Assembly: GCA_041665325.1 (NCBI GenBank)
Contig: JBAYJB010000001.1
Span: 61,824-125,823, forward strand
Direction: 5' to 3'
Source of the DNA: Minisyncoccota bacterium
GTDB taxonomy: Bacteria > Patescibacteriota > Minisyncoccia > Phycocordibacterales > PALSA-1337
Length of the DNA stretch: 64,000 bases
A program made the translations under genes and the position numbers. The notes beneath the pieces were generated by a model. The model saw only the letters and a program-made list of their open reading frames with translations, had not been told where the DNA came from and made no database searches. Of the stretch, positions 1-64,000 are shown piece after piece (positions within the stretch are counted from its first letter, which is position 1; each line of letters begins with the position of its first letter).

Positions 1-318
1 TCCACAGGTCACGAAGACCATGTCGGCTCCTTTGACAGCCTCCTGGATCTCATCTCGTGTCTCTTCGGCGGCGCGTCGTCCGATCTCTGGATTCATGCCT
101 GTGCCGAGTCCACGGGTGATATTCTTGCCCATATGGATGCGCTTCTTGGTGAGGGAGCGGTGCAGATCCTGAGCGTCAGTATTGAAAGCGATGAAATCCA
201 CGCCCCTCACCTTGGAGCTGACCATGTGATTGAGGGCATTCTGGCCGGAACCCCCGATGCCGAGGACTTTGATGCGGGCGAAGGCTTCGATGGGAGGGGT
301 GATGTGGGGCATAGGTAG
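1..318 (-). CDS. ftsZ: Cell division GTPase FtsZ, N-terminal part; the gene continues beyond the window start
   Basis: The reverse-complement translation starts [30 protein letters not shown]... This contains the tubulin/FtsZ GGGTGxG-like glycine loop, and the gene sits downstream of ftsA on the same strand. Confidence 0.85.
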
Positions 319-418
319 TGGTTAGACGGCGGTTGATCGGTTAATGATGGTTTTCATATTAGCACATGAAGCACCGGGCGCAATAGCGCCTGTCTGCGCT
401 ATCGGTTATACTGGCCCG

Positions 419-796
419 ATGCGTATATACCTCTGGGCCATGTTCGTCCTCTTCCTGGTCATGGTTGGCAACATCGTCGGGATCACCAATCATCTGTATG
501 TCAGCATCGACTCATACGATATCTTCATGCATATCGCTGGCGGGCTCGGCATCGGCCTATTCGTAGCTGCCGCTCTGGAGCTCCATGCCCCGGGGGTTCT
601 GCGCACGAGGAGTATGGTCATCGGCGCCGTACTTGCTGCTGGGATCGCTTGGGAGCTTTTCGAGGTCTACTATGGGATCGCTGGGGCGCCGCTCGGCACC
701 AAGGCATACTGGGTCGACACGATCAAAGATCTGATCGACGACACCCTGGGAGGGTTCGTCGTAGCTTTCGTCCACGCGAGATTCCGGATGAGATGA
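419..796 (+). CDS. Hypothetical multi-TM membrane protein encoded antisense between ftsA and ftsZ
   Basis: ATG at 419 in frame with the listed ORF 344..796. There are three to four clear hydrophobic helices (MRIYLWAMFVLFLVMVGNIVGI.., IAGGLGIGLFVAAAL.., VIGAVLAAGIAW..). I recognise no homology. Confidence 0.35.
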   Translation: MRIYLWAMFVLFLVMVGNIVGITNHLYVSIDSYDIFMHIAGGLGIGLFVAAALELHAPGVLRTRSMVIGAVLAAGIAWELFEVYYGIAGAPLGTKAYWVDTIKDLIDDTLGGFVVAFVHARFRMR

Positions 797-808
797 ACGG
801 CCGGATCC

Positions 809-1990
809 TCAAGGCAAAAATTGTTTGAACCACCTCACGAGCATCTTCCAGAATTGTTTGATGACTTCCGGCCCGCGGTTGAGCTCCGGCCCGTCCTCGG
901 TAGACATGCCCCAGATGCACAGGCCGTAAGCCACTGCCCAGGTGGCGTCTTTGAACGAGGATTTGCCGTCCGCCGCCCCGATCGAGCCGATGCGGGAAGG
1001 CAGTTTGAGGGCGACCTTGGCCATGGTGCCGATAGCGTTCAAGCTGGAGCCGCCGCCGGTGATGACGATGCCGGCCGGCAGGAGGCCATTCCGGCCGATC
1101 TTCTTGAGATGGGCCTCGATGAGCTCGAAGATGTCCGAGAGCCGCGCGGCCACAATCTCCTCCAGCTTCTTTCTCGGGAATGAACTGCCGGTGATGGCGC
1201 CGATCTTGATCTGTTCGGCTTCTTCGAGCGGGACCTTGAGGCCGAGGGCGATGTCGTTGGTGATGTCGGTCGAGCCGATGGGGAAGACCTCGAGGGAGGT
1301 CGGGATATTGTTCTCGAAGACGGCGATCGAGACCGTCTCGGCGCCGATGTTGGCCAGGATGCATCCGGCGACTTTCTGGCTCTTCGACAGGGTCACGAAG
1401 CCGGCGGCTACGGGCGCGACCATGACATCCTCGACTTCAATACCGGCCTCGTTGACGGCGGCGATCGTGTCGGTCACATGGTGGTCGAGACAGGTGATGA
1501 AGAGCGTCTTCTGTTCGATCTTGTTGCCGGAGAGACCGAGCGGTGAGCCGAGCGCCGGTTCGCCGTCGATCTTGTATTGCAGCGGGATCTCATAGATGAT
1601 CCGGCGGTTGCCGATGGCAGTGCGGGGGATGTCCTTCTCGCTCTGCTCGCGGAGCTTGTCGAGGTCGAGCTCGGTGATCTCGGCATCGGCGCGCGAAGTC
1701 ATGACGCTTGTCGTGACGACCACGCTGCCGAGCCCGATGCCGCCGACGCCGACGAAGGCCTTCTTGACCTTGACTCCAGCCTTGTCCTCGGCGATCTTGA
1801 CGGCCCGACGGATGCTCTCGGACACATCGCGGACATTGGTGATATAGCCGTGGCGTACACCGCGCGACTCGGTCGAAGCGGTGGAGATGGCCTTGGGCAT
1901 GCCGCCGTCGGTGCGCTCGCGCATGTCGACGATGACCACCTTGACGAAGCTGGTCCCGATGTCGATGCCTGTGATGATATTTCTGGCCAT
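809..1990 (-). CDS. ftsA: Cell division protein FtsA (actin-like ATPase)
   Basis: 393 aa with typical FtsA N-terminus MARNIITGIDIGTSFVKVVI and the actin-fold motifs (VGVGGIGLG, IVITGGGS). It lies directly upstream of ftsZ. Confidence 0.9.
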   Translation of the reverse strand: MARNIITGIDIGTSFVKVVIVDMRERTDGGMPKAISTASTESRGVRHGYITNVRDVSESIRRAVKIAEDKAGVKVKKAFVGVGGIGLGSVVVTTSVMTSRADAEITELDLDKLREQSEKDIPRTAIGNRRIIYEIPLQYKIDGEPALGSPLGLSGNKIEQKTLFITCLDHHVTDTIAAVNEAGIEVEDVMVAPVAAGFVTLSKSQKVAGCILANIGAETVSIAVFENNIPTSLEVFPIGSTDITNDIALGLKVPLEEAEQIKIGAITGSSFPRKKLEEIVAARLSDIFELIEAHLKKIGRNGLLPAGIVITGGGSSLNAIGTMAKVALKLPSRIGSIGAADGKSSFKDATWAVAYGLCIWGMSTEDGPELNRGPEVIKQFWKMLVRWFKQFLP

Positions 1991-2371
1991 TTAGATTTTG
2001 AATCGCGCGCGGACTTTGGCTTCTATACGCTCCATTGTAGCGCCATGGTCGTATCCTTTCAAATGGACCAAGCCGTGGATAAAGAGGAAGGGCACGAAAT
2101 TGTCATAGCTCCGGTTGAATTTTTTTGCTTCCGCTCTCGTTGCGGAGGGGCAGATGTAGATCTCGCCGGACTTCCTGGATAGCGGAAAGCTCAAGATGTC
2201 CGTCGGACGGTCCTGGTTGCGATAAATCTTGTTGAGCTTCTTGATGTGCGTGGCTGTGACGATGGTCAAGCCGAGCTCATAATCTTTGCCGAGCACGGCC
2301 TCTTTCATGGCGCGAAAACTCGCGTGAGGGATGCTCGCGCGAGTCTGGTTAGTCATGGAAAAACTGGACAT
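1991..2371 (-). CDS. ybeY: rRNA maturation endoribonuclease YbeY
   Basis: HGLVHLKGYDH zinc-binding motif. The start MSSFSMTNQ.. is preceded by AGGAGA and overlaps the rpsU stop (TAATG). The longer ORF extension to 2707 is low-complexity and is rejected. Confidence 0.8.
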   Translation of the reverse strand: MSSFSMTNQTRASIPHASFRAMKEAVLGKDYELGLTIVTATHIKKLNKIYRNQDRPTDILSFPLSRKSGEIYICPSATRAEAKKFNRSYDNFVPFLFIHGLVHLKGYDHGATMERIEAKVRARFKI

Positions 2372-2619
2372 TATCTCCTGGCGCCTCTTTCCGGAGTGGC
2401 CGGGGCCTTGCCGAGTTTGATCAGTAGGGCCATCTCGGCGCGTCTCTTGAGGGTCTTCAAGGTCTTCTGTTTGACTTTGTATGGCGATTGCTTGCGGCCG
2501 CTGAAGCGGAGGCTCCTCATGCGGGGGATGACTCCGGATGATTGGACTTTCCTCGAAAAGCGGCGGACTACGCCTAGGGCATTCTCGCCTGGGTTGCGGG
2601 TGATCTCGACATTTATCAT
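2371..2619 (-). CDS. rpsU: 30S ribosomal protein S21
   Basis: 82 aa, MINVEITRNPGENALGVVRRFSRKVQSSGV..., basic. This matches the S21 pattern (V.VR..E..ALRRFKR). Confidence 0.75.
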   Translation of the reverse strand: MINVEITRNPGENALGVVRRFSRKVQSSGVIPRMRSLRFSGRKQSPYKVKQKTLKTLKRRAEMALLIKLGKAPATPERGARR

Positions 2620-2860
2620 AGGTTTTCAGGATAACATGGATGGGGGAGGCGTGCAAATAAGTGGCGGCGAATCGGGTCACGGCCCGAACCAGTCGTTTTT
2701 CTCTCAAAAATTTCTAAGACATTTTGCGAAAAACGTTGTCTAGTAACATGGGCTACATAAGGCTCGTTTGAAATTCATAAATATTATGCGACATAAAACA
2801 GGCCTTCAGTTTCTTCGAGGAAAAGAGACATTCCGATGAGGCGGGCAAATCCCTGTTTTG

Positions 2861-2889
2861 TTTACAGATAATAAAGATTCTGCTAGCAT
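2861..2889 (+). promoter_or_regulatory. Putative sigma70-like promoter (TTTACA-N17-TAGCAT) upstream of the Nudix gene
   Basis: Read directly from the sequence. An RBS AAAAGGAG lies 6 nt before the ATG at 2929. Confidence 0.3.
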
Positions 2890-2928
2890 CGCATCAGAAC
2901 AGAAACCTAAAATAAAAAGGAGCATGTC

Positions 2929-3459
2929 ATGCATGAAGCAACAGTATGCCATCTCCTTCGCGGAGATAACGGCAATACAGAAGTGTTGTTGGGAGAAAGA
3001 TCGGGATTATTCGCGAACAATAAGTGGAATGGTCCAGGCGGGAAGCTCAGAGGATCCGAAGGTGTTCGGCATTGTCTCAAAAGAGAGGTCAAGGAGGAAG
3101 TCGGTAGTACGATCGACCTCTCTTCAGTCGAGCATTTTGCCACTGTGGATTTTTACCACAAGTTCCTCATGGAACATCGTCTGGAATGGACGGTCCATTT
3201 TTTGACCGCAACCAGATGGACGGGCGAGCCTAGACCCCTCGATGGTTTCAACCGTCTTGAGTGGTGTCCTTACGATGATCTGCCCTATGATCGGCTGATG
3301 AGCGATCAGATCGCTTGGTTGCCGCTAGCCTTGAGGAGACAGCCAGGTAAATTGCTTCTCGGCGAGATATTCTATGCCGGCGACGAATCTAGCCCTGTCG
3401 AGCGGGGTACATTCAGATTCGTAGATTGGAAAGAGTATGCATTCAAAAGAAGATCTTGA
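2929..3459 (+). CDS. NUDIX hydrolase (MutT-like)
   Basis: Canonical Nudix box GGKLRGSEGVRHCLKREVKEEVG. Confidence 0.8.
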   Translation: MHEATVCHLLRGDNGNTEVLLGERSGLFANNKWNGPGGKLRGSEGVRHCLKREVKEEVGSTIDLSSVEHFATVDFYHKFLMEHRLEWTVHFLTATRWTGEPRPLDGFNRLEWCPYDDLPYDRLMSDQIAWLPLALRRQPGKLLLGEIFYAGDESSPVERGTFRFVDWKEYAFKRRS

Positions 3460-3498
3460 GTCACAGAGAAGGTTGTTCGAGCCTTCTCTTTTTGTTAT

Positions 3499-4770
3499 CT
3501 ATTTCCCCCAAAACGTCTTCTCGACCTTCTTCATATAATCAGCCAACTTCTCGAGCGGCACGACATCCTGCGAATAGGTGTCCACCTTGCGGACGATGGC
3601 GGTCTTGTCCATGGCCTCCTTCTTGCCCATGACGATGACATACGGGGTGTGATATCGCTCAACGGAAGAGACTTGAGCTCCGAGACGGTCTTTGGCGAGC
3701 GATAGGTAGAGGGGGATCTTGGCGAGGCGCAGCTGCTCCACAACCTGCAGGGAAGCAAGCTTTGATTCGCTGCCGAGTTGCACGAACGAAGCGATCGGGC
3801 GCTTGATCTTCTTGACAGTGTCGCGCAAATTCTGGTTGTTGCTCTTGATGAGGAGTGCCAAGCCGACGCCCTGGGTATCGCGGCGCAGTTCCAGCCTCTT
3901 GGCCAAGCCGTTGTATCGGACACCGATCCCCAGGATGTGGCTAGTCGATTTCGCCCCGGCCCCGGCGACGATAGCAAAGATCGTCTCCGTGCAGTATGAG
4001 CGATTGCCGATCAGGCCATTGTTGATGCTGTATGGGATGTTCAACTTCTCGAGATATTCTAGGACCTCCTCGAGGTGCCGGCGGCTGCCTTCCGAAAGGA
4101 AATCCATGGATCTCGGAGCGTGCTCATTGAGGGCCTTGCATCCGGCGTCGCGCGACGACAGGAGCTCGAATGGGTCGCGCTTGAGGATCTGGCGGCACTC
4201 CGGGCTCATGTCATTGATATGTTTGCGATAATAGCCGGTCAGCTCCCGGGTGAACCTGGTGATCGAATCGCGGTCGCCGACGCTATTGATCTCGACGGCC
4301 GTCTCCAGGTAGCCCTCTTCGGCGAGCATGGCTCGGCCAGCCTGGATGAGGGTGGCTTCGGCGATTGGCCCGGAAGTCCCCATGATCTCGAGATCGGCAT
4401 AACGATGGCAACCGGAGCGCTTGGTGGCGCCGCGATGCGGATCCTTGAAATAGAGGAGGACCGGCTGGGACCTGTCTTGCCACTTCTCACTCTCATATGT
4501 ACGGATCAGGGCAATCTTCTCCTCGACTCGCAAGGGCAGTCGTCCGTGGTCCTCGGTCTCATCGTCGACGAAGTCGCTATCGATGATACCCCGTGCGGCT
4601 TCAAGGTCGGCCTTCTCGATGGCCGGACTCTTGATCGGAGTGAATCCGTAATAGACCGCCACCTCGCCGATCTTGTCTAGATGTTCCACCGGCAAGAATT
4701 TAGAAGAAGCCGCCCGTGCGGCCTTCCTCTTTCTCACTAAAGAAGCATTGTTATTTGGTTTGGTCTTCAT
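3499..4770 (-). CDS. hisS: Histidyl-tRNA synthetase
   Basis: 423 aa with class II aaRS motifs and a HisRS-like anticodon-binding C-terminus (e.g. RYDLTVPLARY-like LPLRVEEKIALIRTYE..GRQ). Confidence 0.85.
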   Translation of the reverse strand: MKTKPNNNASLVRKRKAARAASSKFLPVEHLDKIGEVAVYYGFTPIKSPAIEKADLEAARGIIDSDFVDDETEDHGRLPLRVEEKIALIRTYESEKWQDRSQPVLLYFKDPHRGATKRSGCHRYADLEIMGTSGPIAEATLIQAGRAMLAEEGYLETAVEINSVGDRDSITRFTRELTGYYRKHINDMSPECRQILKRDPFELLSSRDAGCKALNEHAPRSMDFLSEGSRRHLEEVLEYLEKLNIPYSINNGLIGNRSYCTETIFAIVAGAGAKSTSHILGIGVRYNGLAKRLELRRDTQGVGLALLIKSNNQNLRDTVKKIKRPIASFVQLGSESKLASLQVVEQLRLAKIPLYLSLAKDRLGAQVSSVERYHTPYVIVMGKKEAMDKTAIVRKVDTYSQDVVPLEKLADYMKKVEKTFWGK

Positions 4771-5365
4771 GGTATTGGCCGGGGATCACCGCAAAGCTGT
4801 TTATCGGGATCAGTCGTACGATCGGCCGGCCGACGATGAACTTCTCGTCGAGAGGCCCCCAGACGCGGGAGTCGGAGCTCTGATTGCGGTTGTCGCCCAT
4901 AACGAAGTATTCGGTAGAGCCGAGCTTCGTGCCCGGCAGGGTCTCATGTGAATCATGGACGGCTTGGATATACGGTTCGGTCAAGGTCTTGGCCGCAGGT
5001 GCCGTCGAAGTTGCGGTGGACGATTCGGTGATGCTCACTTGGCCATCTTGTAAGCTCACAGTCTCACCGGGCAGGCCGATGATACGCTTGATATAGTAGA
5101 CACTCGGATTGTTGGGATATTCGAAAACGATGACATCGCCCCTTTGCGGCGCCTTGAAGTCATAGGTCAGACGGTCGACGATCAAGAATTGGCCGGAGGA
5201 GAAGGTCGGATCCATGGAAGCGCCGTTGACTACGAACGGTTCGGCGATGAAGTAGCGCACGGGTAGGGCGATCAGGAGGGCGACGACGATGACTTGGACC
5301 CATTCGCGCACATTGTGCCAAAATCCGGTCTTTTTCTGTGTCCCCTGGCCGTCTTCTAGCTGCAT
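4751..5365 (-). CDS. lepB: Signal peptidase I
   Basis: N-terminal TM segment, catalytic Ser region (NGASMDPTF) and GDNRNQSSDSR box. Confidence 0.85.
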   Translation of the reverse strand: MQLEDGQGTQKKTGFWHNVREWVQVIVVALLIALPVRYFIAEPFVVNGASMDPTFSSGQFLIVDRLTYDFKAPQRGDVIVFEYPNNPSVYYIKRIIGLPGETVSLQDGQVSITESSTATSTAPAAKTLTEPYIQAVHDSHETLPGTKLGSTEYFVMGDNRNQSSDSRVWGPLDEKFIVGRPIVRLIPINSFAVIPGQYHEDQTK

Positions 5366-5419
5366 AGTGGAGGCATTGTAGTCCTAATCTCCGATCGATG
5401 CAAGTTTTTGTATGTCATG

Positions 5420-5532
5420 TGGTGAGAATGGAGAAGTTGTTGAGGAGCACGGATATTTTCCTGCTGGAAAATTCCTCGTGCTCGCGCCAGTCGCGCTCGC
5501 AAGTCTCCTCAACAATTTCTCCATTCTCACCA
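5420..5532. repeat. Variable-stem/conserved-core palindromic element, copy 1 (28-bp arm + 56-bp core + 29-bp arm)
   Basis: The core CACGGATATTTTCCTGCTGGAAAATTCCTCGTGCTCGCGCCAGTCGCGCTCGCAAG is shared with 25742..25854 and 30941..31051. The arms TGGTGAGAATGGAGAAGTTGTTGAGGAG and CTCCTCAACAATTTCTCCATTCTCACCA are reverse complements except for one G/T position. Confidence 0.8.
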
Positions 5533-5558
5533 TTCTGCTTCCATGATAGACTTTTGCT

Positions 5559-6176
5559 ATGACTCACATCATCGTAGGGCTCGGTAATCCTGGAGAAGAA
5601 TACGAAACCACTCGGCACAATGTCGGGCGCATCGTCCTCGACTACATCCGTAAGCAGTTGGGTGATGAAGACTTCGTCTTCGACAAGAAGCTCAACGCTC
5701 TGGTAGCCGAAGGTAAGGCGGGGAAGGAGAAGATGGTTCTGGTTGCGCCGGAAACATTCATGAATAATTCCGGCAAGGCCGTCGGTCAGCTCATCAAGAA
5801 CAAGAAGGCCATGCCTGCCGGCAGGCAGGCCGCCGAGCGTCTCGTAGTCATATACGACGACTTCCAGCTGCCGATCGGCCGCATGAAGATCTCTTACAAC
5901 AAGAGCTCCGGTGGACACAATGGACTCGAGTCGATCATCAAGGCAGTCAAGACCGAAGCCTTCCCGCGTATCCGTATCGGTACAGCTCCGGCTAACTCGA
6001 AGGGCGATGCCAAGATACCGCACGGCGATGACAAGATCGAAAAGTTCATCTTGGGCAAATTCAAACCAGACGAGATCAAGGAGATAAAGAAAATAGCCAA
6101 GCTGGCTAGCGAAGCTGTAGAGATGATCGTCACAGAAGGCCGGGAGAAGGCGATGAGCGTATTCAACGGGAAGTAG
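5559..6176 (+). CDS. pth: Peptidyl-tRNA hydrolase
   Basis: MTHIIVGLGNPGEEYETTRHNVG is the Pth signature. Confidence 0.9.
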   Translation: MTHIIVGLGNPGEEYETTRHNVGRIVLDYIRKQLGDEDFVFDKKLNALVAEGKAGKEKMVLVAPETFMNNSGKAVGQLIKNKKAMPAGRQAAERLVVIYDDFQLPIGRMKISYNKSSGGHNGLESIIKAVKTEAFPRIRIGTAPANSKGDAKIPHGDDKIEKFILGKFKPDEIKEIKKIAKLASEAVEMIVTEGREKAMSVFNGK

Positions 6177-6199
6177 CAGGGAAGGCAAAAATCAGCAAT

Positions 6200-6231
6200 A
6201 AAAAAACGGGGGTCCCACAAGCGGACCCCCG
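6200..6231 (-). terminator. Intrinsic terminator (hairpin CGGGGGTCC..GGACCCCCG followed by T7 on the minus strand)
   Basis: The A7 tract on the plus strand corresponds to a U-tract on the minus strand. It lies about 290 nt downstream of the rpsA stop. Confidence 0.55.
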
Positions 6232-6522
6232 TAACCACTATACGGAACAACCAAACAGAAGATGATATAGAAGAACTTGAGAGGGGGACACCGGAGGCAG
6301 GATTTCGCGTCTCTGCCTCCGGGTCATGGCCAGCGGAGAAAAGGTCTCCCGCGGCGCTTCACCCTGTGCTCGCCGACGCGACGGAGTCGTGTCGTGATGG
6401 GCCCGGTGTCGTGAACACGGGCGGGTTGGTAGACCCCTGTCGAGCGGCTAGCTACGGACAATATACACCCTGACTCTAAAATAGTCAAGTCCTTGCCGCG
6501 CCTGTACCAGGCTGTATATCGG
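6232..6522 (-). ncRNA. GC-rich highly structured region between the rpsA stop and the distal terminator; candidate ncRNA or long structured 3'UTR
   Basis: Multiple hairpins (CCGGAGGCAG..CTGCCTCCGG; GCCCGGTGTCG..CACGGGC). The listed ORFs here (6324..6653) are low-complexity. I could find no match to RNase P, SRP or tmRNA motifs. Confidence 0.2.
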
Positions 6523-7779
6523 CTATTTCTCGCCGGTGTAGGATAGAGCCATCTTCTGGTCCTTGGGGTCAAAAAGGGTGATCTTGAAGGGATAGGTCTT
6601 GCCGAGCTCGAGAGACTTACGGAGCTTCTCCTCGGAGCCGAATTCCGAGACATGGACCAGGCCGGCTACGCCTTCCTCGACTGAGGCGAGCGCACCGTGC
6701 TTGTTGAACTTGATGATCACGCCGGTGACGGACATATCTTTCCTGTACTTGGAAGCGGCTTCGAGCCACGGGTTCGGCTTGAGCTGTTTGATGGAGAGGG
6801 AGATCTTGCCGTCCTTGATCTCGATGATCTTGGTGCGGATCTTTAGGCCCGTCTTCACGAAGTTGTGAGGATTATCCACGAGGCCCCAATCGATCTCGGA
6901 GATATGGACGAGGCCTTCGAGCCCCTCCTCGAGCTTGACGAAGACGCCGAAGTCCACGACGCCGGTGACTTGACCATCGACCTCATCGCCGATCTCGTAT
7001 TTGCTGACGATCTGCTCCTTTTCTTTGTGCTCGGAGCCCTTCTCGGAGAAGATGAGCTTGCCTTCCTTGGGGTCGGCCGTGATGATCTGGAGCGCCAGAC
7101 GGGTGCCGACGAGCTTTTTGAGCTCTTCGAGGATCTTGTCCTTGTCGCCGTCAGAAACGCGCGGATAATGCTCGGCCTTGAGCTGGGATGCCGGCAAGAA
7201 ACCGACGATGCCCTGCCATTCGACGAGCAAGCCGCCCTTGTTGGCTTCCTTGACCGGCAGATCGAGTGTGCGCTTCTCGCGGATAGCGGCTTCGGCCTCA
7301 TTCCAGATGAGGGCCTGGCGTGCTTCCTTGAGGGAAAGTTCGAAGTAGCCCTCCTTGTGAGTGTCGTCGACGATCTTGGCGGCTACGGTGTCGCCGATAT
7401 TGATCTTCTTGATGACATCGCGGGCGATGATGTATTCGCGGCCGTAGATGATGCCGGTGCCGAACGGTGCGAGGTCGATATAGACGGAAGCCTTGTCGAG
7501 AGCGATGACCGGGCCTTCGACCAAGTCGCCGATGGCCGGCGGATTCTTCATGGCTAGGATGAGAGGAGCCATGGGGCTGGCCTTCTGGGCGTCGGTAAAT
7601 TCCGGCTCGTCCTTCTTGACGGCCGGTTTGCTAGGGTCTCTTGGTTCTTTGATAACAGTCTTCTTGGCGTCTTCTTTGGCTTGTTCTGGCTTGATGGTAG
7701 CTTCCGAGGTTATCTTGCTTGGCGCGGCTTGCTCGGCCTCTTTGTGGCCGGTGAGGGTCTCTTTGAGTTTTTTGAACAT
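6523..7779 (-). CDS. rpsA: 30S ribosomal protein S1 (four S1 domains)
   Basis: 418 aa with repeated S1-domain patterns (G.V.G.V..I...G.FV.L..G..GL.H.SE). Confidence 0.9.
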   Translation of the reverse strand: MFKKLKETLTGHKEAEQAAPSKITSEATIKPEQAKEDAKKTVIKEPRDPSKPAVKKDEPEFTDAQKASPMAPLILAMKNPPAIGDLVEGPVIALDKASVYIDLAPFGTGIIYGREYIIARDVIKKINIGDTVAAKIVDDTHKEGYFELSLKEARQALIWNEAEAAIREKRTLDLPVKEANKGGLLVEWQGIVGFLPASQLKAEHYPRVSDGDKDKILEELKKLVGTRLALQIITADPKEGKLIFSEKGSEHKEKEQIVSKYEIGDEVDGQVTGVVDFGVFVKLEEGLEGLVHISEIDWGLVDNPHNFVKTGLKIRTKIIEIKDGKISLSIKQLKPNPWLEAASKYRKDMSVTGVIIKFNKHGALASVEEGVAGLVHVSEFGSEEKLRKSLELGKTYPFKITLFDPKDQKMALSYTGEK

Positions 7780-7942
7780 AATTTGTTCCGCGCGCCGGCC
7801 TCTGGGTTATGATAAAGAGGGCGGGATGACGCGGACTGGTTAAATAAGGAACTGGGAGACTATAGCGTATTATTGGCAGATTGTCTATTGCTGGGTTCCA
7901 GTAACCGGTTATCGGCGGCTATTACTCCCGTCAACTTCTCTG

Positions 7943-7965
7943 AAGTGACCGGAAAGTGGTCACTT
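7943..7965. promoter_or_regulatory. Perfect 8-bp inverted repeat AAGTGACC-N7-GGTCACTT in the divergent rpsA/MBL intergenic region, possibly an operator
   Basis: Palindrome read directly from the sequence. Confidence 0.2.
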
Positions 7966-8000
7966 TGAGGAAGGAGCAAGAAGGGTATCTATCACTGGGC

Positions 8001-8067
8001 CGTACTACTAGACCATACTTTTCATGTTTTGACTTAGAAATTTTTGAGCACCGGAGACATGCCACCT
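8001..8067 (+). repeat. Conserved intergenic motif, copy A (GACCATACTTTTCATGTTTTGACTTAGAAATTTTTGAGCACCGGAGACATGCCACC)
   Basis: Near-identical blocks occur at 9104..9160 and 49241..49314, with a partial copy at 17824..17850. Confidence 0.6.
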
Positions 8068-8158
8068 ACGCAAAAAATCAATAATAATCAAATCACCCCC
8101 CACCCCTTATTTGATTTATTCATTGAAACAGTCACGGTTCTTTGCTATGCTCGACTCA

Positions 8159-8790
8159 TGATCATCACCTATCTCGGCGGAGAATTCGTCAAAGTGCAGT
8201 TTGGGGACACCATCCTAGCCTTCAACCCAGTTTCCAAGGACTCGAAACTGCCGACCGCTAAGTTCGGGGCCGATATCGTGCTCTCCAGTCTCAACCATCC
8301 TGATATGAATGGCGTGGACCAAGTCTCATTCGGGGACAAGAAGGCCTTCGCGGTCACGGGCCCCGGCGAGTTCGAGATCAAGGGCGTCTTCATCAAGGGT
8401 CTGGCCTCCGAGTCTGGCTACGACGGCGAAAAGAGGATCAACACCATCTTCACGGTCGCCCTCGAGGGCATGAATATCTGCTATCTCGGCGCGGTCAACC
8501 AAGCAGAATTGCCGACGGAGGCCGATGAAGCCATCGACGGAGTCGACATCCTGTTCGTCCCGATCGGCGGCGATGGTGTGCTCGATCCGGCCAAGGCCTA
8601 CAAGCTCGCTGTCTCCATCGGTCCCAAGATCATCATTCCCATCCACTACGGAGATATGGGTGCCAAGGACTCTCTCAAGGTATTCCTCAAGGAGGCTGGG
8701 GAGAACCCCAAGCCCGAGGCCAAGTTGACCATCAGGAAGAAGGACCTGGAAGGGAAGGATGCCGATGTGGTGGTGCTCGAGAAGGAGTAG
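8159..8790 (+). CDS. MBL-fold metal-dependent hydrolase (UPF0173-like)
   Basis: MIITYLGGEFVKVQFGDTILAFNP.. N-terminus is typical of this family. The ORF-track start at 8044 lies inside the conserved motif and is rejected. Confidence 0.65.
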
Positions 8791-8802
8791 TATAATACCC
8801 GT

Positions 8803-9099
8803 ATGGCTATCGAAGCATATCTAGACAACCTCCGCACCAAGCCAGAGCATGTCCGCCGCCGTTTCGCTTTCTGGTGGGCGCTGGCTCTGACCGCGCTCAT
8901 CGCGATCTTCTGGTTCGGTTCGATCACCGGTTTCAGTTTGAGCAAGAATGCGGCCGTCGCCTCGGCTACCCAAAAGATCTCTTCTCCCAGTGCCGCTCTG
9001 GTAGCGGGGATCGGCTCGCTCGGCAAGGATGTCTGGGAGCTGGTCTTCGGACCGAAGAAGGTGGTCTATTCCGAAGTGGAGGTTCTGCCGGGGAAGTAA
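8803..9099 (+). CDS. Small hypothetical membrane protein
   Basis: 98 aa with one strong TM (FAFWWALALTALIAIFWFGSI). Confidence 0.35.
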   Translation: MAIEAYLDNLRTKPEHVRRRFAFWWALALTALIAIFWFGSITGFSLSKNAAVASATQKISSPSAALVAGIGSLGKDVWELVFGPKKVVYSEVEVLPGK

Positions 9100-9103
9100 C
9101 GAT

Positions 9104-9160
9104 ACCGTCTACATTACTGGACCATACTTTTGTGGTTTTGACTTAGAAATTTTGTGGAGA
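9104..9160 (+). repeat. Conserved intergenic motif, copy B
   Basis: CTGGACCATACTTTTGTGGTTTTGACTTAGAAATTTTGTGGAG. Confidence 0.6.
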
Positions 9161-9237
9161 AAATAGAACTCTGCCGACAACCCTTTATTTGAAAAGTATT
9201 TTAATAAAGCTTTCTCTCAAAACTCGCTAAAACCCCA

Positions 9238-9266
9238 TTGCAAAACACGCCATTTTTTGCTATAAT
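9238..9266 (+). promoter_or_regulatory. Consensus-like sigma70 promoter TTGCAA-N17-TATAAT for gyrA
   Basis: The -10 ends 10 nt before the gyrA ATG at 9277 and there is no SD, which implies a near-leaderless mRNA. Confidence 0.55.
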
Positions 9267-9276
9267 TGTCTGACGA

Positions 9277-11742
9277 ATGCCCAAGAAATCCGAGGAAAAA
9301 GCCCCTGAAAAAAAGCCGGTTCATACCGGCATTGTCGCGCGCTCGATCACGACCGAGATGCGCGAGTCCTTCCTCGACTATGCCATGTCGGTCATCACCG
9401 ACCGTGCGCTTCCAGACGTCCGTGACGGCCTCAAGCCGGTGCACCGCCGCATCCTCTACGCCATGCACCAGAATGGCCTCAACTATTCCGCCAAGTTCCG
9501 CAAGTCAGCCGTACCAGTGTCAGAGACCATGGGTAACTACCACCCTCATGGCGACGCCGCCATCTACGAGTCGCTGGTCAAGATGGCCCAGAATTTCACT
9601 ATGCGCTATCCGCTCATCCACGGCCAGGGCAACTTCGGCACGGTAGACGGTGATCCGGCTGCCGCCATGCGTTATACCGAAGCCAAGATGTCCCGTCTGG
9701 CCGCCGAGCTCCTGCGCGATATCGACAAGGACACCGTCAATCTTCGTCCCAACTACGATGGCACCAAGAAGGAGCCCGAAGTCCTGCCGACCGCCGTCCC
9801 GAATCTACTCTTGAATGGCACGCTCGGCATCGCCGTGGGTATGGCGACCAATGTCGCTCCGCATAACCTCCGCGAAGTCCTCGACGCTACTACCCATCTC
9901 ATCGACAATAAGGACGCGACCACCGAGGATATTCTCCAGTTCATCAAAGGCCCTGATTTCCCGCTCGGCGCCGTCGTCTACGGGGAGAAGGACATCCACC
10001 ATGCCTATACCACGGGTCGTGGCGGCATGACGGTACGCGGCGAAGCCGAGATCACCGAGGATAAGAAGGGTCAATATCAGATCATCATCACTTCGATCCC
10101 ATTCCGCGTCAACAAGAGCGAGCTCATCATGAAGATCGCCGACCTGGTGCGCGAGAAGGTCGTCGAGGGCGTACGTGCCCTGCGTGATGAGTCTGACAAG
10201 GACATGCGCATCGTGATCGACCTCAAGCAAGGTTCGTATCCCGAGAAGGTCCTCAACCTCCTCTACAAGCACACCCAGCTCGAGGAGACTTTCCATATGA
10301 ATACTGTGGCGCTCGTCCACGGTGTGCCGCAGACTCTGTCTTTGAAGTCGATCTTGCAAGAATTTGTGACGCACCGCATCGAGGTCATCCGCCGTCGCAC
10401 CCAGTTCGACCTCAATGCCGCAGAAGCCCGCGAGCACATCTTGCTCGGCCTCAAGAAAGCTCTCGACCATATCGACGAGATCATCAAGCTCATCCGCGCT
10501 TCCAATGACGTAGCCGATGCCAAAGCTGGCCTCATGAAGAAGTTCAAGTTCAGCGACCTCCAAGCCCAGGCCATCCTCGACATGCGCCTGCAGAAGCTGG
10601 CCGGCCTCGAGCGCAAGAAGGTCCTCGACGAGCTCAAGGAGGTCCAGGCCCTCATCGAAGACCTCAAGAGCATCCTGGGTAGCGACAAGCGCGTCCGTAC
10701 TATCATCAAGATTGAGCTTGCCGAGATCAGGGACAAGTATGGCGACGAGCGCCGCACCCGCATCGTCAAGCACTCCGTCAAGGAGTTCAACCCCGAGGAC
10801 CTCATCGCCGACGAAGAGTCCGTGCTGGTCCTCACCAAGGGCGGCTATATCAAGCGCACTGATCCGTCAGAGTACCGCAAGCAGAAGCGCGGCGGCGTCG
10901 GCGTCGTAGACCTCGACACCAAGGAAGAGGACTTCATCTCCCATATCATCTTCGCCACTACGCACAACGACCTTCTGTTCTTCACCGACAAAGGCAAGGC
11001 CTATCAGATCAAGATGTACGAGATCCCGGAGGGCAAGCGCGCCACCAAGGGCAAGTCGATCATGAATTTCCTGTCTCTTTCCGATGGCGAGCGCGTGACT
11101 TCGATCCTGCCGATGCCCAAGAACAAGAAGGAGGCCGAGGGTCTCTCTCTTATGATGGTCACCAAGGGTGGCACCGGCAAGAAGTCCGCCGCCAAGCATT
11201 TCAAGGATGTGCGCCGGAGCGGCCTCATCGCTATCACCCTCGACGCCGGTGATGAGCTCATCTCCGTGTCGTTCGTGACCAAGTCCGACGAGGTGGTCAT
11301 CGCTACCCGCGAAGGGCAGTCCATCCACTTCAAGGAGTCCGATGTCCGCGAGATGGGTAGGAATGCCGCCGGCGTGCGCGTCATGAAGCTCGAGAAGGAT
11401 AGTGTCATCTCGGCCGATGTCGTCTCCAAGGAAGCCAAGAATCCTTGCCTCTTCGTGATGGGCGCCAACGGCTATGGCAAGAAGACCGAACTTTCCGAAT
11501 ACAAAGTCCAGAACCGCGGCGGCTCCGGCATCCTCACTATGAATGTCACGCCCAAGACTGGTCCGCTCATGGCAGCCAAGGTGGTCACCGACGACGAGGA
11601 AGAGGTCGTGGCGATGTCCAAAAAGTCTCAAGTCATCCGCGTCGATCTCAAGGAGATCCCGACCTTGTCGCGCGCCACCCAGGGCGTGCGCGTCATGAAG
11701 CTCCGTGAAGGGGATTCGTTGGCGAGTCTGATCTGCTTGTAA
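9277..11742 (+). CDS. gyrA: DNA gyrase subunit A
   Basis: 821 aa with the active-site region [10 protein letters not shown] and a C-terminal beta-pinwheel repeat region. Confidence 0.95.
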
Positions 11743-11785
11743 TTTTCCTCATAAAATTGTCCCCATGTTGGGCTCAACAGCCATA

Positions 11786-11800
11786 TATTCATGGTAAAAT
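11786..11800 (+). promoter_or_regulatory. Extended -10 promoter TGgTAAAAT, 6 nt upstream of the ATG (leaderless arrangement)
   Basis: TGGTAAAAT at 11792..11800; the methyltransferase ATG is at 11807. Confidence 0.35.
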
Positions 11801-11806
11801 CTACCT

Positions 11807-12325
11807 ATGTTCTCCGAACCAGCCGTAAATCTGCTCAAATTGGGCTTGACTGACGGCTCAAAAGTCGTCGATCTTGGGGCTGGCAGTGGCTTCTATGCCC
11901 TCGAGGCGGCTAGGAGAGTCGGCTCCAGTGGCCGTGTCTATGCCGTGGATGTTCAGAAAGATCTCCTAGAGCGCCTGCGTTCTGCCGGCGCGGTCGAAGG
12001 ACTCCATAACATCGAGGTCGTTTGGGGCAATGCCGAGAAGATCGGCGGCACCAAGCTCCGCGAAGGTATCGCCGACCGCGTGATCGTCTCCAACATCCTC
12101 TTCCAGGTAGCCAACCTCGAAGATTTTGTCCTTGAAGTCAAACGCATCACCAAGCCCGGCGGCAAGATCCTAGTCGTCGACTGGAGCGGTATCACTCCTC
12201 TCTCGCCCAAGGCCATCGTGCCGCTAGAGAAGGCTCAGACTCTGTTCGAGAAGAACGGCTTCTCCCTGGAACAGTCCTGGAATGCCGGCGACCACCATTA
12301 CGGGTTGACTTTCAAGAAGAGCTGA
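11807..12325 (+). CDS. Class I SAM-dependent methyltransferase
   Basis: Motif I VVDLGAGSGFYALEAA. Confidence 0.75.
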   Translation: MFSEPAVNLLKLGLTDGSKVVDLGAGSGFYALEAARRVGSSGRVYAVDVQKDLLERLRSAGAVEGLHNIEVVWGNAEKIGGTKLREGIADRVIVSNILFQVANLEDFVLEVKRITKPGGKILVVDWSGITPLSPKAIVPLEKAQTLFEKNGFSLEQSWNAGDHHYGLTFKKS

Positions 12326-12338
12326 AAAAATAACTGAC

Positions 12339-13640
12339 ATGAAGATTTCCAAATTTCAATTGATCACCTTAGCCATCTTCGTCATCTGCATCATCGCGGG
12401 GGTGATCGCCTTCGCCACATTCAAAAACAGCAGTTCCAAGGATACGATCCCGCCGATCACCGTCTGGGGGACTTTCCCCAAGGCCACTTTCGAGCAGTAT
12501 GTCTCCAGGGTTAACAGCACTCTAGCCCTGCCGATCACCGCCGCTTATACCCAGAAGTCGACCGATGCCTTCCTGTCTGATTTCGTCTCGGCTCTGGCGC
12601 GCGGCTCCGGCCCGGACGCCGTGCTCATCCCGGCCGACATGATCCTACCGGCGCAGGATAAGCTCGCGCCTATCCCGTACTCCGTCATCCCACAGAGGAC
12701 CTTCCTCAATTCCTACATCGACGAGAGCGGCGTGTACCTCTCGGCCGACGGCGTCCTCGCCGTTCCGTTCATCACCGATCCCTTGGTCATGTTCTGGAAC
12801 AGAGACCTCTACAATGCCGCCGGCATCGCTCTGCCACCCAAGTCCTGGGACGAATTTACCGGCCTCAATCAGAAGCTGACGGTCAAGGACCAGAATGGTA
12901 CGATCACCCGGAGTGCTGTAGCCATGGGAGACTTCAGCAATATCACCAATGCCCGGGAGATCCTGGCCACGCTTTTCCTGCAGAGCGGCAACCCGATCAC
13001 AGCCATCGCTTCTGATGGTGCTCTGTCCAGCACCATCAACAATTCCGCCAAGGCCGACCCGACGGCGGCCATCCAGTTCTTCACGCGCTTCGTCGACCCG
13101 ACTGATACCAACTATTCCTGGAACCGCTCATGGCCCAATGCCAAGACGGCCTTCGTCTCCGGAAAGCTGGCGACATACTTCGGATTGGCCTCGGAACTGT
13201 CCGATATCCGCGCCAAGAATCCCAATCTGAATTTCGATGTGGCCGCGGTCCCGCAAGCCAAGCAGGGCAGCGTCAAGACGGTCTATGCTCGGCTCTACGG
13301 CCTATCCATCGTCAAAGCATCGAACAATATCAATGCCGCGTACGCTGTCATCTCCATCCTGACGGACCCGACCAACCTAGTCGAGGTATCCAAGCTGGCA
13401 TACCTGCCTTCCGTCTCCCGCCCAGTCATCGCCGCTGGTTTCGAGGACCCGTATATCACGCTCTTCAACCAGGCGGCTCTGATCAGCCGGACTTGGCTCG
13501 ATGCTGGACCGACGCAATCCAGTCAACTCTTTGCAGAGATGATCCAGAGCGTGACTAGCGGCAAGAAGGCTCCTTATCAAGCCATCCGAGACGCCGGCAG
13601 CCAGTATGATGTGCTCCTGCGCCAAGCGGTAGGGCAATAA
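12339..13640 (+). CDS. Extracellular solute-binding protein (ABC-type, family 1-like), membrane-anchored; no permease or ATPase adjacent
   Basis: 433 aa with N-terminal TM anchor and SBP-like periplasmic domain architecture. Confidence 0.6.
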   Translation: MKISKFQLITLAIFVICIIAGVIAFATFKNSSSKDTIPPITVWGTFPKATFEQYVSRVNSTLALPITAAYTQKSTDAFLSDFVSALARGSGPDAVLIPADMILPAQDKLAPIPYSVIPQRTFLNSYIDESGVYLSADGVLAVPFITDPLVMFWNRDLYNAAGIALPPKSWDEFTGLNQKLTVKDQNGTITRSAVAMGDFSNITNAREILATLFLQSGNPITAIASDGALSSTINNSAKADPTAAIQFFTRFVDPTDTNYSWNRSWPNAKTAFVSGKLATYFGLASELSDIRAKNPNLNFDVAAVPQAKQGSVKTVYARLYGLSIVKASNNINAAYAVISILTDPTNLVEVSKLAYLPSVSRPVIAAGFEDPYITLFNQAALISRTWLDAGPTQSSQLFAEMIQSVTSGKKAPYQAIRDAGSQYDVLLRQAVGQ

Positions 13641-13646
13641 TATAAT

Positions 13647-14087
13647 ATGAAGACTAAACTCATCATTCTCGCTCTCCTCGTCACGAACTTCATGCCAATG
13701 ATCGCGCCTTTGGTATCGGCCCAGAGCCAGGTGCCGGAGGTGAATATCAATGATGAGGGATTCAAACTGGTCATATGCGATGGCCCGGGAGGCCCGCTCG
13801 CCAAGAGCGACCCGAATTACAAGGTTTGTGACTTCCAGGCTCTGATGGATCAGGTCCAATATCTCATCAATGTCATGATCGTCCTCGGGGTGATCGGCGC
13901 GCTAGTGGGTTTTGCTTACTCCGGTTATCTCCATATCACGGGCGTTCCCGGCAACATCACCAAGGCCTGGGGGATATTCAAGAAAGTCGCCATCGGCTTC
14001 GTCATCATGCTCACGGCATGGTTCGTCGTTTATCAGATCCTAGAGTGGCTCACTGGCAATGCGGCCAACTATCTCGGCAATGGTTAA
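13647..14087 (+). CDS. VirB2/TrbC-like pilin family protein (paralog 1 of 6)
   Basis: Sec signal peptide (..APLVSA|QS), about 40-aa mature segment, then two long hydrophobic helices separated by a short polar loop. Confidence 0.6.
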   Translation: MKTKLIILALLVTNFMPMIAPLVSAQSQVPEVNINDEGFKLVICDGPGGPLAKSDPNYKVCDFQALMDQVQYLINVMIVLGVIGALVGFAYSGYLHITGVPGNITKAWGIFKKVAIGFVIMLTAWFVVYQILEWLTGNAANYLGNG

Positions 14088-14094
14088 AAATATC

Positions 14095-14571
14095 ATGAAG
14101 AACACCAACATCATCAAATATCTTGCAGGCGCGTTTTTACTCATCGTCCTACTTCTTGGTTCGAATAGTTTCGTCTTTGCCCAGGGCACAACCGTGACTC
14201 CCGTGTCTAATACAGGGAGTCAGACAGTGACACCAGGATCATCCGGCAGTTTCTCACTCCAGAATCCCTTGAGCAACAAATACAAGACTGTCGGGGGACT
14301 GGTTGGCGGCTTCATGGAATATTTCTCATATCTGGTCATCCTGTTCGCTGTCCTGGCGCTCATATATGTCGGCCTACAGTTCGTCCTGGCGCAAGGGAAA
14401 CCGGACAAGATGAAGGAGCTCAAGGGTTGGCTCGGCTGGATCATCGTCGGCGTGGCCATCGTGATAGGGGCGCGCATCCTGGTCAATGTGGTCATCAACA
14501 CCCTGCAGGCGACGGGCGCGGTGAACCCAAATGTTATTAACAGCGCGAACAATGCCCTGAAGAACCAGTAG
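14095..14571 (+). CDS. VirB2/TrbC-like pilin family protein (paralog 2)
   Basis: MKNTNIIKYLAGAFLLIVLLLGSNSFVFA|QG signal peptide followed by two hydrophobic helices (LVILFAVLALIYVGLQFVLA, WIIVGVAIVIGARILVNVVI). Confidence 0.6.
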   Translation: MKNTNIIKYLAGAFLLIVLLLGSNSFVFAQGTTVTPVSNTGSQTVTPGSSGSFSLQNPLSNKYKTVGGLVGGFMEYFSYLVILFAVLALIYVGLQFVLAQGKPDKMKELKGWLGWIIVGVAIVIGARILVNVVINTLQATGAVNPNVINSANNALKNQ

Positions 14572-14607
14572 TGCTAGTATTTAATCGTATTAATATATAT
14601 AAACATT

Positions 14608-15027
14608 ATGTTCAACAAGACTAAAACAGCATTATTGTCGATTTGTACCTTCTCACTTCCTGCTCTGGTTTCGGCTCAGGTAACGCTTGATCATGTGAGT
14701 GAAACTGGCGTGACAGTCCGCGGGGCTGTTGGCGGGACTACACTTAGCAGCATAATCGATATTATCATCTCGTATCTCGGCCAGATCCTCTTCCTCCTCA
14801 TGGCCTTGGCCGTGGTCATGTTCGTCTGGTATGTCATCAAATACTTCATCAGGGCTGATACAGACAAGAAGGAGGCCGGATCATATGTCATGTACAGCCT
14901 CATCGGCTTCTTCGTCATCCTCTCGCTCTGGGGCATCATCAATATCCTTGGCAACAGCTTCAACATCGGCAACGCGGATAACACTTCCGCGTCCTGGGCC
15001 AACTTCAAGAACCTAATGCCGAAATAA
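14608..15027 (+). CDS. VirB2/TrbC-like pilin family protein (paralog 3)
   Basis: Signal peptide ..PALVSA|QV and two TM helices. Confidence 0.6.
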   Translation: MFNKTKTALLSICTFSLPALVSAQVTLDHVSETGVTVRGAVGGTTLSSIIDIIISYLGQILFLLMALAVVMFVWYVIKYFIRADTDKKEAGSYVMYSLIGFFVILSLWGIINILGNSFNIGNADNTSASWANFKNLMPK

Positions 15028-15032
15028 CTGAT

Positions 15033-15395
15033 ATGAAGAAGATCACCACAGCGCTATTCATCATGTCCCCTTGGATGGTTTTTGCCCAAGACCGAGTCAC
15101 GGATGCCAATTCTCTGTTCGACAAGCTCACTGATCTGGGCAACATGGCGATCTGGCTGCTCATCGGCCTAGCCGTCGTCTTTATCGTCTGGAATTCCGTC
15201 TTGTTCATCTTTCACGCTGCGGATGATACCAACCGCGCCAAATATCGCAGTGCCATCCTCTGGGGGATAGTTGGTTTGTTCATCATCATGTCCATCTGGG
15301 GTTTGGTGGCTATCTTGAGCAATACTTTTGGTACATACAACGAGGATCATGCCGGCGGATTCTCCAAAGATGTGGATAGTCTCATCCTGAAATAG
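15033..15395 (+). CDS. VirB2/TrbC-like pilin family protein (paralog 4)
   Basis: MKKITTALFIMSPWMVFA|QDRVTDANSLFDKLT.. Close paralog of the 15511 gene (ILWGIVGLF.I.SIWGLV.ILSNTF). Confidence 0.65.
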   Translation: MKKITTALFIMSPWMVFAQDRVTDANSLFDKLTDLGNMAIWLLIGLAVVFIVWNSVLFIFHAADDTNRAKYRSAILWGIVGLFIIMSIWGLVAILSNTFGTYNEDHAGGFSKDVDSLILK

Positions 15396-15442
15396 CGCTC
15401 GGATCCGTAATCCACAGCCGCCTTCTGTTCGGCCCAGAAATC

Positions 15443-15494
15443 TGGTATAATCAGGCCAAGCTAAATTGTCGCATTAATTAGCAGTAGCTTAATA
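15443..15494 (+). promoter_or_regulatory. Promoter candidates for pilin paralog 5: extended -10 TGGTATAAT (15443..15451) and TTGTCG-N17-TTAATA (15466..15494)
   Basis: Both read directly from the sequence. Confidence 0.3.
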
Positions 15495-15510
15495 AATATC
15501 AATAATTAGT

Positions 15511-15870
15511 ATGAAAAAGCTCATCGCTACCCTCGCCGTTCTCGCTCCTTCGGTCGCCTTCGCCCAGCGCGCGGTCACCGACGTCAACTCTCTTAGCCAG
15601 AAATTGACAGGCATCGGCAATACGGTCATCGGCATCCTCATCGCCGTCGCCGTCATCTTCCTCATCGTCAATGTCGTCTTGTTCATCGTCAATGCTGGCG
15701 GTGATGATCGCAAGAAGTATCAGAGCGCCATCCTCTGGGGCATCGTCGGCCTGTTCGTCATCCTCTCGATCTGGGGCCTCGTCAACATCTTGAGCAACAC
15801 ATTCAACACTCAGAATCAGGCGCCGATCCAGGATTTCCCAACTAACCCATATCCGGTTCCGGTTCAATAG
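15511..15870 (+). CDS. VirB2/TrbC-like pilin family protein (paralog 5)
   Basis: MKKLIATLAVLAPSVAFA|QRAVTDVNSLSQKLT.. followed by two TM helices. Confidence 0.65.
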   Translation: MKKLIATLAVLAPSVAFAQRAVTDVNSLSQKLTGIGNTVIGILIAVAVIFLIVNVVLFIVNAGGDDRKKYQSAILWGIVGLFVILSIWGLVNILSNTFNTQNQAPIQDFPTNPYPVPVQ

Positions 15871-15894
15871 CATCTTCGTGGGGCGCGCCAATCC

Positions 15895-16188
15895 ATGTTT
15901 TCTCACTTCATAACTATAGCCCAAGCCGCGACTGATGACGCGGCTTTTGGCAAGGCGCTCGATCCGATCATCGCCAATATCGTCAATCCTCTGGTGATGC
16001 TGGCTTTCGCTGTAGCGGTCGTGGCCTTCGTCTACGGAGTGATCCAGATGATCATCCATGCGACCGACGCCCAACAGCACAAGAATGGGCGCTTGAGCAT
16101 GATCGGCGGCCTGATCGGCATGTTCATCATGTTCTCGGCCTGGGGCATCATCAATATCATCTCCAATACGGTCAAGGGGTTCCAGTAG
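15895..16188 (+). CDS. VirB2/TrbC-like pilin family protein (paralog 6); signal peptide not evident from this start
   Basis: The core is conserved (LVMLAFAVAVVAFVYGVIQM.., IGGLIGMFIMFSAWGIINIISNT) but the N-terminus lacks an obvious Sec signal. It may be degenerate or use another start. Confidence 0.45.
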   Translation: MFSHFITIAQAATDDAAFGKALDPIIANIVNPLVMLAFAVAVVAFVYGVIQMIIHATDAQQHKNGRLSMIGGLIGMFIMFSAWGIINIISNTVKGFQ

Positions 16189-16222
16189 GCCTGTAGATAT
16201 TTACTGGGCAAAATTTTGGAGC

Positions 16223-16262
16223 AAAAAAACGGGCCGCTGGAGTAAACTCCTGCGGCCCGTGT
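16223..16262. terminator. Intrinsic terminator hairpin CGGGCCGC..GCGGCCCG with flanking A7/T-rich tracts, between the convergent pilin array and the SPFH operon
   Basis: A7 tract upstream (U7 on the minus strand) and a T-rich stretch downstream. Confidence 0.55.
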
Positions 16263-16278
16263 GGTTTGTCCCCTTGCC

Positions 16279-16707
16279 CTAGGCTTTGGGGACGATCTTC
16301 CAGGCAACCTTGCCTGTCTTGATGGCTTGACCGGGCATTACGCGCCATTCCGTGACATTGGCAGGCGGTGTGACCAGTTTATTAGTCGTACCCTCCTTCC
16401 AGTTTCGCGGATAGAGCGTGTATACCTTGGCCGGATCCTTATCCAGCCGGATCTGCCACCAGACATCATCGGTCAACAGATTTCCGACAACGCTCTTGGT
16501 GTTGTCGAGACAGATCACTTCCTTCCACTGGGTATCGTCGATATCGACGACGCCGGAGGTGGGGGAGGTGGCGACAGCGGCTTTCCGCTGGGAGCTGTTC
16601 TCTAGGAGATCGGGGTTGCGGATGGCCACCCCGACGCCGTAGACGATGAGGCCTAACAGCATCACGATGGCTAGAACCTTCATGGGATTGTTGGTGGTAG
16701 TTTTCAT
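16279..16707 (-). CDS. Hypothetical membrane-anchored protein, translationally coupled to the SPFH gene (ATGA overlap)
   Basis: 142 aa with N-terminal TM (VLAIVMLLGLIVYGVGVAI). A role as an NfeD-like partner is speculative. Confidence 0.45.
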   Translation of the reverse strand: MKTTTNNPMKVLAIVMLLGLIVYGVGVAIRNPDLLENSSQRKAAVATSPTSGVVDIDDTQWKEVICLDNTKSVVGNLLTDDVWWQIRLDKDPAKVYTLYPRNWKEGTTNKLVTPPANVTEWRVMPGQAIKTGKVAWKIVPKA

Positions 16708-17756
16708 CTTCCACCTCCCGCGATAGCGCCGGCTCGCTCCGTCCGTGGCTCATGATCGGTGTTTCCGACACTGCCGACGTTGACGATGCGCCCGCCTTGG
16801 GTGATTGTGACCTTCTTGTCCTTGGCCAGTCGCTCGAACATGATCTCGTCGCGGCAAGCTTTGGCACTGACATCGGGAAGGCCCGCATCTGTGTAGAGCT
16901 TGATCCGGGCGACCGTCTGCTTGTTGATGGTCTCGGTCTCCTTGAGCTCCGAAACCTGCTGCAGCTCCTCGATGACCCGATCCTCGTCGGCGGTGATGAC
17001 CGCCGTATTGATCGGGGTGAGCTCCACCTGGATCTTCTTGATCTTGCCACCCAGTCCGCGCGTGTCGTCAAGCTCGTCGGTATCACCAATCTGCCTATGC
17101 GCCTTGATTCGGGTGAGAAGCTTGACGGCGATGGCTGTCGGATGAGTCTCGGCCCATTTGTATGTCCGAGCGTTCTTCTCATCTTCGGTCAACCCCTCCT
17201 CCTCACCCACTACAATCTCCTGAACACCGACGGCGATGATATCGTTGACCTGGGCCCAATAGCCATCGAAGCCACCGATATCGAACCATTCCCAGAGCTT
17301 GTGAGCCCCGGATCTACGGTCCTTTTCTGGGACGCAGCTCCTATCATCGTCTTCATCCGGCATCACACTGACTGACACCATCCCCTTCATCCTGACGTTG
17401 TCGTGACAGCGCACGCTCGTGATGGGGAACGACTTGTCCAATTTCTTGATGTCGAAGGCAGTGATGCCGATGATGTCGAAACCGAACGGGTTGAGGCCGA
17501 GGGTCAGACCCTCGACCTTGCAATAGGTGCGTTGCCCCAACACTGTCAGGACACCGACCTGTCTCGGCTTGTCTCCGTCGCCCGGCGACAGGATCCTGAA
17601 TCCGGAGGCGATCAAGCCGCCGGGGATAAGGATCAACAGACCAGACCAGAACCAGCCGGAGAAGAGCAGATCCCCACCGATCCCGAATGACAAAAGCATC
17701 AGGAGCAGTAGAGCACTGCAGTATCTGTTCATCAATCCAGTGAATGGATTTTTCAT
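16704..17756 (-). CDS. SPFH/band-7 (stomatin/prohibitin-like) domain membrane protein
   Basis: N-terminal TM segments and a band-7 core (GVLTVLGQRTYCKVEGLTL.. FPITSVRCHDNVRMKGMVSVSV). Confidence 0.6.
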   Translation of the reverse strand: MKNPFTGLMNRYCSALLLLMLLSFGIGGDLLFSGWFWSGLLILIPGGLIASGFRILSPGDGDKPRQVGVLTVLGQRTYCKVEGLTLGLNPFGFDIIGITAFDIKKLDKSFPITSVRCHDNVRMKGMVSVSVMPDEDDDRSCVPEKDRRSGAHKLWEWFDIGGFDGYWAQVNDIIAVGVQEIVVGEEEGLTEDEKNARTYKWAETHPTAIAVKLLTRIKAHRQIGDTDELDDTRGLGGKIKKIQVELTPINTAVITADEDRVIEELQQVSELKETETINKQTVARIKLYTDAGLPDVSAKACRDEIMFERLAKDKKVTITQGGRIVNVGSVGNTDHEPRTERAGAIAGGGR

Positions 17757-17823
17757 AACCTACCTTTTTCCGGATTGCTCCGGAGTTGCGGACCGCCCTC
17801 GAAGAGGGAAGCCCATTGTTTGT

Positions 17824-17850
17824 TGTTTTGACTTAAATTATGTCAATGAG
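17824..17850 (+). repeat. Partial copy of the conserved intergenic motif (TGTTTTGACTTAAATTATGTCAA)
   Basis: Shares GTTTTGACTTA with motif copies A to C. It also forms TTGAC-N9-GTCAA. Confidence 0.3.
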
Positions 17851-17969
17851 CACTCGTTGAGCACACACTGATTTCCACTACTTTGCTGCCTAGAATGATA
17901 TCATTTTATGGGCGGTTTGTCAATAGAGCAGGGCTAGGTTTAGGGCTTAGGTATGGCGCTATAATGACG

Positions 17970-17998
17970 AAAAAAAAGGCGTGCCGTGAGGCACGCCT
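17970..17998 (-). terminator. Intrinsic terminator (AGGCGTGCC-GTGA-GGCACGCCT + T8 on the minus strand) for gene 18002..18610
   Basis: The hairpin is immediately downstream of the stop codon on the minus strand. Confidence 0.6.
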
Positions 17999-18001
17999 TG
18001 T

Positions 18002-18610
18002 TCAATGTTTGTGTGAGTGCCTTCTCAAGCCCAGCTCGTGGGCTAAGAAGTTGTGACCCGCACATTCCCGATCGACTTCCTCGGTGAGAGAAAAGACGAT
18101 TTGCAGTGCCCGTTTCGGGCCGCTCGGGGGTTGATGTTGAATGTGCTGTGAATGTGCCAACAGAGCTGGATTGAGCGATTGGCCGACGGGAGAGTCGGGA
18201 CCTTTCGCCAAACTCCGCCCGAGAACGAGTGATACTTGGACCTCGTGCTTTTCAAGTGATCCCTTCTGGTGACGGGGCGGATCAGATTGACGATTGTTCG
18301 TCATCCGATGCCTATTGTGCCTTTTGGATAGTATCCGCGAAACACGGAAATAGACGGCCTCGCCTCGGGAAGCGATCTCCCGGGTGATGATCTCACCCAT
18401 AGCTTGGACGAAGAACCCGTGTTCATGCGGCCTGGTTGCGACGAGTGTCGAGTTCCTAACGAGTTCATCATCATCATGGGGATGTTGCTGACGATACCTC
18501 TTCAGGAACTCGATCTTGAACGCTATTCGCTTCACCCTGATTCGCTCGCTGACCCGATCAGCGAGGTCTTCTAGCCACTCAAGTTCATTGAACTGTCTTT
18601 GAGCATTCAT
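18002..18610 (-). CDS. Hypothetical protein (His/Arg-rich; no family recognised)
   Basis: Start chosen at MNAQRQFNELEW.., which lies downstream of an extended -10 (minus-strand CTGGTATAAT, plus 18636..18645). The longer ORF to 18721 would start upstream of that promoter. Confidence 0.45.
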   Translation of the reverse strand: MNAQRQFNELEWLEDLADRVSERIRVKRIAFKIEFLKRYRQQHPHDDDELVRNSTLVATRPHEHGFFVQAMGEIITREIASRGEAVYFRVSRILSKRHNRHRMTNNRQSDPPRHQKGSLEKHEVQVSLVLGRSLAKGPDSPVGQSLNPALLAHSQHIQHQPPSGPKRALQIVFSLTEEVDRECAGHNFLAHELGLRRHSHKH

Positions 18611-18747
18611 GAGTTGTAAAGTTTTAGCTAATACTATTATACCAGAAAATAGAGCATTGTCAAGTAAGCAGTGCATAATAAAAAAGCCTCGTGTGGCAGA
18701 CCCTGGGTAGGATCTGCACACACGAGGCTGGTTTGGATGCGTGTCCG

Positions 18748-20865
18748 TTAAGGACCGCGCCCGTTACTGCGTCGCCCACCGTTGTGAGAGGCGGGACCAT
18801 TGTTCCGGCCCGGAGCGGACCGGGATGGGCCGCCGCGGGGCTGGATGGTCGGCTGGCGAGGCGGCGAGTGTCTCGGGGTGTAGCCCCGATAACTGTTGCC
18901 GCCGTGCCGACTGTGCTGTGGGTATGAATACCCACGATGATGGCCAGGGCTGTAGCGGTAACCGTAACCGCTATTACCCCAACCATACTGCACGCCGACC
19001 GAACCGACGATCATCGGTGAGCTGGAGTAATATCCTCCAGTGTAACCGCCGTAGTAGGCCGCCGGTTGAGGTGCCTCATAGGCTTCCTCATAGACGACCT
19101 CTTGGATGACCTCCTCCGTCACTTGGGGCTCGCGGTATTGAAGCGCGACCTTGGGTTCGGGCGGGGGAGGAGTGACCTTCTGCTCGATGTTCACCGTGAC
19201 CTCCACTTTCTGCGGCTGCTGGTGATGCGGCCGGGGTTCTGGATCACACACCGGCGCGGGCGGCTTCGACTCGACGGCCTTTTGGAGGGGCAGTGAATCG
19301 TTGCCATAGACAGGCGGCGTTGCACCGGGAGGGAGCGGCGGCGGTTGCAAATGCTTCCGCTGCAATTCCTCCTGATCGATGCGCAGCCGGTTGAGGCTGT
19401 CCATGATCGCGGCTTGACCGGCCTTGAGGGCCGGATCATCGGAGGAGCTCCTCACTGTCTGCGCGGACTGGGTAGCCCGGGCGAACAGGAAGAACGCCGA
19501 CAACGCCACGACGGCCACGATGGCGAGGATGACCAGCCAGGCCGTGACATTGCTGTCGCGGCTCGACGGGGTCTTCGCCGGCTGGCTCGACGGGACTTCT
19601 GGAGAGGGCTTCGGTCCCGGCTTGTTGGCCAGCTCCGCCACCTTATTCTCGATCTCCTTGAGGCCGCCGATCATGGTCTCACCCTGTTTCTTGAGGCCGT
19701 CGACGCTGGTCTGCACATTGCCCACCCCCGTGATGACCTTGTCGGCCTTCCCGGAGAGGAGTTCGGTGCCACCAGCTACGGCTTCGCCGAGCTGGTCCAC
19801 GGACTCCTGGGTCGCCAGGATGGCGATCCGGGAGAGCACGAGATCCATCCTGCTCGGCGGCCTTGGGGCCGGGGGCGGGGTGGCGGGCTCGGTGGACGGT
19901 GCCGACGGCGGTGGCGTCGCTTTGGACGGCTGGGCCGCGGGCGGTTGCTCGACTTCGTCCCGCGGATCCGCGTGTTGGCGGACCCGGGGTTCCTGGGGCT
20001 TGATCTCGGCGACGTAATGGTCCGTCAGCACGAGCTGGTGCTCGACCGTCTCGCTGCGCTTGCCGTCGTTGCCGAGGGCAGTCGCTTTGATGGTGATCGT
20101 GCCGGTCTTGAGCAGGCCGGCCACCGGATTGAGTTTGCGCAGATGGCCGGTGATATACCGGGCACTGCCAACCTCGTGTTTATCGAGCGGGAACACCTGG
20201 TTCCCATCCTTGTCGACGCCGACGACCTCGAGGAATTTCGTGGTCACGGGATCGACGCGGATGGACAGGTTGAGGCCCCGGAGTTGGATGTCCGGCTTCT
20301 CGATCGTGATGTCCGGGCCTGAAGCCCGATCGCCACGACCCGCGTCCATGATCTCTCCGATGGTGGCCAGAGGAGCCGCCAGGGGAGCCGACGGTGTCTC
20401 CACGACCGGCACCGCCGGAACGACTTCCGCAACGGGTGCGGCCGCCGCTGTTGGGGCGACCACCGCCACAGGTGTGGCTTCGGTCGCCGGAGACAGTTCG
20501 CGCAGAACCTTGGCTTCGTCCGCGCTAAGCGCGAACTCGGCCCGGGCCGGCAGGCTGTCGCGGTATTTCTCGCCGTTGAAGGCGATGACCTCGACAACGT
20601 ATCTGCCCTCGAAGGCCTCGGCGAACGAACCCTTGAGGTTCATGAGATAGACGGCCGGGATATCCAGGCTGCCATCCTTGACCGGGAACGAGTTCTTTTC
20701 GGCTGGCCAGATCGAGACGTTAGCGATGATGTTCCGGACATTGATCCGGAATCCCCCACAATCAGGGGAGGACAAGTGGATCTTGAAGACCACTTCTCCG
20801 GTTGTTTCCCGAGAGACCATGATGGTCGGCGTCGGGAGCGCTTTCTTTTGTGATGACTTTGGCAT
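18748..20865 (-). CDS. Large hypothetical single-pass membrane protein with Pro-rich and Gly/Tyr/Arg-rich low-complexity regions
   Basis: 705 aa with a TM segment (WLVILAIVAVVALSAFFLF), PPxP-rich segments and a C-terminal YGGYTGGYY..GYGYRYSPGHHRGYSY..RGG tail. Confidence 0.55.
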   Translation of the reverse strand: MPKSSQKKALPTPTIMVSRETTGEVVFKIHLSSPDCGGFRINVRNIIANVSIWPAEKNSFPVKDGSLDIPAVYLMNLKGSFAEAFEGRYVVEVIAFNGEKYRDSLPARAEFALSADEAKVLRELSPATEATPVAVVAPTAAAAPVAEVVPAVPVVETPSAPLAAPLATIGEIMDAGRGDRASGPDITIEKPDIQLRGLNLSIRVDPVTTKFLEVVGVDKDGNQVFPLDKHEVGSARYITGHLRKLNPVAGLLKTGTITIKATALGNDGKRSETVEHQLVLTDHYVAEIKPQEPRVRQHADPRDEVEQPPAAQPSKATPPPSAPSTEPATPPPAPRPPSRMDLVLSRIAILATQESVDQLGEAVAGGTELLSGKADKVITGVGNVQTSVDGLKKQGETMIGGLKEIENKVAELANKPGPKPSPEVPSSQPAKTPSSRDSNVTAWLVILAIVAVVALSAFFLFARATQSAQTVRSSSDDPALKAGQAAIMDSLNRLRIDQEELQRKHLQPPPLPPGATPPVYGNDSLPLQKAVESKPPAPVCDPEPRPHHQQPQKVEVTVNIEQKVTPPPPEPKVALQYREPQVTEEVIQEVVYEEAYEAPQPAAYYGGYTGGYYSSSPMIVGSVGVQYGWGNSGYGYRYSPGHHRGYSYPQHSRHGGNSYRGYTPRHSPPRQPTIQPRGGPSRSAPGRNNGPASHNGGRRSNGRGP

Positions 20866-21074
20866 GTTGAAACCCTTTTGGGGCCTCCGGTTGTAAGCCT
20901 CTCGAACTAAGTCGATCAGCTTTGTTGATGTTTCCCCTGCGTAGCAGGGGGTTTATTGGGAGATTATGAGATTGTCAGAGACCCCGTTGCGCCATAAATA
21001 GCACAACTTTTGTATGGGCAGATTATATCATTCCATGGGCAAAAGTCAATAGTGGCCTCTATAGTTATTGCTTT

Positions 21075-21157
21075 GTGCCGGGGAGAGGACTCGAACCTCC
21101 AAGGATTGCTCCGCGTGGTCCTAAGCCACGTGCGTCTACCAATTTCGCCACCCCGGC
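21075..21157 (-). tRNA. tRNA-Leu (anticodon TAG)
   Basis: Cloverleaf read by eye: acceptor GCCGGGG/CCCCGGC, anticodon loop CTTAGGA, long variable arm, T-loop TTCGAGT. No encoded CCA. Confidence 0.8.
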
Positions 21158-21187
21158 GTTGCTTTCCGATTATAACACTATCTTCTG

Positions 21188-21260
21188 TGCGCCCAGTAGG
21201 GATCGAACCTACGACCTTATCCTTAAGAGGGATCTGCTCTACCAGCTGAGCTATGGGCGC
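21188..21260 (-). tRNA. tRNA-Lys (anticodon CTT)
   Basis: Acceptor GCGCCCA/TGGGCGC, D-arm GCTC-AGCTGGTA-GAGC, anticodon loop CTCTTAA, T-arm GTAGG-TTCGATC-CCTAC. Confidence 0.8.
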
Positions 21261-21392
21261 GAGCGAGAAGCAGAGGAAAAGCTAGCTTTTCCTCTGACTT
21301 CGAGCGAAGCGCCCACGCCGAGCGTAGCGAGGCTTGGGCGCACGGGAAGTTGTCAAACCACGTAAAACAAGCACTCCGCTAATGTAACAGAT

Positions 21393-21428
21393 TTAATCAT
21401 TCCTGTCATTCCCATTCTTGCACCGGAT
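21393..21428 (+). promoter_or_regulatory. Putative promoter for rpmF (TTGCAC-N16-TAATAC with a TGTG upstream element)
   Basis: Read directly from the sequence. Confidence 0.25.
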
Positions 21429-21452
21429 GCGAATGTGTGTAATACTACCACC

Positions 21453-21677
21453 ATGGTAAATCGAATGCGTGCCACGCGGTCTCACCGCGACAATAGACGC
21501 TCACATCACGCTCTAGATGCGGCGCGTGTTTCGAAATGCCAGAATTGCGGCGTCGCCCACAAGAGCCATGCGGTGTGCATGAGCTGTGGATGGTACAATG
21601 GCCGCAAGGTCCTCGACCTTACCATCAAGGCTTCCGCCAAGGCCAAGAAGGCCGCGGCTGCCGCGAAGAAGGTTTAG
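21453..21677 (+). CDS. rpmF: 50S ribosomal protein L32 (with Lys/Ala-rich C-terminal tail)
   Basis: MVNRMRATRSHRDNRRSHHALDAARVSKCQNCGVAHKSHAVCMSCGWYNGRKVL matches the L32 zinc-ribbon pattern. Confidence 0.8.
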   Translation: MVNRMRATRSHRDNRRSHHALDAARVSKCQNCGVAHKSHAVCMSCGWYNGRKVLDLTIKASAKAKKAAAAAKKV

Positions 21678-21792
21678 TAGTGTAGCTCCGTTGTCATCCT
21701 AGGATCGTGCATCAGGCATCGTGACTCGTCGTTATCCCTGATCTACGATTCTCACAATCTAACATCGTCAATCAATAGCTCTTTCAAACACC

Positions 21793-22695
21793 ATGGCCAA
21801 CCGCCACCTCTCCAGATCCATCGTCCTCCAATCGCTCTTCGAGTGGGATTTTTGCGGTGGCAAACTCAAGACCAAAGACATCATCAGCCGGAATAGCAAA
21901 GAATTCGCGCCCGGCCTGACGGACCTCGCCTTCGTCGAATCTCTCATCGACGGCATCATCGCCAAGAAGCCGGAGATCGACGCCATCATCGAGAAGGCCG
22001 CTCCCGATTGGCCGATAGACAAGATCTCGCCTGTAGACAGGAATGTGCTCCGCCTCGGCCTCTACGAACTGCTCTTTGCCGATCGCTCCGAGGTCCCGGC
22101 CAAGGTCGCCATCAACGAAGCCATCGAGCTAGCCAAGACTTTTGGCGGCGAGACTTCTGGCCGCTTCGTCAACGGCGTCCTCGGCGCTGTCTACAAAGAG
22201 CTCGGCGAGCCGGGCAAGGATGCCGTCTCATCCAAGAAGAAGAAAGCTCCCGAAGTGCCTTATGAGCAGATGATCGTCCAGCATCTCGGCGGGGCAGTCG
22301 TCTATGGCCGGAGCGGTCAGGAGATCTATCTGGCTTTCGTCCATGACATCTTCGGCCATTGGACGCTCTCCAAGGGTAAGATCCTCGAGGGAGTCGATCC
22401 CTCCGACGGCACTATCGCCAAGGTCAAGGAAGAGATCGGACTCACGGTCAAGATCATCGCCGACCTCGGCACCAACGAATACATCGCCAACGACCCCGAC
22501 CTCGGCAAGATCAGGAAGCAGGTACACTACTATCTCGCGGAAGCGCCGTTCGGCGACCTGACTCTGGCCAAGAAGCCTGGCCTCGACGACGCCAAATGGT
22601 TCAAGCTCGCCGACATTCTTGAGCTCAATTTCTATAACGACATCCTGCCGATCGTCACCAAGGCCGTGACGATACTCTCCGAACAGGAAAAGTAA
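21793..22695 (+). CDS. nusB: Transcription antitermination factor NusB fused to a C-terminal degenerate Nudix-fold domain
   Basis: The N-terminal 137 aa are NusB-like (LRLGLYELLF.. VNGVLGAV). The C-terminal 160 aa align to the Nudix box as KGKILEGVDPSDGTIAKVKEEIGL versus GGKIEMGETPEQAVVRELQEEVGI, with the RE pair replaced by AK. Confidence 0.7.
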   Translation: MANRHLSRSIVLQSLFEWDFCGGKLKTKDIISRNSKEFAPGLTDLAFVESLIDGIIAKKPEIDAIIEKAAPDWPIDKISPVDRNVLRLGLYELLFADRSEVPAKVAINEAIELAKTFGGETSGRFVNGVLGAVYKELGEPGKDAVSSKKKKAPEVPYEQMIVQHLGGAVVYGRSGQEIYLAFVHDIFGHWTLSKGKILEGVDPSDGTIAKVKEEIGLTVKIIADLGTNEYIANDPDLGKIRKQVHYYLAEAPFGDLTLAKKPGLDDAKWFKLADILELNFYNDILPIVTKAVTILSEQEK

Positions 22696-22703
22696 CCGCT
22701 CCC

Positions 22704-23405
22704 ATGACTACCATCAACTTCGAATCACTAGCTGAACATATCGGCGTGTCGATGGGCGACATCTCGCTCTTGCGTACGGCCTGCACGCACCGCTCGTACT
22801 TGAATGAGAATCGAGCCGCCGGGCTCGAGCACAATGAGCGCCTGGAATTCCTGGGCGATGCCGTCCTCGAGCTGGTGGTGACTAGCTATCTTTTCCGGAA
22901 ATACCCGACCAAGGCCGAAGGGACGCTGACGGCCTATCGTTCGGTTCTGGTCAACACAGTCAGTCTCATCAAGGTGGCCGAACGCATCGGCTTGAGAGAC
23001 TTCATCCTGCTCTCCAAGGGCGAATCCAAGGACAGCGGACGCGGCCGATCCGTGATCATCGCTAACGCGGTCGAGGCCATCATCGGCGCCATCTATCTCG
23101 ACCAGGGCTACAACGGTGCGGCCAACTTCATCGCCAATCACATCCTCGAGGTCATCGATATCGACAAGATCGTCGAGAGCAAATCATGGATCGATGCCAA
23201 GAGCCGCTTCCAGGAGGCGGCGCAGGACAAGGCCGGTCTGACACCGACCTACAAGACCATGAAGGAGGACGGGCCCGACCATGACAAGCATTTCACTCTG
23301 GGTGTGTTCCTCGGTAGCGTGCAAGTCGCTTCCGGCAGCGGACCGTCCAAGCAGGAGGCCGAGCAGAAGGCGGCCGAGAAGGCGCTTGAGGTCAAGGGGT
23401 GGTGA
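22704..23405 (+). CDS. rnc: Ribonuclease III
   Basis: ERLEFLGDAVLELVVTSYLF signature and a C-terminal dsRBD. Confidence 0.9.
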   Translation: MTTINFESLAEHIGVSMGDISLLRTACTHRSYLNENRAAGLEHNERLEFLGDAVLELVVTSYLFRKYPTKAEGTLTAYRSVLVNTVSLIKVAERIGLRDFILLSKGESKDSGRGRSVIIANAVEAIIGAIYLDQGYNGAANFIANHILEVIDIDKIVESKSWIDAKSRFQEAAQDKAGLTPTYKTMKEDGPDHDKHFTLGVFLGSVQVASGSGPSKQEAEQKAAEKALEVKGW

Positions 23406-23468
23406 TGTTGGGGTATTTTTGCGCTACAATTACCTGTACATCCCGAATACTGACTGCATACCTTTCTC

Positions 23469-25733
23469 ATGTATCTGAAATCCCTGGAACTATCCGGCTT
23501 CAAATCATTCGCCAAGAAGGCGACTCTTTCTTTTACCACGCCTATCACCGGCATCGTCGGGCCGAACGGTTCCGGTAAGTCCAATGTGGCAGAGGCCTTC
23601 CGCTTCGTCTTGGGCGAGCAGTCCATCAAGTCCCTGCGCGGCAAGCGCGGCGAAGACATGATCTGGAACGGCGGCGGGGAAGGTCCGACCAGCGCTGGTC
23701 GGTCCAATCGTGCCAACGTCAAACTCGTCTTCGATAATTCACGCAAGCTCTTCGAGACTATCGACTTCAGCGAAGTAGCCGTCGAACGCATCGTGCATCG
23801 CGACAACAGCAACGAATACCTCTTGAACGGCAGTCCGGTTCGTCTCAAGGACATCGTCGAACTCCTGGCCATCGCTCACATCGGCGCCACCGGTCACCAC
23901 ATCATCTCTCAAGGCGAGGCCGACCGCATCCTCTCCGCTTCGATCCGCGAACGCCGCGAGATGATCGAGGACGCCCTCGGCCTCAAGATCTACCAGTGGA
24001 AGAAGCTCGAGAGCATCCGCAAGCTCGAGAAGACCGAAGAGAACATGAAGCAGGTGGAGTCCCTGCGCCGCGAGATCGCCCCACATATCCGCTTCCTCAA
24101 GAAGCAGGTCGAGAAGATCGAGAAAGCCGAAGCCATGCGCAAAGACCTGATCACGATGTACCAGGAATATCTGGCGGCCGAGGATCATTATGTTCATACG
24201 GAGAAGGAGCGCCTGAATACAGAATTAGCCGACCCAAGGAAAGAGCTCGGCGAATTGGACAAGGAGTTGGAGCGGGCCAAGGATATTCTGACGGCTTCCA
24301 AGAATAAGGACCAGAAGAGCGATGAGGTCATCGCTCTCGAGGGTAAACTCGTTGCGATCCGGAGCGAGCGGGATGCCATCACACGCGAACTGGGACGGCT
24401 CGAGGGCGAGATCGGCGCCAACGAGCGTGCTATCGATAAAGAGAAAGAAAAACAGAAGCGCGACGAATTCAAGACCGTCTATCTCAAGGACCTAGAAGAT
24501 GTGGTTAGCACCATTGAATCATACAAGTCGATCGAGGATATCAAGAAGCTTTTCAATGAAATTGTAAACACTCTCCGCAGTTTTATCATTAAGCATCGTG
24601 GTTTGAATGATTCAGCGCTGATCGCTGATGCAACCAAGGAGATCGAATCTCTGCAAAAGGAAAAGAATAAACATGACGAAAAGCTCAGAGGAGTTGATCA
24701 ATCGGAATCCGAGTTTATCCACAAGTATGACGAGCTCAAAAAGACCATAGAGAAGGAGAAAGACACCAACCGCGATGCGGAAAAGGATGTCTTCCGCATC
24801 ATCGCGCGCCAGAATGAGATCCGCGGCACCATCTCACAGTTGACCACCGCGCTCAATGTGGTCATCCACGACGCCGGAATCCTCGAGCGAGACATGGGCG
24901 AGGCCGGCATATTGGCGGGCAGGGAGGCCATCAACTATACGCCGGTCCCAGCTTTCACCAAGACTGCTCCGCGCGAGACCCAAGAAGAGCGTCGCAGGCA
25001 GATCGAGAAGGTCAAAGTCCGCCTCGAAGATGCCGGCGCCGGTGGCGGCGCTGAAGTGCTGAAGGAGTACAGAGAGACCGAGGAGCGTGACGCATTCTTG
25101 GGAAGGGAACTCCTCGATCTTGAGAAGGCCAGCAAAGAGCTCTCGGTCCTGATCGCCGAGCTCGATATGCGCATCGATGTGGAATTCAAGACCGGCATCC
25201 TCAAGATCAACACGGAATTCAACAAATATTTCAACTTGATGTTCGGCGGCGGCCGAGCGGAGCTCAATGTGGTCAAGGAACCGAAGCGCCGCCGCAAGAG
25301 CGACGCGGATGACTTGAGCGAAGCGCTTGCCGGCGACGCATTAGAAAATCCTGATATCGAAGCAGAGGAGGAAGGCCCGGAAGGCTTGGAGGTCAATGTC
25401 AGTTTGCCGCGCAAGAAAGTTAAAGGCCTGATGATGCTCTCCGGCGGCGAGCGCGCCCTGACCTCGATCGCGCTCCTTTTCGCTATTTCTCAAGTTAATC
25501 CTCCGCCGTTCGTCATCCTCGACGAGACCGACGCCGCCCTCGACGAGGCTAATTCCCGCAAATACGGCGATATGATCGAAAATTTGTCGAAACATTCGCA
25601 ATTGATCCTGATCACCCACAACCGCGAGACCATGTCACGGGCCGGTGTGCTCTATGGCGTGACGATGGGTTCCGATGGCGCCTCCAAGTTGCTCTCACTA
25701 GCCTTTGAAGATGCCGTGAAAGTGGCGAAATGA
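23469..25733 (+). CDS. smc: SMC-family chromosome segregation ATPase (short, 754 aa)
   Basis: N-terminus LKSLELSGFKSF..GIVGPNGSGKSNVAEAFRFVLGEQSIKSLRG; C-terminus LSGGERALTSIALLFA..FVILDETDAALD. The coiled-coil region is shortened. Confidence 0.8.
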   Translation: MYLKSLELSGFKSFAKKATLSFTTPITGIVGPNGSGKSNVAEAFRFVLGEQSIKSLRGKRGEDMIWNGGGEGPTSAGRSNRANVKLVFDNSRKLFETIDFSEVAVERIVHRDNSNEYLLNGSPVRLKDIVELLAIAHIGATGHHIISQGEADRILSASIRERREMIEDALGLKIYQWKKLESIRKLEKTEENMKQVESLRREIAPHIRFLKKQVEKIEKAEAMRKDLITMYQEYLAAEDHYVHTEKERLNTELADPRKELGELDKELERAKDILTASKNKDQKSDEVIALEGKLVAIRSERDAITRELGRLEGEIGANERAIDKEKEKQKRDEFKTVYLKDLEDVVSTIESYKSIEDIKKLFNEIVNTLRSFIIKHRGLNDSALIADATKEIESLQKEKNKHDEKLRGVDQSESEFIHKYDELKKTIEKEKDTNRDAEKDVFRIIARQNEIRGTISQLTTALNVVIHDAGILERDMGEAGILAGREAINYTPVPAFTKTAPRETQEERRRQIEKVKVRLEDAGAGGGAEVLKEYRETEERDAFLGRELLDLEKASKELSVLIAELDMRIDVEFKTGILKINTEFNKYFNLMFGGGRAELNVVKEPKRRRKSDADDLSEALAGDALENPDIEAEEEGPEGLEVNVSLPRKKVKGLMMLSGGERALTSIALLFAISQVNPPPFVILDETDAALDEANSRKYGDMIENLSKHSQLILITHNRETMSRAGVLYGVTMGSDGASKLLSLAFEDAVKVAK

Positions 25734-25741
25734 TCATTATT

Positions 25742-25854
25742 GGAGCAATGTGACATGACAATCTCGAGACACGGATATTTTCCTGCTGGAAAATTCCTCG
25801 TGCTCGCGCCAGTCGCGCTCGCAAGTTCTCGAGATTGTCATGTCACATTGCTCC
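25742..25854. repeat. Variable-stem/conserved-core palindromic element, copy 2 (28-bp perfect arms + 57-bp core)
   Basis: The arms GGAGCAATGTGACATGACAATCTCGAGA and TCTCGAGATTGTCATGTCACATTGCTCC are perfect reverse complements. The core is identical to copy 1. Confidence 0.85.
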
Positions 25855-25892
25855 CTCATTGCATTCTGCTTGGTTCAAGGTAAACTACAGGC

Positions 25893-26648
25893 ATGAATGA
25901 CCTCTCCAAACAGCAACTTTTACTCCTGGCCCTTCTGGTCTCATTCGTGACTTCGCTCATGACGGGCATCGTCACGGTCTCACTCATGGACCAGGCGCCC
26001 CGGGGCGTGACACGGACTATCACCCAGGTTATCCAGCGCACGGTATCCAATTCCGTATCGAGCGAGGGCAACTCGGCGGCCGTCTCGATTGCCGTGGATG
26101 ACCAGGTGGCTGATGCCACTGCGGAAGTGGTTTCCTCGATCGTCCGTTTGCGTGATGGAGCTACCGGCCCTGTTGTCGGTTTGGGCATGATCGTCTCCGC
26201 GAGCGGCTCGATCATGGCCGACAAGAACATCATCGACAACCTCAACTACCCTCAGGCGGTCTTTGCCGACGGCACCGCGGCCCCGATCAGTGTCGTGCGT
26301 TTCCAAGTCGATGGTGATATCGCTTTTCTCATGCCGACTACGCCTCTCAAATCCCCGGTCAAACCAGTCAGATTCGCTGATCCGGTCCGTCTGGGCGCCA
26401 CGGTCTGGTCGCTGACTGGCGCTGCCACATACACTCTTTCCCAGGGTATCGTGAATGAACTTTCGCCGATTGGTACAGCCGGACTCGCCATCGTCAATAC
26501 CACGATCGAGCTCGATCAGGTCATGTCCGGCGCGCCGCTTTTCGATGCTTCCGGCGCCGTCATCGGTATAGAGACCAAATCATCTCATGGCTCCGCCGGC
26601 GCCTCCTTCTATCCAGTCCGCGAGGCTAGGAATGCCGTGCCGAAATAA
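25893..26648 (+). CDS. Membrane-anchored trypsin-like (S1C/HtrA-like) serine peptidase, divergent
   Basis: N-terminal TM segment and a chymotrypsin-fold-like region with a GDSGGP-like motif (VMSGAPLFDASGAVIGI). Confidence 0.45.
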   Translation: MNDLSKQQLLLLALLVSFVTSLMTGIVTVSLMDQAPRGVTRTITQVIQRTVSNSVSSEGNSAAVSIAVDDQVADATAEVVSSIVRLRDGATGPVVGLGMIVSASGSIMADKNIIDNLNYPQAVFADGTAAPISVVRFQVDGDIAFLMPTTPLKSPVKPVRFADPVRLGATVWSLTGAATYTLSQGIVNELSPIGTAGLAIVNTTIELDQVMSGAPLFDASGAVIGIETKSSHGSAGASFYPVREARNAVPK

Positions 26649-26731
26649 CAGACGCGAAGTGCAAGACATGCGGATTCGGAGACATAGTATTTCTTGATTT
26701 CATCACACTTTTGTAGTATTGTATAACTCCT

Positions 26732-29431
26732 ATGCCTCCGATCAGTAAGCTCACAACCAAGGCCCGGGAAGCCCTGAAGAGGGCCCATGAATTGGCCATC
26801 GAGCGCGGCCAGAATCACGTCAATCCAGTGCATCTTCTGTGCGCCCTCATCCTCCAAGAAGAGAGCATGGTGGCTTCCATTCTCGACAAGCTCGAGGTGG
26901 ATACCCCGATGCTCACTGACGTAGTCTTGGAGCACATCGAGTCCCCGGAAGGATCGAACGTGCTTTCACCTTCATACCAGATCTATCTCACGCCAGACCT
27001 GGCCCAGATCCTGGATAACTCTCTGCGCGTGGCCGGTACGCTCAAGGACGAATTTATCTCGACCGAACACCTCTTCTTGTCGATCTTCGACATCCCGTGC
27101 ATCGCTCGCGATGTCCTGGTACGCTTCAAGATCGAACGCGACAATGTGACCAAGATCGTCGAGGAGCTCAAGGCCAACCCGCAGACCAAGGACAATGAGC
27201 CCAAGAAGTTCCGCACCCTCTACAAGTATGCGCGTTCGCTCACCAAGCTGGCACGCGAGAACAAGCTCGATCCAGTCATCGGCCGCGACAATGAGATCAT
27301 GCGCATCATCCAGATCCTTTCGCGCCGCACCAAGAACAACCCGATACTGATCGGCGAGGCCGGCGTGGGCAAGACCGCCATCGTCGAGGGTCTAGCTCTG
27401 CGCATGTCGCAAGGGGATATCCCTGAATCTCTCAAGGACAAAGAGCTCGTCTCGCTCGACCTTGGCCAGCTCATCGCCGGCACCAAGTATCGCGGCGAAT
27501 TCGAAGAGCGTCTCAAGAATATCCTCAAGGAGATAGAGCGCGCCGAGGGCAGGATCATCCTATTCGTCGATGAGATCCACACCCTGGTCGGCGCTGGTGC
27601 CTCCGAGGGTTCGATGGACGCTTCGAACATGTTGAAGCCTGCCTTGGCCCGCGGTGAGTTGCGCGCCATTGGTGCCACCACCATCAAGGAATATCAGAAA
27701 TACATCGAGAAAGATCCGGCTCTGACGCGCCGCTTCCAGCCGGTCTTCGTCAACGAGCCATCGATCGAAGATGCCGTTTCCATACTGCGCGGCCTCAAAG
27801 AGAAGTACGAGCTCTATCACGGCGTACGCATCACCGATGATTCCATCATTGCGGCGGTGAACTTGGCCAGCCGCTATATCACCGACCGCTTCTTGCCCGA
27901 CAAGGTCGTCGACTTGATCGATGAGGCCTCTTCGTCCCTGCGTATCTCGCTCGAGAACATGCCGCCCGAGCTCGAGATCACCCGCCGCAAGATCATGCGC
28001 CTTGAGATCGAGCGCGAGGCTCTCAAGAAGGAGAATAGCAAAGAATCCAAGGCTCGCAGTACCAAGATCGAGCGGGAGGTCGCCGATCTGAAGGAGAGCA
28101 CTTCGGAGCTTGAGCTCAAGTGGAAGAATGAGAAGAACACCATCACCGATATCAAGAAGATCAAGAAGGAGCTGGAGGTCCTGCGCATCGAGGCCGACAT
28201 GGCTGAAGCCCGTCCGGACCTAGCCAAGGCCGCGGAACTGCGCTACGGCCGCATTCCAGGCCTGGAGAAGGATCTGGAGACCAGGAATAAGCGCCTCAAG
28301 AAGCTCCAGTCATCCCGCCGCATCCTCAAGGAAGAGATCACCGCCGAGGATATCGCCGGCGTGGTCTCGCGTTGGACAGGCATCCCAGTCTCACGCATGC
28401 TCGAGTCCGAAGCGTCCAAGCTCACTCGCATGGAGGCCGAGCTCAAGCGCCGCATCGTGGGGCAGGACGAGGCCGTCACCAAGATTTCTGACACCGTGCG
28501 CCGTTCGAGGGCCGGCATCGCCGACCAGAACCGGCCGATCGGCTCATTCATCTTCCTCGGACCGACTGGTGTGGGCAAGACCGAGCTTACTAAGGCTCTG
28601 GCCGAGTTCCTCTTCAATGACGAGAAGGCTCTGGTGCGCGTCGACATGTCCGAATTCATGGAGAAGCACTCCGTGTCTAAGCTCATCGGCGCGCCTCCGG
28701 GGTATGTCGGCTATGACGAGGCCGGCGGTCTGACCGAGACTATCCGCCACCGCCCGTATGCGGTCATCCTCTTCGACGAGATCGAGAAGGCCCATCCGGA
28801 AGTCTTCAATGTGCTCCTCCAGGTCCTCGACAACGGCCGCCTGACCGATAGTAAGGGACGTATCGTCAATTTTCGCAACACCATCATCATCATGACCTCC
28901 AATATCGGCGCCCAACACATCGAGCGTATGGAGAAGCTCGGCTTCGCCAAGACCCAAGGCAACCGCGACCGAGAGAACTACGCCGAAGCCAAGGACAAGA
29001 TCATGGCTTCGCTCAAGGATTATTTCCGCCCGGAATTCCTGAATCGCGTCGACGACACAGTGATTTTCGATATCCTCTCGCAGGAAGCCGTCCGCGAGAT
29101 CGTCAAGATCCAGGTGGCCGAGGTGGTCAAGCGCCTCGCCGACAAGCACATCGAGCTTATTCTCTCCTCGCCGGCTCTCGACTATCTGGCCAAGGAGGGC
29201 TACAACCCGCAGTACGGCGCTAGACCGCTCAAGCGTCTGATCCAGTCCAAGATCCTCACGCCGGTGGCCAACCTGCTCATCGGTCAGGAAGTAGCGAAGG
29301 GTGGGGCAGTCCTAGTTGGCGTCAAGGATGTCTTCGGCAAACCGGAGCTCAAGGATTTCACTTTCGAGGTGCGCAAGAAGCATAAGGGCGAGTCGCCGAT
29401 CATCGCTCACGAGGCTGTGGTGCAGAAGTAA
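26732..29431 (+). CDS. clpB: ATP-dependent chaperone ClpB
   Basis: Clp N-domain, two AAA+ modules ([15 protein letters not shown]; [15 protein letters not shown]) and a long coiled-coil M-domain. Confidence 0.9.
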
Positions 29432-29485
29432 TTGCGGAATCACCCGAATCATATTAGAATCAACACGGGTTCGTTCAAAGCACAT

Positions 29486-29568
29486 GCGCCGTTCGGATAG
29501 CGGCTATTCCAGGGGACTGTAAATCCCCGGCCTTTTAGGCATCGCTGGTTCGAGTCCAGCACGGCGCA
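29486..29568 (+). tRNA. tRNA-Tyr (anticodon GTA)
   Basis: Acceptor GCGCCGT/ACGGCGC, anticodon stem-loop GGGGA-CTGTAAA-TCCCC, long variable arm, T-arm GCTGG-TTCGAGT-CCAGC, discriminator A. Confidence 0.75.
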
Positions 29569-29588
29569 CAAATTCTTTCAATCATCTG

Positions 29589-30734
29589 TCAATCCACCAC
29601 TCTCTTTAAGGCTGCCGGGATATGGACGGCGATCTCGTAGGGGATAGTGTCACAGCGCCTGGCCATCGAACGGATGGAGTTGGCGTCGTCTGGCTCGCAG
29701 CTGATGACCGACACTTCCATGCCCACCTTGACGCCGACCACGGTGGTGACGTCGATGGTAGTGATATTCATGCTGATACGGCCAACGATCGGGCAAAACT
29801 CATTTTTGGGCCCGACCTGGATGGCGCCGATGCTCGAGAGGCGGCGGTCGATGCCCTCATAATATCCGACCGGAATAGTGGCAACCAGCATCTTCTTCTC
29901 CACCTTGAATGTCTTGCCGTAGCCGATGGTCTTGCCGGCCTCGAGCTTCTTCACGCCGGTGACGATAGTCTTCATGGCGAGCACGGGCTTGAGGTCGAGC
30001 CTGGCATTGAGGGCTGCGTTGTCGGACAGACCGTAGAGGCCGATGCCGAGGCGGGTGACATTGGCGGTGGTGCTGTCTGCGTACCGGGAGCCGTCGGTGG
30101 CGGCGGCGTGGACATATTTGATTGCAGGGAACACGGCCTTGAATGTCTTGACCGACTTATCCCAGACGCGGAGCTGGTCCTGGGTAAATGATTCGTCGGG
30201 ATTGTCGGCATCGCAGAGGTGCGTGGCTAGCCCGTCGAGCTTGATGCGGGGATTGTTCTGAAGAATATCAATGGCTGTGGGGATCTCTTCCGGCAATATG
30301 CCCTGCCTATGCATCCCTGTGTCGATCTTGATATGGGTATGGACGTCTCGACAGGTCGGAAGCAGGGCCTTGAGGGCGTCCAAACTGGCGATTGTAAAGG
30401 CCATTTCTGGGAGGTGCGACGAAGCTATCGTCTCCGGCCGAGTATAGCCGATGACGAGGAGCGGCGTCCTGATCCCTTTGGCCCGCAAGGCGATGGCCTC
30501 GAAATAAGAATCGACGACGAAGAAGGGGATGTGTCCGGCCTCCCGCAAGATGCCGGCTACCTCGATCAGGCCGTGGCCGTAGGCGTTGCTCTTCAACACT
30601 GGAGCGATCAGCGCGCCGTTCGCGTGCCCGGCGAATTCCCGTAGATTGTGGAGGAGGCGTTCTCGGGAGATGGAAACAGTGATGAGCGGCTCGTAAGGGA
30701 AGCGATGCCGCGAAAGCCAAGTAAACAATCTCAT
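29589..30734 (-). CDS. alr: Alanine racemase
   Basis: PLP-lysine motif AVLKSNAYGHGL; 381 aa fold I/TIM-barrel racemase pattern. Confidence 0.85.
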   Translation of the reverse strand: MRLFTWLSRHRFPYEPLITVSISRERLLHNLREFAGHANGALIAPVLKSNAYGHGLIEVAGILREAGHIPFFVVDSYFEAIALRAKGIRTPLLVIGYTRPETIASSHLPEMAFTIASLDALKALLPTCRDVHTHIKIDTGMHRQGILPEEIPTAIDILQNNPRIKLDGLATHLCDADNPDESFTQDQLRVWDKSVKTFKAVFPAIKYVHAAATDGSRYADSTTANVTRLGIGLYGLSDNAALNARLDLKPVLAMKTIVTGVKKLEAGKTIGYGKTFKVEKKMLVATIPVGYYEGIDRRLSSIGAIQVGPKNEFCPIVGRISMNITTIDVTTVVGVKVGMEVSVISCEPDDANSIRSMARRCDTIPYEIAVHIPAALKRVVD

Positions 30735-30784
30735 GTTTGCATTATGTCTTACAATACGCTATATTACAACCTCAATTCACCCAT

Positions 30785-30940
30785 ATGTCACAAGACCAAC
30801 TGATCCAAATCAAGAATAAAGAGACCGGTGAGACCTACTGGACCCGCAAGAACCGCAAGAAGGTCGAGCGCAAGATCGAACTCAAGAAATACTCGGCCAA
30901 GCTCCGTAAGCACGTGGTCTTCAAGGAGGCTAAGAAATAA
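30785..30940 (+). CDS. rpmG: 50S ribosomal protein L33
   Basis: TGETYWTRKNRKKVERKIELKKYSAKLRKHVVFKEAKK matches L33 (..Y.T.KN......KLELKK.....R.HV.FKE.K). Confidence 0.8.
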   Translation: MSQDQLIQIKNKETGETYWTRKNRKKVERKIELKKYSAKLRKHVVFKEAKK

Positions 30941-31051
30941 GCACCGAGAGAACATGACCTCGAACTGCACGGATATTTCCCTGCTGGGAAATTCCTCGTG
31001 CTCGCGCCAGTCGCGCTCGCAAGGCAGTTCGAAATCATGCTCTCTCGGTGC
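30941..31051. repeat. Variable-stem/conserved-core palindromic element, copy 3 (27-bp arms + 57-bp core)
   Basis: The arms GCACCGAGAGAACATGACCTCGAACTG and CAGTTCGAAATCATGCTCTCTCGGTGC pair with three transition mismatches. The core hairpin carries compensatory changes (ATTTCCC-TGCT-GGGAAAT versus ATTTTCC-TGCT-GGAAAAT in copies 1 and 2). Confidence 0.8.
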
Positions 31052-31072
31052 TATACTAGCGACGGCACGTAC

Positions 31073-31143
31073 GGGCGATTAGTTAAGTGGCATAACTGCG
31101 GTCTCCAAAACCGCTGTCCGAGGTTCGATTCCTCGATCGCCCG
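31073..31143 (+). tRNA. tRNA-Trp (anticodon CCA)
   Basis: Acceptor GGGCGAT/ATCGCCC, anticodon stem-loop GCGGT-CTCCAAA-ACCGC, T-arm CGAGG-TTCGATT-CCTCG, discriminator G. Confidence 0.75.
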
Positions 31144-31246
31144 CATATTGACTTTAACCACTAATATGTGGTAATATACAGGTGCATTATTAAGGTAGTG
31201 TTGCTACAATAAAACACAACTTTTAAAGTTTTAAATATAAATTCAT

Positions 31247-31708
31247 ATGAATAAAACACACATCTACGCAGTGGTCGCCATGGCTCTCATCGCCACCGTC
31301 TTGATCGGCGGTTCGACTCTATTCCAGGATCTCGGTCAATCAGGCGTCGCTGGTACGGAGCCAATCGGCAACACCGGTGGCATCAGCACGGTCGCCGAGG
31401 GTACCCAGCAGGCCGCCGCGGTGGCCATGGCCGTCAAGGTCGGCCAGCCGGAGACTATCAAGTGGGATCAGACTGCCTTTCCTTCGGCCGATGTGAAGAT
31501 CCTCATCGTCAGGAAGACCGGCGTCGACCCTGTGAGCTATGAGCCAATCCGCACACTCGCGGCTTCCGCGCCGAATACCGGTTCGATCGTCTGGACTCCT
31601 TCGGCTGTCGAGCTCGGCAGTGATATCTATGTCCAGGTCGGCTGTGTCGCCTCTACCGTCGCTTGCAGCGCCACTATCTCGCCTTCGCCGCTAACAGTCA
31701 ATAAATAA
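31247..31708 (+). CDS. Hypothetical secreted or membrane-anchored protein
   Basis: 153 aa with N-terminal TM or signal (YAVVAMALIATVLIGG), followed by terminator hairpin GCCGCC-GTAG-GGCGGC + T4 at 31732..31752. Confidence 0.45.
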   Translation: MNKTHIYAVVAMALIATVLIGGSTLFQDLGQSGVAGTEPIGNTGGISTVAEGTQQAAAVAMAVKVGQPETIKWDQTAFPSADVKILIVRKTGVDPVSYEPIRTLAASAPNTGSIVWTPSAVELGSDIYVQVGCVASTVACSATISPSPLTVNK

Positions 31709-31761
31709 AGCCCAGTTTTGTGGGAACATGAGCCGCCGTAGGGCGGCTTTTGTTATGTTGG

Positions 31762-31802
31762 TTATCCACAGGTACACCTTGCAGGTGAACGATAGTTCAC
31801 CT
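31762..31802 (+). promoter_or_regulatory. LexA (SOS) box AGGTGAACGATAGTTCACCT, preceded by a perfect DnaA-box-like 9-mer TTATCCACA
   Basis: GAAC-N4-GTTC with extended perfect 8-bp arms at 31783..31802, matching the Gram-positive-type LexA consensus CGAACnnnnGTTCG. It lies 55 bp upstream of the small ORF and lexA operon. TTATCCACA is at 31762..31770. Confidence 0.55.
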
Positions 31803-31856
31803 ATGATGTAGGTATCAAGGCTACGGCCTGAATTACCAGTTTTTAACATCATCACT

Positions 31857-32063
31857 ATGAGCAAGTACGAGATAGCTAGGTCGCTCCGCAAGGAGATCAG
31901 GAGGATCAATCGTGTCATCGATATGAAGATCATCCAGGGCCTGCCATATTACAACGAATCCCGCCGCCACAGATTCCTGACTTCACAGCTCAAGCATCTG
32001 GTGCCGGAACGGCTCGGCTGGTTCAGCCGACCGATGAGCTTCGCCAGCCTTTTCATGTTCTAA
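31857..32063 (+). CDS. Small basic hypothetical protein immediately upstream of lexA
   Basis: 68 aa, Arg/Lys-rich, stop 1 nt before the lexA start. Confidence 0.3.
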   Translation: MSKYEIARSLRKEIRRINRVIDMKIIQGLPYYNESRRHRFLTSQLKHLVPERLGWFSRPMSFASLFMF

Positions 32064-32064
32064 T

Positions 32065-32634
32065 ATGAGCATGTCATCCTACAAGGACAAGATCTTCGGT
32101 TTCTATCAGGACCATCGGCGCATGCCGAGCTATGCGGAGATCATGAAGCTCGTCGGTTTCAAGTCCAAGAATGCCGTCTATAAGCTGGTCGGCAAGCTCC
32201 TCGATGAGGGGGCGGTCCTCAAGGACGCGACTGGACGCCTCATCCCGACCAACCTCTTTGGCGAGATCCCACTCCTCGGGCTCGTCGAGGCCGGTTTCCC
32301 GACGGCGGCCGATGAAGTCAATCTCGACACCATGACACTCGACAGCTATCTCGTCGAGCGCAAGGAGCAGACCTACCTCCTCAAGGTCAAGGGCGACTCG
32401 ATGATCGACGCCGGCATCCAGGAGGGCGACTTAGTGTTGGCCGAGCGCGGCCGCGAACCTCGAGTGGGCGACATCGTGATCGCCGAGGTGGACGGGGGCT
32501 GGACCATGAAGTATTACCGCAAGAAGGGCAGTCAGGTCTACCTCGAGCCGGCCAACAAGGCCTACAAGAATATATACCCGGAGCAGGATCTCAACATTGC
32601 GGCAGTGGTCAAGGGGGTGGTCAGGAAGTATTGA
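32065..32634 (+). CDS. lexA: LexA repressor (S24 peptidase with N-terminal wHTH)
   Basis: HTH (YAEIMKLVGFKSKNAVYKLV), cleavage-site region (VEAGFPTAAD) and Ser/Lys dyad region (KVKGDSMIDAGIQEGDLVL ... W.MKYY.K). Confidence 0.8.
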   Translation: MSMSSYKDKIFGFYQDHRRMPSYAEIMKLVGFKSKNAVYKLVGKLLDEGAVLKDATGRLIPTNLFGEIPLLGLVEAGFPTAADEVNLDTMTLDSYLVERKEQTYLLKVKGDSMIDAGIQEGDLVLAERGREPRVGDIVIAEVDGGWTMKYYRKKGSQVYLEPANKAYKNIYPEQDLNIAAVVKGVVRKY

Positions 32635-32681
32635 CACCTGGTTGCGGGAGGCGTAGAAATAGTGCAAACCCAGAACAAACT

Positions 32682-33161
32682 ATGAAAAATAGAATAACTT
32701 CCGCGGTGGCAGTTTACGTGGTGTTGATGAACGATCACGATGAAGTCTTGCTCGCCCTGCGTGCCAATACTGGGTACCAGGATGGGGTGTGGCAGACCCC
32801 GGCCGGGCATGTCGAGATGGGCGAACTGCCGATCGAGGCCACCATCCGTGAGACCCTCGAAGAGGTCGGCATCCGGCTGACTGCGCTCGACCTCAAGCTG
32901 GTCCATGTCTCAGCCAGGCCTAAGCATGATGAGACGGGTAACCGCATCGATCTGTTCTTCCATGCCACGCATTGGGCCGGCGAGGTTGCCAATATGGAGC
33001 CACACAAGTGTGCCGAACTTCGCTGGTCTAAGCTCTCGGAACTGCCGGATAACATGACTCCGCATGTGCGGACCGGCATCATGAAGGGGCTCAATGGCGA
33101 ACTCTACTCGGAGTTCACGCTCGAACAGATGAAGAAGCTGCCCATCTACGGGCTAGTTTGA
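32682..33161 (+). CDS. NUDIX hydrolase
   Basis: Nudix box GHVEMGELPIEATIRETLEEVGI. Confidence 0.8.
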   Translation: MKNRITSAVAVYVVLMNDHDEVLLALRANTGYQDGVWQTPAGHVEMGELPIEATIRETLEEVGIRLTALDLKLVHVSARPKHDETGNRIDLFFHATHWAGEVANMEPHKCAELRWSKLSELPDNMTPHVRTGIMKGLNGELYSEFTLEQMKKLPIYGLV

Positions 33162-33176
33162 TCCAGTTCACCCATC

Positions 33177-33205
33177 GGGGCGGAAGCGATTCCGCCCCTT
33201 TTTGT
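33177..33205 (+). terminator. Intrinsic terminator GGGGCGGAAGCGATTCCGCCCC + T5 (module T1, copy a)
   Basis: A near-identical copy is at 34665..34693. Confidence 0.7.
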
Positions 33206-33306
33206 TGTATATGATCTGCCTTGCTTTTTCCTTGGATGCTAAGTAGTCTGCTTACAGACAAACCAATTTAGTATAACTGAACCCCAAAACCCAAAAGGAG
33301 CACATC

Positions 33307-34647
33307 ATGCCAACCAACGGCATCTCAACAGCCTCAAGCAAGCTCATCCGTGGCAGCACCTGGTCGATCATCAAGATCGAAGGGGCGGCCACAAATCAAA
33401 ATCGTGTGGAAGGCAAGGTCACCCTGTATAACTCCTCCGACCGGTCAAGTGATGTGAACGCCTGGACCGCTGTCAGGCACGGCACTGATCAGTGGGCCAT
33501 CACAGGCCAAGGCGCGCGCATGTCTACCGGCGAGCGAGTGCGCTCGCCATTCACATATCCGTTCGTTCTTATGAAGTCTGTCAATGACGATGTGAGGGCG
33601 GAACTGTCGCACTGGATACGCATCAACGGTAAGGCTCTCTTCAAACAAGGGTCCGAGTTGTATGACAGGAGGGTGCATGCATCCTCATCGGGCAATGGCA
33701 GGCTTCCTTCAAACGGAGATCTGCCGCTTACGGACACGTTGTCCAGTCAGCAGGCGACCGCCGCTGTCAATGCAACCGGGAGACTCGAAGTCATCGAAGT
33801 GCTAGTCTCGGAGATCCAGCCGTTCGAGGGTCAACCCCGTGAAGAATTCACCAAATCCGACTTGAGAGAGATCAGGGAGAGCCTGAGGCAGGAGGGCCAA
33901 CAGCAGATCATCTTCGTCACTCCGGTCAGCGGTGTGAGGGGGAAGAGATGGGAGCTTGTCGACGGCGAGCGCCGTTACCGCGGCGCCGTGGCGGCCGGTA
34001 TCCGGACCCTGACCGCCGTGGTCAAGCGCTTCAAGAACAAGGATGAGCAATTCTGGAGCTCATTCACCATGAATTGGAATCGGCGTGATCATACCCCGTA
34101 TGAGAATATCCGAGCTGTCGAACGGGCTATGAAGTCCGGCAAGACGGTTGCCCAGATTCGCACCGCCACCGGCCGTTCGGACTGCTGGGTCTATCAGAAC
34201 CTGCAGTTGCAAAATCTGGATCGCTCACTGCGCGCGCTTATGAAGCAGTCAGTCCCCAAAAGCGACCGCATGTCGTTCGGCATCGCCAACAGGCTTTCGC
34301 GGGTGCCGAGGGCCGAGGACCAGCTGCGTATCTGGAATGTGGCCAAGCAACAGCTCACTCCCAGCCTGCGCAAGCTCAAGGTGGATCAGCTGACTGCGGT
34401 CATCCTGGACAAACTGCCTCAGAAGGGCCGTAAGCGCAAACCTAGCGATAACGGGGTGCGAATCCTGCGTTGCCTACAGACGGCCGAAGCCGACCAGACC
34501 TTCATCAGTCGGACCACGGAAGAGGACCTGCGGGCATTCATGATGAATACCACCATGGACTTCAACCGCAGCGATCTTCTTCCTCGCGTCAGGGCGGTTG
34601 CCGCCGCCTGGGTGGAGCTCGCCAAGCGGGTCAGAAAGCTCAAGTGA
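33307..34647 (+). CDS. ParB/Srx-fold nuclease-like protein with HTH and N-terminal extra domain (not the partition ParB)
   Basis: ParB N-domain motifs (IEVLVSEIQPFEGQPR.. GVRGKRWELVDGERRYRGAVAAG) and an HTH (KTVAQIRTATGRSDCWVYQNLQL). Confidence 0.6.
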   Translation: MPTNGISTASSKLIRGSTWSIIKIEGAATNQNRVEGKVTLYNSSDRSSDVNAWTAVRHGTDQWAITGQGARMSTGERVRSPFTYPFVLMKSVNDDVRAELSHWIRINGKALFKQGSELYDRRVHASSSGNGRLPSNGDLPLTDTLSSQQATAAVNATGRLEVIEVLVSEIQPFEGQPREEFTKSDLREIRESLRQEGQQQIIFVTPVSGVRGKRWELVDGERRYRGAVAAGIRTLTAVVKRFKNKDEQFWSSFTMNWNRRDHTPYENIRAVERAMKSGKTVAQIRTATGRSDCWVYQNLQLQNLDRSLRALMKQSVPKSDRMSFGIANRLSRVPRAEDQLRIWNVAKQQLTPSLRKLKVDQLTAVILDKLPQKGRKRKPSDNGVRILRCLQTAEADQTFISRTTEEDLRAFMMNTTMDFNRSDLLPRVRAVAAAWVELAKRVRKLK

Positions 34648-34664
34648 CTCAGTAAGCATAGTTC

Positions 34665-34693
34665 GGGGCGGAAGCAATTCCGCCCCTTTTTTG
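34665..34693 (+). terminator. Intrinsic terminator GGGGCGGAAGCAATTCCGCCCC + T6 (module T1, copy b)
   Basis: Duplicate of 33177..33205 with a single mismatch in the loop. Confidence 0.7.
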
Positions 34694-34805
34694 TTGACAA
34701 GTTTTGAATACCTTGTAATGTCAGAAGCGAATCGTCCTTTGCAAACACGTCTGCATCTGGATTGAAGGTTCACTGTTAGTCAACAATAAATAGGAGATTG
34801 TTATC

Positions 34806-35525
34806 ATGAGCCCAAAAAAGCTCGATCTGTCCGCGTTCAGGATCCATGACCTCGCCGAAGCCCTCGACCAGAACTCATGTGTGATCAAACTGTGTCTTTG
34901 GGGCCCGTACCCCAATGTCGAGACCGGTTCTATCGATGACATCAAAACCATCGATGAGGCACGCAAGATGATGCGCAAAGCGCAATCCCGTGAGCGCCGC
35001 CGGCTCATCGCGAAGAAGTGGTTCGGACTGTGCACCTGCATGTCCGAGCTCCAAGGGCCATTCAGTGACTTTGGCTCTCCCGACCTCTATCATGACGACG
35101 ACCTCCGTCATTTCCGAGATACTCGCGCGAATGAGATGGCCGATAGCGCCATCAACAGTGATGATTTTGGGCTGATTTACGAGTGCTGGAGAGCCAGTCC
35201 TCACGGCTTCATCCAGGACAAGCTAACCTTGGCACTTCTCGAGAAGAGCCGTATCGTCTGTTGGGGCATGCTTGTGATCGATAATCTCGAGAAGACAGGT
35301 CGTATCCACAGCGAATCAACGCAGTGGATATACTGGGCCTTCATGCAGAAGATGGCAGAACTGGCTGACCGGAAACAGGCTAAGGAGCTTCTCGATGTCA
35401 TCCAGAGGCACCGCCGCTTCGATCACGAGAACCCGACAGTCTCCTTTCTTGTGCAGAAAGTGGCAACTGCTTATCGGCATAAGTTCTTCGGACCCATCTT
35501 ACGCGAAGGCGGCGTCGAGGTTTGA
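34806..35525 (+). CDS. Hypothetical protein (239 aa); C-terminus ..PILREGGVEV shared with gene 35912..36517
   Basis: No recognisable family. The 3' end and terminator form repeat module T2a (35493..35562). Confidence 0.45.
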   Translation: MSPKKLDLSAFRIHDLAEALDQNSCVIKLCLWGPYPNVETGSIDDIKTIDEARKMMRKAQSRERRRLIAKKWFGLCTCMSELQGPFSDFGSPDLYHDDDLRHFRDTRANEMADSAINSDDFGLIYECWRASPHGFIQDKLTLALLEKSRIVCWGMLVIDNLEKTGRIHSESTQWIYWAFMQKMAELADRKQAKELLDVIQRHRRFDHENPTVSFLVQKVATAYRHKFFGPILREGGVEV

Positions 35526-35532
35526 ATTGTTC

Positions 35533-35562
35533 AGGGGCGCTCCCACGGGCGCCTCTTTTTTG
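35533..35562 (+). terminator. Intrinsic terminator (GC hairpin GGGGCGCTCCCACGGGCGCC + T6), module T2 copy a
   Basis: A duplicate is at 36537..36567. Confidence 0.6.
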
Positions 35563-35577
35563 TTATACAATCAACGT

Positions 35578-35811
35578 ATGAAGGAAAAACTCATCACGGT
35601 GAGGGTCTCCGCTGGATCGCGTAGCGAATCTGTCGAGCGATTGGCCGCCGATATCTACAAAGTCCATGTTCGCACAGTACCCGAGAAGGGGAAGGCCAAT
35701 AAGCGCGTCCTTGAGCTTATCGCCGAGCATTTTGGCGTGGCGAAGTCGCGGTTGGAGATTGTGAGAGGAGGGGTGGGCAGGGAGAAGAAGATCAGGATTG
35801 ACATGGCCTAG
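35578..35811 (+). CDS. DUF167 (YggU-like) family protein
   Basis: MKEKLITVRVSAGSRSESVERLA..VHVRTVPEKGKANKRVLELIAEHFGVAKSRLEIVRGGVGREKKIRI is the characteristic DUF167 pattern. Confidence 0.6.
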   Translation: MKEKLITVRVSAGSRSESVERLAADIYKVHVRTVPEKGKANKRVLELIAEHFGVAKSRLEIVRGGVGREKKIRIDMA

Positions 35812-35911
35812 TTAAAATCGTATTTTAACTCCAGCTGCTCATTAAAAGAGTTGGTCAAGTTCCAACCGCTTGCGCATGAAGCGCGAGAACAGTGGCGGCT
35901 AAGGAGTACCC

Positions 35912-36517
35912 ATGAAAAATGACCTCAAGTTCAAGAAGACTACGCGTATCAGCTGGAACAGCTGGAACGACGGCACACCCGATAGAGATGCCTTTCCTGT
36001 GCCTCTGACATTGTCAAAAATACCGTTAGCGGCACGTGGATCATTCCTCGGTTTTGATATTCGCTCGTCTGTCTATCTCCACGGAGCGACCGTAGAGGCA
36101 ATCAGCGGAAAGCTTGGCAAGATCAATATAGTGATCGCTGCCCATCACAATGACAGGCCGCTTGGTGCCGGTGATCTTGTCAGTATTGCAAAGGGTTTGG
36201 CTACGCTCAACTCCGATATCTTGGAGTACCGAGGATTTCCTCTGAATAACCAAGGACCGTTCTTATTCGACTTGCGGGTTCCGAACGGCGCCGGATTCTG
36301 CGAGACTGCGGTCGAGCATGTCTCCAAAATCGTCACATTCCTTGGTGTCACAGGTGATCGTTGGTTCAGACATGCCATCAAGATTAAGCAATCGACGCTC
36401 GTTCTCGTGAAAGGGAACTGGATCGAATACGAGGATTATCTCGTCGGGAAGTTCCCGATCCGTCTGCCTAACTGCGCCGGAGAGCCCATCTTGCGTGAAG
36501 GCGGCATCGAAGCTTGA
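35912..36517 (+). CDS. Hypothetical protein (201 aa); C-terminus ..PILREGGIEA shared with gene 34806..35525
   Basis: No recognisable family. The 3' end and terminator form repeat module T2b (36486..36567). Confidence 0.45.
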   Translation: MKNDLKFKKTTRISWNSWNDGTPDRDAFPVPLTLSKIPLAARGSFLGFDIRSSVYLHGATVEAISGKLGKINIVIAAHHNDRPLGAGDLVSIAKGLATLNSDILEYRGFPLNNQGPFLFDLRVPNGAGFCETAVEHVSKIVTFLGVTGDRWFRHAIKIKQSTLVLVKGNWIEYEDYLVGKFPIRLPNCAGEPILREGGIEA

Positions 36518-36536
36518 AGTGTGATTTGGATCGTTC

Positions 36537-36567
36537 AGGGGCGCTCTCACGGGCGCCTCTTTTTTGT
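36537..36567 (+). terminator. Intrinsic terminator, module T2 copy b
   Basis: GGGGCGCTCTCACGGGCGCC + T6. Confidence 0.6.
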
Positions 36568-36585
36568 TTGTGCTAGGATTCTTGC

Positions 36586-36909
36586 ATGCCACTCATCAAT
36601 CTAGAATATGACAAGGAGATAGTTTCAGACGGGGATATTAGGATTCTATCTCAAGCTGTTCGTGACATTGTTTCAGAAACTACGGGCATAGAAGACGTCT
36701 TTGTCTATGCCAATGCTTCACAGATACGTATCAGAGTCGCTCCAGTAGAGATATTTGTCAGGATGACAGCCAAGAAGATCAAGAATGAAGACGAACTTAT
36801 AGGTACTATTAAATCTAAACTTAAGGAATGGAAACAAGGCTCCCGTTTTAAGCACCCGATAAATTTGACTCTAATACCCATGAATTGGAAGGTTGAGATA
36901 GGGATATAA
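36586..36909 (+). CDS. Hypothetical protein, possibly tautomerase-superfamily-like (starts Met-Pro); AT-rich gene
   Basis: MPLINLEYDKEIVSDGDIRILSQAVRDIV.. The Pro1 and length resemble 4-OT-like proteins, but the assignment is weak. Confidence 0.3.
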   Translation: MPLINLEYDKEIVSDGDIRILSQAVRDIVSETTGIEDVFVYANASQIRIRVAPVEIFVRMTAKKIKNEDELIGTIKSKLKEWKQGSRFKHPINLTLIPMNWKVEIGI

Positions 36910-36914
36910 CCAAC

Positions 36915-37499
36915 ATGTCCCTCACCCTCATCTTCGAAGCCCATGGCACGACATCTGATAACGAAGCCCACCTATCGTCGGGCTGGTATGATGTGGCCCT
37001 ATCTCCCAAGGGCGAACAGCAGTCGCGGGAGATGGGCGAGCGTTACAGGGACGACCATTTCGACGCCATATTCTGCTCGGACTTACAGCGGGCCTGGAGA
37101 AGCGCAGAGATTGCATTTTGTAAGAATAAAGTTGGAAAGCTTGTTACAGACAATGATTTTCTTAAGGCGGAATGTAAGTTTCCAATAATAACCGATGCGC
37201 GCCTGCGTGAATGCAATTATGGCGACCTGACGCAGAAACCGAGCGAGCTCGTGGACGCGGAGAAGACGAAGCGGATCAGCGTGCCATTCCCGAACGGCGA
37301 GAGCTACGAGGAGACCAATGCTCGGATGAAGTCGTTCCTAGAAGACCTGAAGAGGGACTATGACGGCAAGAGGGTCATGGTCATCGGCCACCGCGCGACG
37401 CAGTACGGCATCGAGGCGTATGTCAATGGTATGACCGTCGAAGAATGTCTGGCCAAACCATTCAAATGGGAGCCGGGGTGGGTTTACAAAATCAAATAG
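36915..37499 (+). CDS. Histidine phosphatase superfamily (phosphoglycerate mutase-like) protein; its 3' end forms att-like repeat copy 0
   Basis: LIFEAHGTTSDNEAHL (degenerate RHG motif) and VMVIGHRATQYGIE (second His motif). Confidence 0.55.
   Translation: MSLTLIFEAHGTTSDNEAHLSSGWYDVALSPKGEQQSREMGERYRDDHFDAIFCSDLQRAWRSAEIAFCKNKVGKLVTDNDFLKAECKFPIITDARLRECNYGDLTQKPSELVDAEKTKRISVPFPNGESYEETNARMKSFLEDLKRDYDGKRVMVIGHRATQYGIEAYVNGMTVEECLAKPFKWEPGWVYKIK
37458..37499 (+). repeat. att-like repeat R3, copy 0 (3' end of phosphatase gene: CCATTCAAATGGGAGCCGGGGTGGGTTTACAAAATCAAATAG)
   Basis: Related copies are at 38206..38249 and 38971..39028. Confidence 0.55.
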
Positions 37500-37513
37500 G
37501 GTAAACTATCGGT

Positions 37514-38068
37514 GTGAATCCCGAAAAGAAACAGTTACAGAATATTGCTTTTGTTGATGGCCAGAATCTCCATCTTGGTACAAGGGGGAACTCTTGGGCC
37601 ATTGATCACATAAAGTTCAGAACATACCTCAAAGAGAAATATAAGATTGACGAGGCCTATTATTTCCTCGGTTTTATATCTACAGGTGAACAGGATCTTT
37701 ACGATAGGCTTCAAAAAGCTGGATTTATACTTAGTTTTCGTGAGCACCCAGCAAATCTGAAGGGTAGTAAGAAGGGAAATGTTGATTCAGATATCATTTT
37801 TAGCCTTATGAAGAAGCTAGTTGAGAATGAGCCGTTTGATAAAGCCTTCATCATATCGGGTGATGGGGATTATAAAAAATTAGTCGATTTTCTCATAAAA
37901 AGAGTTAAATTTGGGAAAATGCTTTTTCCAAACAATGGTAATGCATCATCACTTTATAAAGCGTTAGGTGGTGAATACTTCGATTTTCTTGATTCTCCGG
38001 ATGTGAGGGCAAAGATTGAATATACCCATGTATCGCGTAGTGCTCCCATAATGAAAAAGGCCCCTTAG
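37514..38068 (+). CDS. NYN-domain (LabA/DUF88, PIN-like) protein; GTG start; AT-rich
   Basis: IAFVDGQNLHLGTRG.. and FIISGDGDYKKLVDFL are the NYN signature. Confidence 0.65.
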   Translation: MNPEKKQLQNIAFVDGQNLHLGTRGNSWAIDHIKFRTYLKEKYKIDEAYYFLGFISTGEQDLYDRLQKAGFILSFREHPANLKGSKKGNVDSDIIFSLMKKLVENEPFDKAFIISGDGDYKKLVDFLIKRVKFGKMLFPNNGNASSLYKALGGEYFDFLDSPDVRAKIEYTHVSRSAPIMKKAP

Positions 38069-38205
38069 GTATTGCACCGTTCGGGTCCTTCTTCGTAGTT
38101 ATACATGACGAATATACCCGTTTTATATTACAAAGTCAAGTTTTGTGGGTGTGGATTATTTCGCTATTTAAAGGCTAGAATATGTAGGTATCCACACTAG
38201 GCCGA

Positions 38206-38249
38206 GATTTCAAATGGCAGCTGTGGTGGAAGTATGAGGTGAGGTAACG
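38206..38249 (+). repeat. att-like repeat R3, copy 1 (GATTTCAAATGGCAGCTGTGGTGGAAGTATGAGGTGAGGTAACG)
   Basis: Shares TTCAAATGGCAGC.G.GGTGG..TATGA..TGAGGTAA with copy 2 and TTCAAATGG.AGCCGGGGTGGGT with copy 0. Confidence 0.55.
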
Positions 38250-38334
38250 TCCTTGCATTTTGGTCTAATCTGTGGTTTCATCATTCATGAACTTAGCTGA
38301 AGAATTTAACCAATGGAAAAGGAGATATAGCTCT

Positions 38335-38919
38335 ATGAAAATGTCAGATTTCGCGGCTGTAACAGCCGTAGACCCACACGAGGAAACTGCGTTAGCTTAC
38401 CAGTATCCCCTTCCTCTAATCAGGACGAACTTCGTCAAACGTTTCCTCCTGAAGCGTGGTATACCTGCCAACGAGTATTATCACATGGATGTGTTCGACT
38501 GTGCTCGCAGCCCGCAATCACATGTAGGTCCATTCGTGAACGCGATCGATTTCTTGGTGCCTGACGGCACGATCGTGCTTGCGGCGCGTGATGGAGCGAT
38601 CATCGACATCAAAGAGGATTCTTCCGAATGGGGGGACAATCCCCGGTTCCGCGATAAGCTCAACTACGTGACTGTTGATCACGGAAATGGCGAGTTCTCG
38701 CAGTACTGCCACCTACGCAAAGGATCGGTCGCGGCTCTCGGTCTCAGTCTCAATCGGCTTGTCTCGGCCGGCCAGCAGATCGCCGTGGTTGGCAAAACCG
38801 GCTGGACCGATCGAGATCACCTGCACTTCATCGTCTTCAAGAAGGTTGAGGGCGGCGATGGCTTCAAGAGTCTGAAGATTCAATTCATCGGTAGTACCGA
38901 TTTTGACCCAAGCGTCTAA
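38335..38919 (+). CDS. M23 family (LytM-like) metallopeptidase
   Basis: HxxxD (HMDVFD), VTVDHGNGEFSQYCHL, GKTGWTDRDHLHF. The start at 38335 has an AAGGAG RBS 10 nt upstream. The longer ORF from 38272 overlaps repeat copy 1. Confidence 0.7.
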   Translation: MKMSDFAAVTAVDPHEETALAYQYPLPLIRTNFVKRFLLKRGIPANEYYHMDVFDCARSPQSHVGPFVNAIDFLVPDGTIVLAARDGAIIDIKEDSSEWGDNPRFRDKLNYVTVDHGNGEFSQYCHLRKGSVAALGLSLNRLVSAGQQIAVVGKTGWTDRDHLHFIVFKKVEGGDGFKSLKIQFIGSTDFDPSV

Positions 38920-38970
38920 GGGTCGATCCAACCACTCTCCCGGGTGACTGTAATGGTCATCCGGTTTTTT

Positions 38971-39028
38971 ATTCAAATGCATTTCAAATGGCAGCCGGGG
39001 TGGGTGTATGAATTGAGGTAATAAAACC
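38971..39028 (+). repeat. att-like repeat R3, copy 2 (ATTCAAATGCATTTCAAATGGCAGCCGGGGTGGGTGTATGAATTGAGGTAATAAAACC)
   Basis: Includes an internal partial duplication, ATTCAAATG. Confidence 0.55.
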
Positions 39029-39090
39029 TAAAACTCGGTTCGTTTGATTTAAATAAAAGTTATCGTTATACGTTTCTCAAATATCCTTAT

Positions 39091-39118
39091 TTGACATAAG
39101 AAGTATGAGGAATATAAT
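39091..39118 (+). promoter_or_regulatory. Consensus sigma70 promoter TTGACA-N16-TATAAT driving the AT-rich three-gene operon
   Basis: Both hexamers are perfect. The ATG at 39150 is about 25 nt downstream of the predicted TSS. Confidence 0.6.
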
Positions 39119-39149
39119 ATAACAATAACTATAAATATACTCTAACAAC

Positions 39150-39536
39150 ATGGCGTTAAAAGACCTAATACAAAATACAAATTCAACAGAGAAGGATTTA
39201 GAAAATATTCTAAAGAGTAGAGTAAAACTGCTCAAGATCAATGACCTTTACTCTGTCCACATAGAAAGGTCATTTTCTAAGACATTGGATCAAAAAAACA
39301 AAATTCTTTTCTATTTGGCAGGCAAACTAGCTTGGCAAATCTTAGAGAAGAATCAGATTTGGGTAAAACCAAAGGAGTTAGAATCTGAGCTTGGTATTAG
39401 TGGGGGTACAATAAGACCAAGTCTCCTTGCTTTCAAAAAGCATAAGTTTGTTGAGTATAACAAGAAAGATAAAGGCTATCGATTAACAGGAGTTGGTTTG
39501 TCTGAGCTTATAAAGTTCCAAGAGGAGCTTGAGTAA
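39150..39536 (+). CDS. Hypothetical winged-helix (wHTH) protein, gene 1 of the AT-rich operon
   Basis: 128 aa. PKELESELGISGGTIRPSLLAFKKHKFVEYNKKDKGYRLTGVGLSEL resembles MarR/ArsR-type wHTH. About 33% GC. Confidence 0.45.
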   Translation: MALKDLIQNTNSTEKDLENILKSRVKLLKINDLYSVHIERSFSKTLDQKNKILFYLAGKLAWQILEKNQIWVKPKELESELGISGGTIRPSLLAFKKHKFVEYNKKDKGYRLTGVGLSELIKFQEELE

Positions 39537-39541
39537 ATATC

Positions 39542-39970
39542 ATGGATAACGAAACGCTAAAAGAGATAAACAAAAAGCTTGATAAGATACTTTTTATTCT
39601 TGGTGGGCAAGTAAAAGAACCTATGAGAAGTAGGAGCCCCTCATCAGTAAAGTCACTACAAAAAGGTACTACTTTTGACGCGCACACCATTAACTTTAAT
39701 CAAAATAATCGGGCATTTTTCAAAAAATATATTGGAGACATGACCGGTCCAGAGAAGTATACTCTGACCTTGGCTTTTTGCGCAAAAGGGAAAATAGGTC
39801 TACCTGTAGAATCAGAAAAAATAAATAACCTCTGGAATAAACTGTTTGTAATTTTCGGAGGTAAGCTAACTTCACGTACTTATGCGACTAGGGCAAAAGA
39901 AAAGGGTTGGATCGACTCTAATAAGCATGGTGAATATTTTCTAAGAGATCAGTGGGCAGCGATATTCTAA
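39542..39970 (+). CDS. Hypothetical protein, gene 2; carries a domain paralogous to the N-terminus of gene 3
   Basis: MTGPEKYTLTLAFCAKGKIGLPVESEKINNLWNK...YATRAKEKGWID aligns with MTGEEKFLALGVIISQEKIDLDISASDVRSKWSK...YYRAESKGWVI of the next gene. Confidence 0.45.
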   Translation: MDNETLKEINKKLDKILFILGGQVKEPMRSRSPSSVKSLQKGTTFDAHTINFNQNNRAFFKKYIGDMTGPEKYTLTLAFCAKGKIGLPVESEKINNLWNKLFVIFGGKLTSRTYATRAKEKGWIDSNKHGEYFLRDQWAAIF

Positions 39971-39977
39971 GTAAACC

Positions 39978-40742
39978 ATGTTTGATTATAAACACAAAAG
40001 TTTATTAGCTTTATTAAGCGGACTACCCTTAGATTCAATGACTGGGGAAGAAAAGTTCCTTGCGTTAGGAGTGATAATTTCTCAGGAAAAGATTGATCTC
40101 GATATCTCTGCTTCAGATGTAAGGAGTAAGTGGTCTAAGGGTTTACTTGGGAAATATAATCCAGGTTATTACTACCGGGCCGAATCAAAAGGGTGGGTAA
40201 TTCCCGATGATGCAGAGCATAATAAGTTTATTGTTACCCCTGAGGGTTTTAAACATCTTAAAACCACCATAGGCCATGAAGAGAAAGACGAACTACTAAA
40301 TCCAAAAGAAGTAAGAAAGACAGGTAAACTTTTTATTTTCAACAAATCAAGCGCGTACAGCTTCGATAAGTTTATTAGGAATATTCTAAAAAATGCTAAA
40401 AGTAGGGTTTTAATAGCAGATTCATATGTAGATGAGACAATATTTGATAATCATCTTGAAACTTTACCCAACGACCTAATTATAAAAGTCCTCTTTATGA
40501 ATGACTCTGGCTCATTCGGCGCAAGAATGAAAAGATTCAAGGTTCAATTTAAGAAATCAGATTTCAAAAAGTATAAAGATTTACACGATAGATTTATTAT
40601 TGTAGATGATATTGCTTATATTATAGGGCCATCAATAAAAGATGCTGCGGCCAATAGCCCAGCAATTGTTGTGGGTCTTAATCAACAGGAAACTTTGCTC
40701 ATTAGTAATTTTTTTAGCGACATTTGGAAATTAGGCAAATAG
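39978..40742 (+). CDS. Hypothetical two-domain protein, gene 3: N-terminal domain shared with gene 2, plus a C-terminal PLD-like (HKD-variant HxR..D..GPS) putative nuclease domain
   Basis: The C-terminal ..KYKDLHDRFIIVDDIAYIIGPSIKD fits HxK-x4-D-x6-G(S)xN with K replaced by R, and there is a preceding RVLIADSYVD strand. This is an inference from motif spacing only. Confidence 0.4.
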   Translation: MFDYKHKSLLALLSGLPLDSMTGEEKFLALGVIISQEKIDLDISASDVRSKWSKGLLGKYNPGYYYRAESKGWVIPDDAEHNKFIVTPEGFKHLKTTIGHEEKDELLNPKEVRKTGKLFIFNKSSAYSFDKFIRNILKNAKSRVLIADSYVDETIFDNHLETLPNDLIIKVLFMNDSGSFGARMKRFKVQFKKSDFKKYKDLHDRFIIVDDIAYIIGPSIKDAAANSPAIVVGLNQQETLLISNFFSDIWKLGK

Positions 40743-40768
40743 ATTTTGTTTGCTGATATACTGTCAGC

Positions 40769-41923
40769 ATGGAACCCCTCGCCAACAAAATACGACCACA
40801 GACGCTCAAGACCTTCGTCGGTCAGGAGCATCTGGTCGGTCCGGGCAAGCCTCTGCGCAAAGCTATCGAGGACAAGCATCTCTTCTCGTTCATCTTCTGG
40901 GGGCCGCCAGGAGTCGGCAAGACCACGCTCGCCCGCATCTATGCCCGTGCCCTCGATGCCCGGCTCTATGAGCTCTCGGCCGTCTCGGCGGGCAAGGACG
41001 ACATCCGCAAGATCGTGGAGGCGCCGGATACGCTCATGGATGCTCGGCCCAAGGTCCTATTCCTCGACGAGATCCACCGCTTCAACAAGGCTCAGCAGGA
41101 CTTCCTGTTGCCGTATGTGGAGTCGGGCAAGCTGACCCTCATCGGCGCTACGACCGAGAATCCTTCGTTTGAGATCATATCGGCTCTCTTGTCGCGCTGT
41201 AGGGTATTCGTGCTCAAGTCCTTGTCCGAGGAAGACCTCCGGGCCATCGTGAAGAGCACCAAGCTAAAGGTGCCCAAGGAGGCTCTGGAATGGCTGGTGG
41301 CACTCGCGAACGGCGATGCCAGGATCGCCATCACGGCTCTCGAGAATTGCGAGCGCCTCTACGGCGCGGTCACGCTCGCTCACCTCAAGGATACCTTCGA
41401 GCACGCCTTCATCCGCTTCGACAAGAAGGGCGAGGAGCACTACGACACTATTTCTGCGTATATAAAGAGTATGAGGGCTGGCGATGCTGATGCGGCTCTT
41501 TACTACCTCGCACGAATGATTGAGGGCGGTGAAGATCCGAAGTTTATAGCTAGGAGGATGGTCATATTTGCCTCGGAGGACATCGGACTGGCTCAGCCGA
41601 CGGCGCTGGTAGTCGCCAATGCTGTCTTTGCGGCCGTCGATGTCATCGGCATGCCTGAAGCGCAGATCAATCTGGCGCATGGCACGGCCTACTTGGCTCT
41701 AGCCGCCAAAGACCGTAGCGCTCATGACGGCTATTTCGAGGCCCTCGATGATGTGAAGAAGACGGGGAACTTGCTTGTGCCTCTCAAGATCAGGAATGCA
41801 CCGACCAAGCTCATGAAGGAGATGGGTTATGGCAAAGACTATAATAAGTACGATAAGAGCGGATATCTACCGGAGAAACTGAAAGGGAAGAGGTATCTAA
41901 AGACGAAAAAGAAGGGGGATTGA
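40769..41923 (+). CDS. rarA: Replication-associated recombination protein A (MgsA/RarA AAA+ ATPase)
   Basis: [46 protein letters not shown]. Confidence 0.85.
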
Positions 41924-42006
41924 CATACTGGTTTATTGTGTGAGAGGGTGTATTCAAATCACACGGGTGATCTTTCCAACCAAGGACTCTCAACCCAAAA
42001 CTAGCC

Positions 42007-42387
42007 ATGAATACACACTTCACTCGGGCTACGCCCGACCGGTTGGGGGCGCATGTCAATGCTAGCTTCAGCCAACCGGCCTACGAGAAAACCCTTTCTT
42101 TCGCTGTGCGTTGGGCCTTCCTATCGGAAGCCTGGCTCAATGAGAAGATGGGTGATCTCGAAGAGATCTTCCCGCTCACAGCTGAGGATGCCGATCCGCT
42201 GAAGGTCATCTCGGTCACCATGCTCGATCATGCGGCTAAGGTGATCATGCCGGACATCTGGATCCACGGCCACCGTCTAGCGCATTGGTACAAGAGCCCC
42301 GCCGGTCAGCAGTTCATGAATGACTTCGTGGGCAATCGTCCGGCCTTCATCAACGATGTTCCGGTCGTGTTTCCGCCGGCACCTTGA
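42007..42387 (+). CDS. Hypothetical protein (paralog pair member 1)
   Basis: FAVRWAFLSEAWLNEKMG and WYKSPAGQQFMNDFVGNRPAFIND align with the next gene. It is followed by a terminator-like hairpin near 42395..42440. Confidence 0.45.
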   Translation: MNTHFTRATPDRLGAHVNASFSQPAYEKTLSFAVRWAFLSEAWLNEKMGDLEEIFPLTAEDADPLKVISVTMLDHAAKVIMPDIWIHGHRLAHWYKSPAGQQFMNDFVGNRPAFINDVPVVFPPAP

Positions 42388-42533
42388 TCAGGGATGATAT
42401 GTTCACTCCCTCGGCCTGCACAACTTGTTGCGGGCCTTTTTGTTTGACAAACTGTGTTGTTTATGGGAGATTGCAGTCTGAATCGTACGGATGATTCTTG
42501 ATAATTTGCCTGAAAACCCTCAACCCTAAGGTT

Positions 42534-42923
42534 ATGTTAAAACCAAACCCGATCGCCAGATTCACCCGCCACAAGGAAAACATTTGGCGTAATTATGTGC
42601 AGTTGAGCGCTCGCGACGAAACCCTCGTCCCGGTGCTCGAATTCGCGGCCCGCTGGGCCTGTGGCATGGAACGGCGGTTGGATCACTTCGGTGAACCCCT
42701 CGACAAATCAGCTGTCGCTCAAGCCACCACAGCTGACCCGGAATCGCTCACGCCCGACATGCTCGACATGGTCGTGCATATCCTGTGGGAAGTTGATTGG
42801 CTTTACGCCAGGATGCTGGTGATGTGGTATCGCACGCCGATTGGCCAGGACTTCCGTGTCTCGCTCGACAACGCTCGTCCGGCAGTCGTGACAATCCAAC
42901 CCTCAACAAGCCCCGCATCATGA
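42534..42923 (+). CDS. Hypothetical protein (paralog pair member 2)
   Basis: FAARWACGMERRLDHFG and WYRTPIGQDFRVSLDNARPAVVTI. ATG at 42534 is preferred over the TTG at 42498. Confidence 0.45.
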   Translation: MLKPNPIARFTRHKENIWRNYVQLSARDETLVPVLEFAARWACGMERRLDHFGEPLDKSAVAQATTADPESLTPDMLDMVVHILWEVDWLYARMLVMWYRTPIGQDFRVSLDNARPAVVTIQPSTSPAS

Positions 42924-43255
42924 CACCTATTCTCGTACCATTTACGCCTACGGTTACTAAGCGGCAGATCGTCACCAAGACTCCCATCGAGCTCGGCCTC
43001 GATCCGACTGCCACCAAGTTCTCCAAGAAGTCAGTCGAGGACGCTGCCATGCTCCAAGGATTAATCCTGGCTACCGGATTGGACATCCATCACTTCGGCA
43101 AAAATGGCGAGCAGGTGTGCGCTGTGCGGCACTGGGTTGAAGGCGGTGCATATCTTTTTGTCGATGAATCCGGATGTCCGTGCGTTGGGGTATGCTTCGG
43201 GGAAATGATCTTTCCTAAAGAAGCCGCCATCATGTTCATTGAGGAAATCCCTTGA
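42920..43255 (+). CDS. Hypothetical protein (111 aa)
   Basis: ATG at 42920 (MTPILVPFTPTV..) overlapping the previous stop. No recognised family. Confidence 0.35.
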   Translation: MTPILVPFTPTVTKRQIVTKTPIELGLDPTATKFSKKSVEDAAMLQGLILATGLDIHHFGKNGEQVCAVRHWVEGGAYLFVDESGCPCVGVCFGEMIFPKEAAIMFIEEIP

Positions 43256-43306
43256 CCATTGCCAGGATTTCCATCTCGGGGCCCGTTCGAAAGTTCGGGC
43301 TCTTTT

Positions 43307-44215
43307 TTATTGGCAGAGTTTGATGAGCGCCTTCAGATCGACTGGTTGATACACCCAGGTGATCCTCTTATCTTTTTTAAACCAAGTCATCTGGCGCTTG
43401 GCGTACTGCCAGATCTTGGTCGAGAGCTCATCGATGAGATGCTCCAAAGTGAATTTGTTGTCGAGGTATTGAGCGAGATAGCGGTACTCGAGGCCGAGCT
43501 CGTCCATGCGCTCGGAAGTGAGACCCGAACCCTCTGGTGGGGCGGCCATGAGTTTTCGTGCTTCGTCTGGCATGCCGTGCTCCAAGCGTTTGACCAGGCG
43601 GTCGAAGATGCGGTTCTTGAGCTGGGTGTTGGACATGGTCAGGCCGATCTGGATCGCTTCATACTTCGGCTCCGCCGGCTTCTCGATCGGCGGCACATAG
43701 CCCAATTTGTTCGCGATGATGATCGCTCTGGAGAGGCGGCGTTTGTTCTTCAGATCGATAGTCAGGGCCCGTTTCGGGTCCAACTTTTTGAGCATTTCAA
43801 ATAATTCCTCGACCGGTTTCTCTTCTAAGGCTTTCTGTTCCTCGGTGTCGGCCTCGACTTCCGGGAAGCCTAGATTGTCCACAAGTGTCGAGATATAGAA
43901 TCCCGTGCCGCCGCAGACGATGGGCAGTTTGCCGCGTTTCAGGATGTCATCTATAGCTTGCTCTGCTGCGCGTTTCCAGTCCATGGCTGTAAATCGATCC
44001 TGTGGATCGGCTATATCGAGGCAGTGGTGCGGTACGCCCCTCATCTCGGCCAGTGTGATCTTGCCCGTGCCGATGTCGAGGCCCTTGTAGACTTGGCGTG
44101 AATCAGCCGAGATCACTTCGCCGCCGAGTTTGAGGGCCAGCTCCACAGCGATGTCGCTTTTGCCGATGGCGGTGGGCCCTAGGATGACCAAGATGCGTGG
44201 GAGTTGATTTTTCAT
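43307..44215 (-). CDS. miaA: tRNA dimethylallyltransferase
   Basis: P-loop ILVILGPTAIGKSDIAVELA ... ISADSRQVYKGLDIGTGK. Confidence 0.9.
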   Translation of the reverse strand: MKNQLPRILVILGPTAIGKSDIAVELALKLGGEVISADSRQVYKGLDIGTGKITLAEMRGVPHHCLDIADPQDRFTAMDWKRAAEQAIDDILKRGKLPIVCGGTGFYISTLVDNLGFPEVEADTEEQKALEEKPVEELFEMLKKLDPKRALTIDLKNKRRLSRAIIIANKLGYVPPIEKPAEPKYEAIQIGLTMSNTQLKNRIFDRLVKRLEHGMPDEARKLMAAPPEGSGLTSERMDELGLEYRYLAQYLDNKFTLEHLIDELSTKIWQYAKRQMTWFKKDKRITWVYQPVDLKALIKLCQ

Positions 44216-44236
44216 CAGAGTTAAGTAATATCAGTT

Positions 44237-44557
44237 ATGGCGTTCGTTTGCAATCGAAACTTCAACCCCATTCGTCTTATGTTGCTCGCTCCCGGTTCGC
44301 TCACACCTACTAATAGTATTGGTCACGGAGGAAGGGATCTCATGCTCCCACTCCCGGCGGCACCGAAATCAGCTCCTGATCCGGCTATCGCCCGCGATCG
44401 TATCATCGCGCTCAAGAATCGCGGCCAGCTCATCAAGGGCAGCCTGGATTTCTTCACGGTCAAGGACCACGCCGGCTTCATCGCGCAGTTCGAAAGTGCG
44501 CTGGCCAAGGCGCGTGCCGCCCTCAAGGAGATCGATCCGGATCACCTCATCCCGTGA
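44237..44557 (+). CDS. Hypothetical protein (106 aa), followed by terminator CGCCCGCACCA-CTTGTT-TGGTGCGGGC + T5
   Basis: ORF with a downstream intrinsic terminator at 44586..44615. Confidence 0.3.
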   Translation: MAFVCNRNFNPIRLMLLAPGSLTPTNSIGHGGRDLMLPLPAAPKSAPDPAIARDRIIALKNRGQLIKGSLDFFTVKDHAGFIAQFESALAKARAALKEIDPDHLIP

Positions 44558-44631
44558 TTCTTGATGGAGTTGCTGTCGTCACCTCGCCCGCACCACTTGT
44601 TTGGTGCGGGCTTTTTGTATGTGCACACAAA

Positions 44632-45141
44632 TCATTCCTTTTGCATGGAAATTTCTTTGATAAATTCCAAGCTATTTCTACAAACTCTAGTGACAAACTT
44701 TCTTTTTCCAGTTTTCTGAACGGAGCTCTGAGTCGTACTCCTGTACCCCAGGCTATCGATCATGATTTGCACATCCTGAGAAAGTCCGTGGATGATGGTG
44801 GTAAAATTTGCGTAAGTATATGATCTATCTTTATAAACCGACCCGTCAGTTTCAAATAAGCCTCGTAAGCAATTACGAACATATTCCTTTTTGCCAAATA
44901 CCCACGCAGGAACCCTGATGTTCTGTTCAAACTTTGAACCAGCAAGAGCCTTCCAACCCAGAATTGCTTCCAGCTCATTCGAATATACACATACATTGGA
45001 AAGATTGCCATTTCCAATAGCGAAACCTATGACATAGGCAGTGTTTGAACTACGGTGATCCATTGTGCCAGAGGCGGGACTTGCACCCGCAAGCCTTTCG
45101 GCGACCGATTTTGAGTCGATTGTGTTTGCTAATTTCACCAC
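44632..45141 (-). CDS. Free-standing LAGLIDADG-family homing-endonuclease-like protein (motif 1 degenerate, motif 2 intact); GTG start
   Basis: YVIGFAIGNGNLS (acidic residues replaced) and NCLRGLFETDGSVYKD (canonical). The motifs are only about 56 aa apart, so the N-terminal half looks truncated or degenerate. Confidence 0.55.
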   Translation of the reverse strand: MVKLANTIDSKSVAERLAGASPASGTMDHRSSNTAYVIGFAIGNGNLSNVCVYSNELEAILGWKALAGSKFEQNIRVPAWVFGKKEYVRNCLRGLFETDGSVYKDRSYTYANFTTIIHGLSQDVQIMIDSLGYRSTTQSSVQKTGKRKFVTRVCRNSLEFIKEISMQKE

Positions 45142-45186
45142 TCTGGCCTAGGCACAGTCTACAATAACTTATGTTAAAATACACGC

Positions 45187-46200
45187 ATGTCCGCCGCATA
45201 TGAGAACAACGCTGTCTTCTGGGTCGAGGTCGGCAAGATCGCCCCGAACCCATATCAGCCCAGGCAGGAATTCGACCAGGCCAAGCTCCGCGACCTCGCC
45301 GAGTCCATCCGCATGTACGGCGTCCTCCAGCCGCTCATCGTCACGCGCAAGGAAGTCTATCGCGAGGATGGCGGCATGGGCGTCGAGTATGAGCTCATCT
45401 CCGGCGAGCGCCGCCTGCGCGCCGCTAAGCTGGCTAGCCTTGTCCAAGTACCGGTACTCATCCGGAATGGTGAGGAGAGCGCTCGCGTCAAGCTAGAGAT
45501 CGCCATCATCGAGAATCTCCAGCGTGAGGACCTCAACCCGGTAGATCGGGCGCGCTCCTTTGACCGCTTGGCCAACGAATTCAAGCTCAAGCAGTCCGAG
45601 ATCGCCATCAAGGTAGGCAAGAGCCGTGAATACGTCTCGAACTCTCTGCGCATCCTCGCTCTGCCGCCCGAGATGGTCATGGCTCTAGAGGAGGGTAAGA
45701 TCTCCGAAGGGCATACCCGCCCACTCCTCATGTTGACCGATCGCAAGGCCGAGCAGGAAGTGCTCTTCCGGGAGATCATCCTGAAGAAGCTCACCGTCCG
45801 CGAGGCCGAGTCATTGTCGCGCCGCGTGGCCGTCGATCGCATCCGCAACAAGGCCAAGTACCTCGACCCGGTTATCATCGAGATGGAGAAATCATTTACC
45901 GAATCCCTCGGCACCCGCGTGCGCATCGAAAAGAACAAGGAGGGTGGCACGGTCACCATCGATTTCTTCTCGCCAGACGATCTGCGGGCCATCTTAGAAA
46001 AAATGCATCCGATGATGCCTGTCGTCTCCGCAGGCGGGAGCAGTGCTCCGCGAGGAGGAGGCGTAGCCGAGGATCGAGCGGATGTACTGCTGCCGCCGAG
46101 AGGAGACGGTGATGCTGCGCCGGTAGATGACCGCGCTCCTTCTGACGCCACCAAGGAAGACAACCAGGACCTCTACTCGCTCAAAGATTTCTCCATATAA
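45187..46200 (+). CDS. parB: Chromosome partitioning protein ParB
   Basis: IAPNPYQPRQEF..LAESIRMYGVLQPLIV..ELISGERRLRAAKLA plus HTH and C-terminal dimerisation region. No parA adjacent. Confidence 0.85.
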   Translation: MSAAYENNAVFWVEVGKIAPNPYQPRQEFDQAKLRDLAESIRMYGVLQPLIVTRKEVYREDGGMGVEYELISGERRLRAAKLASLVQVPVLIRNGEESARVKLEIAIIENLQREDLNPVDRARSFDRLANEFKLKQSEIAIKVGKSREYVSNSLRILALPPEMVMALEEGKISEGHTRPLLMLTDRKAEQEVLFREIILKKLTVREAESLSRRVAVDRIRNKAKYLDPVIIEMEKSFTESLGTRVRIEKNKEGGTVTIDFFSPDDLRAILEKMHPMMPVVSAGGSSAPRGGGVAEDRADVLLPPRGDGDAAPVDDRAPSDATKEDNQDLYSLKDFSI

Positions 46201-46245
46201 AAAAGCCGCGCTGTGCGAGCGCGGCGGGGATACTGGAGGGCTTGT

Positions 46246-46731
46246 TTAGCAAGCGGTGGCTGAAGCTCTTTGCAGGGCAAAAAGGTCGCTGATCATCGTC
46301 TCGACGAGTGCCGCTCGCACTTGGTTTGAACTAAGCGGCTTATGCAAGGTGCACGAACCGAGCTCGCGGAGTTCCCGAGCATTGTAGTTCATGAATGATG
46401 CCGCCATGAAGATCACCTTGGCCGGGTGCCTGCGCCTCTGAAGAGAGCGGGCCATGTCGATCCCTTCACGGCCACCACCCAAGCCGATGAGGATAATATC
46501 CGGATGATAGCTCGTATTCATCAGAGCGAAGGCATCACTGACATTGACCACAGTTTGGATCTCTTGCACACATCTCTGCGGTTCCACATTCCTCTGACCG
46601 TCTTGTTCTGCGCCGTCTTGCTTCTCGACATCAGTCGGTTTGATCAAAAGCTTCAAGAGAAGCTCGCGGGTGGCGGGCTCGCCGTCGACTACCAACAATT
46701 TCAATGCTTTGAGCAGGTCGTTTGCAGGCAT
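46246..46731 (-). CDS. Stand-alone response-regulator receiver (CheY-like) domain protein with an insertion
   Basis: LKLLVVDGEPATREL...PDIILIGLGGG..KVIFMAAS is the receiver-domain pattern. Confidence 0.5.
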   Translation of the reverse strand: MPANDLLKALKLLVVDGEPATRELLLKLLIKPTDVEKQDGAEQDGQRNVEPQRCVQEIQTVVNVSDAFALMNTSYHPDIILIGLGGGREGIDMARSLQRRRHPAKVIFMAASFMNYNARELRELGSCTLHKPLSSNQVRAALVETMISDLFALQRASATAC

Positions 46732-46819
46732 GCTAACTTCCTCCGGGGTTATGGGTTGAGATTATTGAGAACAAAAAACATACTACCGAATAGAATAGTC
46801 GCACCTTTGGGTTTGCAAA

Positions 46820-49081
46820 TCAAGCGGCCTTTTTCTTGAAACCGCGAGTTTTCTTGGGGACGGCGAGCATCTCGAGCGCGCGGGCCATAGTGATAGTGTA
46901 GACATCGTCGGGCACCTTGATCGAACGGAAATCAGTGCCGGCGACTACATATGGGCCAAAGCGGCCGATCGAGGCAGTCACACCGTTGCCAGTCTTCGGG
47001 TCAGTGCCAAGGAGGCGCGGCACACTCAAGTACTTGAGTGCCTCGGCGACGGTCACCGTCGATGGGTCTGTGCCACGCGGGATCGAAGCCATCTTTGGTT
47101 TGACGACAGCCGATTCCGCAGAGGGTACTGGTGTGGTTAAATCCTTTGCCTTCTTTACCTTTTTAACTTTCTTCACCTTCGGCGGCTTCACACCCAGTTG
47201 GACATACGGTCCAAATCGGCCATTCAAGACGAATATCGGCAGACCGGTCGTCGGATCGTTGCCGATCGGCTCGTCCTTCTTGAATTCGTGACCATCGAGC
47301 GTCAGCGCGCCGTCACATTCCGGATACTTAGTGCATGACAGGAATTTGCCGTTGCGTCCGAGCTTGATCTCAAGGGGAGTCGAGCCACACTTGGGACACT
47401 TCCACTTCGGGTCGGCGGCGCCGAGGTTGGTGGCCTTGGCCAGCTTGTCCTTGGACAGGACTTCCTTGTGGAAAGGTCCATAGAACTCCGACAGAGTCTT
47501 GAGGTATGTGCGCGAGCCCTCGGCGATCTCGTCGAGCTTATTCTCCATGTCGGCCGTGAATGAGTCGCTGATATAAGTAGGGAAATATTCCTCGAGGAAT
47601 GAAGAGACGACGTCGCCGGTGTCAGTCGGTCGGAGTGAGCGGTTCTCCTTGGTGACATAGCCGCGATCCTCGATGGTCTTACAGATCGAAGCGTATGTCG
47701 AAGGGCGTCCGATACCGCGCTTCTCGAGCTCCTTGATAAGCCCTGCCTCGGTATATCGGCCCGGTGGCTGAGTCTGCTTCTCCTGTGCATCGATGGAGTC
47801 GAGCTTGAGTGCCTCGCCCTTGGCGCATTTTGGTAGAGTAACTTCCTCGCCGTTGGATTCCGGGTCGGCCTTGAGCCAGCCGGCCGCCAGGACGCGCGAG
47901 CCGGTGGCTTCGAATGCCGGCAGGGAGTCGTCATTGATATTGGCGATGATCTTGCTCCTGGCCATGACGGCGTCGATCATCTGCGAAGCCACAGTGCGCT
48001 GCCAGATCAGACGGTAGAGCTTCTTTTGTTCCTCGGTATGACCGGCATTGTCCTTGTTGAAATGGGTCGGGCGGATGGCTTCGTGCGCTTCCTGGGCATT
48101 CTTGCTTTTGGTAGCGTATTTGCGGAATTGGATATGTCCCTTGCCGTATTTCTTCTCAACGACCGGACCGATCTGGTCAAGGGCCTGCTGGGAGAGGTTG
48201 GTCGAATCGGTGCGCATATAGGTGATATAACCGGCCTCGTAGAGCTTCTGTGCCAGCGACATCGTCCATGAAGGGGCAAAGCCGAGCCGGGTGCTGGCTG
48301 TCTGCTGAAGTGTGGAAGTGATGAAGGGAGCTTTGGGCTGGCGCTTCTGCTCGGACTCCTCGACGTCTACTATATGCCAATCGTTGGCGCGGGCTTTGTC
48401 GAGGATGGCGTCTACCTCCTTCTTGTCGCGCGGTTCTTTGGAGCAAGTGAGGGCGAGCGGGACGCTCGCGGCGGTCTGCCACATACCGGCGATGACCCAG
48501 TAAGTCTCGGGCTGGAAGGCGCGGATCTCCCGTTCGCGTTCCATGATGATGCGCAAGGCGGGGGACTGGACGCGCCCGGCCGAGAGGCCGTAACGGACCT
48601 TCTTCCAGATCAGACCGGAGAGATCGTAACCGACCAAGCGGTCGAGGACGCGGCGGGCCTCCTGGGCCTCGACGAGCTTTTCGTCCACAGCTCGCGGATG
48701 CCCCATGGCTTCGTGCACGGCCTTCTCGGTGATCTCGTGGAAGGCCACGCGCTCGATCTTCTTCTTGACGCTGGCGCCGAGGCGGTCCTTGAGGACTTCG
48801 GAGATATGCCAAGCGATGGCTTCGCCCTCGCGGTCCGGGTCGGTCGCCAGGATGATCTCGTCGGCTCCGGCGGCTTCTTTGGCGATGTCGGCAATGATCA
48901 GCTCTTTCTTGGCCACGACCTCATAGTGTGGCACGAACCCTGCTTCGATATCGATGGCTTTCTTGGCGGACTTGGGGAGGTCGCGGATATGGCCGACCGA
49001 GGCACGTACGACGAAACCGTCTCCGAGATATTTGGAGATGGTCTTGGATTTCGACGGCGACTCGACGATGACCAGTTTCAT
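46820..49081 (-). CDS. topA: DNA topoisomerase I
   Basis: TOPRIM N-terminus (MKLVIVESPSKSKTISKYLG), active-site Tyr region, Zn-ribbon CPKCGS, Lys-rich C-terminus. Confidence 0.9.
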   Translation of the reverse strand: MKLVIVESPSKSKTISKYLGDGFVVRASVGHIRDLPKSAKKAIDIEAGFVPHYEVVAKKELIIADIAKEAAGADEIILATDPDREGEAIAWHISEVLKDRLGASVKKKIERVAFHEITEKAVHEAMGHPRAVDEKLVEAQEARRVLDRLVGYDLSGLIWKKVRYGLSAGRVQSPALRIIMEREREIRAFQPETYWVIAGMWQTAASVPLALTCSKEPRDKKEVDAILDKARANDWHIVDVEESEQKRQPKAPFITSTLQQTASTRLGFAPSWTMSLAQKLYEAGYITYMRTDSTNLSQQALDQIGPVVEKKYGKGHIQFRKYATKSKNAQEAHEAIRPTHFNKDNAGHTEEQKKLYRLIWQRTVASQMIDAVMARSKIIANINDDSLPAFEATGSRVLAAGWLKADPESNGEEVTLPKCAKGEALKLDSIDAQEKQTQPPGRYTEAGLIKELEKRGIGRPSTYASICKTIEDRGYVTKENRSLRPTDTGDVVSSFLEEYFPTYISDSFTADMENKLDEIAEGSRTYLKTLSEFYGPFHKEVLSKDKLAKATNLGAADPKWKCPKCGSTPLEIKLGRNGKFLSCTKYPECDGALTLDGHEFKKDEPIGNDPTTGLPIFVLNGRFGPYVQLGVKPPKVKKVKKVKKAKDLTTPVPSAESAVVKPKMASIPRGTDPSTVTVAEALKYLSVPRLLGTDPKTGNGVTASIGRFGPYVVAGTDFRSIKVPDDVYTITMARALEMLAVPKKTRGFKKKAA

Positions 49082-49240
49082 TGCGGCTAAGTATTACACG
49101 ATAAGCGGCGAAAGTGCAAAAAACTGTCAAGAATTGGTGCCGGTTTTTTGGCCGGTCGGCGGGGAAGAGTATCTCCCCGGCTCAAAAAACTGAAGGCCAT
49201 TTTTGTGTCGTATAATATTTCCTCGTTTCAAACGACCCTT

Positions 49241-49314
49241 ACGTAGTCTATGTTATCAGACCATATTTTTCGGGTTTTGACTTAGAAATTTTTGAGGCCC
49301 GGAGACATACCTCA
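49241..49314 (+). repeat. Conserved intergenic motif, copy C (CAGACCATATTTTTCGGGTTTTGACTTAGAAATTTTTGAGGCCCGGAGACATACCTC) in the dprA-topA intergenic region
   Basis: Same orientation as copies A and B, although here it is antisense to the flanking genes. Confidence 0.55.
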
Positions 49315-49373
49315 TCGGGGATTTGGCATGCACCCTTTCGTCTGCCGCAGTGTGCGTTGTGGTGTTCGCGGCA

Positions 49374-50342
49374 TCAGATTGTTTTTGCCATCCCATCCTC
49401 GGTCTTGATTAGCCCTTCAAGCTCCAAGTAAGAGAGCTTTTCACTGAGCACCTCAGGCTTCACAGCCATCATATCTAACAATTCCTCCAGAGGGGTCTCT
49501 TCTCTCGCAAGCAGGGTATATATCCTCTTAGACAGTTCATCCAACGAATCCTTCCTGTCCTCGATGAGTTTGGCCTTGCGTTCCGCCGCTTCGGTATCGG
49601 ATATATCGAAACCGAGCTCCATGAGTACATCTTCTGCTGATCTGATGAGAGCCGCCCCTCCTCTGATGAGCATATGCGGCCCGTATGAATTATCGGCATT
49701 GATCGGGCCGGGGACGGCATAGACATCACGGTGACACTTCTCGGCATGCTGGGCAGTCATGAGCGACCCCGAACGATATGCTGCTTCGACTACCAGAGTG
49801 GCATGAGACAATCCGGCCATGACCAGATTACGCGCAGGAAATGCCCATTTATTCGTGGGGTAACCAACCTCCCATTGCGATACTACCGCGCCGCCCTGCT
49901 CGACGATACGCTTGGCCAGTATCGTGTGCATTGAAGGATAGATCTGATCCCAGGCCAGGGTTGAACCAGGGAAGGCTATGCAGTGCAACCCAGCTTCGAG
50001 ACCGGCCATGTGAGCGATACTGTCGATACCGATGGCCAGACCGGAAACAATGCTGATAGGATAGCCACGCAGGCCGCTCACGACCTTGTAGACAGCATCA
50101 CGGCCATAAGTACTCCATTTACGGGAGCCGACGATGCACAGATATTTGCGGCCCGGCTCATCCGGATCGCTATCGTCAGGCGCTGGGAAGCGCCCTCTAT
50201 AATAGAGCCTAGCTGGCGGTCCCTTCATATTCTCAAGCGTTATCGGATACGAGCCTCTACGGATCATTTTGATCTCATCCATGTCGATGTGCGCTGGCAG
50301 GTGCGCGGCTAAGGTAATAAAAAATGGCGCCTCTCGGGCCAT
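49374..50342 (-). CDS. dprA: DNA processing protein DprA (Smf)
   Basis: Rossmann-like DprA core ..LCIVGSRKWSTYGRDA.. SGLAIGIDSIAHMAGLEAG. Confidence 0.8.
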   Translation of the reverse strand: MAREAPFFITLAAHLPAHIDMDEIKMIRRGSYPITLENMKGPPARLYYRGRFPAPDDSDPDEPGRKYLCIVGSRKWSTYGRDAVYKVVSGLRGYPISIVSGLAIGIDSIAHMAGLEAGLHCIAFPGSTLAWDQIYPSMHTILAKRIVEQGGAVVSQWEVGYPTNKWAFPARNLVMAGLSHATLVVEAAYRSGSLMTAQHAEKCHRDVYAVPGPINADNSYGPHMLIRGGAALIRSAEDVLMELGFDISDTEAAERKAKLIEDRKDSLDELSKRIYTLLAREETPLEELLDMMAVKPEVLSEKLSYLELEGLIKTEDGMAKTI

Positions 50343-50433
50343 TGCGACCCGCCTATCATAGCACTTTTTTTATCGGTCAAGTATTGCTATGATTAACGGA
50401 CCGCGCGAAACTGCCGGGCCATCGCTAATCCAC

Positions 50434-51699
50434 ATGCTAGACATCAAATTCATCCGCGAAAATAAAGACCTCATCATGGCTGGCGCCAAGAAGAAGCACA
50501 TCGCCTTCGACGTGGCCGAGCTCATCTCCTTCGACGACAAGCGCCGTGCGCTCATGCTGACCGCCGAGACCAAGCGCGCCGAACAGAACGTCGCCAGCAA
50601 CAAGATCGCCAACACCCTGGCCGAAGATGCCCGTACCCGCCTCATCGGTGAGATGAAACTCGTGAAGGCCGACCTCGAACGCTCCGAGAACGAGCTCAAG
50701 GAAGTCATGAAAGTCTGGCAAGACTTGATGCTCCGCGTACCCAACATCCCGGATATGTCAGTGCCCGAGGGTGCAAGCGACGCCGACAATCAGGTTATGA
50801 AGACTTGGGGAGATCAGACCAAGTTCGACTTTGAACCAAAGGATCATATCGAGATCATGAATAAGCTTGGCATACTGGATCTTGAACGCGGCCAGAAAGT
50901 CCACGGCTTTCGTGGATATTATCTGACAGGAGACGCTGTGAAGTTATGCTTCGCAATCTGGAGCTACGCCTTGGATTTCTTCAGCAAGAAAGGTTTTAAT
51001 CCTGTCATGCCACCAATGGTTGTTCGTAAGATCAATTTCTATGGTACGGGACATTTACCTGCTGATGTCGACGATTATTACACGACGCAGGATGGTGACG
51101 GTCTCATTGCCACAGCAGAGATCCCACTCATGGGTCTCCATTCCGATGAAGTGTTGGATATAAAGGACTTGCCCAAGAAGTATCTTGGATTTTCTGCTTG
51201 TTTCAGACGCGAGGCCGGCGCGCACAGCAAAGATGTCAAAGGCCTCATCCGCGTCAATGAGTTCTACAAATTCGAACAGCTCATTCTCTGTGAAGCTAGT
51301 CATGACACTTCTGTAAAATTCCATGAAGAACTTAATCGAAATACAGAGGAGTTCATCGAATCGCTCGGCATCCCATACCATACCGTCAACGCTTGTACGG
51401 GCGATCTGGGCAGGGGTCATGTCAAAATGTATGACATAGAGTTGTGGGTACCCAAGGAGGGTAAATATCGAGAGATTTCCTCAGCTTCCTACTTCCATGA
51501 TTTTCAATCTCGCCGTTGCAACATCCGCTACAAGGACGCCGAAGGCAAGCTCAAGTACTGCCACTCTCTGAACGCCACCGCCATCCCGACCCCGCGCATC
51601 CTGGTCTCGCTCATCGAGAATTTCCAGCAGGCCGACGGCTCCATCAAAGTGCCTGAAGTGCTCGTCAAATATCTGGGTAAGGACACCATCGGCAAATGA
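50434..51699 (+). CDS. serS: Seryl-tRNA synthetase
   Basis: N-terminal coiled-coil arm (MLDIKFIREN..) and class II motifs (FRREAG..; GRGHVKMYDIELWVP). Confidence 0.9.
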   Translation: MLDIKFIRENKDLIMAGAKKKHIAFDVAELISFDDKRRALMLTAETKRAEQNVASNKIANTLAEDARTRLIGEMKLVKADLERSENELKEVMKVWQDLMLRVPNIPDMSVPEGASDADNQVMKTWGDQTKFDFEPKDHIEIMNKLGILDLERGQKVHGFRGYYLTGDAVKLCFAIWSYALDFFSKKGFNPVMPPMVVRKINFYGTGHLPADVDDYYTTQDGDGLIATAEIPLMGLHSDEVLDIKDLPKKYLGFSACFRREAGAHSKDVKGLIRVNEFYKFEQLILCEASHDTSVKFHEELNRNTEEFIESLGIPYHTVNACTGDLGRGHVKMYDIELWVPKEGKYREISSASYFHDFQSRRCNIRYKDAEGKLKYCHSLNATAIPTPRILVSLIENFQQADGSIKVPEVLVKYLGKDTIGK

Positions 51700-52610
51700 A
51701 TGTTCCTAGCCGACTACAAAGCCACTCGACTCAATCAAGCTCTTTTGCCAGAAAGAGGAAACAACGGCACATCATAGGGTGGGGCGCCGGTGCAATCTGC
51801 GTCATCACTTGGCTATACATCTTGGCGCGCTTGTCATATGTGGCGGCATTCGCTATCACCGATATCCACATCTACAGCGCTGATCGCAGTCTCGCGCCAA
51901 CCGTAGAGGAAGCCGCTCATGATATCCTCGGGGGCGCCTATCTAGGATTATTTTCCAAATCCAATAGCCTCATATATCCGAAGAGAGCTCTCTTGAGCGC
52001 CATAGCTTCTTCGTCTCTCCGGATCGGCGCAGTCTCTATGGCTCGCGACGGCTGGCACGGCCTCAATATCTCCGTTTCAGAGCGGCCCGCGGCTGGCATC
52101 GTCTGCCCGAGCCTGCCCAGCTTCGATGAACGGGGCGTGCTCATCCGGGACGAAGATTGCTTCTTTGTCGACGATGACGGTCTGATCTTCCAGCGCGTTC
52201 CCGGAGACGACCACGGCGTATACAACCGTTATTACACTCCGGCCCTGCCGGACGACGCTTCTATCATCGGCTTGCTCGCCACCTCGACGTCCAAGTTCAA
52301 GGCTCTACAGACATTGTTCAACACCACCAAGTCAGCCGGGATCGTGTCGCGAGCCATGCTCATCAAAGACAGCGGTGAATACGAGCTATACGCCGACAAT
52401 CCGGTCGGCGGTGAGACCGGCACATCGAGCCACAAAGGGCCGGTGGTCATATACCTGAGCGACAGGGTTCCGCTTGAGATCGAGATAGACAATCTGGTGC
52501 AATTCTGGAAGAAGATGGTCGAAAAGGCCCGGGTTGCCCGAGCGCGGCTCGAATGGAGTGAGATCAAACTCCAATACCCGCCAAATGTCTTCTGGGTGGA
52601 TACAAAGTGA
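51696..52610 (+). CDS. FtsQ/DivIB-like cell division protein (single TM + POTRA-like region), divergent
   Basis: TM segment (IIGWGAGAICVITWLYIL) followed by ITDIHIYSADRSL...HGLNISVSERPAAGIVC, resembling FtsQ POTRA. The assignment is tentative. Confidence 0.4.
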   Translation: MNVPSRLQSHSTQSSSFARKRKQRHIIGWGAGAICVITWLYILARLSYVAAFAITDIHIYSADRSLAPTVEEAAHDILGGAYLGLFSKSNSLIYPKRALLSAIASSSLRIGAVSMARDGWHGLNISVSERPAAGIVCPSLPSFDERGVLIRDEDCFFVDDDGLIFQRVPGDDHGVYNRYYTPALPDDASIIGLLATSTSKFKALQTLFNTTKSAGIVSRAMLIKDSGEYELYADNPVGGETGTSSHKGPVVIYLSDRVPLEIEIDNLVQFWKKMVEKARVARARLEWSEIKLQYPPNVFWVDTK

Positions 52611-53587
52611 TGAGACAATTCTTTACAATCCTCTTTGGAGGCCTCATAGCCATCGCGACCGGCCTCATCCTAGTCTGGGGGCTATTACAGGCCGGACAAT
52701 GGTTCTCGACGAATATCCTCGGCCTGGACGGTGCTCGCGGCTCCTCATCCGTGGCCGCCGCTGGCATAGCCTCCGGAGCTCTGACGGACCAGAGCACTAT
52801 CTCCGGATTGACCAGGATCATCCGCTATACCGCTTCGGAGGAGGAAGACCTGATCAACAAGACTGCCTTGGCCTTGCCCTCGGGCGCCGACAGCCGGATC
52901 ACCGCCGAGGCCTACATCGTCAAGGATCTGACGACGGGCACGGAAGTAGCGCAATACAACCAAGAGCGGCTGCTGCCGGTGGCTTCACTGACCAAGCTCG
53001 TCACGGCCATGGTCGCCCGGAAATATATCCCCGCTGATGCGCGCATCACGCTCACGGCCGAGGTCATATCCACTTACGGCAATACAGCGCTCTTCCGAGT
53101 TGGGGAGACTTTTGCCGCGAGCGACCTCCTGTATCCGTTGCTCATGGTCTCTTCGAACGACGCCGCCGAGGCCTACGCGCGCCATTTTGGCCGAAAGCAG
53201 TTCGTCCAAGCCATGAATGACTTCGTGCAATCGATCGGTGCCTATCGGACGGTCTTCGAGGATCCTTCCGGACTTTCGCCGCGCAATCAGTCGACGGCTG
53301 TCGATATGGCCATCATCATCGATTGGATCCGCCTTCACGATCCGGAGATCATCTCGATCACAGACCAGAAGAGCAAGACTGTGCGCAACCACACATGGGT
53401 CAACCCGACGCACTTCCTATCCTGGTCATACTATCGCGGCGGCAAGAATGGCTATACGGACGAAGCTGATCGCACTTCGGTCGGACTCTTTGCCATCGGC
53501 CGCAGTCAGGACACCTACGCGGTGGTTGTCCTCGGGAGCGACGACCGCGACGGCGATGTGATAAAGCTACTTAACAAGATCAGATGA
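52607..53587 (+). CDS. D-alanyl-D-alanine carboxypeptidase (S11 peptidase, PBP5-like)
   Basis: SxxK (ASLTKLVTA), SxN (VSSNDAAEA), KTG-like (GGKNGYT). Confidence 0.7.
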   Translation: MMRQFFTILFGGLIAIATGLILVWGLLQAGQWFSTNILGLDGARGSSSVAAAGIASGALTDQSTISGLTRIIRYTASEEEDLINKTALALPSGADSRITAEAYIVKDLTTGTEVAQYNQERLLPVASLTKLVTAMVARKYIPADARITLTAEVISTYGNTALFRVGETFAASDLLYPLLMVSSNDAAEAYARHFGRKQFVQAMNDFVQSIGAYRTVFEDPSGLSPRNQSTAVDMAIIIDWIRLHDPEIISITDQKSKTVRNHTWVNPTHFLSWSYYRGGKNGYTDEADRTSVGLFAIGRSQDTYAVVVLGSDDRDGDVIKLLNKIR

Positions 53588-54537
53588 AGGACTTCTGGAC
53601 AAAACTACCTCGGCCGTTGTTCGTCTTGGCACCCATGGCCAATGTCACCGACAGTGCCTTCCGCAAGCTCATCGCCAAATACGGCAAGCCGGATGTGACG
53701 TGGACGGAATTCGTCTCGGCTGATGGCCTGATCTCGGCGGGCGGCAAGAGACTGCTCGTCGATCTCGAGTACTCCAACGCCGAGCGGCCGATCGTGGCCC
53801 AGCTCTTCACTGGCCATCCCGCAGTCATGAAGAAAGCGGCCGCGCTGGTGAAGAAACTCAAGTTCGATGGTCTAGACATCAACATGGGCTGTCCGGACCG
53901 GTCGGTTGAGAAGCAGGGAGGCGGTGCGGCTATGATCAAGGATCCGAAGAAGGCCATCGAAGTCATCGAGGCGGCTCGTGAAGGTGCAAAGGGGTTGCCT
54001 GTCTCCGTGAAGACGCGTTTGGGGTATAACAAAGTCGATTTTGATTGGATTAAAATTATGCTTGAATTGAAGTTGCCGGCCCTGACCATCCACCTTCGCA
54101 CGCGCAAGGAGATGTCTGATGTCCCAGCGCATTGGGAACTGATGCCGGCTATCGTCAAACTGCGCGACGAGATCAGCCCGAAGACTCTCATCATAGGCAA
54201 TGGCGATGTGGAGTCGTTGGCTGATGGCCAGGCCAAGATCAAGCGCTCCGGGTGCGATGGCGTGATGATCGGCCGTGGCATATTCGGCACGCCGTGGTTA
54301 TTTGAGAAGAAAGCGAAGCAGAGGACGCCTGCCGAACGCTTGAAGGTGATGGTCGAGCATGCCAAATTGTTCGAGAAGAAATTCAAGGGCATCAAGAACT
54401 TCGCCATCATGCGCAAGCACTTCAAGGCCTATGTCTCCGGCTGGGAGGGGGCCAAGGAATTGCGCGTCAAACTGATGGAAACAGAGGATGCCCGAGATGT
54501 CGCATCTGTGGTAAAACAATACCTCGACGCATGTTAA
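53584..54537 (+). CDS. dus: tRNA-dihydrouridine synthase
   Basis: LAPMANVTDSAFRKL.. GLDINMGCPD..IGNGDV (FMN-binding TIM barrel). Confidence 0.85.
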   Translation: MKDFWTKLPRPLFVLAPMANVTDSAFRKLIAKYGKPDVTWTEFVSADGLISAGGKRLLVDLEYSNAERPIVAQLFTGHPAVMKKAAALVKKLKFDGLDINMGCPDRSVEKQGGGAAMIKDPKKAIEVIEAAREGAKGLPVSVKTRLGYNKVDFDWIKIMLELKLPALTIHLRTRKEMSDVPAHWELMPAIVKLRDEISPKTLIIGNGDVESLADGQAKIKRSGCDGVMIGRGIFGTPWLFEKKAKQRTPAERLKVMVEHAKLFEKKFKGIKNFAIMRKHFKAYVSGWEGAKELRVKLMETEDARDVASVVKQYLDAC

Positions 54538-54546
54538 TATAGATAT

Positions 54547-55563
54547 ATGCCCGTCCTCTACCGCACATACCGCCCGCAGAAATGGTCCGAAGTGATGGGC
54601 CAGGCCGACATCGTGGAGACTCTCAAGGATTCCGTTGAGAACAAGCGCACGGCCCACGCATATCTCTTTTCCGGCTCTCGCGGCACCGGCAAGACCACCG
54701 TGGCTCGTATCATGGCCAAGGCCCTGGGCACGGCCGACGAGGACATCTTCGAGATCGACGCCGCCTCCAATCGCGGTATCGACGACATCCGCGCCTTGCG
54801 CGAACATGTCTCGGTGCGACCATTCTCGTCCGCTTTCAAAGTCTATATCATCGACGAGGTGCATATGCTCTCCAAAGACGCCTGGAACGCGCTCTTGAAG
54901 ACGCTCGAGGAGCCGCCGACACATGTGGTCTTCATCCTGGCTACGACCGAGCTCGACAAAGTACCGGAGACGATCGTTTCGCGTTGTCAGACATTTACAT
55001 TCAAGAAGCCAGGCAGGGAAGTTGTTAGGAAACAAGTATTGATGGTCGCTAAGGCCGAAGGGTATGAATTGGATGCCGGAGCTTCAGATCTAATCGCTCT
55101 TTTAGGCGACGGTTCGTTCCGCGATGCCCTAGGAATGCTTGAGAAGGTCTTCGCAGCCAGTTCCGGCAAGAAGATCGCTCGTGCGCAGGTCGAATCCATC
55201 ACCGGTGCCCCGCGGGCCGGGCTCGTCAACAACTTCATCGAACACTTCATCGCCAAGCAAGGGGACGCTGCTCTGGGAGTGCTCGCTAAGGCCGAAGAGG
55301 ATGGGATCTCCTTGAATACCTTCATCACCCTGGTCCTCGAGAAGACGCGTTTCATCTTGCTTGTGCAACATTCCAAGTCCGCCGAAGCTTCCGTGAAGGA
55401 ACGCGTCTCGCCGGACGACTGGGAATTCATCGCCAAGGAGGCAGGGAAGAAGTTCCTCACGCCCGTCATGCTCTCCATGATCCTCGAAGCCGCCGAAGGC
55501 ACCCAACGCGCTCGCATCGAGCAGCTGCCCCTCGAGTTGGCTGTAGTCAAGATCTGTGGTTAA
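54547..55563 (+). CDS. dnaX: DNA polymerase III subunit gamma/tau (short form)
   Basis: YRPQKWSEVMGQADIVETLKDSVENKRTAHAYLFSGSRGTGKTTVARIMAKAL; SRC motif region. Confidence 0.85.
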   Translation: MPVLYRTYRPQKWSEVMGQADIVETLKDSVENKRTAHAYLFSGSRGTGKTTVARIMAKALGTADEDIFEIDAASNRGIDDIRALREHVSVRPFSSAFKVYIIDEVHMLSKDAWNALLKTLEEPPTHVVFILATTELDKVPETIVSRCQTFTFKKPGREVVRKQVLMVAKAEGYELDAGASDLIALLGDGSFRDALGMLEKVFAASSGKKIARAQVESITGAPRAGLVNNFIEHFIAKQGDAALGVLAKAEEDGISLNTFITLVLEKTRFILLVQHSKSAEASVKERVSPDDWEFIAKEAGKKFLTPVMLSMILEAAEGTQRARIEQLPLELAVVKICG

Positions 55564-55584
55564 ATGAAGGTCCTCGTTATTCTT

Positions 55585-55655
55585 TGCGGGATCGTCTAAT
55601 GGTAGGACACGAGCCTTTGAAGCTTGTTATCTTGGTTCGAATCCAAGTCCCGCAG
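55585..55655 (+). tRNA. tRNA-Gln (anticodon TTG)
   Basis: U1:A72 acceptor (TGCGGGA/TCCCGCA), discriminator G, anticodon loop CTTTGAA, T-arm CTTGG-TTCGAAT-CCAAG. Confidence 0.7.
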
Positions 55656-55658
55656 CAC

Positions 55659-55686
55659 TTGACAAAAATATTGGGTATGCTATGAT
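55659..55686 (+). promoter_or_regulatory. Consensus sigma70 promoter TTGACA-N16-TATGAT immediately after tRNA-Gln
   Basis: Perfect -35 and a 5/6 match at -10. Confidence 0.5.
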
Positions 55687-55692
55687 ATCCAC

Positions 55693-55796
55693 GAACTCAA
55701 CAAAGGACACCCGTGACGAATCACAAGAGCTTCACACGCTCGCAATACGACGATTCGTAGTGTGAGCATCAACCCCGGCTAACGCTGGGGTTTTTT
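55693..55796 (+). ncRNA. Candidate small RNA (about 100 nt) bounded by the promoter at 55659..55686 and terminator CCCCGG-CTAACG-CTGGGG + T6; no ORF
   Basis: Internal hairpins (ACGAATC..GATTCGT; GCTTCACAC..GTGTGAGC). No start codon or ORF of meaningful length. Confidence 0.35.
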
Positions 55797-55805
55797 CTTT
55801 GCTAA

Positions 55806-55858
55806 AATAGGTTCCAACTTCGTACCAAACCGCCAGCAAGAAAGAAAATTGTATAATT
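55806..55858 (+). promoter_or_regulatory. Promoter-like module R1 (GTTCCAACTTCGTACCAAACCGCCAGCAAG..N..TATAAT), duplicated at 55949..56002
   Basis: Two copies share GTTCCAACTTyGTwCCArACsGCCrGCAA followed by TATAAT. Copy 1 precedes a 26-codon ORF (55863..55943). Copy 2 sits 6 nt before the ATG at 56009. Confidence 0.3.
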
Positions 55859-55948
55859 TATTATGAAGAATAATAATTACACGGGCGTCAGTATAGGGCA
55901 AGCATATATAGGCTTAACTGTTTTAAGTGTTCATGCTTATTAGAAAAT

Positions 55949-56002
55949 GCGTTCCAACTTTGTTCCAGACGGCCGGCAAATACTTCCAAGTTCGGATATA
56001 AT
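55949..56002 (+). promoter_or_regulatory. Promoter-like module R2 (duplicate of R1) with -10 TATAAT at 55997..56002; leaderless start for gene 56009
   Basis: See the R1 entry. Confidence 0.3.
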
Positions 56003-56008
56003 AAATTC

Positions 56009-56539
56009 ATGAGCAAAAAACTTCTTGGATTGTTCCTCGTCGCGGTGATCATAACGGGAGTTTTCTATGTATATAATCGCCCTCGTCAGACGAACCAGGC
56101 AGGCCTGGCATCGAGTTATAAGGATGCCGAATATATGATCGAAGATCAAAGAGTAAAGCTTGATGAGGGTATTACCGAATTTGGCAATGAGCTTTTCACC
56201 GACCTGGACGGCGATGGTCGGGAAGACATCGCATTTATCATCACCCAAGAACGCGGCGGTTCAGGCGTCTTCTTCTATGCCGTAGCCGCGCTAAATACTG
56301 ACCATGGTTATGTTGGGTCGGACGGATACCTCCTCGGTGACAGGATAGCACCACAGAGCACAAATCCTAGTCAGAATCCGCGCCATAAGTACGTTGTGGT
56401 ATTCAATTATGCCGACCGCGCTCTCGGTGAATCGATGGTCACAAATCCCTCCGTAGGCAAGAGCGCATATTTGAAGCTTGATCCTGCCAGTATGCGATGG
56501 GGAATTGTCATGCCTGATTTCGAAGGAGAGTCACGGTAG
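56009..56539 (+). CDS. Hypothetical secreted or membrane-anchored protein
   Basis: 176 aa with N-terminal TM (LLGLFLVAVIITGVFYV). Confidence 0.45.
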   Translation: MSKKLLGLFLVAVIITGVFYVYNRPRQTNQAGLASSYKDAEYMIEDQRVKLDEGITEFGNELFTDLDGDGREDIAFIITQERGGSGVFFYAVAALNTDHGYVGSDGYLLGDRIAPQSTNPSQNPRHKYVVVFNYADRALGESMVTNPSVGKSAYLKLDPASMRWGIVMPDFEGESR

Positions 56540-56562
56540 ATTTTTCGACATATGCTATCATA

Positions 56563-57411
56563 ATGATCGTGAAAACACGCGGTTTTACTCTCATAGAGCT
56601 TCTCGTGGTCATCTCCATCATTGGCATGTTGTCGGCGGTCGTGCTGGCCTCCATCCAATCAGTAAGGGATAAGGCCAGAGTTGGTGTTGGGCAGTCATTC
56701 TCCGGGCAGGTATACCGATCAACCGGCGATATGGCCGTCGGTATGTGGGATTTCAACCAGGGATCCGGTAATGCTATCGATGGATCGATATATGGGAACA
56801 ATGGGACCATGACCGCCGGAGCGACTTATAATACGATCACACCTAACGGTAGTGGATATTCCATTTTGTTCAACGGAACAACCGGGGTCATCGATGTGCC
56901 GTATTCGTCTAGACTTGCTCCCACTGGAGCTGTGACATTCAGCGCCTGGATAAGGCCCGCAAACATCACGTCTGGGCAACATATGACCATAGTCTCGAAG
57001 ACCCAGGGTGGCGGCTACCAGCTTTCGCTCAACGAACCATCCTACTGTCCGAACGCCATCTGCGCTCTAGTCCATGTAGGGGGTTATCACGCCGTATCGT
57101 ACCCACTCTCCGGTATCGCAATCAACAAGTGGTATCACATCCTCGCTACGTATGATGGTGATATTCTATCTCTCTATCTGGACGGCAAACGCGTCGCAAC
57201 CAACGCCACGCCGAGTGGATCGATATCCTATTCAGTCAACAATTCTATCTGTATCGGTGGAGAGCCGAACATAACCTGCACCGAAGGAGTCTATTTCAGC
57301 GGTCACATCGACGACGTGCGCGTATATGCCAAGGCCCTCACCGCCAGCGAAGCGGGCAAGCTGTACGCGGAGACAGCACCTAAATATATATTTGCTAGAA
57401 TATACCCATGA
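56563..57411 (+). CDS. Type IV pilin/pseudopilin with C-terminal LamG-like (concanavalin A-like) domain
   Basis: Class III signal (prepilin) motif RGFTLIELLVVISIIGMLSAVVLASI. The C-terminal LSLYLDGKRVATNATPSGSI..GHIDDVRVYAKALTASEAGKLY is LamG-like. Confidence 0.65.
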   Translation: MIVKTRGFTLIELLVVISIIGMLSAVVLASIQSVRDKARVGVGQSFSGQVYRSTGDMAVGMWDFNQGSGNAIDGSIYGNNGTMTAGATYNTITPNGSGYSILFNGTTGVIDVPYSSRLAPTGAVTFSAWIRPANITSGQHMTIVSKTQGGGYQLSLNEPSYCPNAICALVHVGGYHAVSYPLSGIAINKWYHILATYDGDILSLYLDGKRVATNATPSGSISYSVNNSICIGGEPNITCTEGVYFSGHIDDVRVYAKALTASEAGKLYAETAPKYIFARIYP

Positions 57412-58337
57412 ATAAACCACCTCTCACAATATTCGGTTTGGGAAGGATGGGCGCGCAGATCGCACGCAGACTGCACAAGAAAGGATTCGGGGTCACGGCC
57501 TGGAATCGGTCAGCGGGGCCGGCCGGCTTGGTCCGCAAGTCTGGAGTATTTGCCACTAGCGACCTAGCTGAAGCCGTGAATAAGACCGGCAGTCCGCGAA
57601 TATTCTGGGTTATGTTGCCGCACGCTATTGTAGACGATTTCATTTTTGGCAAAGATCAGCTCGGGAGATTCTTGAGGAAAGGTGACATCGTCATTGACGG
57701 TGGGAACTCTTTTTATAAGGATTCAATGCGCCGTGGTGCCAGACTGGAGAAGCGTGGCATACACTTCTTCGATTGCGGGACCTCCGGCGGTATCTGGGGA
57801 GAGAAGAATGGCTTTGCCCTGATGATCGGCGGCTCGAAAGCTAAGTGGAAGAGCGTCGAACCGATCATGAGGGCGCTCTCAGCTGGGGATAACTACGCGT
57901 ATCTGGGCCGTGCTGGCGCTGGGCACTTCACCAAGATGGTCCACAATGGCATCGAATACGGCATGATGGAGGCCATAGGCGAGGGATATGCTGTCTTGGA
58001 AGCCAGCCGCTTCGACCTCGATCTGGCCGCCGTGACCCGAGTATACCAACAGGGCTCGGTCGTGCGGAGCTGGCTCATCGACCTCTGCCGCGACATCTTC
58101 GAGCACGAGGATATCCGCTCGACATCTGGTAGAATAGACGCTACCGGCGAAGGTGAATGGACGGTCAAGGCCGGCAAGGAGCTCGGCGTGGATGTCAGAG
58201 TGATCGCCGATGCCCTCAAGGTACGCCGAGAGTCAGCTGACCCCAAGAATCAAAAGAAATTCTCAAACAAAATAGTTGCTTTATTGCGTAAGCAGTTCGG
58301 AGGACATGCAATTCATTCAAACAAAAAATCCCGATAA
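57408..58337 (+). CDS. gnd: 6-phosphogluconate dehydrogenase (decarboxylating)-like NAD(P)-binding protein, short form
   Basis: MNKPPLTIFGLGRMGAQIARRLHKKGFGVTAWNRS (Rossmann) ..GGSKAKWK..HNGIEYGMMEAIGEGY. Confidence 0.7.
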   Translation: MNKPPLTIFGLGRMGAQIARRLHKKGFGVTAWNRSAGPAGLVRKSGVFATSDLAEAVNKTGSPRIFWVMLPHAIVDDFIFGKDQLGRFLRKGDIVIDGGNSFYKDSMRRGARLEKRGIHFFDCGTSGGIWGEKNGFALMIGGSKAKWKSVEPIMRALSAGDNYAYLGRAGAGHFTKMVHNGIEYGMMEAIGEGYAVLEASRFDLDLAAVTRVYQQGSVVRSWLIDLCRDIFEHEDIRSTSGRIDATGEGEWTVKAGKELGVDVRVIADALKVRRESADPKNQKKFSNKIVALLRKQFGGHAIHSNKKSR

Positions 58338-59001
58338 GGGCATAGAAGAGATGGCCGGCCGGATGACGGCCGCGCTCCACGCTGGACGGAAAGTTTTCTG
58401 GCTCGTCTGCGGCGGCTCGAATATCCCGCTAGCTGCTTCGGCCATTACTATCATTGCTGGCGAATGTTCCGACAGAGAGCTGGCCAATCTCACCGTTGGT
58501 CAGACAGATGAACGCTACGGCCCGGTCGGACACGAGGATTCCAACTGGAGGCAGATGGCCGACAACGGCTTCACGTTCGACCATGTCGGCACTTTGTCAT
58601 TCCTGATAGGCAAGTCGCTGGCCGAGACAGCGGCGACATATTCCTTGAAGTTCGACGAGATATCTGGCGCCATTGCGGGTGCCAGGGGTCTCGTCATCGC
58701 CCAGTTCGGCGTCGGACCGGACGGGCATGTGGCCGGCATACTCCCGCACTCGCCGGCTGTCACCGATATCTCGCTCATTTCCGGCTATGAGGGCCAGCCC
58801 TACACCAGACTGACCTTGACGCCTATGGCTTTCAAGAGGATCGATGTCGCATACACATTCGTATTTGGCGATTCGAAACGGCAGGCCATCAAGAGCCTCT
58901 GCGAACAAGATCGGCCGATAGCCGAGGAGCCCTGCCAGCTCCTCAAGACCATCCCGGAATCATTCTTATACAGCGACTTGATACCGCCACATGCTGACTA
59001 A
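58306..59001 (+). CDS. pgl: 6-phosphogluconolactonase-like (NagB/Pgl fold)
   Basis: GRKVFWLVCGGSNIP..QTDERYGPVGHEDSN. Adjacent to gnd. The start is uncertain (ATG at 58306 or later). Confidence 0.55.
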   Translation: MQFIQTKNPDKGIEEMAGRMTAALHAGRKVFWLVCGGSNIPLAASAITIIAGECSDRELANLTVGQTDERYGPVGHEDSNWRQMADNGFTFDHVGTLSFLIGKSLAETAATYSLKFDEISGAIAGARGLVIAQFGVGPDGHVAGILPHSPAVTDISLISGYEGQPYTRLTLTPMAFKRIDVAYTFVFGDSKRQAIKSLCEQDRPIAEEPCQLLKTIPESFLYSDLIPPHAD

Positions 59002-59767
59002 CCTCACAGCTATCATCCTCGGCGCTGTCGAGGGTCTGACCGAATTCCTGCCGATCTCGTCGACGGCGCATCTCACGCTCACAGCGCAGATCATGGGTCT
59101 CGACCAATCCGCCTTCGTGAAGACCTTCGAGATCGCCATACAGAGCGGGGCTATCTTGGCGGTCATCGTGCTGTATTGGCGCAGATTCCTCGATGTCGCA
59201 GTCTTGAAGAGAGTGTTGGCGGCTTTCATCCCCACGGCGATCATCGGCCTCATTTTATACAAACTAGTCAAGGAATATCTGATCGGGAATATAGCCGTGA
59301 CTCTCTGGGCGCTGGCGATCGGCGGCCTTGCGCTCATCGTATTTGAAAAGTGGTTCAAAACCAAGCCGGAATCAGATATGAGCGATATTCGCAGTTTGAG
59401 TTATGGAAAATCAGCCCTGATCGGCCTCGTTCAAGCTATCTCGATTATTCCAGGCGTTTCCCGATCTGCAGCGACCATCATCGGAGGTCTTTTTTGTGGC
59501 TTGAGCAGGGAAGCAGTCGTGGAATTCTCGTTCCTCTTGGCTGTGCCGACGGTTCTGGCGGCTACCGGATTGGATCTGTTCAGGAGCGCCGGCGATTTTC
59601 ATTCTAGCGACTTCGGCTTGCTCGCCATCGGCTTCATCGCCGCCTTTGTAGCTGCAATCTTGGCAATCAAATTCCTGCTGAACTATCTCAAGAAGCACAC
59701 CTTCACCGGCTTCGGTGTCTACCGGATACTCGTCGTCCTCATCTTTGTGGTTGTCCTATACCTTTAG
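58991..59767 (+). CDS. uppP: Undecaprenyl-diphosphatase (BacA/UppP)
   Basis: ILGAVEGLTEFLPISSTAHL ... PGVSRSAATIIGGL. Confidence 0.85.
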   Translation: MLTNLTAIILGAVEGLTEFLPISSTAHLTLTAQIMGLDQSAFVKTFEIAIQSGAILAVIVLYWRRFLDVAVLKRVLAAFIPTAIIGLILYKLVKEYLIGNIAVTLWALAIGGLALIVFEKWFKTKPESDMSDIRSLSYGKSALIGLVQAISIIPGVSRSAATIIGGLFCGLSREAVVEFSFLLAVPTVLAATGLDLFRSAGDFHSSDFGLLAIGFIAAFVAAILAIKFLLNYLKKHTFTGFGVYRILVVLIFVVVLYL

Positions 59768-60559
59768 GAACTCGTCTAACGCCTGGGAAATCTCCGAAAA
59801 ATTGTTGAGGATGGTAACGTGACGTGCGCCGGGCAACGTGATCAGCCGTGATCCGTGGATCTTTCGGATGCCTTGCACGGAATTATCATATGGCACCATT
59901 GAGTCCTTAGTACCGTGGATGAGAAGGATCGGGACTTTGATATCTCCCAACTGCTTCTCGCGATCAAATCGATACAGATGTTTCAGGGTATACAGATATG
60001 GCCACAAGCCGGTATTGAACACATCTCTGGTGATGCGTCTTAGATTCCAGTCTCCGGTGTTCAAATATCGCGCATAGTCCACATGCCCACCTCTCTTATC
60101 GGATAACACGAAGAGGTTTGCGATGTTCGTGATCCATCCGATGAGAGGGAAGAATAGTCGGACCGGGCGATTCTTCCTAATATATATGTCGGGGCTCAAG
60201 AAGACCGCCGACCTCGCCCTCCCCGGATTCGAGAGCATGAATTCCAGAGCAACCGCCGCGCCGAACGAATGCGCAATCAGAACAAATGTCTCTATGGATA
60301 GGTGGCTCAACAATGCCTTCAGATCATCGGCAAACAAGCTGATGTCATAATCCTTGTATACCTTGGGCCGGAATGATTTGCCATGACCACGTAAATCGAA
60401 AGTGACAATATTGTACCTGTCGCCAAAATAATCCTCATACCGCCACCAGGCGGATGAGCTACCGGAGAGGCCGTGCACGAAGACCAGAGTCTCTCGTTCT
60501 TTCGAGAATTGATTTGTCCTGTAGTACAGACCCCTTTCTGTCAGATATGATTCGTTCAT
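59756..60559 (-). CDS. Alpha/beta-fold hydrolase
   Basis: LVFVHGLSGSSSAWW.. nucleophile elbow IAHSFGAAVA. Confidence 0.75.
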   Translation of the reverse strand: MNESYLTERGLYYRTNQFSKERETLVFVHGLSGSSSAWWRYEDYFGDRYNIVTFDLRGHGKSFRPKVYKDYDISLFADDLKALLSHLSIETFVLIAHSFGAAVALEFMLSNPGRARSAVFLSPDIYIRKNRPVRLFFPLIGWITNIANLFVLSDKRGGHVDYARYLNTGDWNLRRITRDVFNTGLWPYLYTLKHLYRFDREKQLGDIKVPILLIHGTKDSMVPYDNSVQGIRKIHGSRLITLPGARHVTILNNFSEISQALDEFLKV

Positions 60560-60562
60560 AAG

Positions 60563-61072
60563 TTATATCCGATACATCGGCCTCACAAATAGCAAAAATA
60601 TATTAGCAACTCCAAAAACAATAGCTAAGAACCAGGAAGTCAAAACCTCATAGCCGAAGAATGTTCCGCAGACAGCAATGAGACACATGAGCACGCCGGT
60701 GGCATCAATCCACGTCTTATTCTTAAGCAGCCGAGGATGATCTATGACTCTTTTTAGCAAGACATATTTGAATGTAGCCACAACGAAGACAATCGTAAGG
60801 ATTGATGTAAATAATAGGGCGTTTCGTAAGCCGTAAGCAAGCAAGGCATACAAAACAACCAGCAAGGCATCCATAAGATTTTGCACGTGATCACTCATGG
60901 GTGTTAATTGTGCAAAAAGTTTAATTGAGAAATAAGTATTTACTATAAGTATAAGAAAAAATATAGACAACGGAGTGAGAATATCAGATGTTTGCTTGGA
61001 TATCATAAGACCAACGATAAAAAAAACCGTAAATGCCGCACAGGTTAAAAAGGCCTTGAGATCAGGTTTCAT
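60563..61072 (-). CDS. Hypothetical multi-TM membrane protein (AT-rich gene within the glycosyltransferase cluster)
   Basis: 169 aa with five or six hydrophobic segments. GC is markedly lower than in the flanking genes. Confidence 0.45.
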   Translation of the reverse strand: MKPDLKAFLTCAAFTVFFIVGLMISKQTSDILTPLSIFFLILIVNTYFSIKLFAQLTPMSDHVQNLMDALLVVLYALLAYGLRNALLFTSILTIVFVVATFKYVLLKRVIDHPRLLKNKTWIDATGVLMCLIAVCGTFFGYEVLTSWFLAIVFGVANIFLLFVRPMYRI

Positions 61073-61078
61073 GATGAG

Positions 61079-61804
61079 CTATATCCTCACATCTTTATGC
61101 TTTTTGGTAAAGGGTTTGCCGAATAGGACCGGCCACAAAAAATTGAGCATGTAGACGGCGTTGGCCCTGATCAATCCCTCATCCTGGAATCGCCGGCTCG
61201 AAGTGTGCAGATAGAAATCCATACGGAATAGCACCTTGCCATGTTTGTGAATGCGACGAGCGATATCAGTGTCTTCGCCGTAGAATTCGATGCTCGTATC
61301 GAAACCTCCCATAGCGATGAGCGCATCTTTTCTGGCTACGAAATTACCGCCAAGGATCATGTAGCCGACCAGCCGATATGCCAAGGGCGCGGAGAGATAC
61401 CACAATGATTGCATGACCATGTTCTTCCAGCGGGCACCGTCGTGATAACGGTACGGCCCGCTCAAGGCGACGATATCCGGATAGCGAGACAAAGTCTTCT
61501 CCAGGGTGTCGAACCAAGATGGCTGCATCCGAGTGTCGGCGTCGATGTAGGCCAGCATATCGCCAGTCGCCGCATCGAGGCCGTATTGGCGGGCGTGCGT
61601 CAGACCCTTGCGCGCTCCATAGACCACTTTGACCGACGGATATCGCGAACACACAAGGGCTGTTCCGTCGGTGCTGGCATTATCGACCACGATAACCTCG
61701 TGGAAACGTCCTTTGGCGCTTTTCAGAGCATGTTCGAGACAAGCTCCGATATGTTTTTCCTCGTTATACGCGGGTATGACGAGACTGATCTTTGGTTTTG
61801 CCAT
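61079..61804 (-). CDS. Family 2 glycosyltransferase
   Basis: ISLVIPAYNEEKHIGACLEHAL..VIVVDNASTDGT..DADT. Confidence 0.8.
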   Translation of the reverse strand: MAKPKISLVIPAYNEEKHIGACLEHALKSAKGRFHEVIVVDNASTDGTALVCSRYPSVKVVYGARKGLTHARQYGLDAATGDMLAYIDADTRMQPSWFDTLEKTLSRYPDIVALSGPYRYHDGARWKNMVMQSLWYLSAPLAYRLVGYMILGGNFVARKDALIAMGGFDTSIEFYGEDTDIARRIHKHGKVLFRMDFYLHTSSRRFQDEGLIRANAVYMLNFLWPVLFGKPFTKKHKDVRI

Positions 61805-61814
61805 ATATTAGGGG

Positions 61815-62537
61815 CTAACGCACCACCTTCCACTCCTTGGCGTGGGCCTTATCGAAGAGTATGACCCAGACGGTATTCAGCGTCCAGTCCCAGAGGAGTT
61901 TGGTCCATCCGATCTTATGGGCCCGCCGTCCGGTGTGATACACGACCAGGGTGTGGTCATAGTAAGTCCGTCCGATCTTCGAAAGGCGCAGGAACATATC
62001 AGCGTCTTCGCGCGTGATCAGGTCTTCACGAAAACCCTTGACCCTATCGAAGGCCGTACGCGGCATGATCTGCATCTCTCCGCCCGACTCGCCGCGGTGA
62101 AGCTTGTTGTTCTGCAGCCACTTACTGAAATTGAGCACCCCGAAGAAGAACCTATCCGCTAAGGTTTCCATCTCCGGTAACACCCTGATCTTTGGCGTCA
62201 CAGCCACAATCCTTGGGTCTTTGGTGAATATGTTCAATGCTTGGGCAAAGAATTTATCAGGATCAAGAATATAGCAATCAGCATCCATAAAAGCGATAAA
62301 ATCACCGGTAGCCACGGCCGCCCCGGCATTCCTGCCCTCTGCAATATTCTGGCGCTCCGGCTTGTCGTGGACGATCACTTTGTCGGCGTATTGCCCGGCG
62401 ATCTCGGCAGTCCGATCTTTACTCTTACCATCGGAGATAATGATCTCATGTGGAAGTGTGAACTTTGATTGCAATCGCTTCAGTACGTCGGCGATGACGC
62501 TCTCTTCATTCAATGTGGGGATGATGATGGATAGCAT
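61815..62537 (-). CDS. Family 2 glycosyltransferase
   Basis: LSIIIPTLNEESVIADVL..IIISDGKSKDRT..DADCY. Confidence 0.8.
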   Translation of the reverse strand: MLSIIIPTLNEESVIADVLKRLQSKFTLPHEIIISDGKSKDRTAEIAGQYADKVIVHDKPERQNIAEGRNAGAAVATGDFIAFMDADCYILDPDKFFAQALNIFTKDPRIVAVTPKIRVLPEMETLADRFFFGVLNFSKWLQNNKLHRGESGGEMQIMPRTAFDRVKGFREDLITREDADMFLRLSKIGRTYYDHTLVVYHTGRRAHKIGWTKLLWDWTLNTVWVILFDKAHAKEWKVVR

Positions 62538-62546
62538 TATTGTATC

Positions 62547-63158
62547 TTAGGGATTGTTGGGAATAGAGATCCTCTCTACGCGCCCCTTGAGGTACAGCCA
62601 GTAGCGATAGATCGCCACAAGAGCGATGATACCACCGACCACGAGCGACACCTGTCCGTCCCATCGGTCAATCTTGATATAGGCCTCGCTAAAATAGAAC
62701 CCGGCAGCTAGAAGTGTCCCGGTCCAGATGAATTGGCCGAGTAGATTGACGAAGAGATACATCTTGAAGGGGATCCTGACCATGCCAGCGGTCATGAGCG
62801 TCACGATGGCGAAGCCGAAACCGTTGGTGATCTTCGACAGGAAGAGGACGTAGTTCTTGTAACGGTGGAAGAGTGTGGTCATGATCTCGATCTTGTGTTC
62901 GGTGATACCGAAATATTTACCGAAGCGCGCGACGAAGCGATGACCATAGATACGGCCGACATGATACCAGATGGTGTCGCCCACCAAGTCGCCGACCATG
63001 AGCGCAATATATATCGGTATATAGTGGAGATAGCCGAGACGCAAGAGCACGCCAAAAATAACCGCCAGGAGCGGTCCCTGGAGGAAGGCCAAGAAGATGA
63101 TCAGTAGGTATATGAGCAGGTTATGCTCGAGGGCGAACCCGACGATCCATTGGAGCAT
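62547..63158 (-). CDS. DedA/SNARE-associated (VTT-domain) membrane protein
   Basis: ..MVGDLVGDTIWYHVGRIYGHRFVARFGKYFGITEHKIE.. matches the DedA family pattern. Confidence 0.65.
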   Translation of the reverse strand: MLQWIVGFALEHNLLIYLLIIFLAFLQGPLLAVIFGVLLRLGYLHYIPIYIALMVGDLVGDTIWYHVGRIYGHRFVARFGKYFGITEHKIEIMTTLFHRYKNYVLFLSKITNGFGFAIVTLMTAGMVRIPFKMYLFVNLLGQFIWTGTLLAAGFYFSEAYIKIDRWDGQVSLVVGGIIALVAIYRYWLYLKGRVERISIPNNP

Positions 63159-63252
63159 GGGAGTATTCTAGCATCACTCGAAGCCAAACAAAAAGCCGCA
63201 CCCAGAGGATGCGGCTCGGAACGATGAGTGAGTGTGAGCAGGTCTGCCGATA

Positions 63253-63789
63253 TCAGGCGGCGCAGGGCATCTTGTAGCCAAGCCGGTTGTGGAGACGGCT
63301 ACGGGGGTACAGGCTCTTATCCACCTGCTTTACCGGACCATAGAGGTGGTTCTTGAGCAGGCGAGCCAACTCGCGTTCGATGGCCTTGAACTTGGCATGC
63401 ATGTTGAGGCAGAGCGCCGTGATGCCGCTGTCATCCAAGAGCTTCTTGAAATGCTTCGTCAGGGGCCTCGACGGTCCGAGCTTCACACAGAACAGGAAAG
63501 TCCGAAGCCCTTTCCTGCAGGCCATGGTCACCGAGAAGTCAGCGAGCACATGCTCAGAACGCTGAAGCCGACGAAAATAGACGATCTTGTGGTCAAGCCC
63601 GTAGGATGACGGGTATCGGCGCAGGATTTCGAGAGCACCTTCGATACGCCTCATGGCGGTTTCGATGATGCTGTAGGTAAAGTCTTTGTTCATCAGACGA
63701 TGGCGAGTTTTCATCTTTTGGGTTATATAGTTGTTGCTGTACGGGGATATACCGTCTTGTAATCTATCATTATGATATAATTTGTCCAC
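63253..63789 (-). CDS. Hypothetical protein
   Basis: 178 aa ORF, basic, no recognisable family. Confidence 0.35.
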   Translation of the reverse strand: MDKLYHNDRLQDGISPYSNNYITQKMKTRHRLMNKDFTYSIIETAMRRIEGALEILRRYPSSYGLDHKIVYFRRLQRSEHVLADFSVTMACRKGLRTFLFCVKLGPSRPLTKHFKKLLDDSGITALCLNMHAKFKAIERELARLLKNHLYGPVKQVDKSLYPRSRLHNRLGYKMPCAA

Positions 63790-63808
63790 TAACCCTTAAC
63801 ACAATCAT

Positions 63809-64000
63809 ATGAAGAAAACCCGCGTAGCGATAAACGGTTTCGGTAGGATCGGCAGAGCCTTCCTCAAGGTCGCCCGTAGCCGCCAGGAGATCGAGGTCGT
63901 GGCCGTCAATGACCTTGGTAACATCCAGAATTTCGCTTACCTGCTCAAGTATGACACGGCCTACGGCGTCAGCCCCTTCGATGTCAGCGTCAATGAGAAG
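63809..64000 (+). CDS. gap: Glyceraldehyde-3-phosphate dehydrogenase, N-terminal part (continues beyond the window)
   Basis: MKKTRVAINGFGRIGRAFLKVA..VVAVNDL is the NAD-binding signature. Confidence 0.85.
   Translation, partial: MKKTRVAINGFGRIGRAFLKVARSRQEIEVVAVNDLGNIQNFAYLLKYDTAYGVSPFDVSVNEK

Follow-up and report, generated by a model that had tools for sequence, protein, structure and literature searches.

This locus raises the question of how a series of small genes came to be inserted between lexA and rarA in an ultra-small bacterium (Paceibacterota, CPR), and why several of them end in duplicated terminators or even in the same final codons. The window, meaning the whole stretch of DNA analysed, is 64 kb long, and within it lexA and rarA are separated by 8.1 kb carrying 12 genes.

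The lexA-rarA junction and its genes

The features of the interval and its flanks, all on the plus strand, are as follows.

32065..32634, +, lexA (Peptidase_S24), conserved left flank of the insertion zone
32682..33161, +, Nudix hydrolase gene (NUDIX, 4e-20, Pfam), first gene of the array, with T1a as its terminator
33175..33207, +, T1a, terminator hairpin with loop GCGA, putative extra copy
33307..34647, +, gene for a 446-aa protein with a ParB_N domain (8e-15, Pfam), between T1a and T1b
34663..34696, +, T1b, terminator hairpin with loop GCAA, probably native to the ParB-like gene
34806..35525, +, gene for a 239-aa protein, function unassigned, its final 10 codons within T2a
35493..35564, +, T2a, tail PILREGGVEV and stop, 7-nt spacer, terminator hairpin, T-run
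35578..35811, +, DUF167 (YggU-like) gene (2e-18, Pfam), opening the T2a-T2b unit 13 nt past T2a
35912..36517, +, gene for a 201-aa protein, remote homologues only, its final 10 codons within T2b
36485..36568, +, T2b, tail PILREGGIEA and stop, 19-nt spacer, hairpin
36586..36909, +, gene for a 107-aa protein, low GC (39%), beginning 18 nt past T2b
36915..37499, +, histidine-phosphatase (HisPhos) gene (His_Phos_1, 1e-29, Pfam), its 3' end being R3a (37459-37499)
37500..38247, +, NYN-domain cassette, GC 39%, ending in orphan R3b (38207-38247), which reads FKWQLWWKYEVR and stop
38248..39021, +, Peptidase M23 cassette with its own terminator, ending in orphan R3c (38981-39021), which reads FKWQPGWVYELR and stop
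39022..40750, +, block of three genes (128, 142 and 254 aa), low GC (34%)
40769..41923, +, rarA (mgsA), assigned by Pfam families, conserved right flank of the insertion zone

The two flanking genes are well conserved, lexA with 66-81% identity across 80 related loci and rarA with 80-81% identity in L008, L046, L057 and L142, and the DNA between them is not. In two relatives lexA directly adjoins rarA, at a spacing of 2 nt (L046) or about 40 nt (L057); one gene intervenes in the JGI relative of P0002 and two in L142, and in L008 the two are separated by 7.2 kb of different genes. GC content is 0.56 in the flanks and 0.34-0.39 in several of the units. The junction is best read, from these sequence comparisons, as a gene-insertion hotspot of this Paceibacterota genome. 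The preliminary description had seen an array of acquired genes at 33-41 kb, and had proposed comparing the interval from tRNA-Trp to rarA across relatives; that comparison upholds the array and places the variable junction between lexA and rarA. The suggested tie to tRNA-Trp is not supported, because p153, p68 and lexA, which are syntenic in relatives, separate the tRNA from the first inserted gene.

Some of the genes have counterparts elsewhere. A Nudix homologue (50% identity) also follows lexA in L047, orthologues of the ParB-like gene (44% identity) occupy the same slot 3' of lexA in L066/L093 and L142, and the histidine phosphatase has homologues with 62-66% identity in L008 and L012. 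Two proteins match candidate families of PADLOC, the Nudix hydrolase PDC-S07 (4e-13) and the 254-aa protein of the three-gene block PDC-S05 (2e-20).

Shared gene ends and a proposed route of insertion

All four copies of T1 and T2 look like intrinsic terminators, each with a stem of 9-10 pairs, a loop of 4 nt and a run of five or six T, and they lie 13-15 nt past a stop codon in T1a and T1b, 7 nt past it in T2a and 19 nt in T2b. The T2 repeat also takes in the end of the coding sequence, and 35493-35564 and 36485-36568 agree at 66 of 72 aligned bases. This pair had been recognised earlier and stands, with the bounds of T2b corrected to a start at 36485 and an end at 36568. Its hairpin part occurs only twice in the 64-kb window, against 0 expected. 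The two proteins that end in T2 have nothing in common by BLASTP except the 9 residues PILREGG(V/I)E, and their full-length homology is rejected accordingly.

The tail is also missing from the relatives of both proteins. A search of 5.8 billion proteins gave a single homologue of the 239-aa protein, P0002 (57% identity), which is encoded on the other side of rarA and ends in YRHY, 12 residues short of the 239-aa protein. In the alignment of the 201-aa family, ten homologues stop 1-4 residues past the motif KYPIxx, and the protein of the window is 16 residues longer. Judged by these alignments the PILREGG tail is foreign to both gene families and, since it is native to neither, T2 is taken as a shared 3' module joined to two unrelated gene bodies. 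The earlier view that such a shared gene end and terminator marks a recombination joint is thereby borne out. The tail has five substitutions, three of which fall at third positions and are synonymous; this pattern, not significant alone, suggests that divergence took place while the copies were coding in different genomes. Compared with T2a, T2b has 12 extra nt between stop codon and hairpin, and its 19-nt spacer holds a second, diverged copy of the stretch TTGAAnTGT; a partial re-duplication placed exactly between tail and hairpin fits imprecise crossovers.

A related arrangement is seen at R3, where the 3' end of the histidine-phosphatase gene is present in three copies. The distal orphan R3c is closest to the corresponding ends in relatives (34/39 nt), and R3a, the copy in use, is least like them (28-29/39). 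By sequence comparison this pattern is the opposite of a target-site duplication followed by drift, and suggests that incoming DNA supplied the new gene end. A partial copy, ATTCAAATGC, lies just 5' of R3c and, like the partial duplication in T2b, fits imprecise crossovers.

Comparable scars occur in relatives. In L012 a low-GC unit of two genes lies between the HisPhos 3' end (18875-18933) and its repeat at 20076-20134, and the 3' end of an inositol-monophosphatase (IMPase) gene (16330-16393) is repeated at 17574-17636, where it abuts a degraded HisPhos 5' fragment; the latter joint has the structure expected from an integrated, circularised allelic fragment. In L035 a reverse-oriented gene lies between two orphan R3 copies, and a single orphan is present in L024. 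The logic first applied to R3 is extended by duplicated gene ends that flank other cassettes in L012 and L035. The repeats do not form one family, as T1, T2 and R3 are mutually unrelated in sequence, and neither T1 nor T2 was found at another boundary in the 64-kb window or in 790 kb of relatives, which leaves the suggestion of modules recurring at cassette boundaries unsupported.

We lean, with moderate confidence, towards reading T2, R3 and probably T1 as junction repeats that arose when small units entered the lexA-rarA hotspot one after another by Campbell-type insertion. Incoming DNA would most likely carry its own copy of a short resident 3' end or terminator sequence, and a single crossover with the resident copy would integrate the fragment, itself circular or circularised. 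The new unit would then be flanked by the shared sequence as a direct repeat, with the upstream gene reading into each copy. Units of one or two genes would enter in this way with no recombinase travelling along, and recombination between repeats would release mini-circles that could serve again as donors. As for the enzyme, host homologous or homeologous recombination acting on DNA taken up from relatives seems the favoured candidate. The circular intermediate, the single crossover, the enzyme, and the order and direction of events are the inferred parts of this scheme. It is in keeping with the cargo, each unit bringing only ParB_N, DUF167, the 201-aa protein, NYN or M23, and no integrase or transposase was found among the open reading frames of at least 180 aa or the called genes of the 64-kb window. 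Some points tell against it. Repeats of 33-84 nt at 88-97% identity are a poor substrate for RecA-type recombination, the mobility of T1 and T2 is extrapolated from one locus and by analogy with R3, and the repeat signature is not on every unit, no flanking repeat having been detected around the low-GC, three-gene block at 39.0-40.75 kb (39022..40750).

It is also conceivable, though we think it unlikely, that a site-specific recombinase, encoded elsewhere in the genome and acting in trans, uses the repeats as its attachment sites, in which case the cassettes would be integrase-less passengers comparable to cargo-only island remnants or Xer-dependent modules. The R3 copies speak for such an enzyme: orphans in the window and in L035 keep the same left edge, TTCAAATGG, and they are well conserved though non-coding, with a 23-nt core, TCAAATGGCAGCCGGGGTGGGTG. 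These two properties suit a sequence-specific site better than random circularisation, and the tandem arrays have their newest-looking copy beside the gene, as at tRNA-targeted islands. However, no tyrosine or serine recombinase is present in the 64-kb window or inside any unit, and the enzyme would have to recognise T1, T2, R3 and the IMPase end of L012 alike. Repeat length also varies by event, from 41 nt in the window to 59 nt in L012, where the orphan reaches 17 nt further upstream, and there is the 12-nt slip in T2b. Nor would a precise recombinase make the joint seen in L012, where an IMPase 3' end is fused with an internal fragment of HisPhos.

Local events without incoming homologous DNA are a distinctly improbable source of the repeats. 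Staggered breaks on either side of a hairpin or gene end would have produced long target-site duplications, or else the interior of tandem duplications would have been replaced later. In its favour, the repeats are direct and sit precisely at the edges of units, T1 and T2 are centred on hairpins and could be cut to both sides of an extruded cruciform, and L012 contains real partial gene duplications. Against this stand the sharp GC differences between units, which imply foreign interiors, the finding that at R3 divergence is greatest in the functional copy and the distal orphan looks most ancestral, and, with the reservation already made about significance, the synonymous changes in the T2 tail.

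The T1 terminators and the assembly

Near-identical T1 terminators do lie on either side of the ParB-like gene, as had been described, at 33175-33207 and 34663-34696. They read TCGGGGCGGAAGC(G/A)ATTCCGCCCC, five or six T, and GTTG, so that homology is wider than the span first given, by 2 nt before the stem and by the GTTG past the T-run. The copies are 33-34 nt long, differ by one mismatch and one indel, and have a stem of about -19 kcal/mol. With up to 3 mismatches allowed, the 22-nt hairpin has only these two sites in the 64-kb window, against a chance expectation of 0.01. T1-like hairpins also follow orthologues of the ParB-like gene (L066, CGGGGCGGAAGCAATTCCGCCCTTTTTT; L142, CAGGCGGAAGCGATTCCGCCTGTTTTT; also the L066/L093 slot), and T1b is for this reason considered the gene's own ancestral terminator. 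By the same comparison, T1a alone is the probable additional copy. A simple account in which a ParB cassette entered at the Nudix terminator may then be wrong, as the ParB-like gene and T1b look ancestral at this position.

T1 had also been described as a duplicated terminator module; a wider search shows it to be nothing special. Among 185,579 genomes (596 Gb), the exact 21-mer was found in 53 genomes of unrelated phyla, in 38 of them followed by a T-rich tail. The T1 hairpins could accordingly be terminators of a generic kind that evolved repeatedly and independently, and be uninformative on cassette insertion; the core GCGGAAGCAATTCCGC is likewise found at the end of unrelated genes in L029 and L009/L010, and T1b was inherited together with the ParB-like gene. 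There is little chance that this is the whole explanation. Matches in 53 genomes are few for 596 Gb, none of these genomes has a second 21-mer within one 8-kb locus, T1a and T1b match at every one of the nine stem pairs and at the 2 nt that precede the stem, and the Nudix homologue of L047 has a terminator unrelated to T1. An exact hairpin that is rare, and never found twice per 8-kb locus, is best explained by copying when it occurs twice 1.5 kb apart. T1 is weaker evidence than T2, but its two copies still point to copying.

That the T1 palindromes are parS-like sites, bound by the ParB_N-domain protein encoded between them, is very improbable: T1 is a near-perfect 22-nt palindrome and is kept 3' of orthologues that share just 44% protein identity, but these have a single copy, 3' of the gene only, more distant ParB-like homologues have unrelated hairpins, and the T-run is that of an ordinary terminator. 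A partition site tied specifically to its ParB gene is rejected, the 21-mer being without a ParB-like neighbour in the other 52 genomes. Nor does the layout of T1, with 9-nt arms and a 4-nt spacer, look dif-like.

Equally slight is the prospect of a metagenome assembly artefact, in which alternative cassettes of co-existing strains were stitched in tandem via shared repeats. The source is a MAG, and one independent assembly is interrupted within R3a, L002 stopping at 37490 and L146 starting at 37464, a break compatible with a population variant at that joint. Yet no base differs between three assemblies produced by different assemblers: the window matches ENA contig ERZ27249449 k141_1209124, as well as two Logan contigs from SRR6484324, with 100% identity across every repeat. 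A repeat-induced loop is unlikely because exact identity between two copies nowhere extends over 31 nt or more, the length needed for a graph loop, and the same architecture occurs in relatives from other samples.

Meaning and comparison with known systems

Members of the CPR/Patescibacteria have tiny genomes with few recognisable mobile elements. Acquired genes have been reported to make up as much as 13% of their genome length, in an account that does not mention repeats or hotspots (PMC12455944). It could be speculated, tentatively and with more doubt than conviction, that Patescibacteria of this clade maintain an integron-like cassette economy without integron machinery. Gene 3' ends and terminators would be portable attachment sequences, cassettes would leave as mini-circles, spread by DNA uptake and re-enter at the same sequence, and variable, possibly defence-related genes would pile up at fixed junctions such as lexA-rarA and the histidine-phosphatase 3' end. 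Should short gene ends and terminators suffice to capture and release single genes, this would be a concrete, testable route of gene flow in uncultured bacteria, and would account for the clustering of flexible genes at fixed junctions. There is also a practical side, as a C-terminal tail and terminator common to unrelated open reading frames can be the sign of a recombination joint, into which gene callers will extend proteins without warning.

Integrase-mediated islands duplicate the 3' end of their target gene, the element bringing a replacement end and the ancestral end becoming the distal orphan, and tandem arrays of them grow beside a tRNA or protein-coding gene. The likeness lies in direct repeats of a target 3' end, and holds for R3 (three HisPhos ends) and T2 (two gene ends). 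The units described here are, however, only 0.75-1.5 kb long, and comprise one or two genes without integrase or excisionase; several different target sequences lie within 6 kb, and the joints are imprecise.

Integron cassettes and CALINs are similar in being mostly single-gene, same-strand units whose end repeat may overlap the end of the open reading frame, and in having cargo of unassigned or defence-like function. A CALIN is a cluster of attC sites lacking the integron-integrase, hence IntI is not required. No IntI-type tyrosine recombinase (Phage_integrase) or other recombinase family was found among the open reading frames of at least 180 aa and the called genes of the 64-kb window, and attC core pairs (RYYYAAC...GTTRRRY, 40-130 nt apart) numbered zero on both strands of 32.6-40.8 kb, against a shuffle mean of 1.5. 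The repeats here, in contrast to attC, are plain terminators or coding tails of different sequence families.

Transposons or MITEs with target-site duplications were considered and rejected, because unit ends lack terminal inverted repeats and the repeats are 33-84 nt long and diverged. With regard to REP/BIME elements, which number tens to hundreds of copies per genome and go with a RAYT transposase, the 64 kb hold two copies each of T1 and T2, and no Y1 transposase was seen. A true MITE is present in one relative (L051).

The microcin H47 island of E. coli is an element without its own site-specific recombinase that is flanked by short direct repeats and undergoes RecA-independent recombination (PMC3191183, PMC5426353). 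That likeness is plain, but, as described in those reports, H47 is a single 13-kb island whose repeats are not gene ends or terminators, whereas the present locus is an array of cassettes.

In the PeSL cassettes of T4-type phages, short terminator-containing repeats lie between small, non-essential genes in hyperplastic regions, and recombination between neighbouring repeats inserts, deletes or swaps single genes and releases mini-circles, according to those studies (PMC2839356, PMC4122927). PeSLs are one conserved promoter-plus-terminator motif that recurs many times in each phage genome; the present locus has several unrelated pairs with 2-3 copies each. A single conserved motif of the PeSL type is rejected for this locus, since T1 and T2 have two copies each and no common sequence, and neither has a further occurrence in the window or across 790 kb of relatives. 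What the two systems share, as far as the PeSL accounts go (Arbiol et al. 2010; Comeau et al. 2014), are terminator repeats between small genes, often of unassigned function, with no dedicated recombinase in the cassette. The mini-circles are here a prediction, and T2 and R3 differ from PeSLs in being coding 3' ends on a bacterial chromosome.

Gene content of the lexA–rarA interval

The source MAG is annotated as Candidatus Paceibacterota (CPR), and the genes considered here lie on a 305-kb contig, where the 239-aa and 201-aa proteins carry the NCBI locus tags WCV82_00575 and WCV82_00585. Every gene between 31 and 42 kb is on the + strand.

Gene order, 31–42 kb
First flank, +: tRNA-Trp, 153-aa gene, 68-aa gene, lexA
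Array, first part, +: Nudix, ParB_N-domain gene (446 aa), 239-aa gene, DUF167
Array, second part, +: 201-aa gene, 107-aa gene, HisPhos (histidine phosphatase), NYN-domain gene, peptidase M23
Array end and second flank, +: low-GC three-gene block, rarA

The region between lexA and rarA is an insertion hotspot. When metagenome contigs were scanned with LexA, 80 related loci came up, whose LexA is 66–81% identical. The gap between the two genes is 2 nt in one of these (L046) and about 40 nt in another (L057), and a single 203-aa gene separates them in the JGI relative, which carries the sole homologue found of the 239-aa protein. The interval of L142 (GCA_023264475.1) contains only a ParB-like gene, a DUF2726 gene and a small 82-aa ORF, called on the minus strand between the ParB-like gene and lexA, and in the closest relative (L008) it spans 7.2 kb, with genes mostly different from those of the window. 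The preliminary description saw here an array of independently acquired cassettes downstream of tRNA-Trp. The array is borne out, with 12 genes in 8.1 kb (GC 0.57 down to 0.34) where lexA and rarA of some relatives adjoin or nearly so; the link to the tRNA has to be given up, because the 153-aa gene, the 68-aa gene and lexA, which separate tRNA-Trp from the interval, keep their synteny in relatives, and an island targeted to tRNA-Trp is therefore rejected. Exact-protein look-ups of the window genes gave matches from the source organism only.

Part of the cargo resembles candidate defence genes: the Nudix protein (32682–33161) matches PADLOC candidate family PDC-S07 (4e-13), and the 254-aa protein of the low-GC block matches PDC-S05 (2e-20), so named among the same candidate families. 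The insertion hotspot could represent a small island of defence genes. The block itself (39022–40750, 34% GC) encodes 128-aa wHTH-like, 142-aa and 254-aa PLD-like proteins, and a repeat flanking it was not found.

Other observations concern the neighbourhood. Two features were noted at about 42534–42923 and 44632–45138. One, downstream of rarA, is a second variable stretch with 126-aa, Tad4-family (PF25186) and 111-aa genes, in place of which the JGI relative has the homologue of the 239-aa protein and DoxX. The other is a LAGLIDADG_3 gene that stands free between miaA and parB, its call overlapping tRNA-Leu(caa) at 45065–45147. The GTDB representative L093 (CAYHNH010000003.1) bears the label 'uncultured Candidatus Saccharibacteria' and shares 99.9% identity with L066, a contig from Hainich groundwater; since it has the same L33–p68–lexA–ParB-like synteny as the Paceibacterota window, its taxonomic label may be questionable.

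Repeats at the ends of cassettes

The genes of the array are punctuated by three sets of direct repeats.

Repeats of the array (all in the direction of the + strand genes)
33175–33207: T1a, terminator behind Nudix
34663–34696: T1b, terminator behind the ParB_N-domain gene
35493–35564: T2a, tail, stop codon and hairpin terminator of the 239-aa gene
36485–36568: T2b, the same for the 201-aa gene
37459: R3a, 3' end of HisPhos
38207: R3b, orphan copy closing the NYN unit
38981: R3c, orphan copy closing the M23 unit

The duplicated terminators reported earlier are real. T1 is repeated over 33/34 nt, with one loop mismatch and one extra T, and T2 over 72/84 nt, with 66 of the 72 aligned bases identical and 12 additional nt in T2b between stop codon and hairpin. 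Each occurs only twice in 64 kb, for which the chance expectation is essentially nil; when the whole window was scanned for repeats, no further duplicated terminators turned up, and all four copies are predicted to be good intrinsic terminators. Across all repeats the window is matched identically by two Logan contigs and an assembly from ENA, and the exact runs shared within repeat pairs are all too short to mislead a k-mer assembler. For SRR6484324, the independent Logan assembly breaks inside R3a (L002 ends at 37490 and L146 starts at 37464, a 27-nt overlap), which points to a branching assembly graph and possible population variation at this joint. Searches of IMG/VR viral contigs with T1, the T2 hairpin, R3 and the ParB-like protein gave no matches, and degenerate patterns of the T2 tail and T1 found nothing outside the source organism in the 80 related loci.

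T2 was proposed to be a recombination joint unless its two proteins were homologous over their full length. Such homology is ruled out, PILREGG(V/I)E being the sole stretch they share. The alignment of the 239-aa protein with its single homologue (P0002) reaches ...YRH, and P0002 stops one residue later, while the window protein continues with KFFG and PILREGGVEV. The P0002 gene sits on the opposite side of rarA, so genes of this family themselves move between the two hotspots. In a word-indexed search the 201-aa protein seemed ORFan-like, and exhaustive HMMER gave a small family with a strongly divergent alignment, in which ten homologues end 1–4 residues past a conserved KYPIxx and three have unrelated longer tails; in the window this motif is followed by PNCAGE and PILREGGIEA. 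On these alignments the tail is native to neither family. Two unrelated gene bodies are joined upstream of one tail–stop–hairpin module and read into it, and the joint proposed for T2 holds. In the extra 12 nt of T2b the short stretch from stop codon to hairpin is present for a second time in diverged form, which looks like an imprecise crossover.

T1 fared differently, as it is not the module it was taken for. In L066/L093 and L142 the position downstream of lexA is likewise taken by ParB-like orthologues (44% identity), each with a T1-like hairpin at its 3' side; T1b is therefore the ancestral terminator of the ParB-like gene and T1a, now the Nudix terminator, the extra copy. The terminator of the Nudix homologue in L047 is a different one. 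In a collection of 185,579 genomes without the source MAG, the exact T1 21-mer is present in 53, which belong to unrelated phyla; a T-tail usually follows it and L093 alone has a ParB-like neighbour, and the T1 core also terminates unrelated genes in relatives; T1 is therefore neither a dedicated module nor a parS site. Since the 21-mer is this rare and none of these genomes has two within 8 kb, the pair in the window, 1.5 kb apart, most likely reflects copying rather than convergence, whichever the direction of the event behind T1a.

R3 comprises the last 13 HisPhos codons including the stop. R3c, the distal orphan, is closest to the HisPhos 3' ends of relatives (34/39 nt) and R3a, the copy in use, is least like them (28–29/39 nt). 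This pattern fits each incoming unit bringing a replacement gene end, and a target-site duplication with later drift would not be expected to give it. The scar has recurred independently in L012, where the HisPhos end recurs 1.2 kb downstream, the two copies enclosing a low-GC two-gene unit, and an inositol-monophosphatase gene has a second copy of its 3' end 1.24 kb downstream, fused directly to a degraded HisPhos 5' fragment. The resulting order, IMPase-[NYN]-HisPhos5'::IMPase3'-[other gene]-HisPhos, is the structure that would be produced when a circularised allelic fragment integrates by one crossover. Elsewhere, a pair of orphan R3 copies flanks a reverse-oriented gene in L035 and a single orphan is present in L024, the HisPhos gene being absent from both contigs.

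Other repeats in the window and in relatives

A 57-nt core, CACGGATATTTTCCTGCTGGAAAATTCCTCGTGCTCGCGCCAGTCGCGCTCGCAAG, is 95–100% conserved in three copies (5448–5504, 25770–25826 and 30968–31024; with flanks, about 5420–5535, 25742–25855 and 30940–31052). Each lies inside its own inverted repeat of about 28 bp, so that the long outer stem covaries completely, and in the third copy the inner hairpin has a compensatory change from ATTTTCC/GGAAAAT to ATTTCCC/GGGAAAT. Related copies follow the L33 gene in L066/L093 and L142. It has no Rfam match and looks like a structured element, of RNA or DNA, that has not been described. A 54-nt repeat with TTGACTTAGAAATTTTTGAG is found at three loci (8010–8063, 9119–9172 and 49258–49311), one upstream of a metallo-beta-lactamase-fold gene and one upstream of gyrA, and may be a shared promoter or operator.

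Among the related loci, L075 has a perfect 38-nt palindrome, GAGGGTAACCCTAGCCCAGCTGGGCTAGGGTTACCCTC, twice (14–51 and 1342–1379, 100% identical), bracketing the p68–lexA pair, and a comparable pair of hairpins is found in L062 (9558 and 10257). Near lexA in L051 there are two copies (11200–11315 and 14778–14865) of a MITE-like element with terminal inverted repeats GTCATTCCCGCGAAGGCGGGAAT, bracketing the core genes cysS and CorA-like; the 67-nt repeat there is an ordinary MITE around core genes, unrelated to the repeats of the array.

Mechanism and comparison with known systems

Of the readings considered, the evidence best supports one in which T2, R3 and probably T1 are the junction repeats left when units inserted serially, in Campbell fashion, into the terminator or 3' end of the gene ahead of them; the incoming DNA would bring its own copy of that sequence. 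The circles, the empty sites and the enzyme are parts that we infer. The favoured driver would be host homologous or homeologous recombination acting on DNA taken up from relatives, because there are several unrelated repeat sequences, their lengths vary, the joints are slipped, and L012 has its fusion joint. The same features count against a trans-acting site-specific recombinase working on the repeats, a serious rival in view of the common left edge of most orphan R3 copies and of their conservation despite being non-coding. No integrase, transposase or other recombinase was found among the window genes. An integron is ruled out, as there is neither IntI nor any attC-like core; of known Rfam families only tRNAs were found.

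We rate the array as accretion at a hotspot, in a CPR chromosome, of cassettes that are bounded by repeats and bring no recombinase with them. The array fails the defining tests of integrons and integrase-borne islands, those of MITEs and parS sites, and also that of PeSLs, which consist of one motif in many copies. Functionally, its closest likenesses are tandem islands at gene 3' ends and the PeSL-mediated modular shuffling of T4-type phages (PMC2839356).

Follow-up and report, generated by a model that had tools for sequence, protein, structure and literature searches.

How did the end of one gene come to be present three times in series between the body of a histidine-phosphatase gene and rarA, and by what means did the genes in between arrive? 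An earlier note on the 64,000-nt stretch of DNA analysed here (the window) had reported three related tail repeats at this locus, and these are indeed found where it had placed them (Table 1): the last 41 nt of the phosphatase gene (c1) recur downstream as two displaced copies (c2 and c3), and all three share one common reading frame, with the stop codon aligned throughout. The start-to-start distances are 748 nt (c1 to c2) and 774 nt (c2 to c3). As that note had also observed, similarity is greatest between the two non-coding copies, with 85% identity versus 61% for c1 and c2 and 73% (30/41, counted by hand) for c1 and c3. With regard to Xer-dependent elements (IMEX / dif modules), whose sites are 28-bp dif-like XerC/XerD sites, the repeats are plainly coding-derived, and by eye dyad symmetry is absent from them except for a short, codon-dictated CATTTCAAATG motif. 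A repeat core, TTCAAATGGSAGCYGKGGTGG, was matched three times in the window, each time exactly in a search that tolerated one mismatch, versus no match in 100 dinucleotide-preserving shuffles, and an nhmmer profile of 28 genuine phosphatase 3' ends picked up c2 (E=0.027) as well as c3 (E=3.5e-7). On the 3' side of the terminator-like hairpin of the M23 peptidase gene, at 38971-38979, lies a stray partial core, ATTCAAATG. The repeats thus go beyond low complexity; although the copies are short and c1 and c2 only 61% identical, the probability that they arose by chance or from low-complexity sequence is practically nil, given the preserved frame and stop codon, the empty shuffles, the E-value for c3 and the presence of the same remnant at the same place in a relative (L191). 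An assembly artefact is likewise ruled out, because an independent ENA assembly (L001) and an NCBI MAG entry (P0121, P0241) both show the same c1-c3 structure.

Table 1. Features at the phosphatase-rarA junction and just upstream of it (positions in the window).
Feature	Position	Strand	Details
Similar second bracket, upstream of the phosphatase gene	35492..36568	+	Repeat comparison
Histidine-phosphatase gene (target gene)	36915..37499	+	194 aa; Pfam His_Phos_1 E=9.5e-30
c1, working 3' end of the phosphatase gene, attL-like	37459..37499	+	Last 41 nt; FKWEPGWVYKIK-stop
NYN cassette unit	37471..38223	+	3 mismatches/753 nt vs L191
NYN-domain gene	37514..38068	+	184 aa; Pfam NYN E=2.7e-13; GC about 0.36
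Candidate antisense small RNA, convergent with the NYN gene	38048..38139	-	Promoter scan and RNA fold
c2, displaced phosphatase tail (KYEVR-stop), mosaic	38207..38247	+	Non-coding; FKWQLWWKYEVR-stop
M23 peptidase gene	38335..38919	+	194 aa in public records; Pfam Peptidase_M23 E=2.9e-15
Terminator-like hairpin of M23	38940..38964	+	Scan and sequence
c3, displaced phosphatase tail (VYELR-stop)	38981..39021	+	Non-coding; FKWQPGWVYELR-stop; WQPGW motif intact
Perfect sigma-70-like promoter of the three-gene operon	39091..39118	+	TTGACA-16-TATAAT; promoter scan
Three-gene low-GC operon	39150..40742	+	Winged-helix-like, unknown protein, PLD-like
Short stretch GATATACTGTCAGC before the rarA ATG	40753..40768	+	Conserved in window, L191, L069, L082
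rarA/mgsA, conserved right-hand flank	40769..41923	+	Pfam MgsA_C E=2.5e-50

The earlier note had suggested comparison with relatives to define an empty site, and L084 provides one: only GC separates the phosphatase stop codon from the rarA ATG. The two genes were originally adjacent. Other relatives carry different cargo at the same junction. In L191, an NYN gene and a remnant precede an AAA_15/21 ATPase gene; in L069, a Zeta toxin and a 56-aa ORF are followed by a remnant of 64-70 nt, 88.5% identical to the real phosphatase gene end in L011, and then by GrpB; and in the distant lineage L143, whose phosphatase is only about 44% identical and whose bracket is an independent instance, DUF3800 cargo is accompanied by a 35-nt remnant. 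Displaced tail copies are thus found in the window, L191, L069 and L143, and in all four the direct repeats include the stop codon and the target ORF is intact; L082, with a ClpP-like gene and two unknown genes, is the only cargo-bearing locus that has no remnant. The remnant homology varies in length (about 35, 41-51, 47 and 64-70 nt). The earlier claim that the repeats are displaced target 3' ends bounding inserted DNA is borne out by these brackets around other cargo in L069, L143 and L191. Conserved flanks, alternative cargo and the lack of mobility genes hold in the window, L191, L069, L082 and L084, and the junction is a cassette-accretion hot spot in this Paceibacteria lineage. Upstream of the phosphatase gene, the neighbours are a 107-aa ORF without a Pfam match in the window, and HTH_17 and Fic genes in L191.

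The identity of the tails reveals what each insertion did to the target. Among the 120 closest phosphatase homologues, a VYKIK tail is confined to the window protein and P0122/L191, and it is seen only with NYN downstream. The remnant tails (KYEVR, VYELR and GYEVK), on the other hand, resemble those common in the clade ([KGVS]YEVK and VYELK), and VYELK-type tails are present in natural phosphatase homologues. Since VYKIK is restricted to NYN-followed genes and the remnants look like clade tails, each insertion supplied a new tail and pushed its predecessor aside. The present VYKIK tail of the window phosphatase therefore came in with the NYN cassette, and c2 and c3 each once served as the working tail of the same gene, c3 being probably the oldest.

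Alignment of the window with L191 allowed one such event to be mapped. Measured in 50-nt blocks, divergence amounts to about 6-18% over the 5' portion of the phosphatase gene, falls to 3.3% over 37231-37470 and reaches 0.4% over 37471-38223, with an overall identity of 99.6% for the NYN cassette. Near c1, the only mismatches are at 37463 and 37470, so that c1 is lineage-specific to the left of about 37470 and common to both genomes to the right. The c1-c2 spacing is 748 nt in both. Within c2, the genomes are identical to the left of 38223/38224 and differ at 7 of the 24 positions of its tail; after its stop codon no homology was found until rarA, which is 77% identical. By this alignment, c2 contains a recombination breakpoint at 38223/38224. 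The NYN unit is almost exactly one 748-nt repeat period long and comprises, besides the NYN gene and the antisense-RNA region, the imported tail with its stop codon and the left arm of c2; its crossover is placed in AGCYG (37471-37475 / 38219-38223), from a single mapped event whose left limit is set by two mismatches.

The genes downstream of c2 only partly agree with the earlier proposal of three repeat-delimited, low-GC cassettes. The NYN and M23 units are each enclosed by tail copies, but the three-gene operon has no remnant on its rarA side: the nhmmer tail profile gave no extra copy adjoining rarA, just as the earlier note had found no terminal copy there. The operon is hot-spot cargo, not a repeat-delimited cassette. 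The drop in GC reported there holds for NYN (0.35-0.40) and the operon (0.28-0.40), whereas M23 (0.54-0.57, about 0.55), on whose GC the earlier note had not remarked, is compositionally host-like, not foreign. The M23 ORF opens at 38272, upstream of its public-record start, and its closest homologue elsewhere is only 58% identical. In the operon, the PLD-like protein matches the candidate defence family PDC-S05 (PADLOC, E=2.1e-20), alongside weak Pfam matches to PLDc_2 and HVO_A0261_N. Beyond the operon, the stretch GATATACTGTCAGC bounds the variable region on its right-hand side and is possibly the rarA -10 box.

Similar brackets are found at other targets, with homology lengths ranging from 35 to 118 nt across all of them. 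Just upstream of the phosphatase gene, the end of ORF 35912-36517 repeats the last roughly 30 coding nt and the terminator of ORF 34806-35525, and the resulting bracket encloses a DUF167-like ORF and ORF 35912-36517 itself; the two proteins have only a C-terminal PILREGG[VI]E in common. In L065, 107-118 nt of the rarA 5' end are duplicated around an NYN gene.

Taken together, the sequence comparisons support stacked insertion (accretion) at the phosphatase tail, which may have proceeded as follows. The starting state would have been a phosphatase gene with tail c3, the operon and rarA. DNA bearing M23 and its own phosphatase 3' end would have recombined at the conserved FKWQPGW-coding stretch of the gene, such that the gene came to end in tail c2 and c3 was moved downstream; the 748-nt NYN unit would then likewise have supplied c1 (VYKIK-stop) and displaced c2. 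The same product could result from a small circle via one crossover or from linear DNA via two, and the DNA might have been taken up from related genomes or derived from hypothetical circles looped out between two copies. A cassette bracketed by overlapping target pieces could enter any genome with a phosphatase gene, and the short remnants that survive may be those too short for looping the cassette back out.

With respect to the enzyme behind these insertions, host homologous recombination is considered more likely than a dedicated integrase, and its chance of being the correct answer is put at about even. It is favoured by the lack of any recombinase found in the window, the presence of DprA (linked to DNA uptake in bacteria capable of transformation), the variable homology length and the brackets at other targets, and the lowering of divergence, which sets in before c1 is reached, is consistent with a homologous-recombination tract. 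On the other side, a right-hand homology arm of about 20-45 nt that is moreover imperfect makes a poor RecA substrate, and the use of the same 35-70 nt of one gene by four cargoes in three lineages also counts against it; the bounding of the NYN unit at equivalent c1 and c2 positions in AGCYG is predicted by a site-specific crossover and merely permitted by homologous recombination. The earlier note had favoured integrative elements, which would here be integrase-less, much like cis-mobilizable elements, each with an attP mimicking the 3' end of the phosphatase gene and inserted and excised by a tyrosine or serine recombinase acting in trans from the genome or a helper element. The gene-tail repeats, the empty site and the c2 junction all agree with that footprint: every bracketed cassette has stop-containing direct repeats and the gene is reconstituted each time, the NYN unit spans about one repeat period with its crossover confined by mismatches on both sides, the same 35-70 nt serves four cargo types in three lineages, and the repeat spacing is similar (about 750-865 nt). 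This explanation is nonetheless doubtful, though a real possibility. No recombinase family was found among the Pfam matches of the checked genes of the 64-kb window, where the earlier note had also seen no integrase, or among those of the cassette genes of L069, L082, L143 and L191; a scan of viral contigs for the repeat core gave no attP-bearing element; and visual inspection of the sequence on the left side of the remnants showed no common arm motifs. In addition, the homology length differs by event, divergence is reduced for about 240 nt upstream of c1, the NYN module occurs elsewhere without a phosphatase-like site, and similar brackets surround unrelated targets (the rarA 5' end in L065 and the 3' end of ORF 34806-35525).

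Two further explanations were considered. The remnants could be relics of full second phosphatase copies, left when a block of gene and cargo was duplicated or re-inserted and its 5' part was deleted. Such an origin would suit the variable remnant length and the arrangement in L207/L208, where a complete phosphatase gene is directly preceded by a Zeta-toxin and 56-aa module; the homologous module of L069 (73-75% nucleotide identity) immediately precedes the 64-70-nt remnant. It is nevertheless improbable, as all five remnants measure 35-70 nt of a possible 530 or so, a clustering that random deletion could yield only with strong survivorship, none of the loci searched yielded a fragment of the phosphatase 5' part, and the identical c2 left edge with different tails in the window and L191 calls for a crossover inside the remnant anyway. 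Still less likely is homing, in which the NYN nuclease would cut cassette-free sites and be copied in by templated repair like a free-standing homing endonuclease gene, with the repeats as by-products. The same bracket surrounds the M23, Zeta-toxin and DUF3800 cassettes, none of which has an NYN gene, most NYN contexts lack a duplication, NYN domains are known as RNases, and the candidate convergent antisense RNA points to a toxin-antitoxin-like module; these points outweigh the two NYN insertions with target duplications (window/L191 and L065) and the size, conservation and distribution of the family. The window protein has 3419 homologues at E<=1e-10, the best 120 of which are 66-99% identical, and this very large, highly conserved family is spread over many different genomic positions, including sites between conserved genes such as nusG and rplK (a 74% homologue in L187), where, as at other sites, the module has no bracket and carries no phosphatase-like site.

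The locus resembles several known systems but differs from each of them. Accretion of ICEs and CIMEs in tandem at the fda 3' end of Streptococcus thermophilus (the ICESt1/ICESt3 family) was reportedly described by Pavlovic et al. in 2004 and Bellanger et al. in 2011. As there, the phosphatase locus has serial direct repeats of a protein-gene 3' end, a gene reconstituted at each step, and integrase-less units between att-like copies, with the oldest copy furthest from the gene; unlike there, no integrase-bearing partner element was seen at the locus, the units are very small, with one gene in 0.75-0.87 kb, the repeats are diverged and unequal in length, recombination tracts appear to enter the target gene, and the host is an uncultured Patescibacterium. 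The minimal mobile elements of Neisseria are said, by Saunders and Snyder, to be alternative cassettes between two conserved genes that are swapped by transformation and flanking homologous recombination, and they are not known to leave duplicated gene ends. They share with this locus the fixed flanks (here phosphatase and rarA), genome-specific whole-gene cargo, an empty state, the lack of mobility genes and a host that carries DprA, but here several insertions each left behind the displaced last 35-70 nt of the left flank, and the cassettes stack instead of replacing one another. The tycheposons of Prochlorococcus and their integrase-less satellites, reportedly described by Hackl et al. in 2023 with arrays of partial tRNA genes in islands, also form hot-spot islands with repeated partial target copies between cargo modules, some of which lack a recombinase; here, however, the target is a protein-gene 3' end, not a tRNA, and no examined locus has a recombinase-bearing element.

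Integron arrays resemble the locus in their promoter-poor, single-gene units of about 0.75 kb, short recombination-site-like repeats and fixed entry point, but differ in that no IntI integrase gene was found beside the entry site in the window or L191, and that the repeats here are gene-tail copies without single-strand hairpin potential, not attC sites. No attC-like fold was detected in c1, c2 or c3 (DNA-fold z against shuffles of -0.68, -0.28 and -1.56), nor an attC-like hairpin in the remnants of L069 (0.07) and L143 (1.20). It is conceivable, but unlikely, that an integron-like cassette system without an adjacent integrase operates in Patescibacteria, with single-gene circles of 0.75-0.87 kb, tail mimics of 40-70 nt and a fixed crossover of about 5 nt made by a recombinase or a host enzyme; the phosphatase 3' end would then offer different lineages a common point of entry for toxin-antitoxin and defence cargo.

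The NYN module itself includes a candidate antisense small RNA, with a promoter-like TTGACT-17-TATATT at 38139-38111 in the promoter scan and a hairpin with a U-run at about 38094-38048 that overlaps the NYN stop codon. Its arrangement, convergent with the NYN gene, suggests a toxin-antitoxin-like module. No match was found in Rfam; the predicted RNA fold has an energy of -18.5 kcal/mol (z=-2.5), and NYN loci show conservation of this region, in which paired substitutions are discernible by eye.

The junction between the histidine-phosphatase gene and rarA reads as a record of insertions, legible from the newest to the oldest, in which one breakpoint can be placed to a few bases. The earlier note had described a phosphatase 3' end repeated at three places, and the coordinates, reading frame, stop position and a shuffle test all agree with this. 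The 3' end in use (c1) and its displaced non-coding copies downstream (c2 and c3) share one common reading frame with the stop codon at an equal position, and their pairwise identities are 85% (c2-c3), 61% (c1-c2) and 73% (c1-c3, a hand count). Three occurrences of the core TTCAAATGGSAGCYGKGGTGG were counted in the window against none in 100 shuffles, and a profile built from 28 real phosphatase 3' ends gives E=3.5e-7 for c3 and E=0.027 for c2. A hidden terminal copy beside rarA was considered and rejected: nhmmer with the same profile found none, and the conserved ~15 nt 5' of the ATG resemble a -10 box more than a tail remnant.

Copies of the phosphatase 3' end in the window (asterisk, stop codon)
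Copy	Position	Description	Reads
c1	37459-37499	last 41 nt of the phosphatase gene	FKWEPGWVYKIK*
c2	38207-38247	recurrence of the final 41 nt of the phosphatase gene	FKWQLWWKYEVR*
c3	38981-39021	recurrence of the final 41 nt of the phosphatase gene	FKWQPGWVYELR*

The same sequence as the window is found in an ENA metagenome contig (L001), the window's proteins are on record under the NCBI MAG Candidatus Paceibacterota bacterium (P0121, P0241), and the closest rarA relatives are all from Patescibacteria MAGs; an exact-protein look-up of the window phosphatase returned no record. The gene identities given earlier (phosphatase, NYN, M23 and rarA) hold. The low GC content ascribed to the cassettes holds for the NYN cassette and the three-gene operon but not for the M23 peptidase, which is host-like (host genes have a GC of ~0.52-0.65). 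The operon counts as cargo of the hot spot, but with no remnant between it and rarA it is not a cassette delimited by repeats. It has its own perfect promoter, and its protein 3 matches the candidate defence family PDC-S05 (E=2.1e-20). No Rfam family matched positions 36500-41000 at E<=1. The phosphatase gene itself carries a 51-nt in-frame low-GC insert at ~37119-37169, encoding ~17 residues (CKNKVGKLVTDNDFLKA), that is missing in three relatives (L191, L069 and L028).

Relatives were gathered by two collection scans and exact-protein look-ups, which yielded five informative junction states. The check for an empty site, proposed at the outset, was run and found one in L084, where the phosphatase stop codon, GC and the rarA ATG follow one another directly. 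In L082, three genes lie between phosphatase and rarA, one of them ClpP-like and the other two unknown, without a remnant. The closest rarA relative found, L069 (84%), has the order phosphatase, Zeta-toxin gene, 56-aa ORF, tail remnant, GrpB and rarA; the remnant repeats the phosphatase end over 64-70 nt, with a frameshift (E=1.4e-9). In L143, which comes from a low-GC organism and has a phosphatase only ~44% identical, a DUF3800 gene lies between the phosphatase end and a ~35-nt copy of that end (~90% identity). Finally, L191 (phosphatase 86% identical) shares the window's NYN cassette and has a remnant resembling c2, after which come an AAA_15/21 ATPase, an unknown gene and rarA. No further remnants were found among ~80 other phosphatase loci. 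Every filled site keeps the ~15 nt 5' of the rarA ATG, which form the right boundary of the variable region. Recorded as cargo are NYN together with its candidate convergent antisense RNA, the M23 peptidase, the PLD-like PDC-S05 operon, a Zeta toxin, GrpB, a ClpP-like gene, DUF3800 and an Abi-like AAA ATPase, several of which are members of toxin-antitoxin or defence-related families. Two unusual forms of the phosphatase gene were also seen. In L011 (126-758) it is split over three frames by short insertions with its 3' end (WQPGWSYEV*) whole, and may be a pseudogene or contain small inserted elements; three homologues (P0124, P0127 and P0128; L192-L194, 6001-6630) run 15-20 residues beyond the usual stop (e.g. 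...PGWKYELEEEGGSRAVAEGQDFTV), as though the standard tail and stop were swapped out.

Patescibacteria have very small genomes and are so far not amenable to genetics, and little is known of gene gain in this group. This locus takes up toxin-antitoxin-like and defence-like genes at one set position between two core genes, and no recombinase lies nearby. The arrangement matches tandem accretion at the 3' end of a protein gene, as with ICESt1 and the CIMEs at fda; the recombinase expected of that family was not found in the sequence examined here. The population pattern of conserved flanks, alternative cargo and absent mobility genes is that of minimal mobile elements, whereas the present junction keeps duplicated gene ends and stacks its cassettes. 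A literature search on Patescibacteria islands and integrases found nothing specific.

The sole mappable breakpoint was obtained by aligning the window position by position to L191, a 4.5-kb contig. The 5' part of the phosphatase differs by ~6-18% per 50-nt block, positions 37231-37470 differ by 3.3%, and only 3 of the 753 positions from 37471 to 38223 differ; seven positions then differ in the final 24 nt of c2, and beyond its stop codon there is no homology up to rarA (77% identical). Because the near-identical block gives way to a divergent c2 end with no homology past the stop, c2 is a mosaic: its left part, ending ...ATTTCAAATGGCAGCTG, moves with the NYN cassette, and its right part is the earlier tail proper to each lineage, which reads (P)GWKYEVR* for the window, where one G has become T, and GWGYEVK* for L191. 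The near-identical block has almost exactly the length of the repeat period, which measures 748 nt in either genome, with mismatches at 37463 and 37470 just to its left in c1 and from 38224 just to its right in c2. Such a pattern would be expected if the gene end and a copy on incoming DNA had been exchanged in one reciprocal crossover, although reciprocity is only suggestive because the left limit consists of two mismatches in an already unusually similar region. For the M23 cassette, no second copy was available for breakpoint mapping, the nearest M23 homologue being only 58% identical.

Inferences on order and enzyme are comparative throughout. Among the 120 closest phosphatase homologues, the tails [KGVS]YEVK,.YEV and VYELK are common, and VYKIK occurs only in the window and L191 proteins, both followed by NYN; the genuine gene end of L011 matches the L069 remnant at 88.5% identity. 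It follows from this tail survey and the L069/L011 match that the remnants are earlier native tails and that the newest cassette brought in the tail in use. The locus would have started as phosphatase (ending in c3), operon and rarA; M23 would then have entered, pushing out c3, and subsequently NYN, pushing out c2. An excised NYN circle would carry a junction of the c2 left arm with the c1 tail, GATTTCAAATGGCAGCCGGGGTGGGTTTACAAAATC.

As to the enzyme, we give about an even chance to host homologous recombination, acting on small circles by Campbell-type entry or on linear DNA with overlapping target pieces by two crossovers. A site-specific recombinase acting in trans seems less likely. In favour of an integrase are a crossover apparently confined to ~5 nt, the use of a single 35-70-nt stretch again and again, in three lineages and with four kinds of cargo, and a right-hand homology so short and imperfect as to be a poor RecA substrate. 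The earlier report of no integrase in the window was confirmed by Pfam matches to its genes over nearly the full length, and no recombinase was found in the 64 kb or in any cassette. Also against a dedicated integrase, the homologous stretches are uneven in length (35, 41-51, 47 and 64-70 nt), no common flanking motifs were found by eye, and divergence upstream of c1 is already low over ~240 nt, as in a conversion tract. Moreover, NYN modules at other sites have neither phosphatase-like sequence nor bracket, and comparable brackets occur at other targets (the rarA 5' end in L065; the 3' end of window ORF 34806-35525).

A further possibility, in which the remnants would be second phosphatase copies cut short, is kept alive by two loci (L207/L208) in which the Zeta-toxin and 56-aa module lies immediately 5' of a complete phosphatase gene, the L069 remnant directly following the homologous module. 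These suggest that a cargo gene could first gain its phosphatase-tail arm when a downstream phosphatase copy loses its 5' part; however, remnant lengths all fall within 35-70 nt, and a crossover within c2 is needed regardless. Should host recombination suffice, a cassette with overlapping pieces of a conserved gene would be a portable insertion device complete in itself; should there be a hidden recombinase, a major uncultured lineage would have a small integron-like platform at this locus.

Several specific candidates were rejected. A 381-aa ORF by tRNA-Tyr, considered as a tRNA-adjacent integrase, is alanine racemase, and an integron mechanism with attC sites was discarded as the remnants lack hairpin potential and an IntI gene is absent. 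A scan of viral contigs for AARTGGCARCCNGGNTGGG (22 matches) gave no attP candidate: most matches belong to an unrelated phage protein family (KWQPGWVPS), and the sole seemingly non-coding one (L183) falls within a phage ORF of high GC read in a different frame.

The NYN gene and its candidate antisense RNA point to what may be a very widespread mobile module in Patescibacteria. At E<=1e-10 the family counts 3419 homologues, the best 120 being 66-99% identical, and its spread fits that of a selfish mobile gene; an exact-protein look-up of P0001 (an NYN protein, 99% identical) returned no record. Over the ~75 nt 3' of the NYN stop codon, conservation exceeds that of the gene itself (window 38048-38139; L187, L188, L195/L197, L200, L206 and L131). 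The opposite (-) strand there has TTGACT-17-TATATT, which resembles a promoter, and a stable hairpin, with a U-run, overlapping the NYN stop codon; the stems show paired substitutions between loci by eye. This region, 38048-38139 (-), looks like a candidate convergent antisense small RNA, comparable to type I toxin-antitoxin pairs, and has no Rfam match. In L187 (3743-4671), the conserved secE-nusG-rplK cluster is interrupted between nusG and rplK by an NYN gene (4001-4561) that is 74% identical to the window's and runs on the opposite strand. That the module generally duplicates its target was rejected, duplications being absent in L187, L195, L201, L202, L204 and L206; L131 has only a weak 23-nt match. 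An NYN gene of L065 (43% identical) lies within a 107-118-nt duplicated rarA 5' end (9253-9370 / 9986-10103), with a 35-codon rarA stub 5' of it and the whole rarA 3' of it, which is the phosphatase-tail bracket mirrored.

Elsewhere in the window, the last ~30 coding nt and terminator of ORF 34806-35525 are repeated at the end of ORF 35912-36517 (35492-35564 / 36496-36568). Both C-termini have the same ~9 residues, PILREGG[VI]E, followed by a 44-nt terminator hairpin 93% identical between them; paralogy was dismissed, as the proteins share the last nine residues only. This repeat is a second gene-end duplication, which encloses a ~1-kb insertion just upstream of the phosphatase locus. A 29-nt terminator hairpin (33175-33203 / 34663-34691, 97% identical) lies on both sides of a ParB_N-domain gene (446 aa, 33307-34647) that is missing from the corresponding L069 region. 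A 39-nt repeat (8006-8044 / 9115-9153, 90%) flanks a lactamase_B gene, and the syntenic L195 has two different NYN genes at roughly both positions. A 56-nt direct repeat (25770-25825 / 30968-31023, 96%), its copies 5.2 kb apart, encloses a trypsin-like peptidase, ClpB, tRNA-Tyr and alanine racemase. The upstream end of a LAGLIDADG-domain ORF (44632-45141, -) overlaps tRNA-Leu(caa) (45065-45147, -) on the same strand, and six small paralogous T4SS_pilin-domain genes stand in a row at 13647-16700, with repeated segments of 69-89 nt.

Follow-up and report, generated by a model that had tools for sequence, protein, structure and literature searches.

Does the short stretch of DNA directly downstream of a tRNA-Gln gene in a bacterium of the Candidate Phyla Radiation (CPR) encode a small RNA? 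The question arose from an initial annotation of a 64-kb window (the window being the whole stretch of DNA analysed, 64,000 nt), in which a promoter-to-terminator unit of about 100 nt had been proposed as a candidate sRNA. The CPR origin of the window, also implied there, is corroborated by its DnaX protein, which is 100% identical to an NCBI protein labelled 'MAG: Candidatus Paceibacterota bacterium'; the host is a Ca. Paceibacterota MAG, and the closest genomes are Minisyncoccia/Paceibacteria MAGs. The features of the locus, all on the forward strand, are listed below.

5' of dus, + strand: peptidase S11 gene
53584-54537, + strand: dus
54547-55563, + strand: dnaX
55585-55656, + strand: tRNA-Gln (UUG) gene, called by ARAGORN (Rfam tRNA, 63.7 bits)
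55657-55808, + strand: lineage-specific segment of 152 nt with the whole unit, delimited by BLAST against the closest relative, L080, and without a match in the other loci
55659-55686, + strand: sigma-70-type promoter with an extended -10 element, scoring 11/12, TG present
55693-55798, + strand: predicted transcript of ~104 nt, placed from the positions of the promoter and the terminator
55693-55733, + strand: 5' domain of the transcript with a weak outer stem and an inner GUGA/UCAC hairpin (55713-16/55721-24), from MFE and centroid folds
55713-55760, + strand: 15-codon GTG ORF MTNHKSFTRSQYDDS (stop codon 55758-55760), read from the sequence
55738-55767, + strand: central hairpin GCUCGCA-A-UACGA-CGAU-UCGUA-G-UGUGAGC, from the MFE fold
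55771-55800, + strand: Rho-independent terminator with a 9-bp stem (one of the pairs being G-U), a UAAC loop and a U6CUUU tail
55863-55943, + strand: hydrophobic 26-aa ORF
56009-56539, + strand: 176-aa ORF
3' of the 176-aa ORF, + strand: pilin-like gene, then gnd

The unit does lie directly after tRNA-Gln(UUG), as had been stated, with its promoter beginning at 55659. The tRNA gene carries no encoded CCA. Just 21 nt separate it from the stop codon of dnaX, which makes co-transcription with dus-dnaX probable.

The near-consensus sigma-70 promoter of the initial annotation was confirmed as the top site among 14 kb scanned. It is composed of TTGACA (55659-55664), a 16-nt spacer and TGcTATGAT (TG at 55678-55679, TATGAT at 55681-55686). 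In the whole window, sites scoring at least 11/12 number five, against 0.28 expected from Markov-simulated sequence (~18-fold enrichment). Such an excess shows that the host clearly uses the canonical sigma-70 consensus, and it makes a chance match at 55659-55686 very unlikely; extrapolated from the 0.28 sites expected per window, the chance of finding an 11/12 promoter with TG in an interval of ~120 nt is ~3e-4. The remaining four sites all precede ORFs, and one of them also directly follows a tRNA gene (tRNA-Leu, minus strand). This latter promoter (21022-21049, minus strand; TTGACT-16-TGaTATAAT, 11/12), directly 3' of tRNA-Leu (21075-21157, minus strand), shows the same promoter-right-after-tRNA layout as the tRNA-Gln unit and appears to drive a ~150-nt 5' UTR with a CCCCTGC/GCAGGGG hairpin, the ORF starting at 20865.

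At the other end of the unit, the description of a canonical intrinsic terminator was borne out as well. On the DNA level, it reads AACCCCGGC-TAAC-GCTGGGGTT (55771-55792), with T6 at 55791-55796 followed by CTTT; as RNA, this gives AACCCCGGC-UAAC-GCUGGGGUU plus U6CUUU; the dG of the hairpin is -15.5 kcal/mol. The window is enriched ~8-fold in terminators at least as stable as -12 kcal/mol (21 against 2.5 expected). Since strong matches to both kinds of signals are enriched ~8- to 18-fold, the promoter and the terminator are both very probably real and functional. Being the first strong forward-strand terminator after the serS...dus-dnaX-tRNA-Gln run (no other was found between 45963 and 55791), this terminator apparently ends that operon too. 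No antiterminator was detected: the 5' arm of the terminator is unpaired in the fold of the nascent transcript, and its best duplex with upstream RNA reaches -4.2 kcal/mol. Because no upstream element competes with this arm, termination should be constitutive. Elsewhere in the window, near-identical terminator hairpins occur in pairs on the forward strand (~33199/34687 and ~35556/36560: GGGGCGGAAGCnATTCCGCCCC and GGGGCGCTCyCACGGGCGCCTC); these pairs suggest tandemly duplicated gene cassettes at ~32-37 kb.

A promoter and a terminator enclosing ~100 nt without a gene are the classical signature of a small-RNA gene. Following this signature, we propose that the extended -10 promoter fires at ~55693, with the transcript probably starting at G55693 or A55694, 7-8 nt past the -10 element, and that RNA polymerase would halt unconditionally at the terminator (55771-55800), so that the 3' end would fall within the U-tract. 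The expected product is a ~104-nt non-coding RNA that has two hairpins in addition to that of the terminator and, in its 5' part, a CA-rich stretch that is accessible, and a promoter this close to perfect argues for a real RNA product. Read-through from dus-dnaX-tRNA-Gln would end at the same terminator; given that the terminator is shared, a second species of ~140 nt with the same 3' end, the tRNA 3' trailer, is to be expected. Thus, the part of the candidate-sRNA proposal that stands is the promoter-terminator pair around ~100 nt without a credible gene; it finds no support in known families or in relatives, where neither an Rfam match nor a homologue turned up (see below). Overall, our favoured reading is that the unit specifies a real, lineage-specific small non-coding transcript, and judging from sequence signals, we would give it about an even chance. 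This reading includes the case of a genuine regulator. It is tempting to suppose that the unit is a recently evolved trans-acting regulatory RNA, born in a tRNA-adjacent cargo slot, yet we consider this stronger version rather unlikely.

The predicted transcript is well structured, which also speaks for an sRNA. In full, it folds with an MFE of -38.3 kcal/mol (z = -5.06 against shuffled sequence), and the body without the terminator still reaches -22.5 kcal/mol (z = -3.3 against shuffled sequence); the fold of the opposite strand gave z = -2.7. The best fold is made up of the 5' domain, the central hairpin and the terminator hairpin. Herein, the central hairpin (55738-55767) is retained in every suboptimal fold within 3 kcal/mol, and AACAAA at ~55699-55704 is single-stranded, being the most accessible part of the transcript by unpaired probabilities. 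The nested hairpins that the initial annotation had read in this interval did not hold up: the two arm pairs do exist (ACGAATC at 55716-22 with GATTCGT at 55752-58; GCTTCACAC at 55729-37 with GTGTGAGC at 55760-67), but they interleave in a pseudoknot topology and lie outside the best fold. Folds forced to hold either of these helices have energies of -12.9 or -15.2 kcal/mol against the MFE of -22.5 kcal/mol, i.e., 7-10 kcal/mol worse. A pseudoknot formed by both helices was ruled out on energy and geometry, since the joint structure would be sterically poor, with 1 nt linking the 3' arms across a 7-bp helix.

Compared with Rfam, as had been proposed, the unit matched no family. When Rfam 15 was run over the whole window at gathering thresholds, the tRNA alone passed and nothing was called over the unit; likewise, nothing beyond the tRNA appeared on 55500-56100 with E-values up to 10. 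Even the best of the weak matches over the unit scored no more than 14-20 bits, the gathering scores being 42-114, and they mostly covered the terminator alone. SRP RNA, 6S RNA, tmRNA and RNase P RNA were ruled out, none of them being called by Rfam or ARAGORN, and no SRP-type GGAA-loop motif was seen on inspection of the unit sequence. BLAST against phages and plasmids and two exact-pattern scans of viral contigs did not recover the unit either; one plasmid match of 27 nt, over the terminator, had E = 0.4.

We then compared the locus with its relatives. Loci anchored on DnaX comprised 78 from species-representative genomes and 80 from metagenomes, and 10 more came from exact-protein look-up; further close relatives were sought via DnaX and the 176-aa downstream protein, and these protein-guided searches gave nothing besides copies identical to the window and the allele of L080, the latter in three assemblies. 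Among ~160 syntenic Paceibacteria loci, no homologue of the unit was found with BLASTN (word size 7) or nhmmer besides identical copies, namely L159 (an ENA assembly contig) and L168 (a Logan-assembled contig), which do not necessarily come from different read sets; the identical sequence is carried by SRR6484324. Conservation across these ~160 loci is therefore poor, the very outcome that the initial annotation had named as refuting an sRNA, and the lack of homologues precludes any demonstration of covariation or purifying selection. The order dnaX-tRNA-Gln is kept in most of the ~160 loci, and the flank 3' of tRNA-Gln differs in essentially every lineage, where it holds protein genes, a bare terminator or other unrelated sequence. 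Judging by these loci, Paceibacteria exchange cargo at the 3' flank of tRNA-Gln, which is a hypervariable slot. No positional analogue of the unit, defined as a terminator preceded by a promoter of 10/12 or better without an intervening ORF, was present in any of the ~78 distinct relatives scanned. In at least eight relatives, tRNA-Gln is followed by nothing but a terminator no more than 80 nt away, and in L060, the position of our promoter is occupied by a strong promoter with a 117-aa ORF behind it. In L013, L014, L030, L032, L041, L042, L043 and L070, a recurrent box GAGCGAAGCGACTATAAAAATTCAGyGTCCyGA was observed 0-250 nt 3' of tRNA-Gln. The box sits in minus-strand tRNA-like pieces (GGACTCGAACC...CCGGCAGC) that were not called by ARAGORN; they may represent tRNA genes of Paceibacteria that contain introns or are unusual in some other way.

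The closest relative is L080 (L165-L167 represent the same allele), with a DnaX identity of 90%. Its nucleotide identity to the window amounts to 96% in the final 256 nt up to where the tRNA ends, 85% in a longer stretch of dnaX and 94-96% downstream. In BLAST of the window against L080, homology stops at 55656 and restarts at 55809; as the indel boundaries at 55657 and 55808 bracket it, the window-specific segment is exactly the predicted promoter-to-terminator unit. In place of the segment, L080 has 1181 nt (970-2150) with a gene for a 371-aa Peripla_BP_5/6 solute-binding protein, and no flanking repeats or integrase were seen around this cassette. Since there is a single close comparator allele, insertion and loss cannot be polarised. 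The arrangement resembles tRNA-adjacent variable cargo slots (genomic islets) in that synteny is conserved precisely up to the 3' end of the tRNA and that the cargo is lineage-specific and lower in G+C than the genome (45% in the 152-nt segment and 43% in the L080 cassette; 54% in the window). Unlike genomic islets, it shows no integrase, duplicated tRNA 3' end or flanking direct repeats in the window, and its cargo is just 152 nt. A second copy of the segment was not found in the window either; with a single copy and the tRNA 3' end not duplicated, a repeat or mobile element was ruled out. The lack of conservation, together with the unrelated cargo in the nearest relative, leads us to regard the unit as young and accessory. 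As to its function, we infer that such an element would be either an orphan trans-acting sRNA or a promoter-terminator pair left after cargo turnover.

The second of these options brings us to the alternative that survives best, which we judge possible, if somewhat doubtful. It holds that the unit is a relic without a function: the promoter formerly served a cargo gene of the slot that has since been deleted or replaced, and any RNA made from it is transcriptional noise. The fact that the slot cargo differs in every lineage fits this scenario, as does the absence of the segment from the nearest relative. In the L001 clade (DnaX 79% identical), the promoter-proximal stretch is shared with the window: the first ~22-26 nt after the tRNA, corresponding to the -35 element and spacer, are common to both (18/22 identical), and they are followed in L001 by a 95-aa ORF and its own terminator. 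Both in this clade and in L060, the promoter seems to drive a cargo gene. It is also in keeping with a relic that no target complementarity was found for the transcript within the 64-kb window, the longest matches being 11 nt, i.e., at the chance level. However, with 11/12 and TG, the promoter of the window beats its L001 counterpart (~8/12 by eye), which is unlike decay; the body is more structured than its shuffles (z = -3.3); and no cargo ORF of the relatives has left a detectable trace in it. A decayed cassette of the L001 type was ruled out: the 95-aa ORF had no tblastn match in the window, and collinear similarity between the window and L001 past ~26 nt was not significant, 45 of 300 shuffles scoring just as well. 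The 'TNH' and 'TGTGAGC' resemblances to the L001 cassette, noticed by eye, were not significant either.

A tRNA 3' trailer, already raised as a possibility in the initial annotation, retains part of its validity, because the dnaX-tRNA-Gln transcript would naturally end at this very terminator. In its strict form, this alternative holds that the unit is nothing but such a trailer. The promoter-like site would then be inactive and 55657-55800 would represent the 3' external spacer of the dus-dnaX-tRNA-Gln precursor, which RNase Z would release and which might persist as a 3'ETS-type fragment. The 21-nt gap between dnaX and tRNA-Gln leaves no space for a promoter of the tRNA itself, no other strong terminator lies on the forward strand between 45963 and 55791, and at least eight relatives have a terminator no more than 80 nt past tRNA-Gln. 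Moreover, a functional trailer has a precedent in 3'ETS-leuZ, an sRNA sponge that E. coli makes from the external transcribed spacer 3' of a tRNA (Lalaouna et al. 2015, via PMC8383071), which, as described in PMC8383071, lacks its own promoter and is produced by processing only. Like 3'ETS-leuZ as described there, our unit lies between the last tRNA (ending at 55656) and the intrinsic terminator of the operon (55771-55800), and here too, one would expect an RNA that derives from the trailer and shares this 3' end. Unlike 3'ETS-leuZ in that description, it has a near-consensus promoter (55659-55686) inside the trailer and would not depend on processing alone. It is this promoter that renders a trailer-only origin unlikely in our view: an 11/12 match with TG should arise by chance in ~120 nt with a probability of only ~3e-4, and the other four sites of equal quality are all located upstream of ORFs.

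The favoured reading of a non-coding transcript presumes that the RNA is not translated. The initial annotation saw no plausible coding frame, and this is right insofar as no ORF of at least 30 aa lies on the forward strand inside the predicted transcript and none of at least 50 aa between the promoter and the terminator; a 27-aa ATG ORF begins at 55682, within the -10 element and upstream of the predicted transcription start. However, the statement overlooks the 15-codon GTG ORF, which has an SD-like AAAGGA 5 nt before its start. One could accordingly read the transcript as the mRNA of a small protein, the 15-aa MTNHKSFTRSQYDDS, with AAAGGA serving as the ribosome-binding site and the stop codon placed just before the terminator. 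We find this very unlikely: an open frame of 15 codons arises by chance about half the time, it is not conserved and is too short for protein database tests, and its GTG lies inside a predicted hairpin. In addition, the neighbouring genes look leaderless rather than SD-led, with TATAAT 5-6 nt ahead of ATG, and the same applies to relatives.

Least credible of all is a cis-regulatory leader (riboswitch or attenuator) that would control the 26-aa and 176-aa genes behind it through conditional termination, for although promoter, structured RNA, terminator and genes follow in the right order on the same strand and the strand GUGUGAGC has two alternative partners, nothing competes with the terminator (best alternative duplex, -4.2 kcal/mol), no Rfam aptamer was found, and the downstream genes have their own box-plus-TATAAT modules, which are present in L080 without the segment. 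An antiterminator or riboswitch was ruled out on the free 5' arm of the terminator in the nascent-transcript fold. We take the unit to be neither a member of a conserved RNA family nor a regulatory leader.

The boxes of the downstream genes deserve a comment of their own. A ~30-nt box GTTCCAACTTyGTnCCArACsGCCrGCAA is present in two copies on the forward strand (55811-55840 and 55951-55980), and its half-sites GTTCCA/GTnCCA, 11 bp apart, resemble a response-regulator site. Each box lies upstream of a TATAAT (55852-57 and 55997-56002) positioned 5-6 nt before ATG, which corresponds to leaderless-type starts. The genes led by the two boxes are the hydrophobic 26-aa ORF and the 176-aa ORF, and both boxes are conserved in L080. 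In the window, the box pattern has three matches against 0.26 expected, with a weaker, palindromic one at 44925.

Coming back to the favoured non-coding transcript, the unit can be set beside the stand-alone intergenic sRNA genes of the enterobacterial trans-acting class. As in these genes, a dedicated sigma-70 promoter precedes ~100 nt that are intergenic, contain no ORF and fold into a structured body and, at the 3' end, a terminator hairpin with a U-tail. Thus, by sequence signals alone, it shows an own promoter and a Rho-independent terminator around 50-300 nt without an ORF, as is expected of intergenic sRNAs. In contrast to them, it is not conserved in sequence or structure among relatives, even in the nearest one. 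The unit is an ordinary kind of feature, either an orphan sRNA-like unit or a tRNA trailer, from an under-studied phylum, and it does not constitute a new class. The literature searched contains no account of sRNAs in CPR, and with regulatory RNAs as good as undescribed for CPR/Patescibacteria, a validated example would be of value. Limited to one lineage and lacking comparative support, the unit cannot anchor a family or a general mechanism. If it were a true regulator, it would rank among the first sRNAs to be defined for the Candidate Phyla Radiation and would exemplify the de novo birth of an sRNA from a cassette promoter and an operon terminator. The enrichment of canonical sigma-70 promoters and intrinsic terminators makes signal-based prediction of sRNAs feasible in this clade.

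Finally, we would like to mention two other loci of the window. A second, larger promoter-to-terminator unit is found on the minus strand at 6200-6488, between rpsA (6523-7779, minus strand) and pth (5559-6176, plus strand). It starts with TTGACT-17-TATATT (10/12), spans ~250 nt of GC-rich sequence without a convincing ORF and ends with a terminator of dG -22 kcal/mol and T7. Its fold has z = -3.9, and its best Rfam match is ar15, with 21.6 bits against a gathering score of 40; arguably, it is a better ncRNA candidate than the unit at 55657-55808. At 38058-38139, also on the minus strand, TTGACT-17-TATATT is followed by ~45 nt, a hairpin with T5 and then an ATG at ~38049, an arrangement that looks like a short leader or an attenuator.
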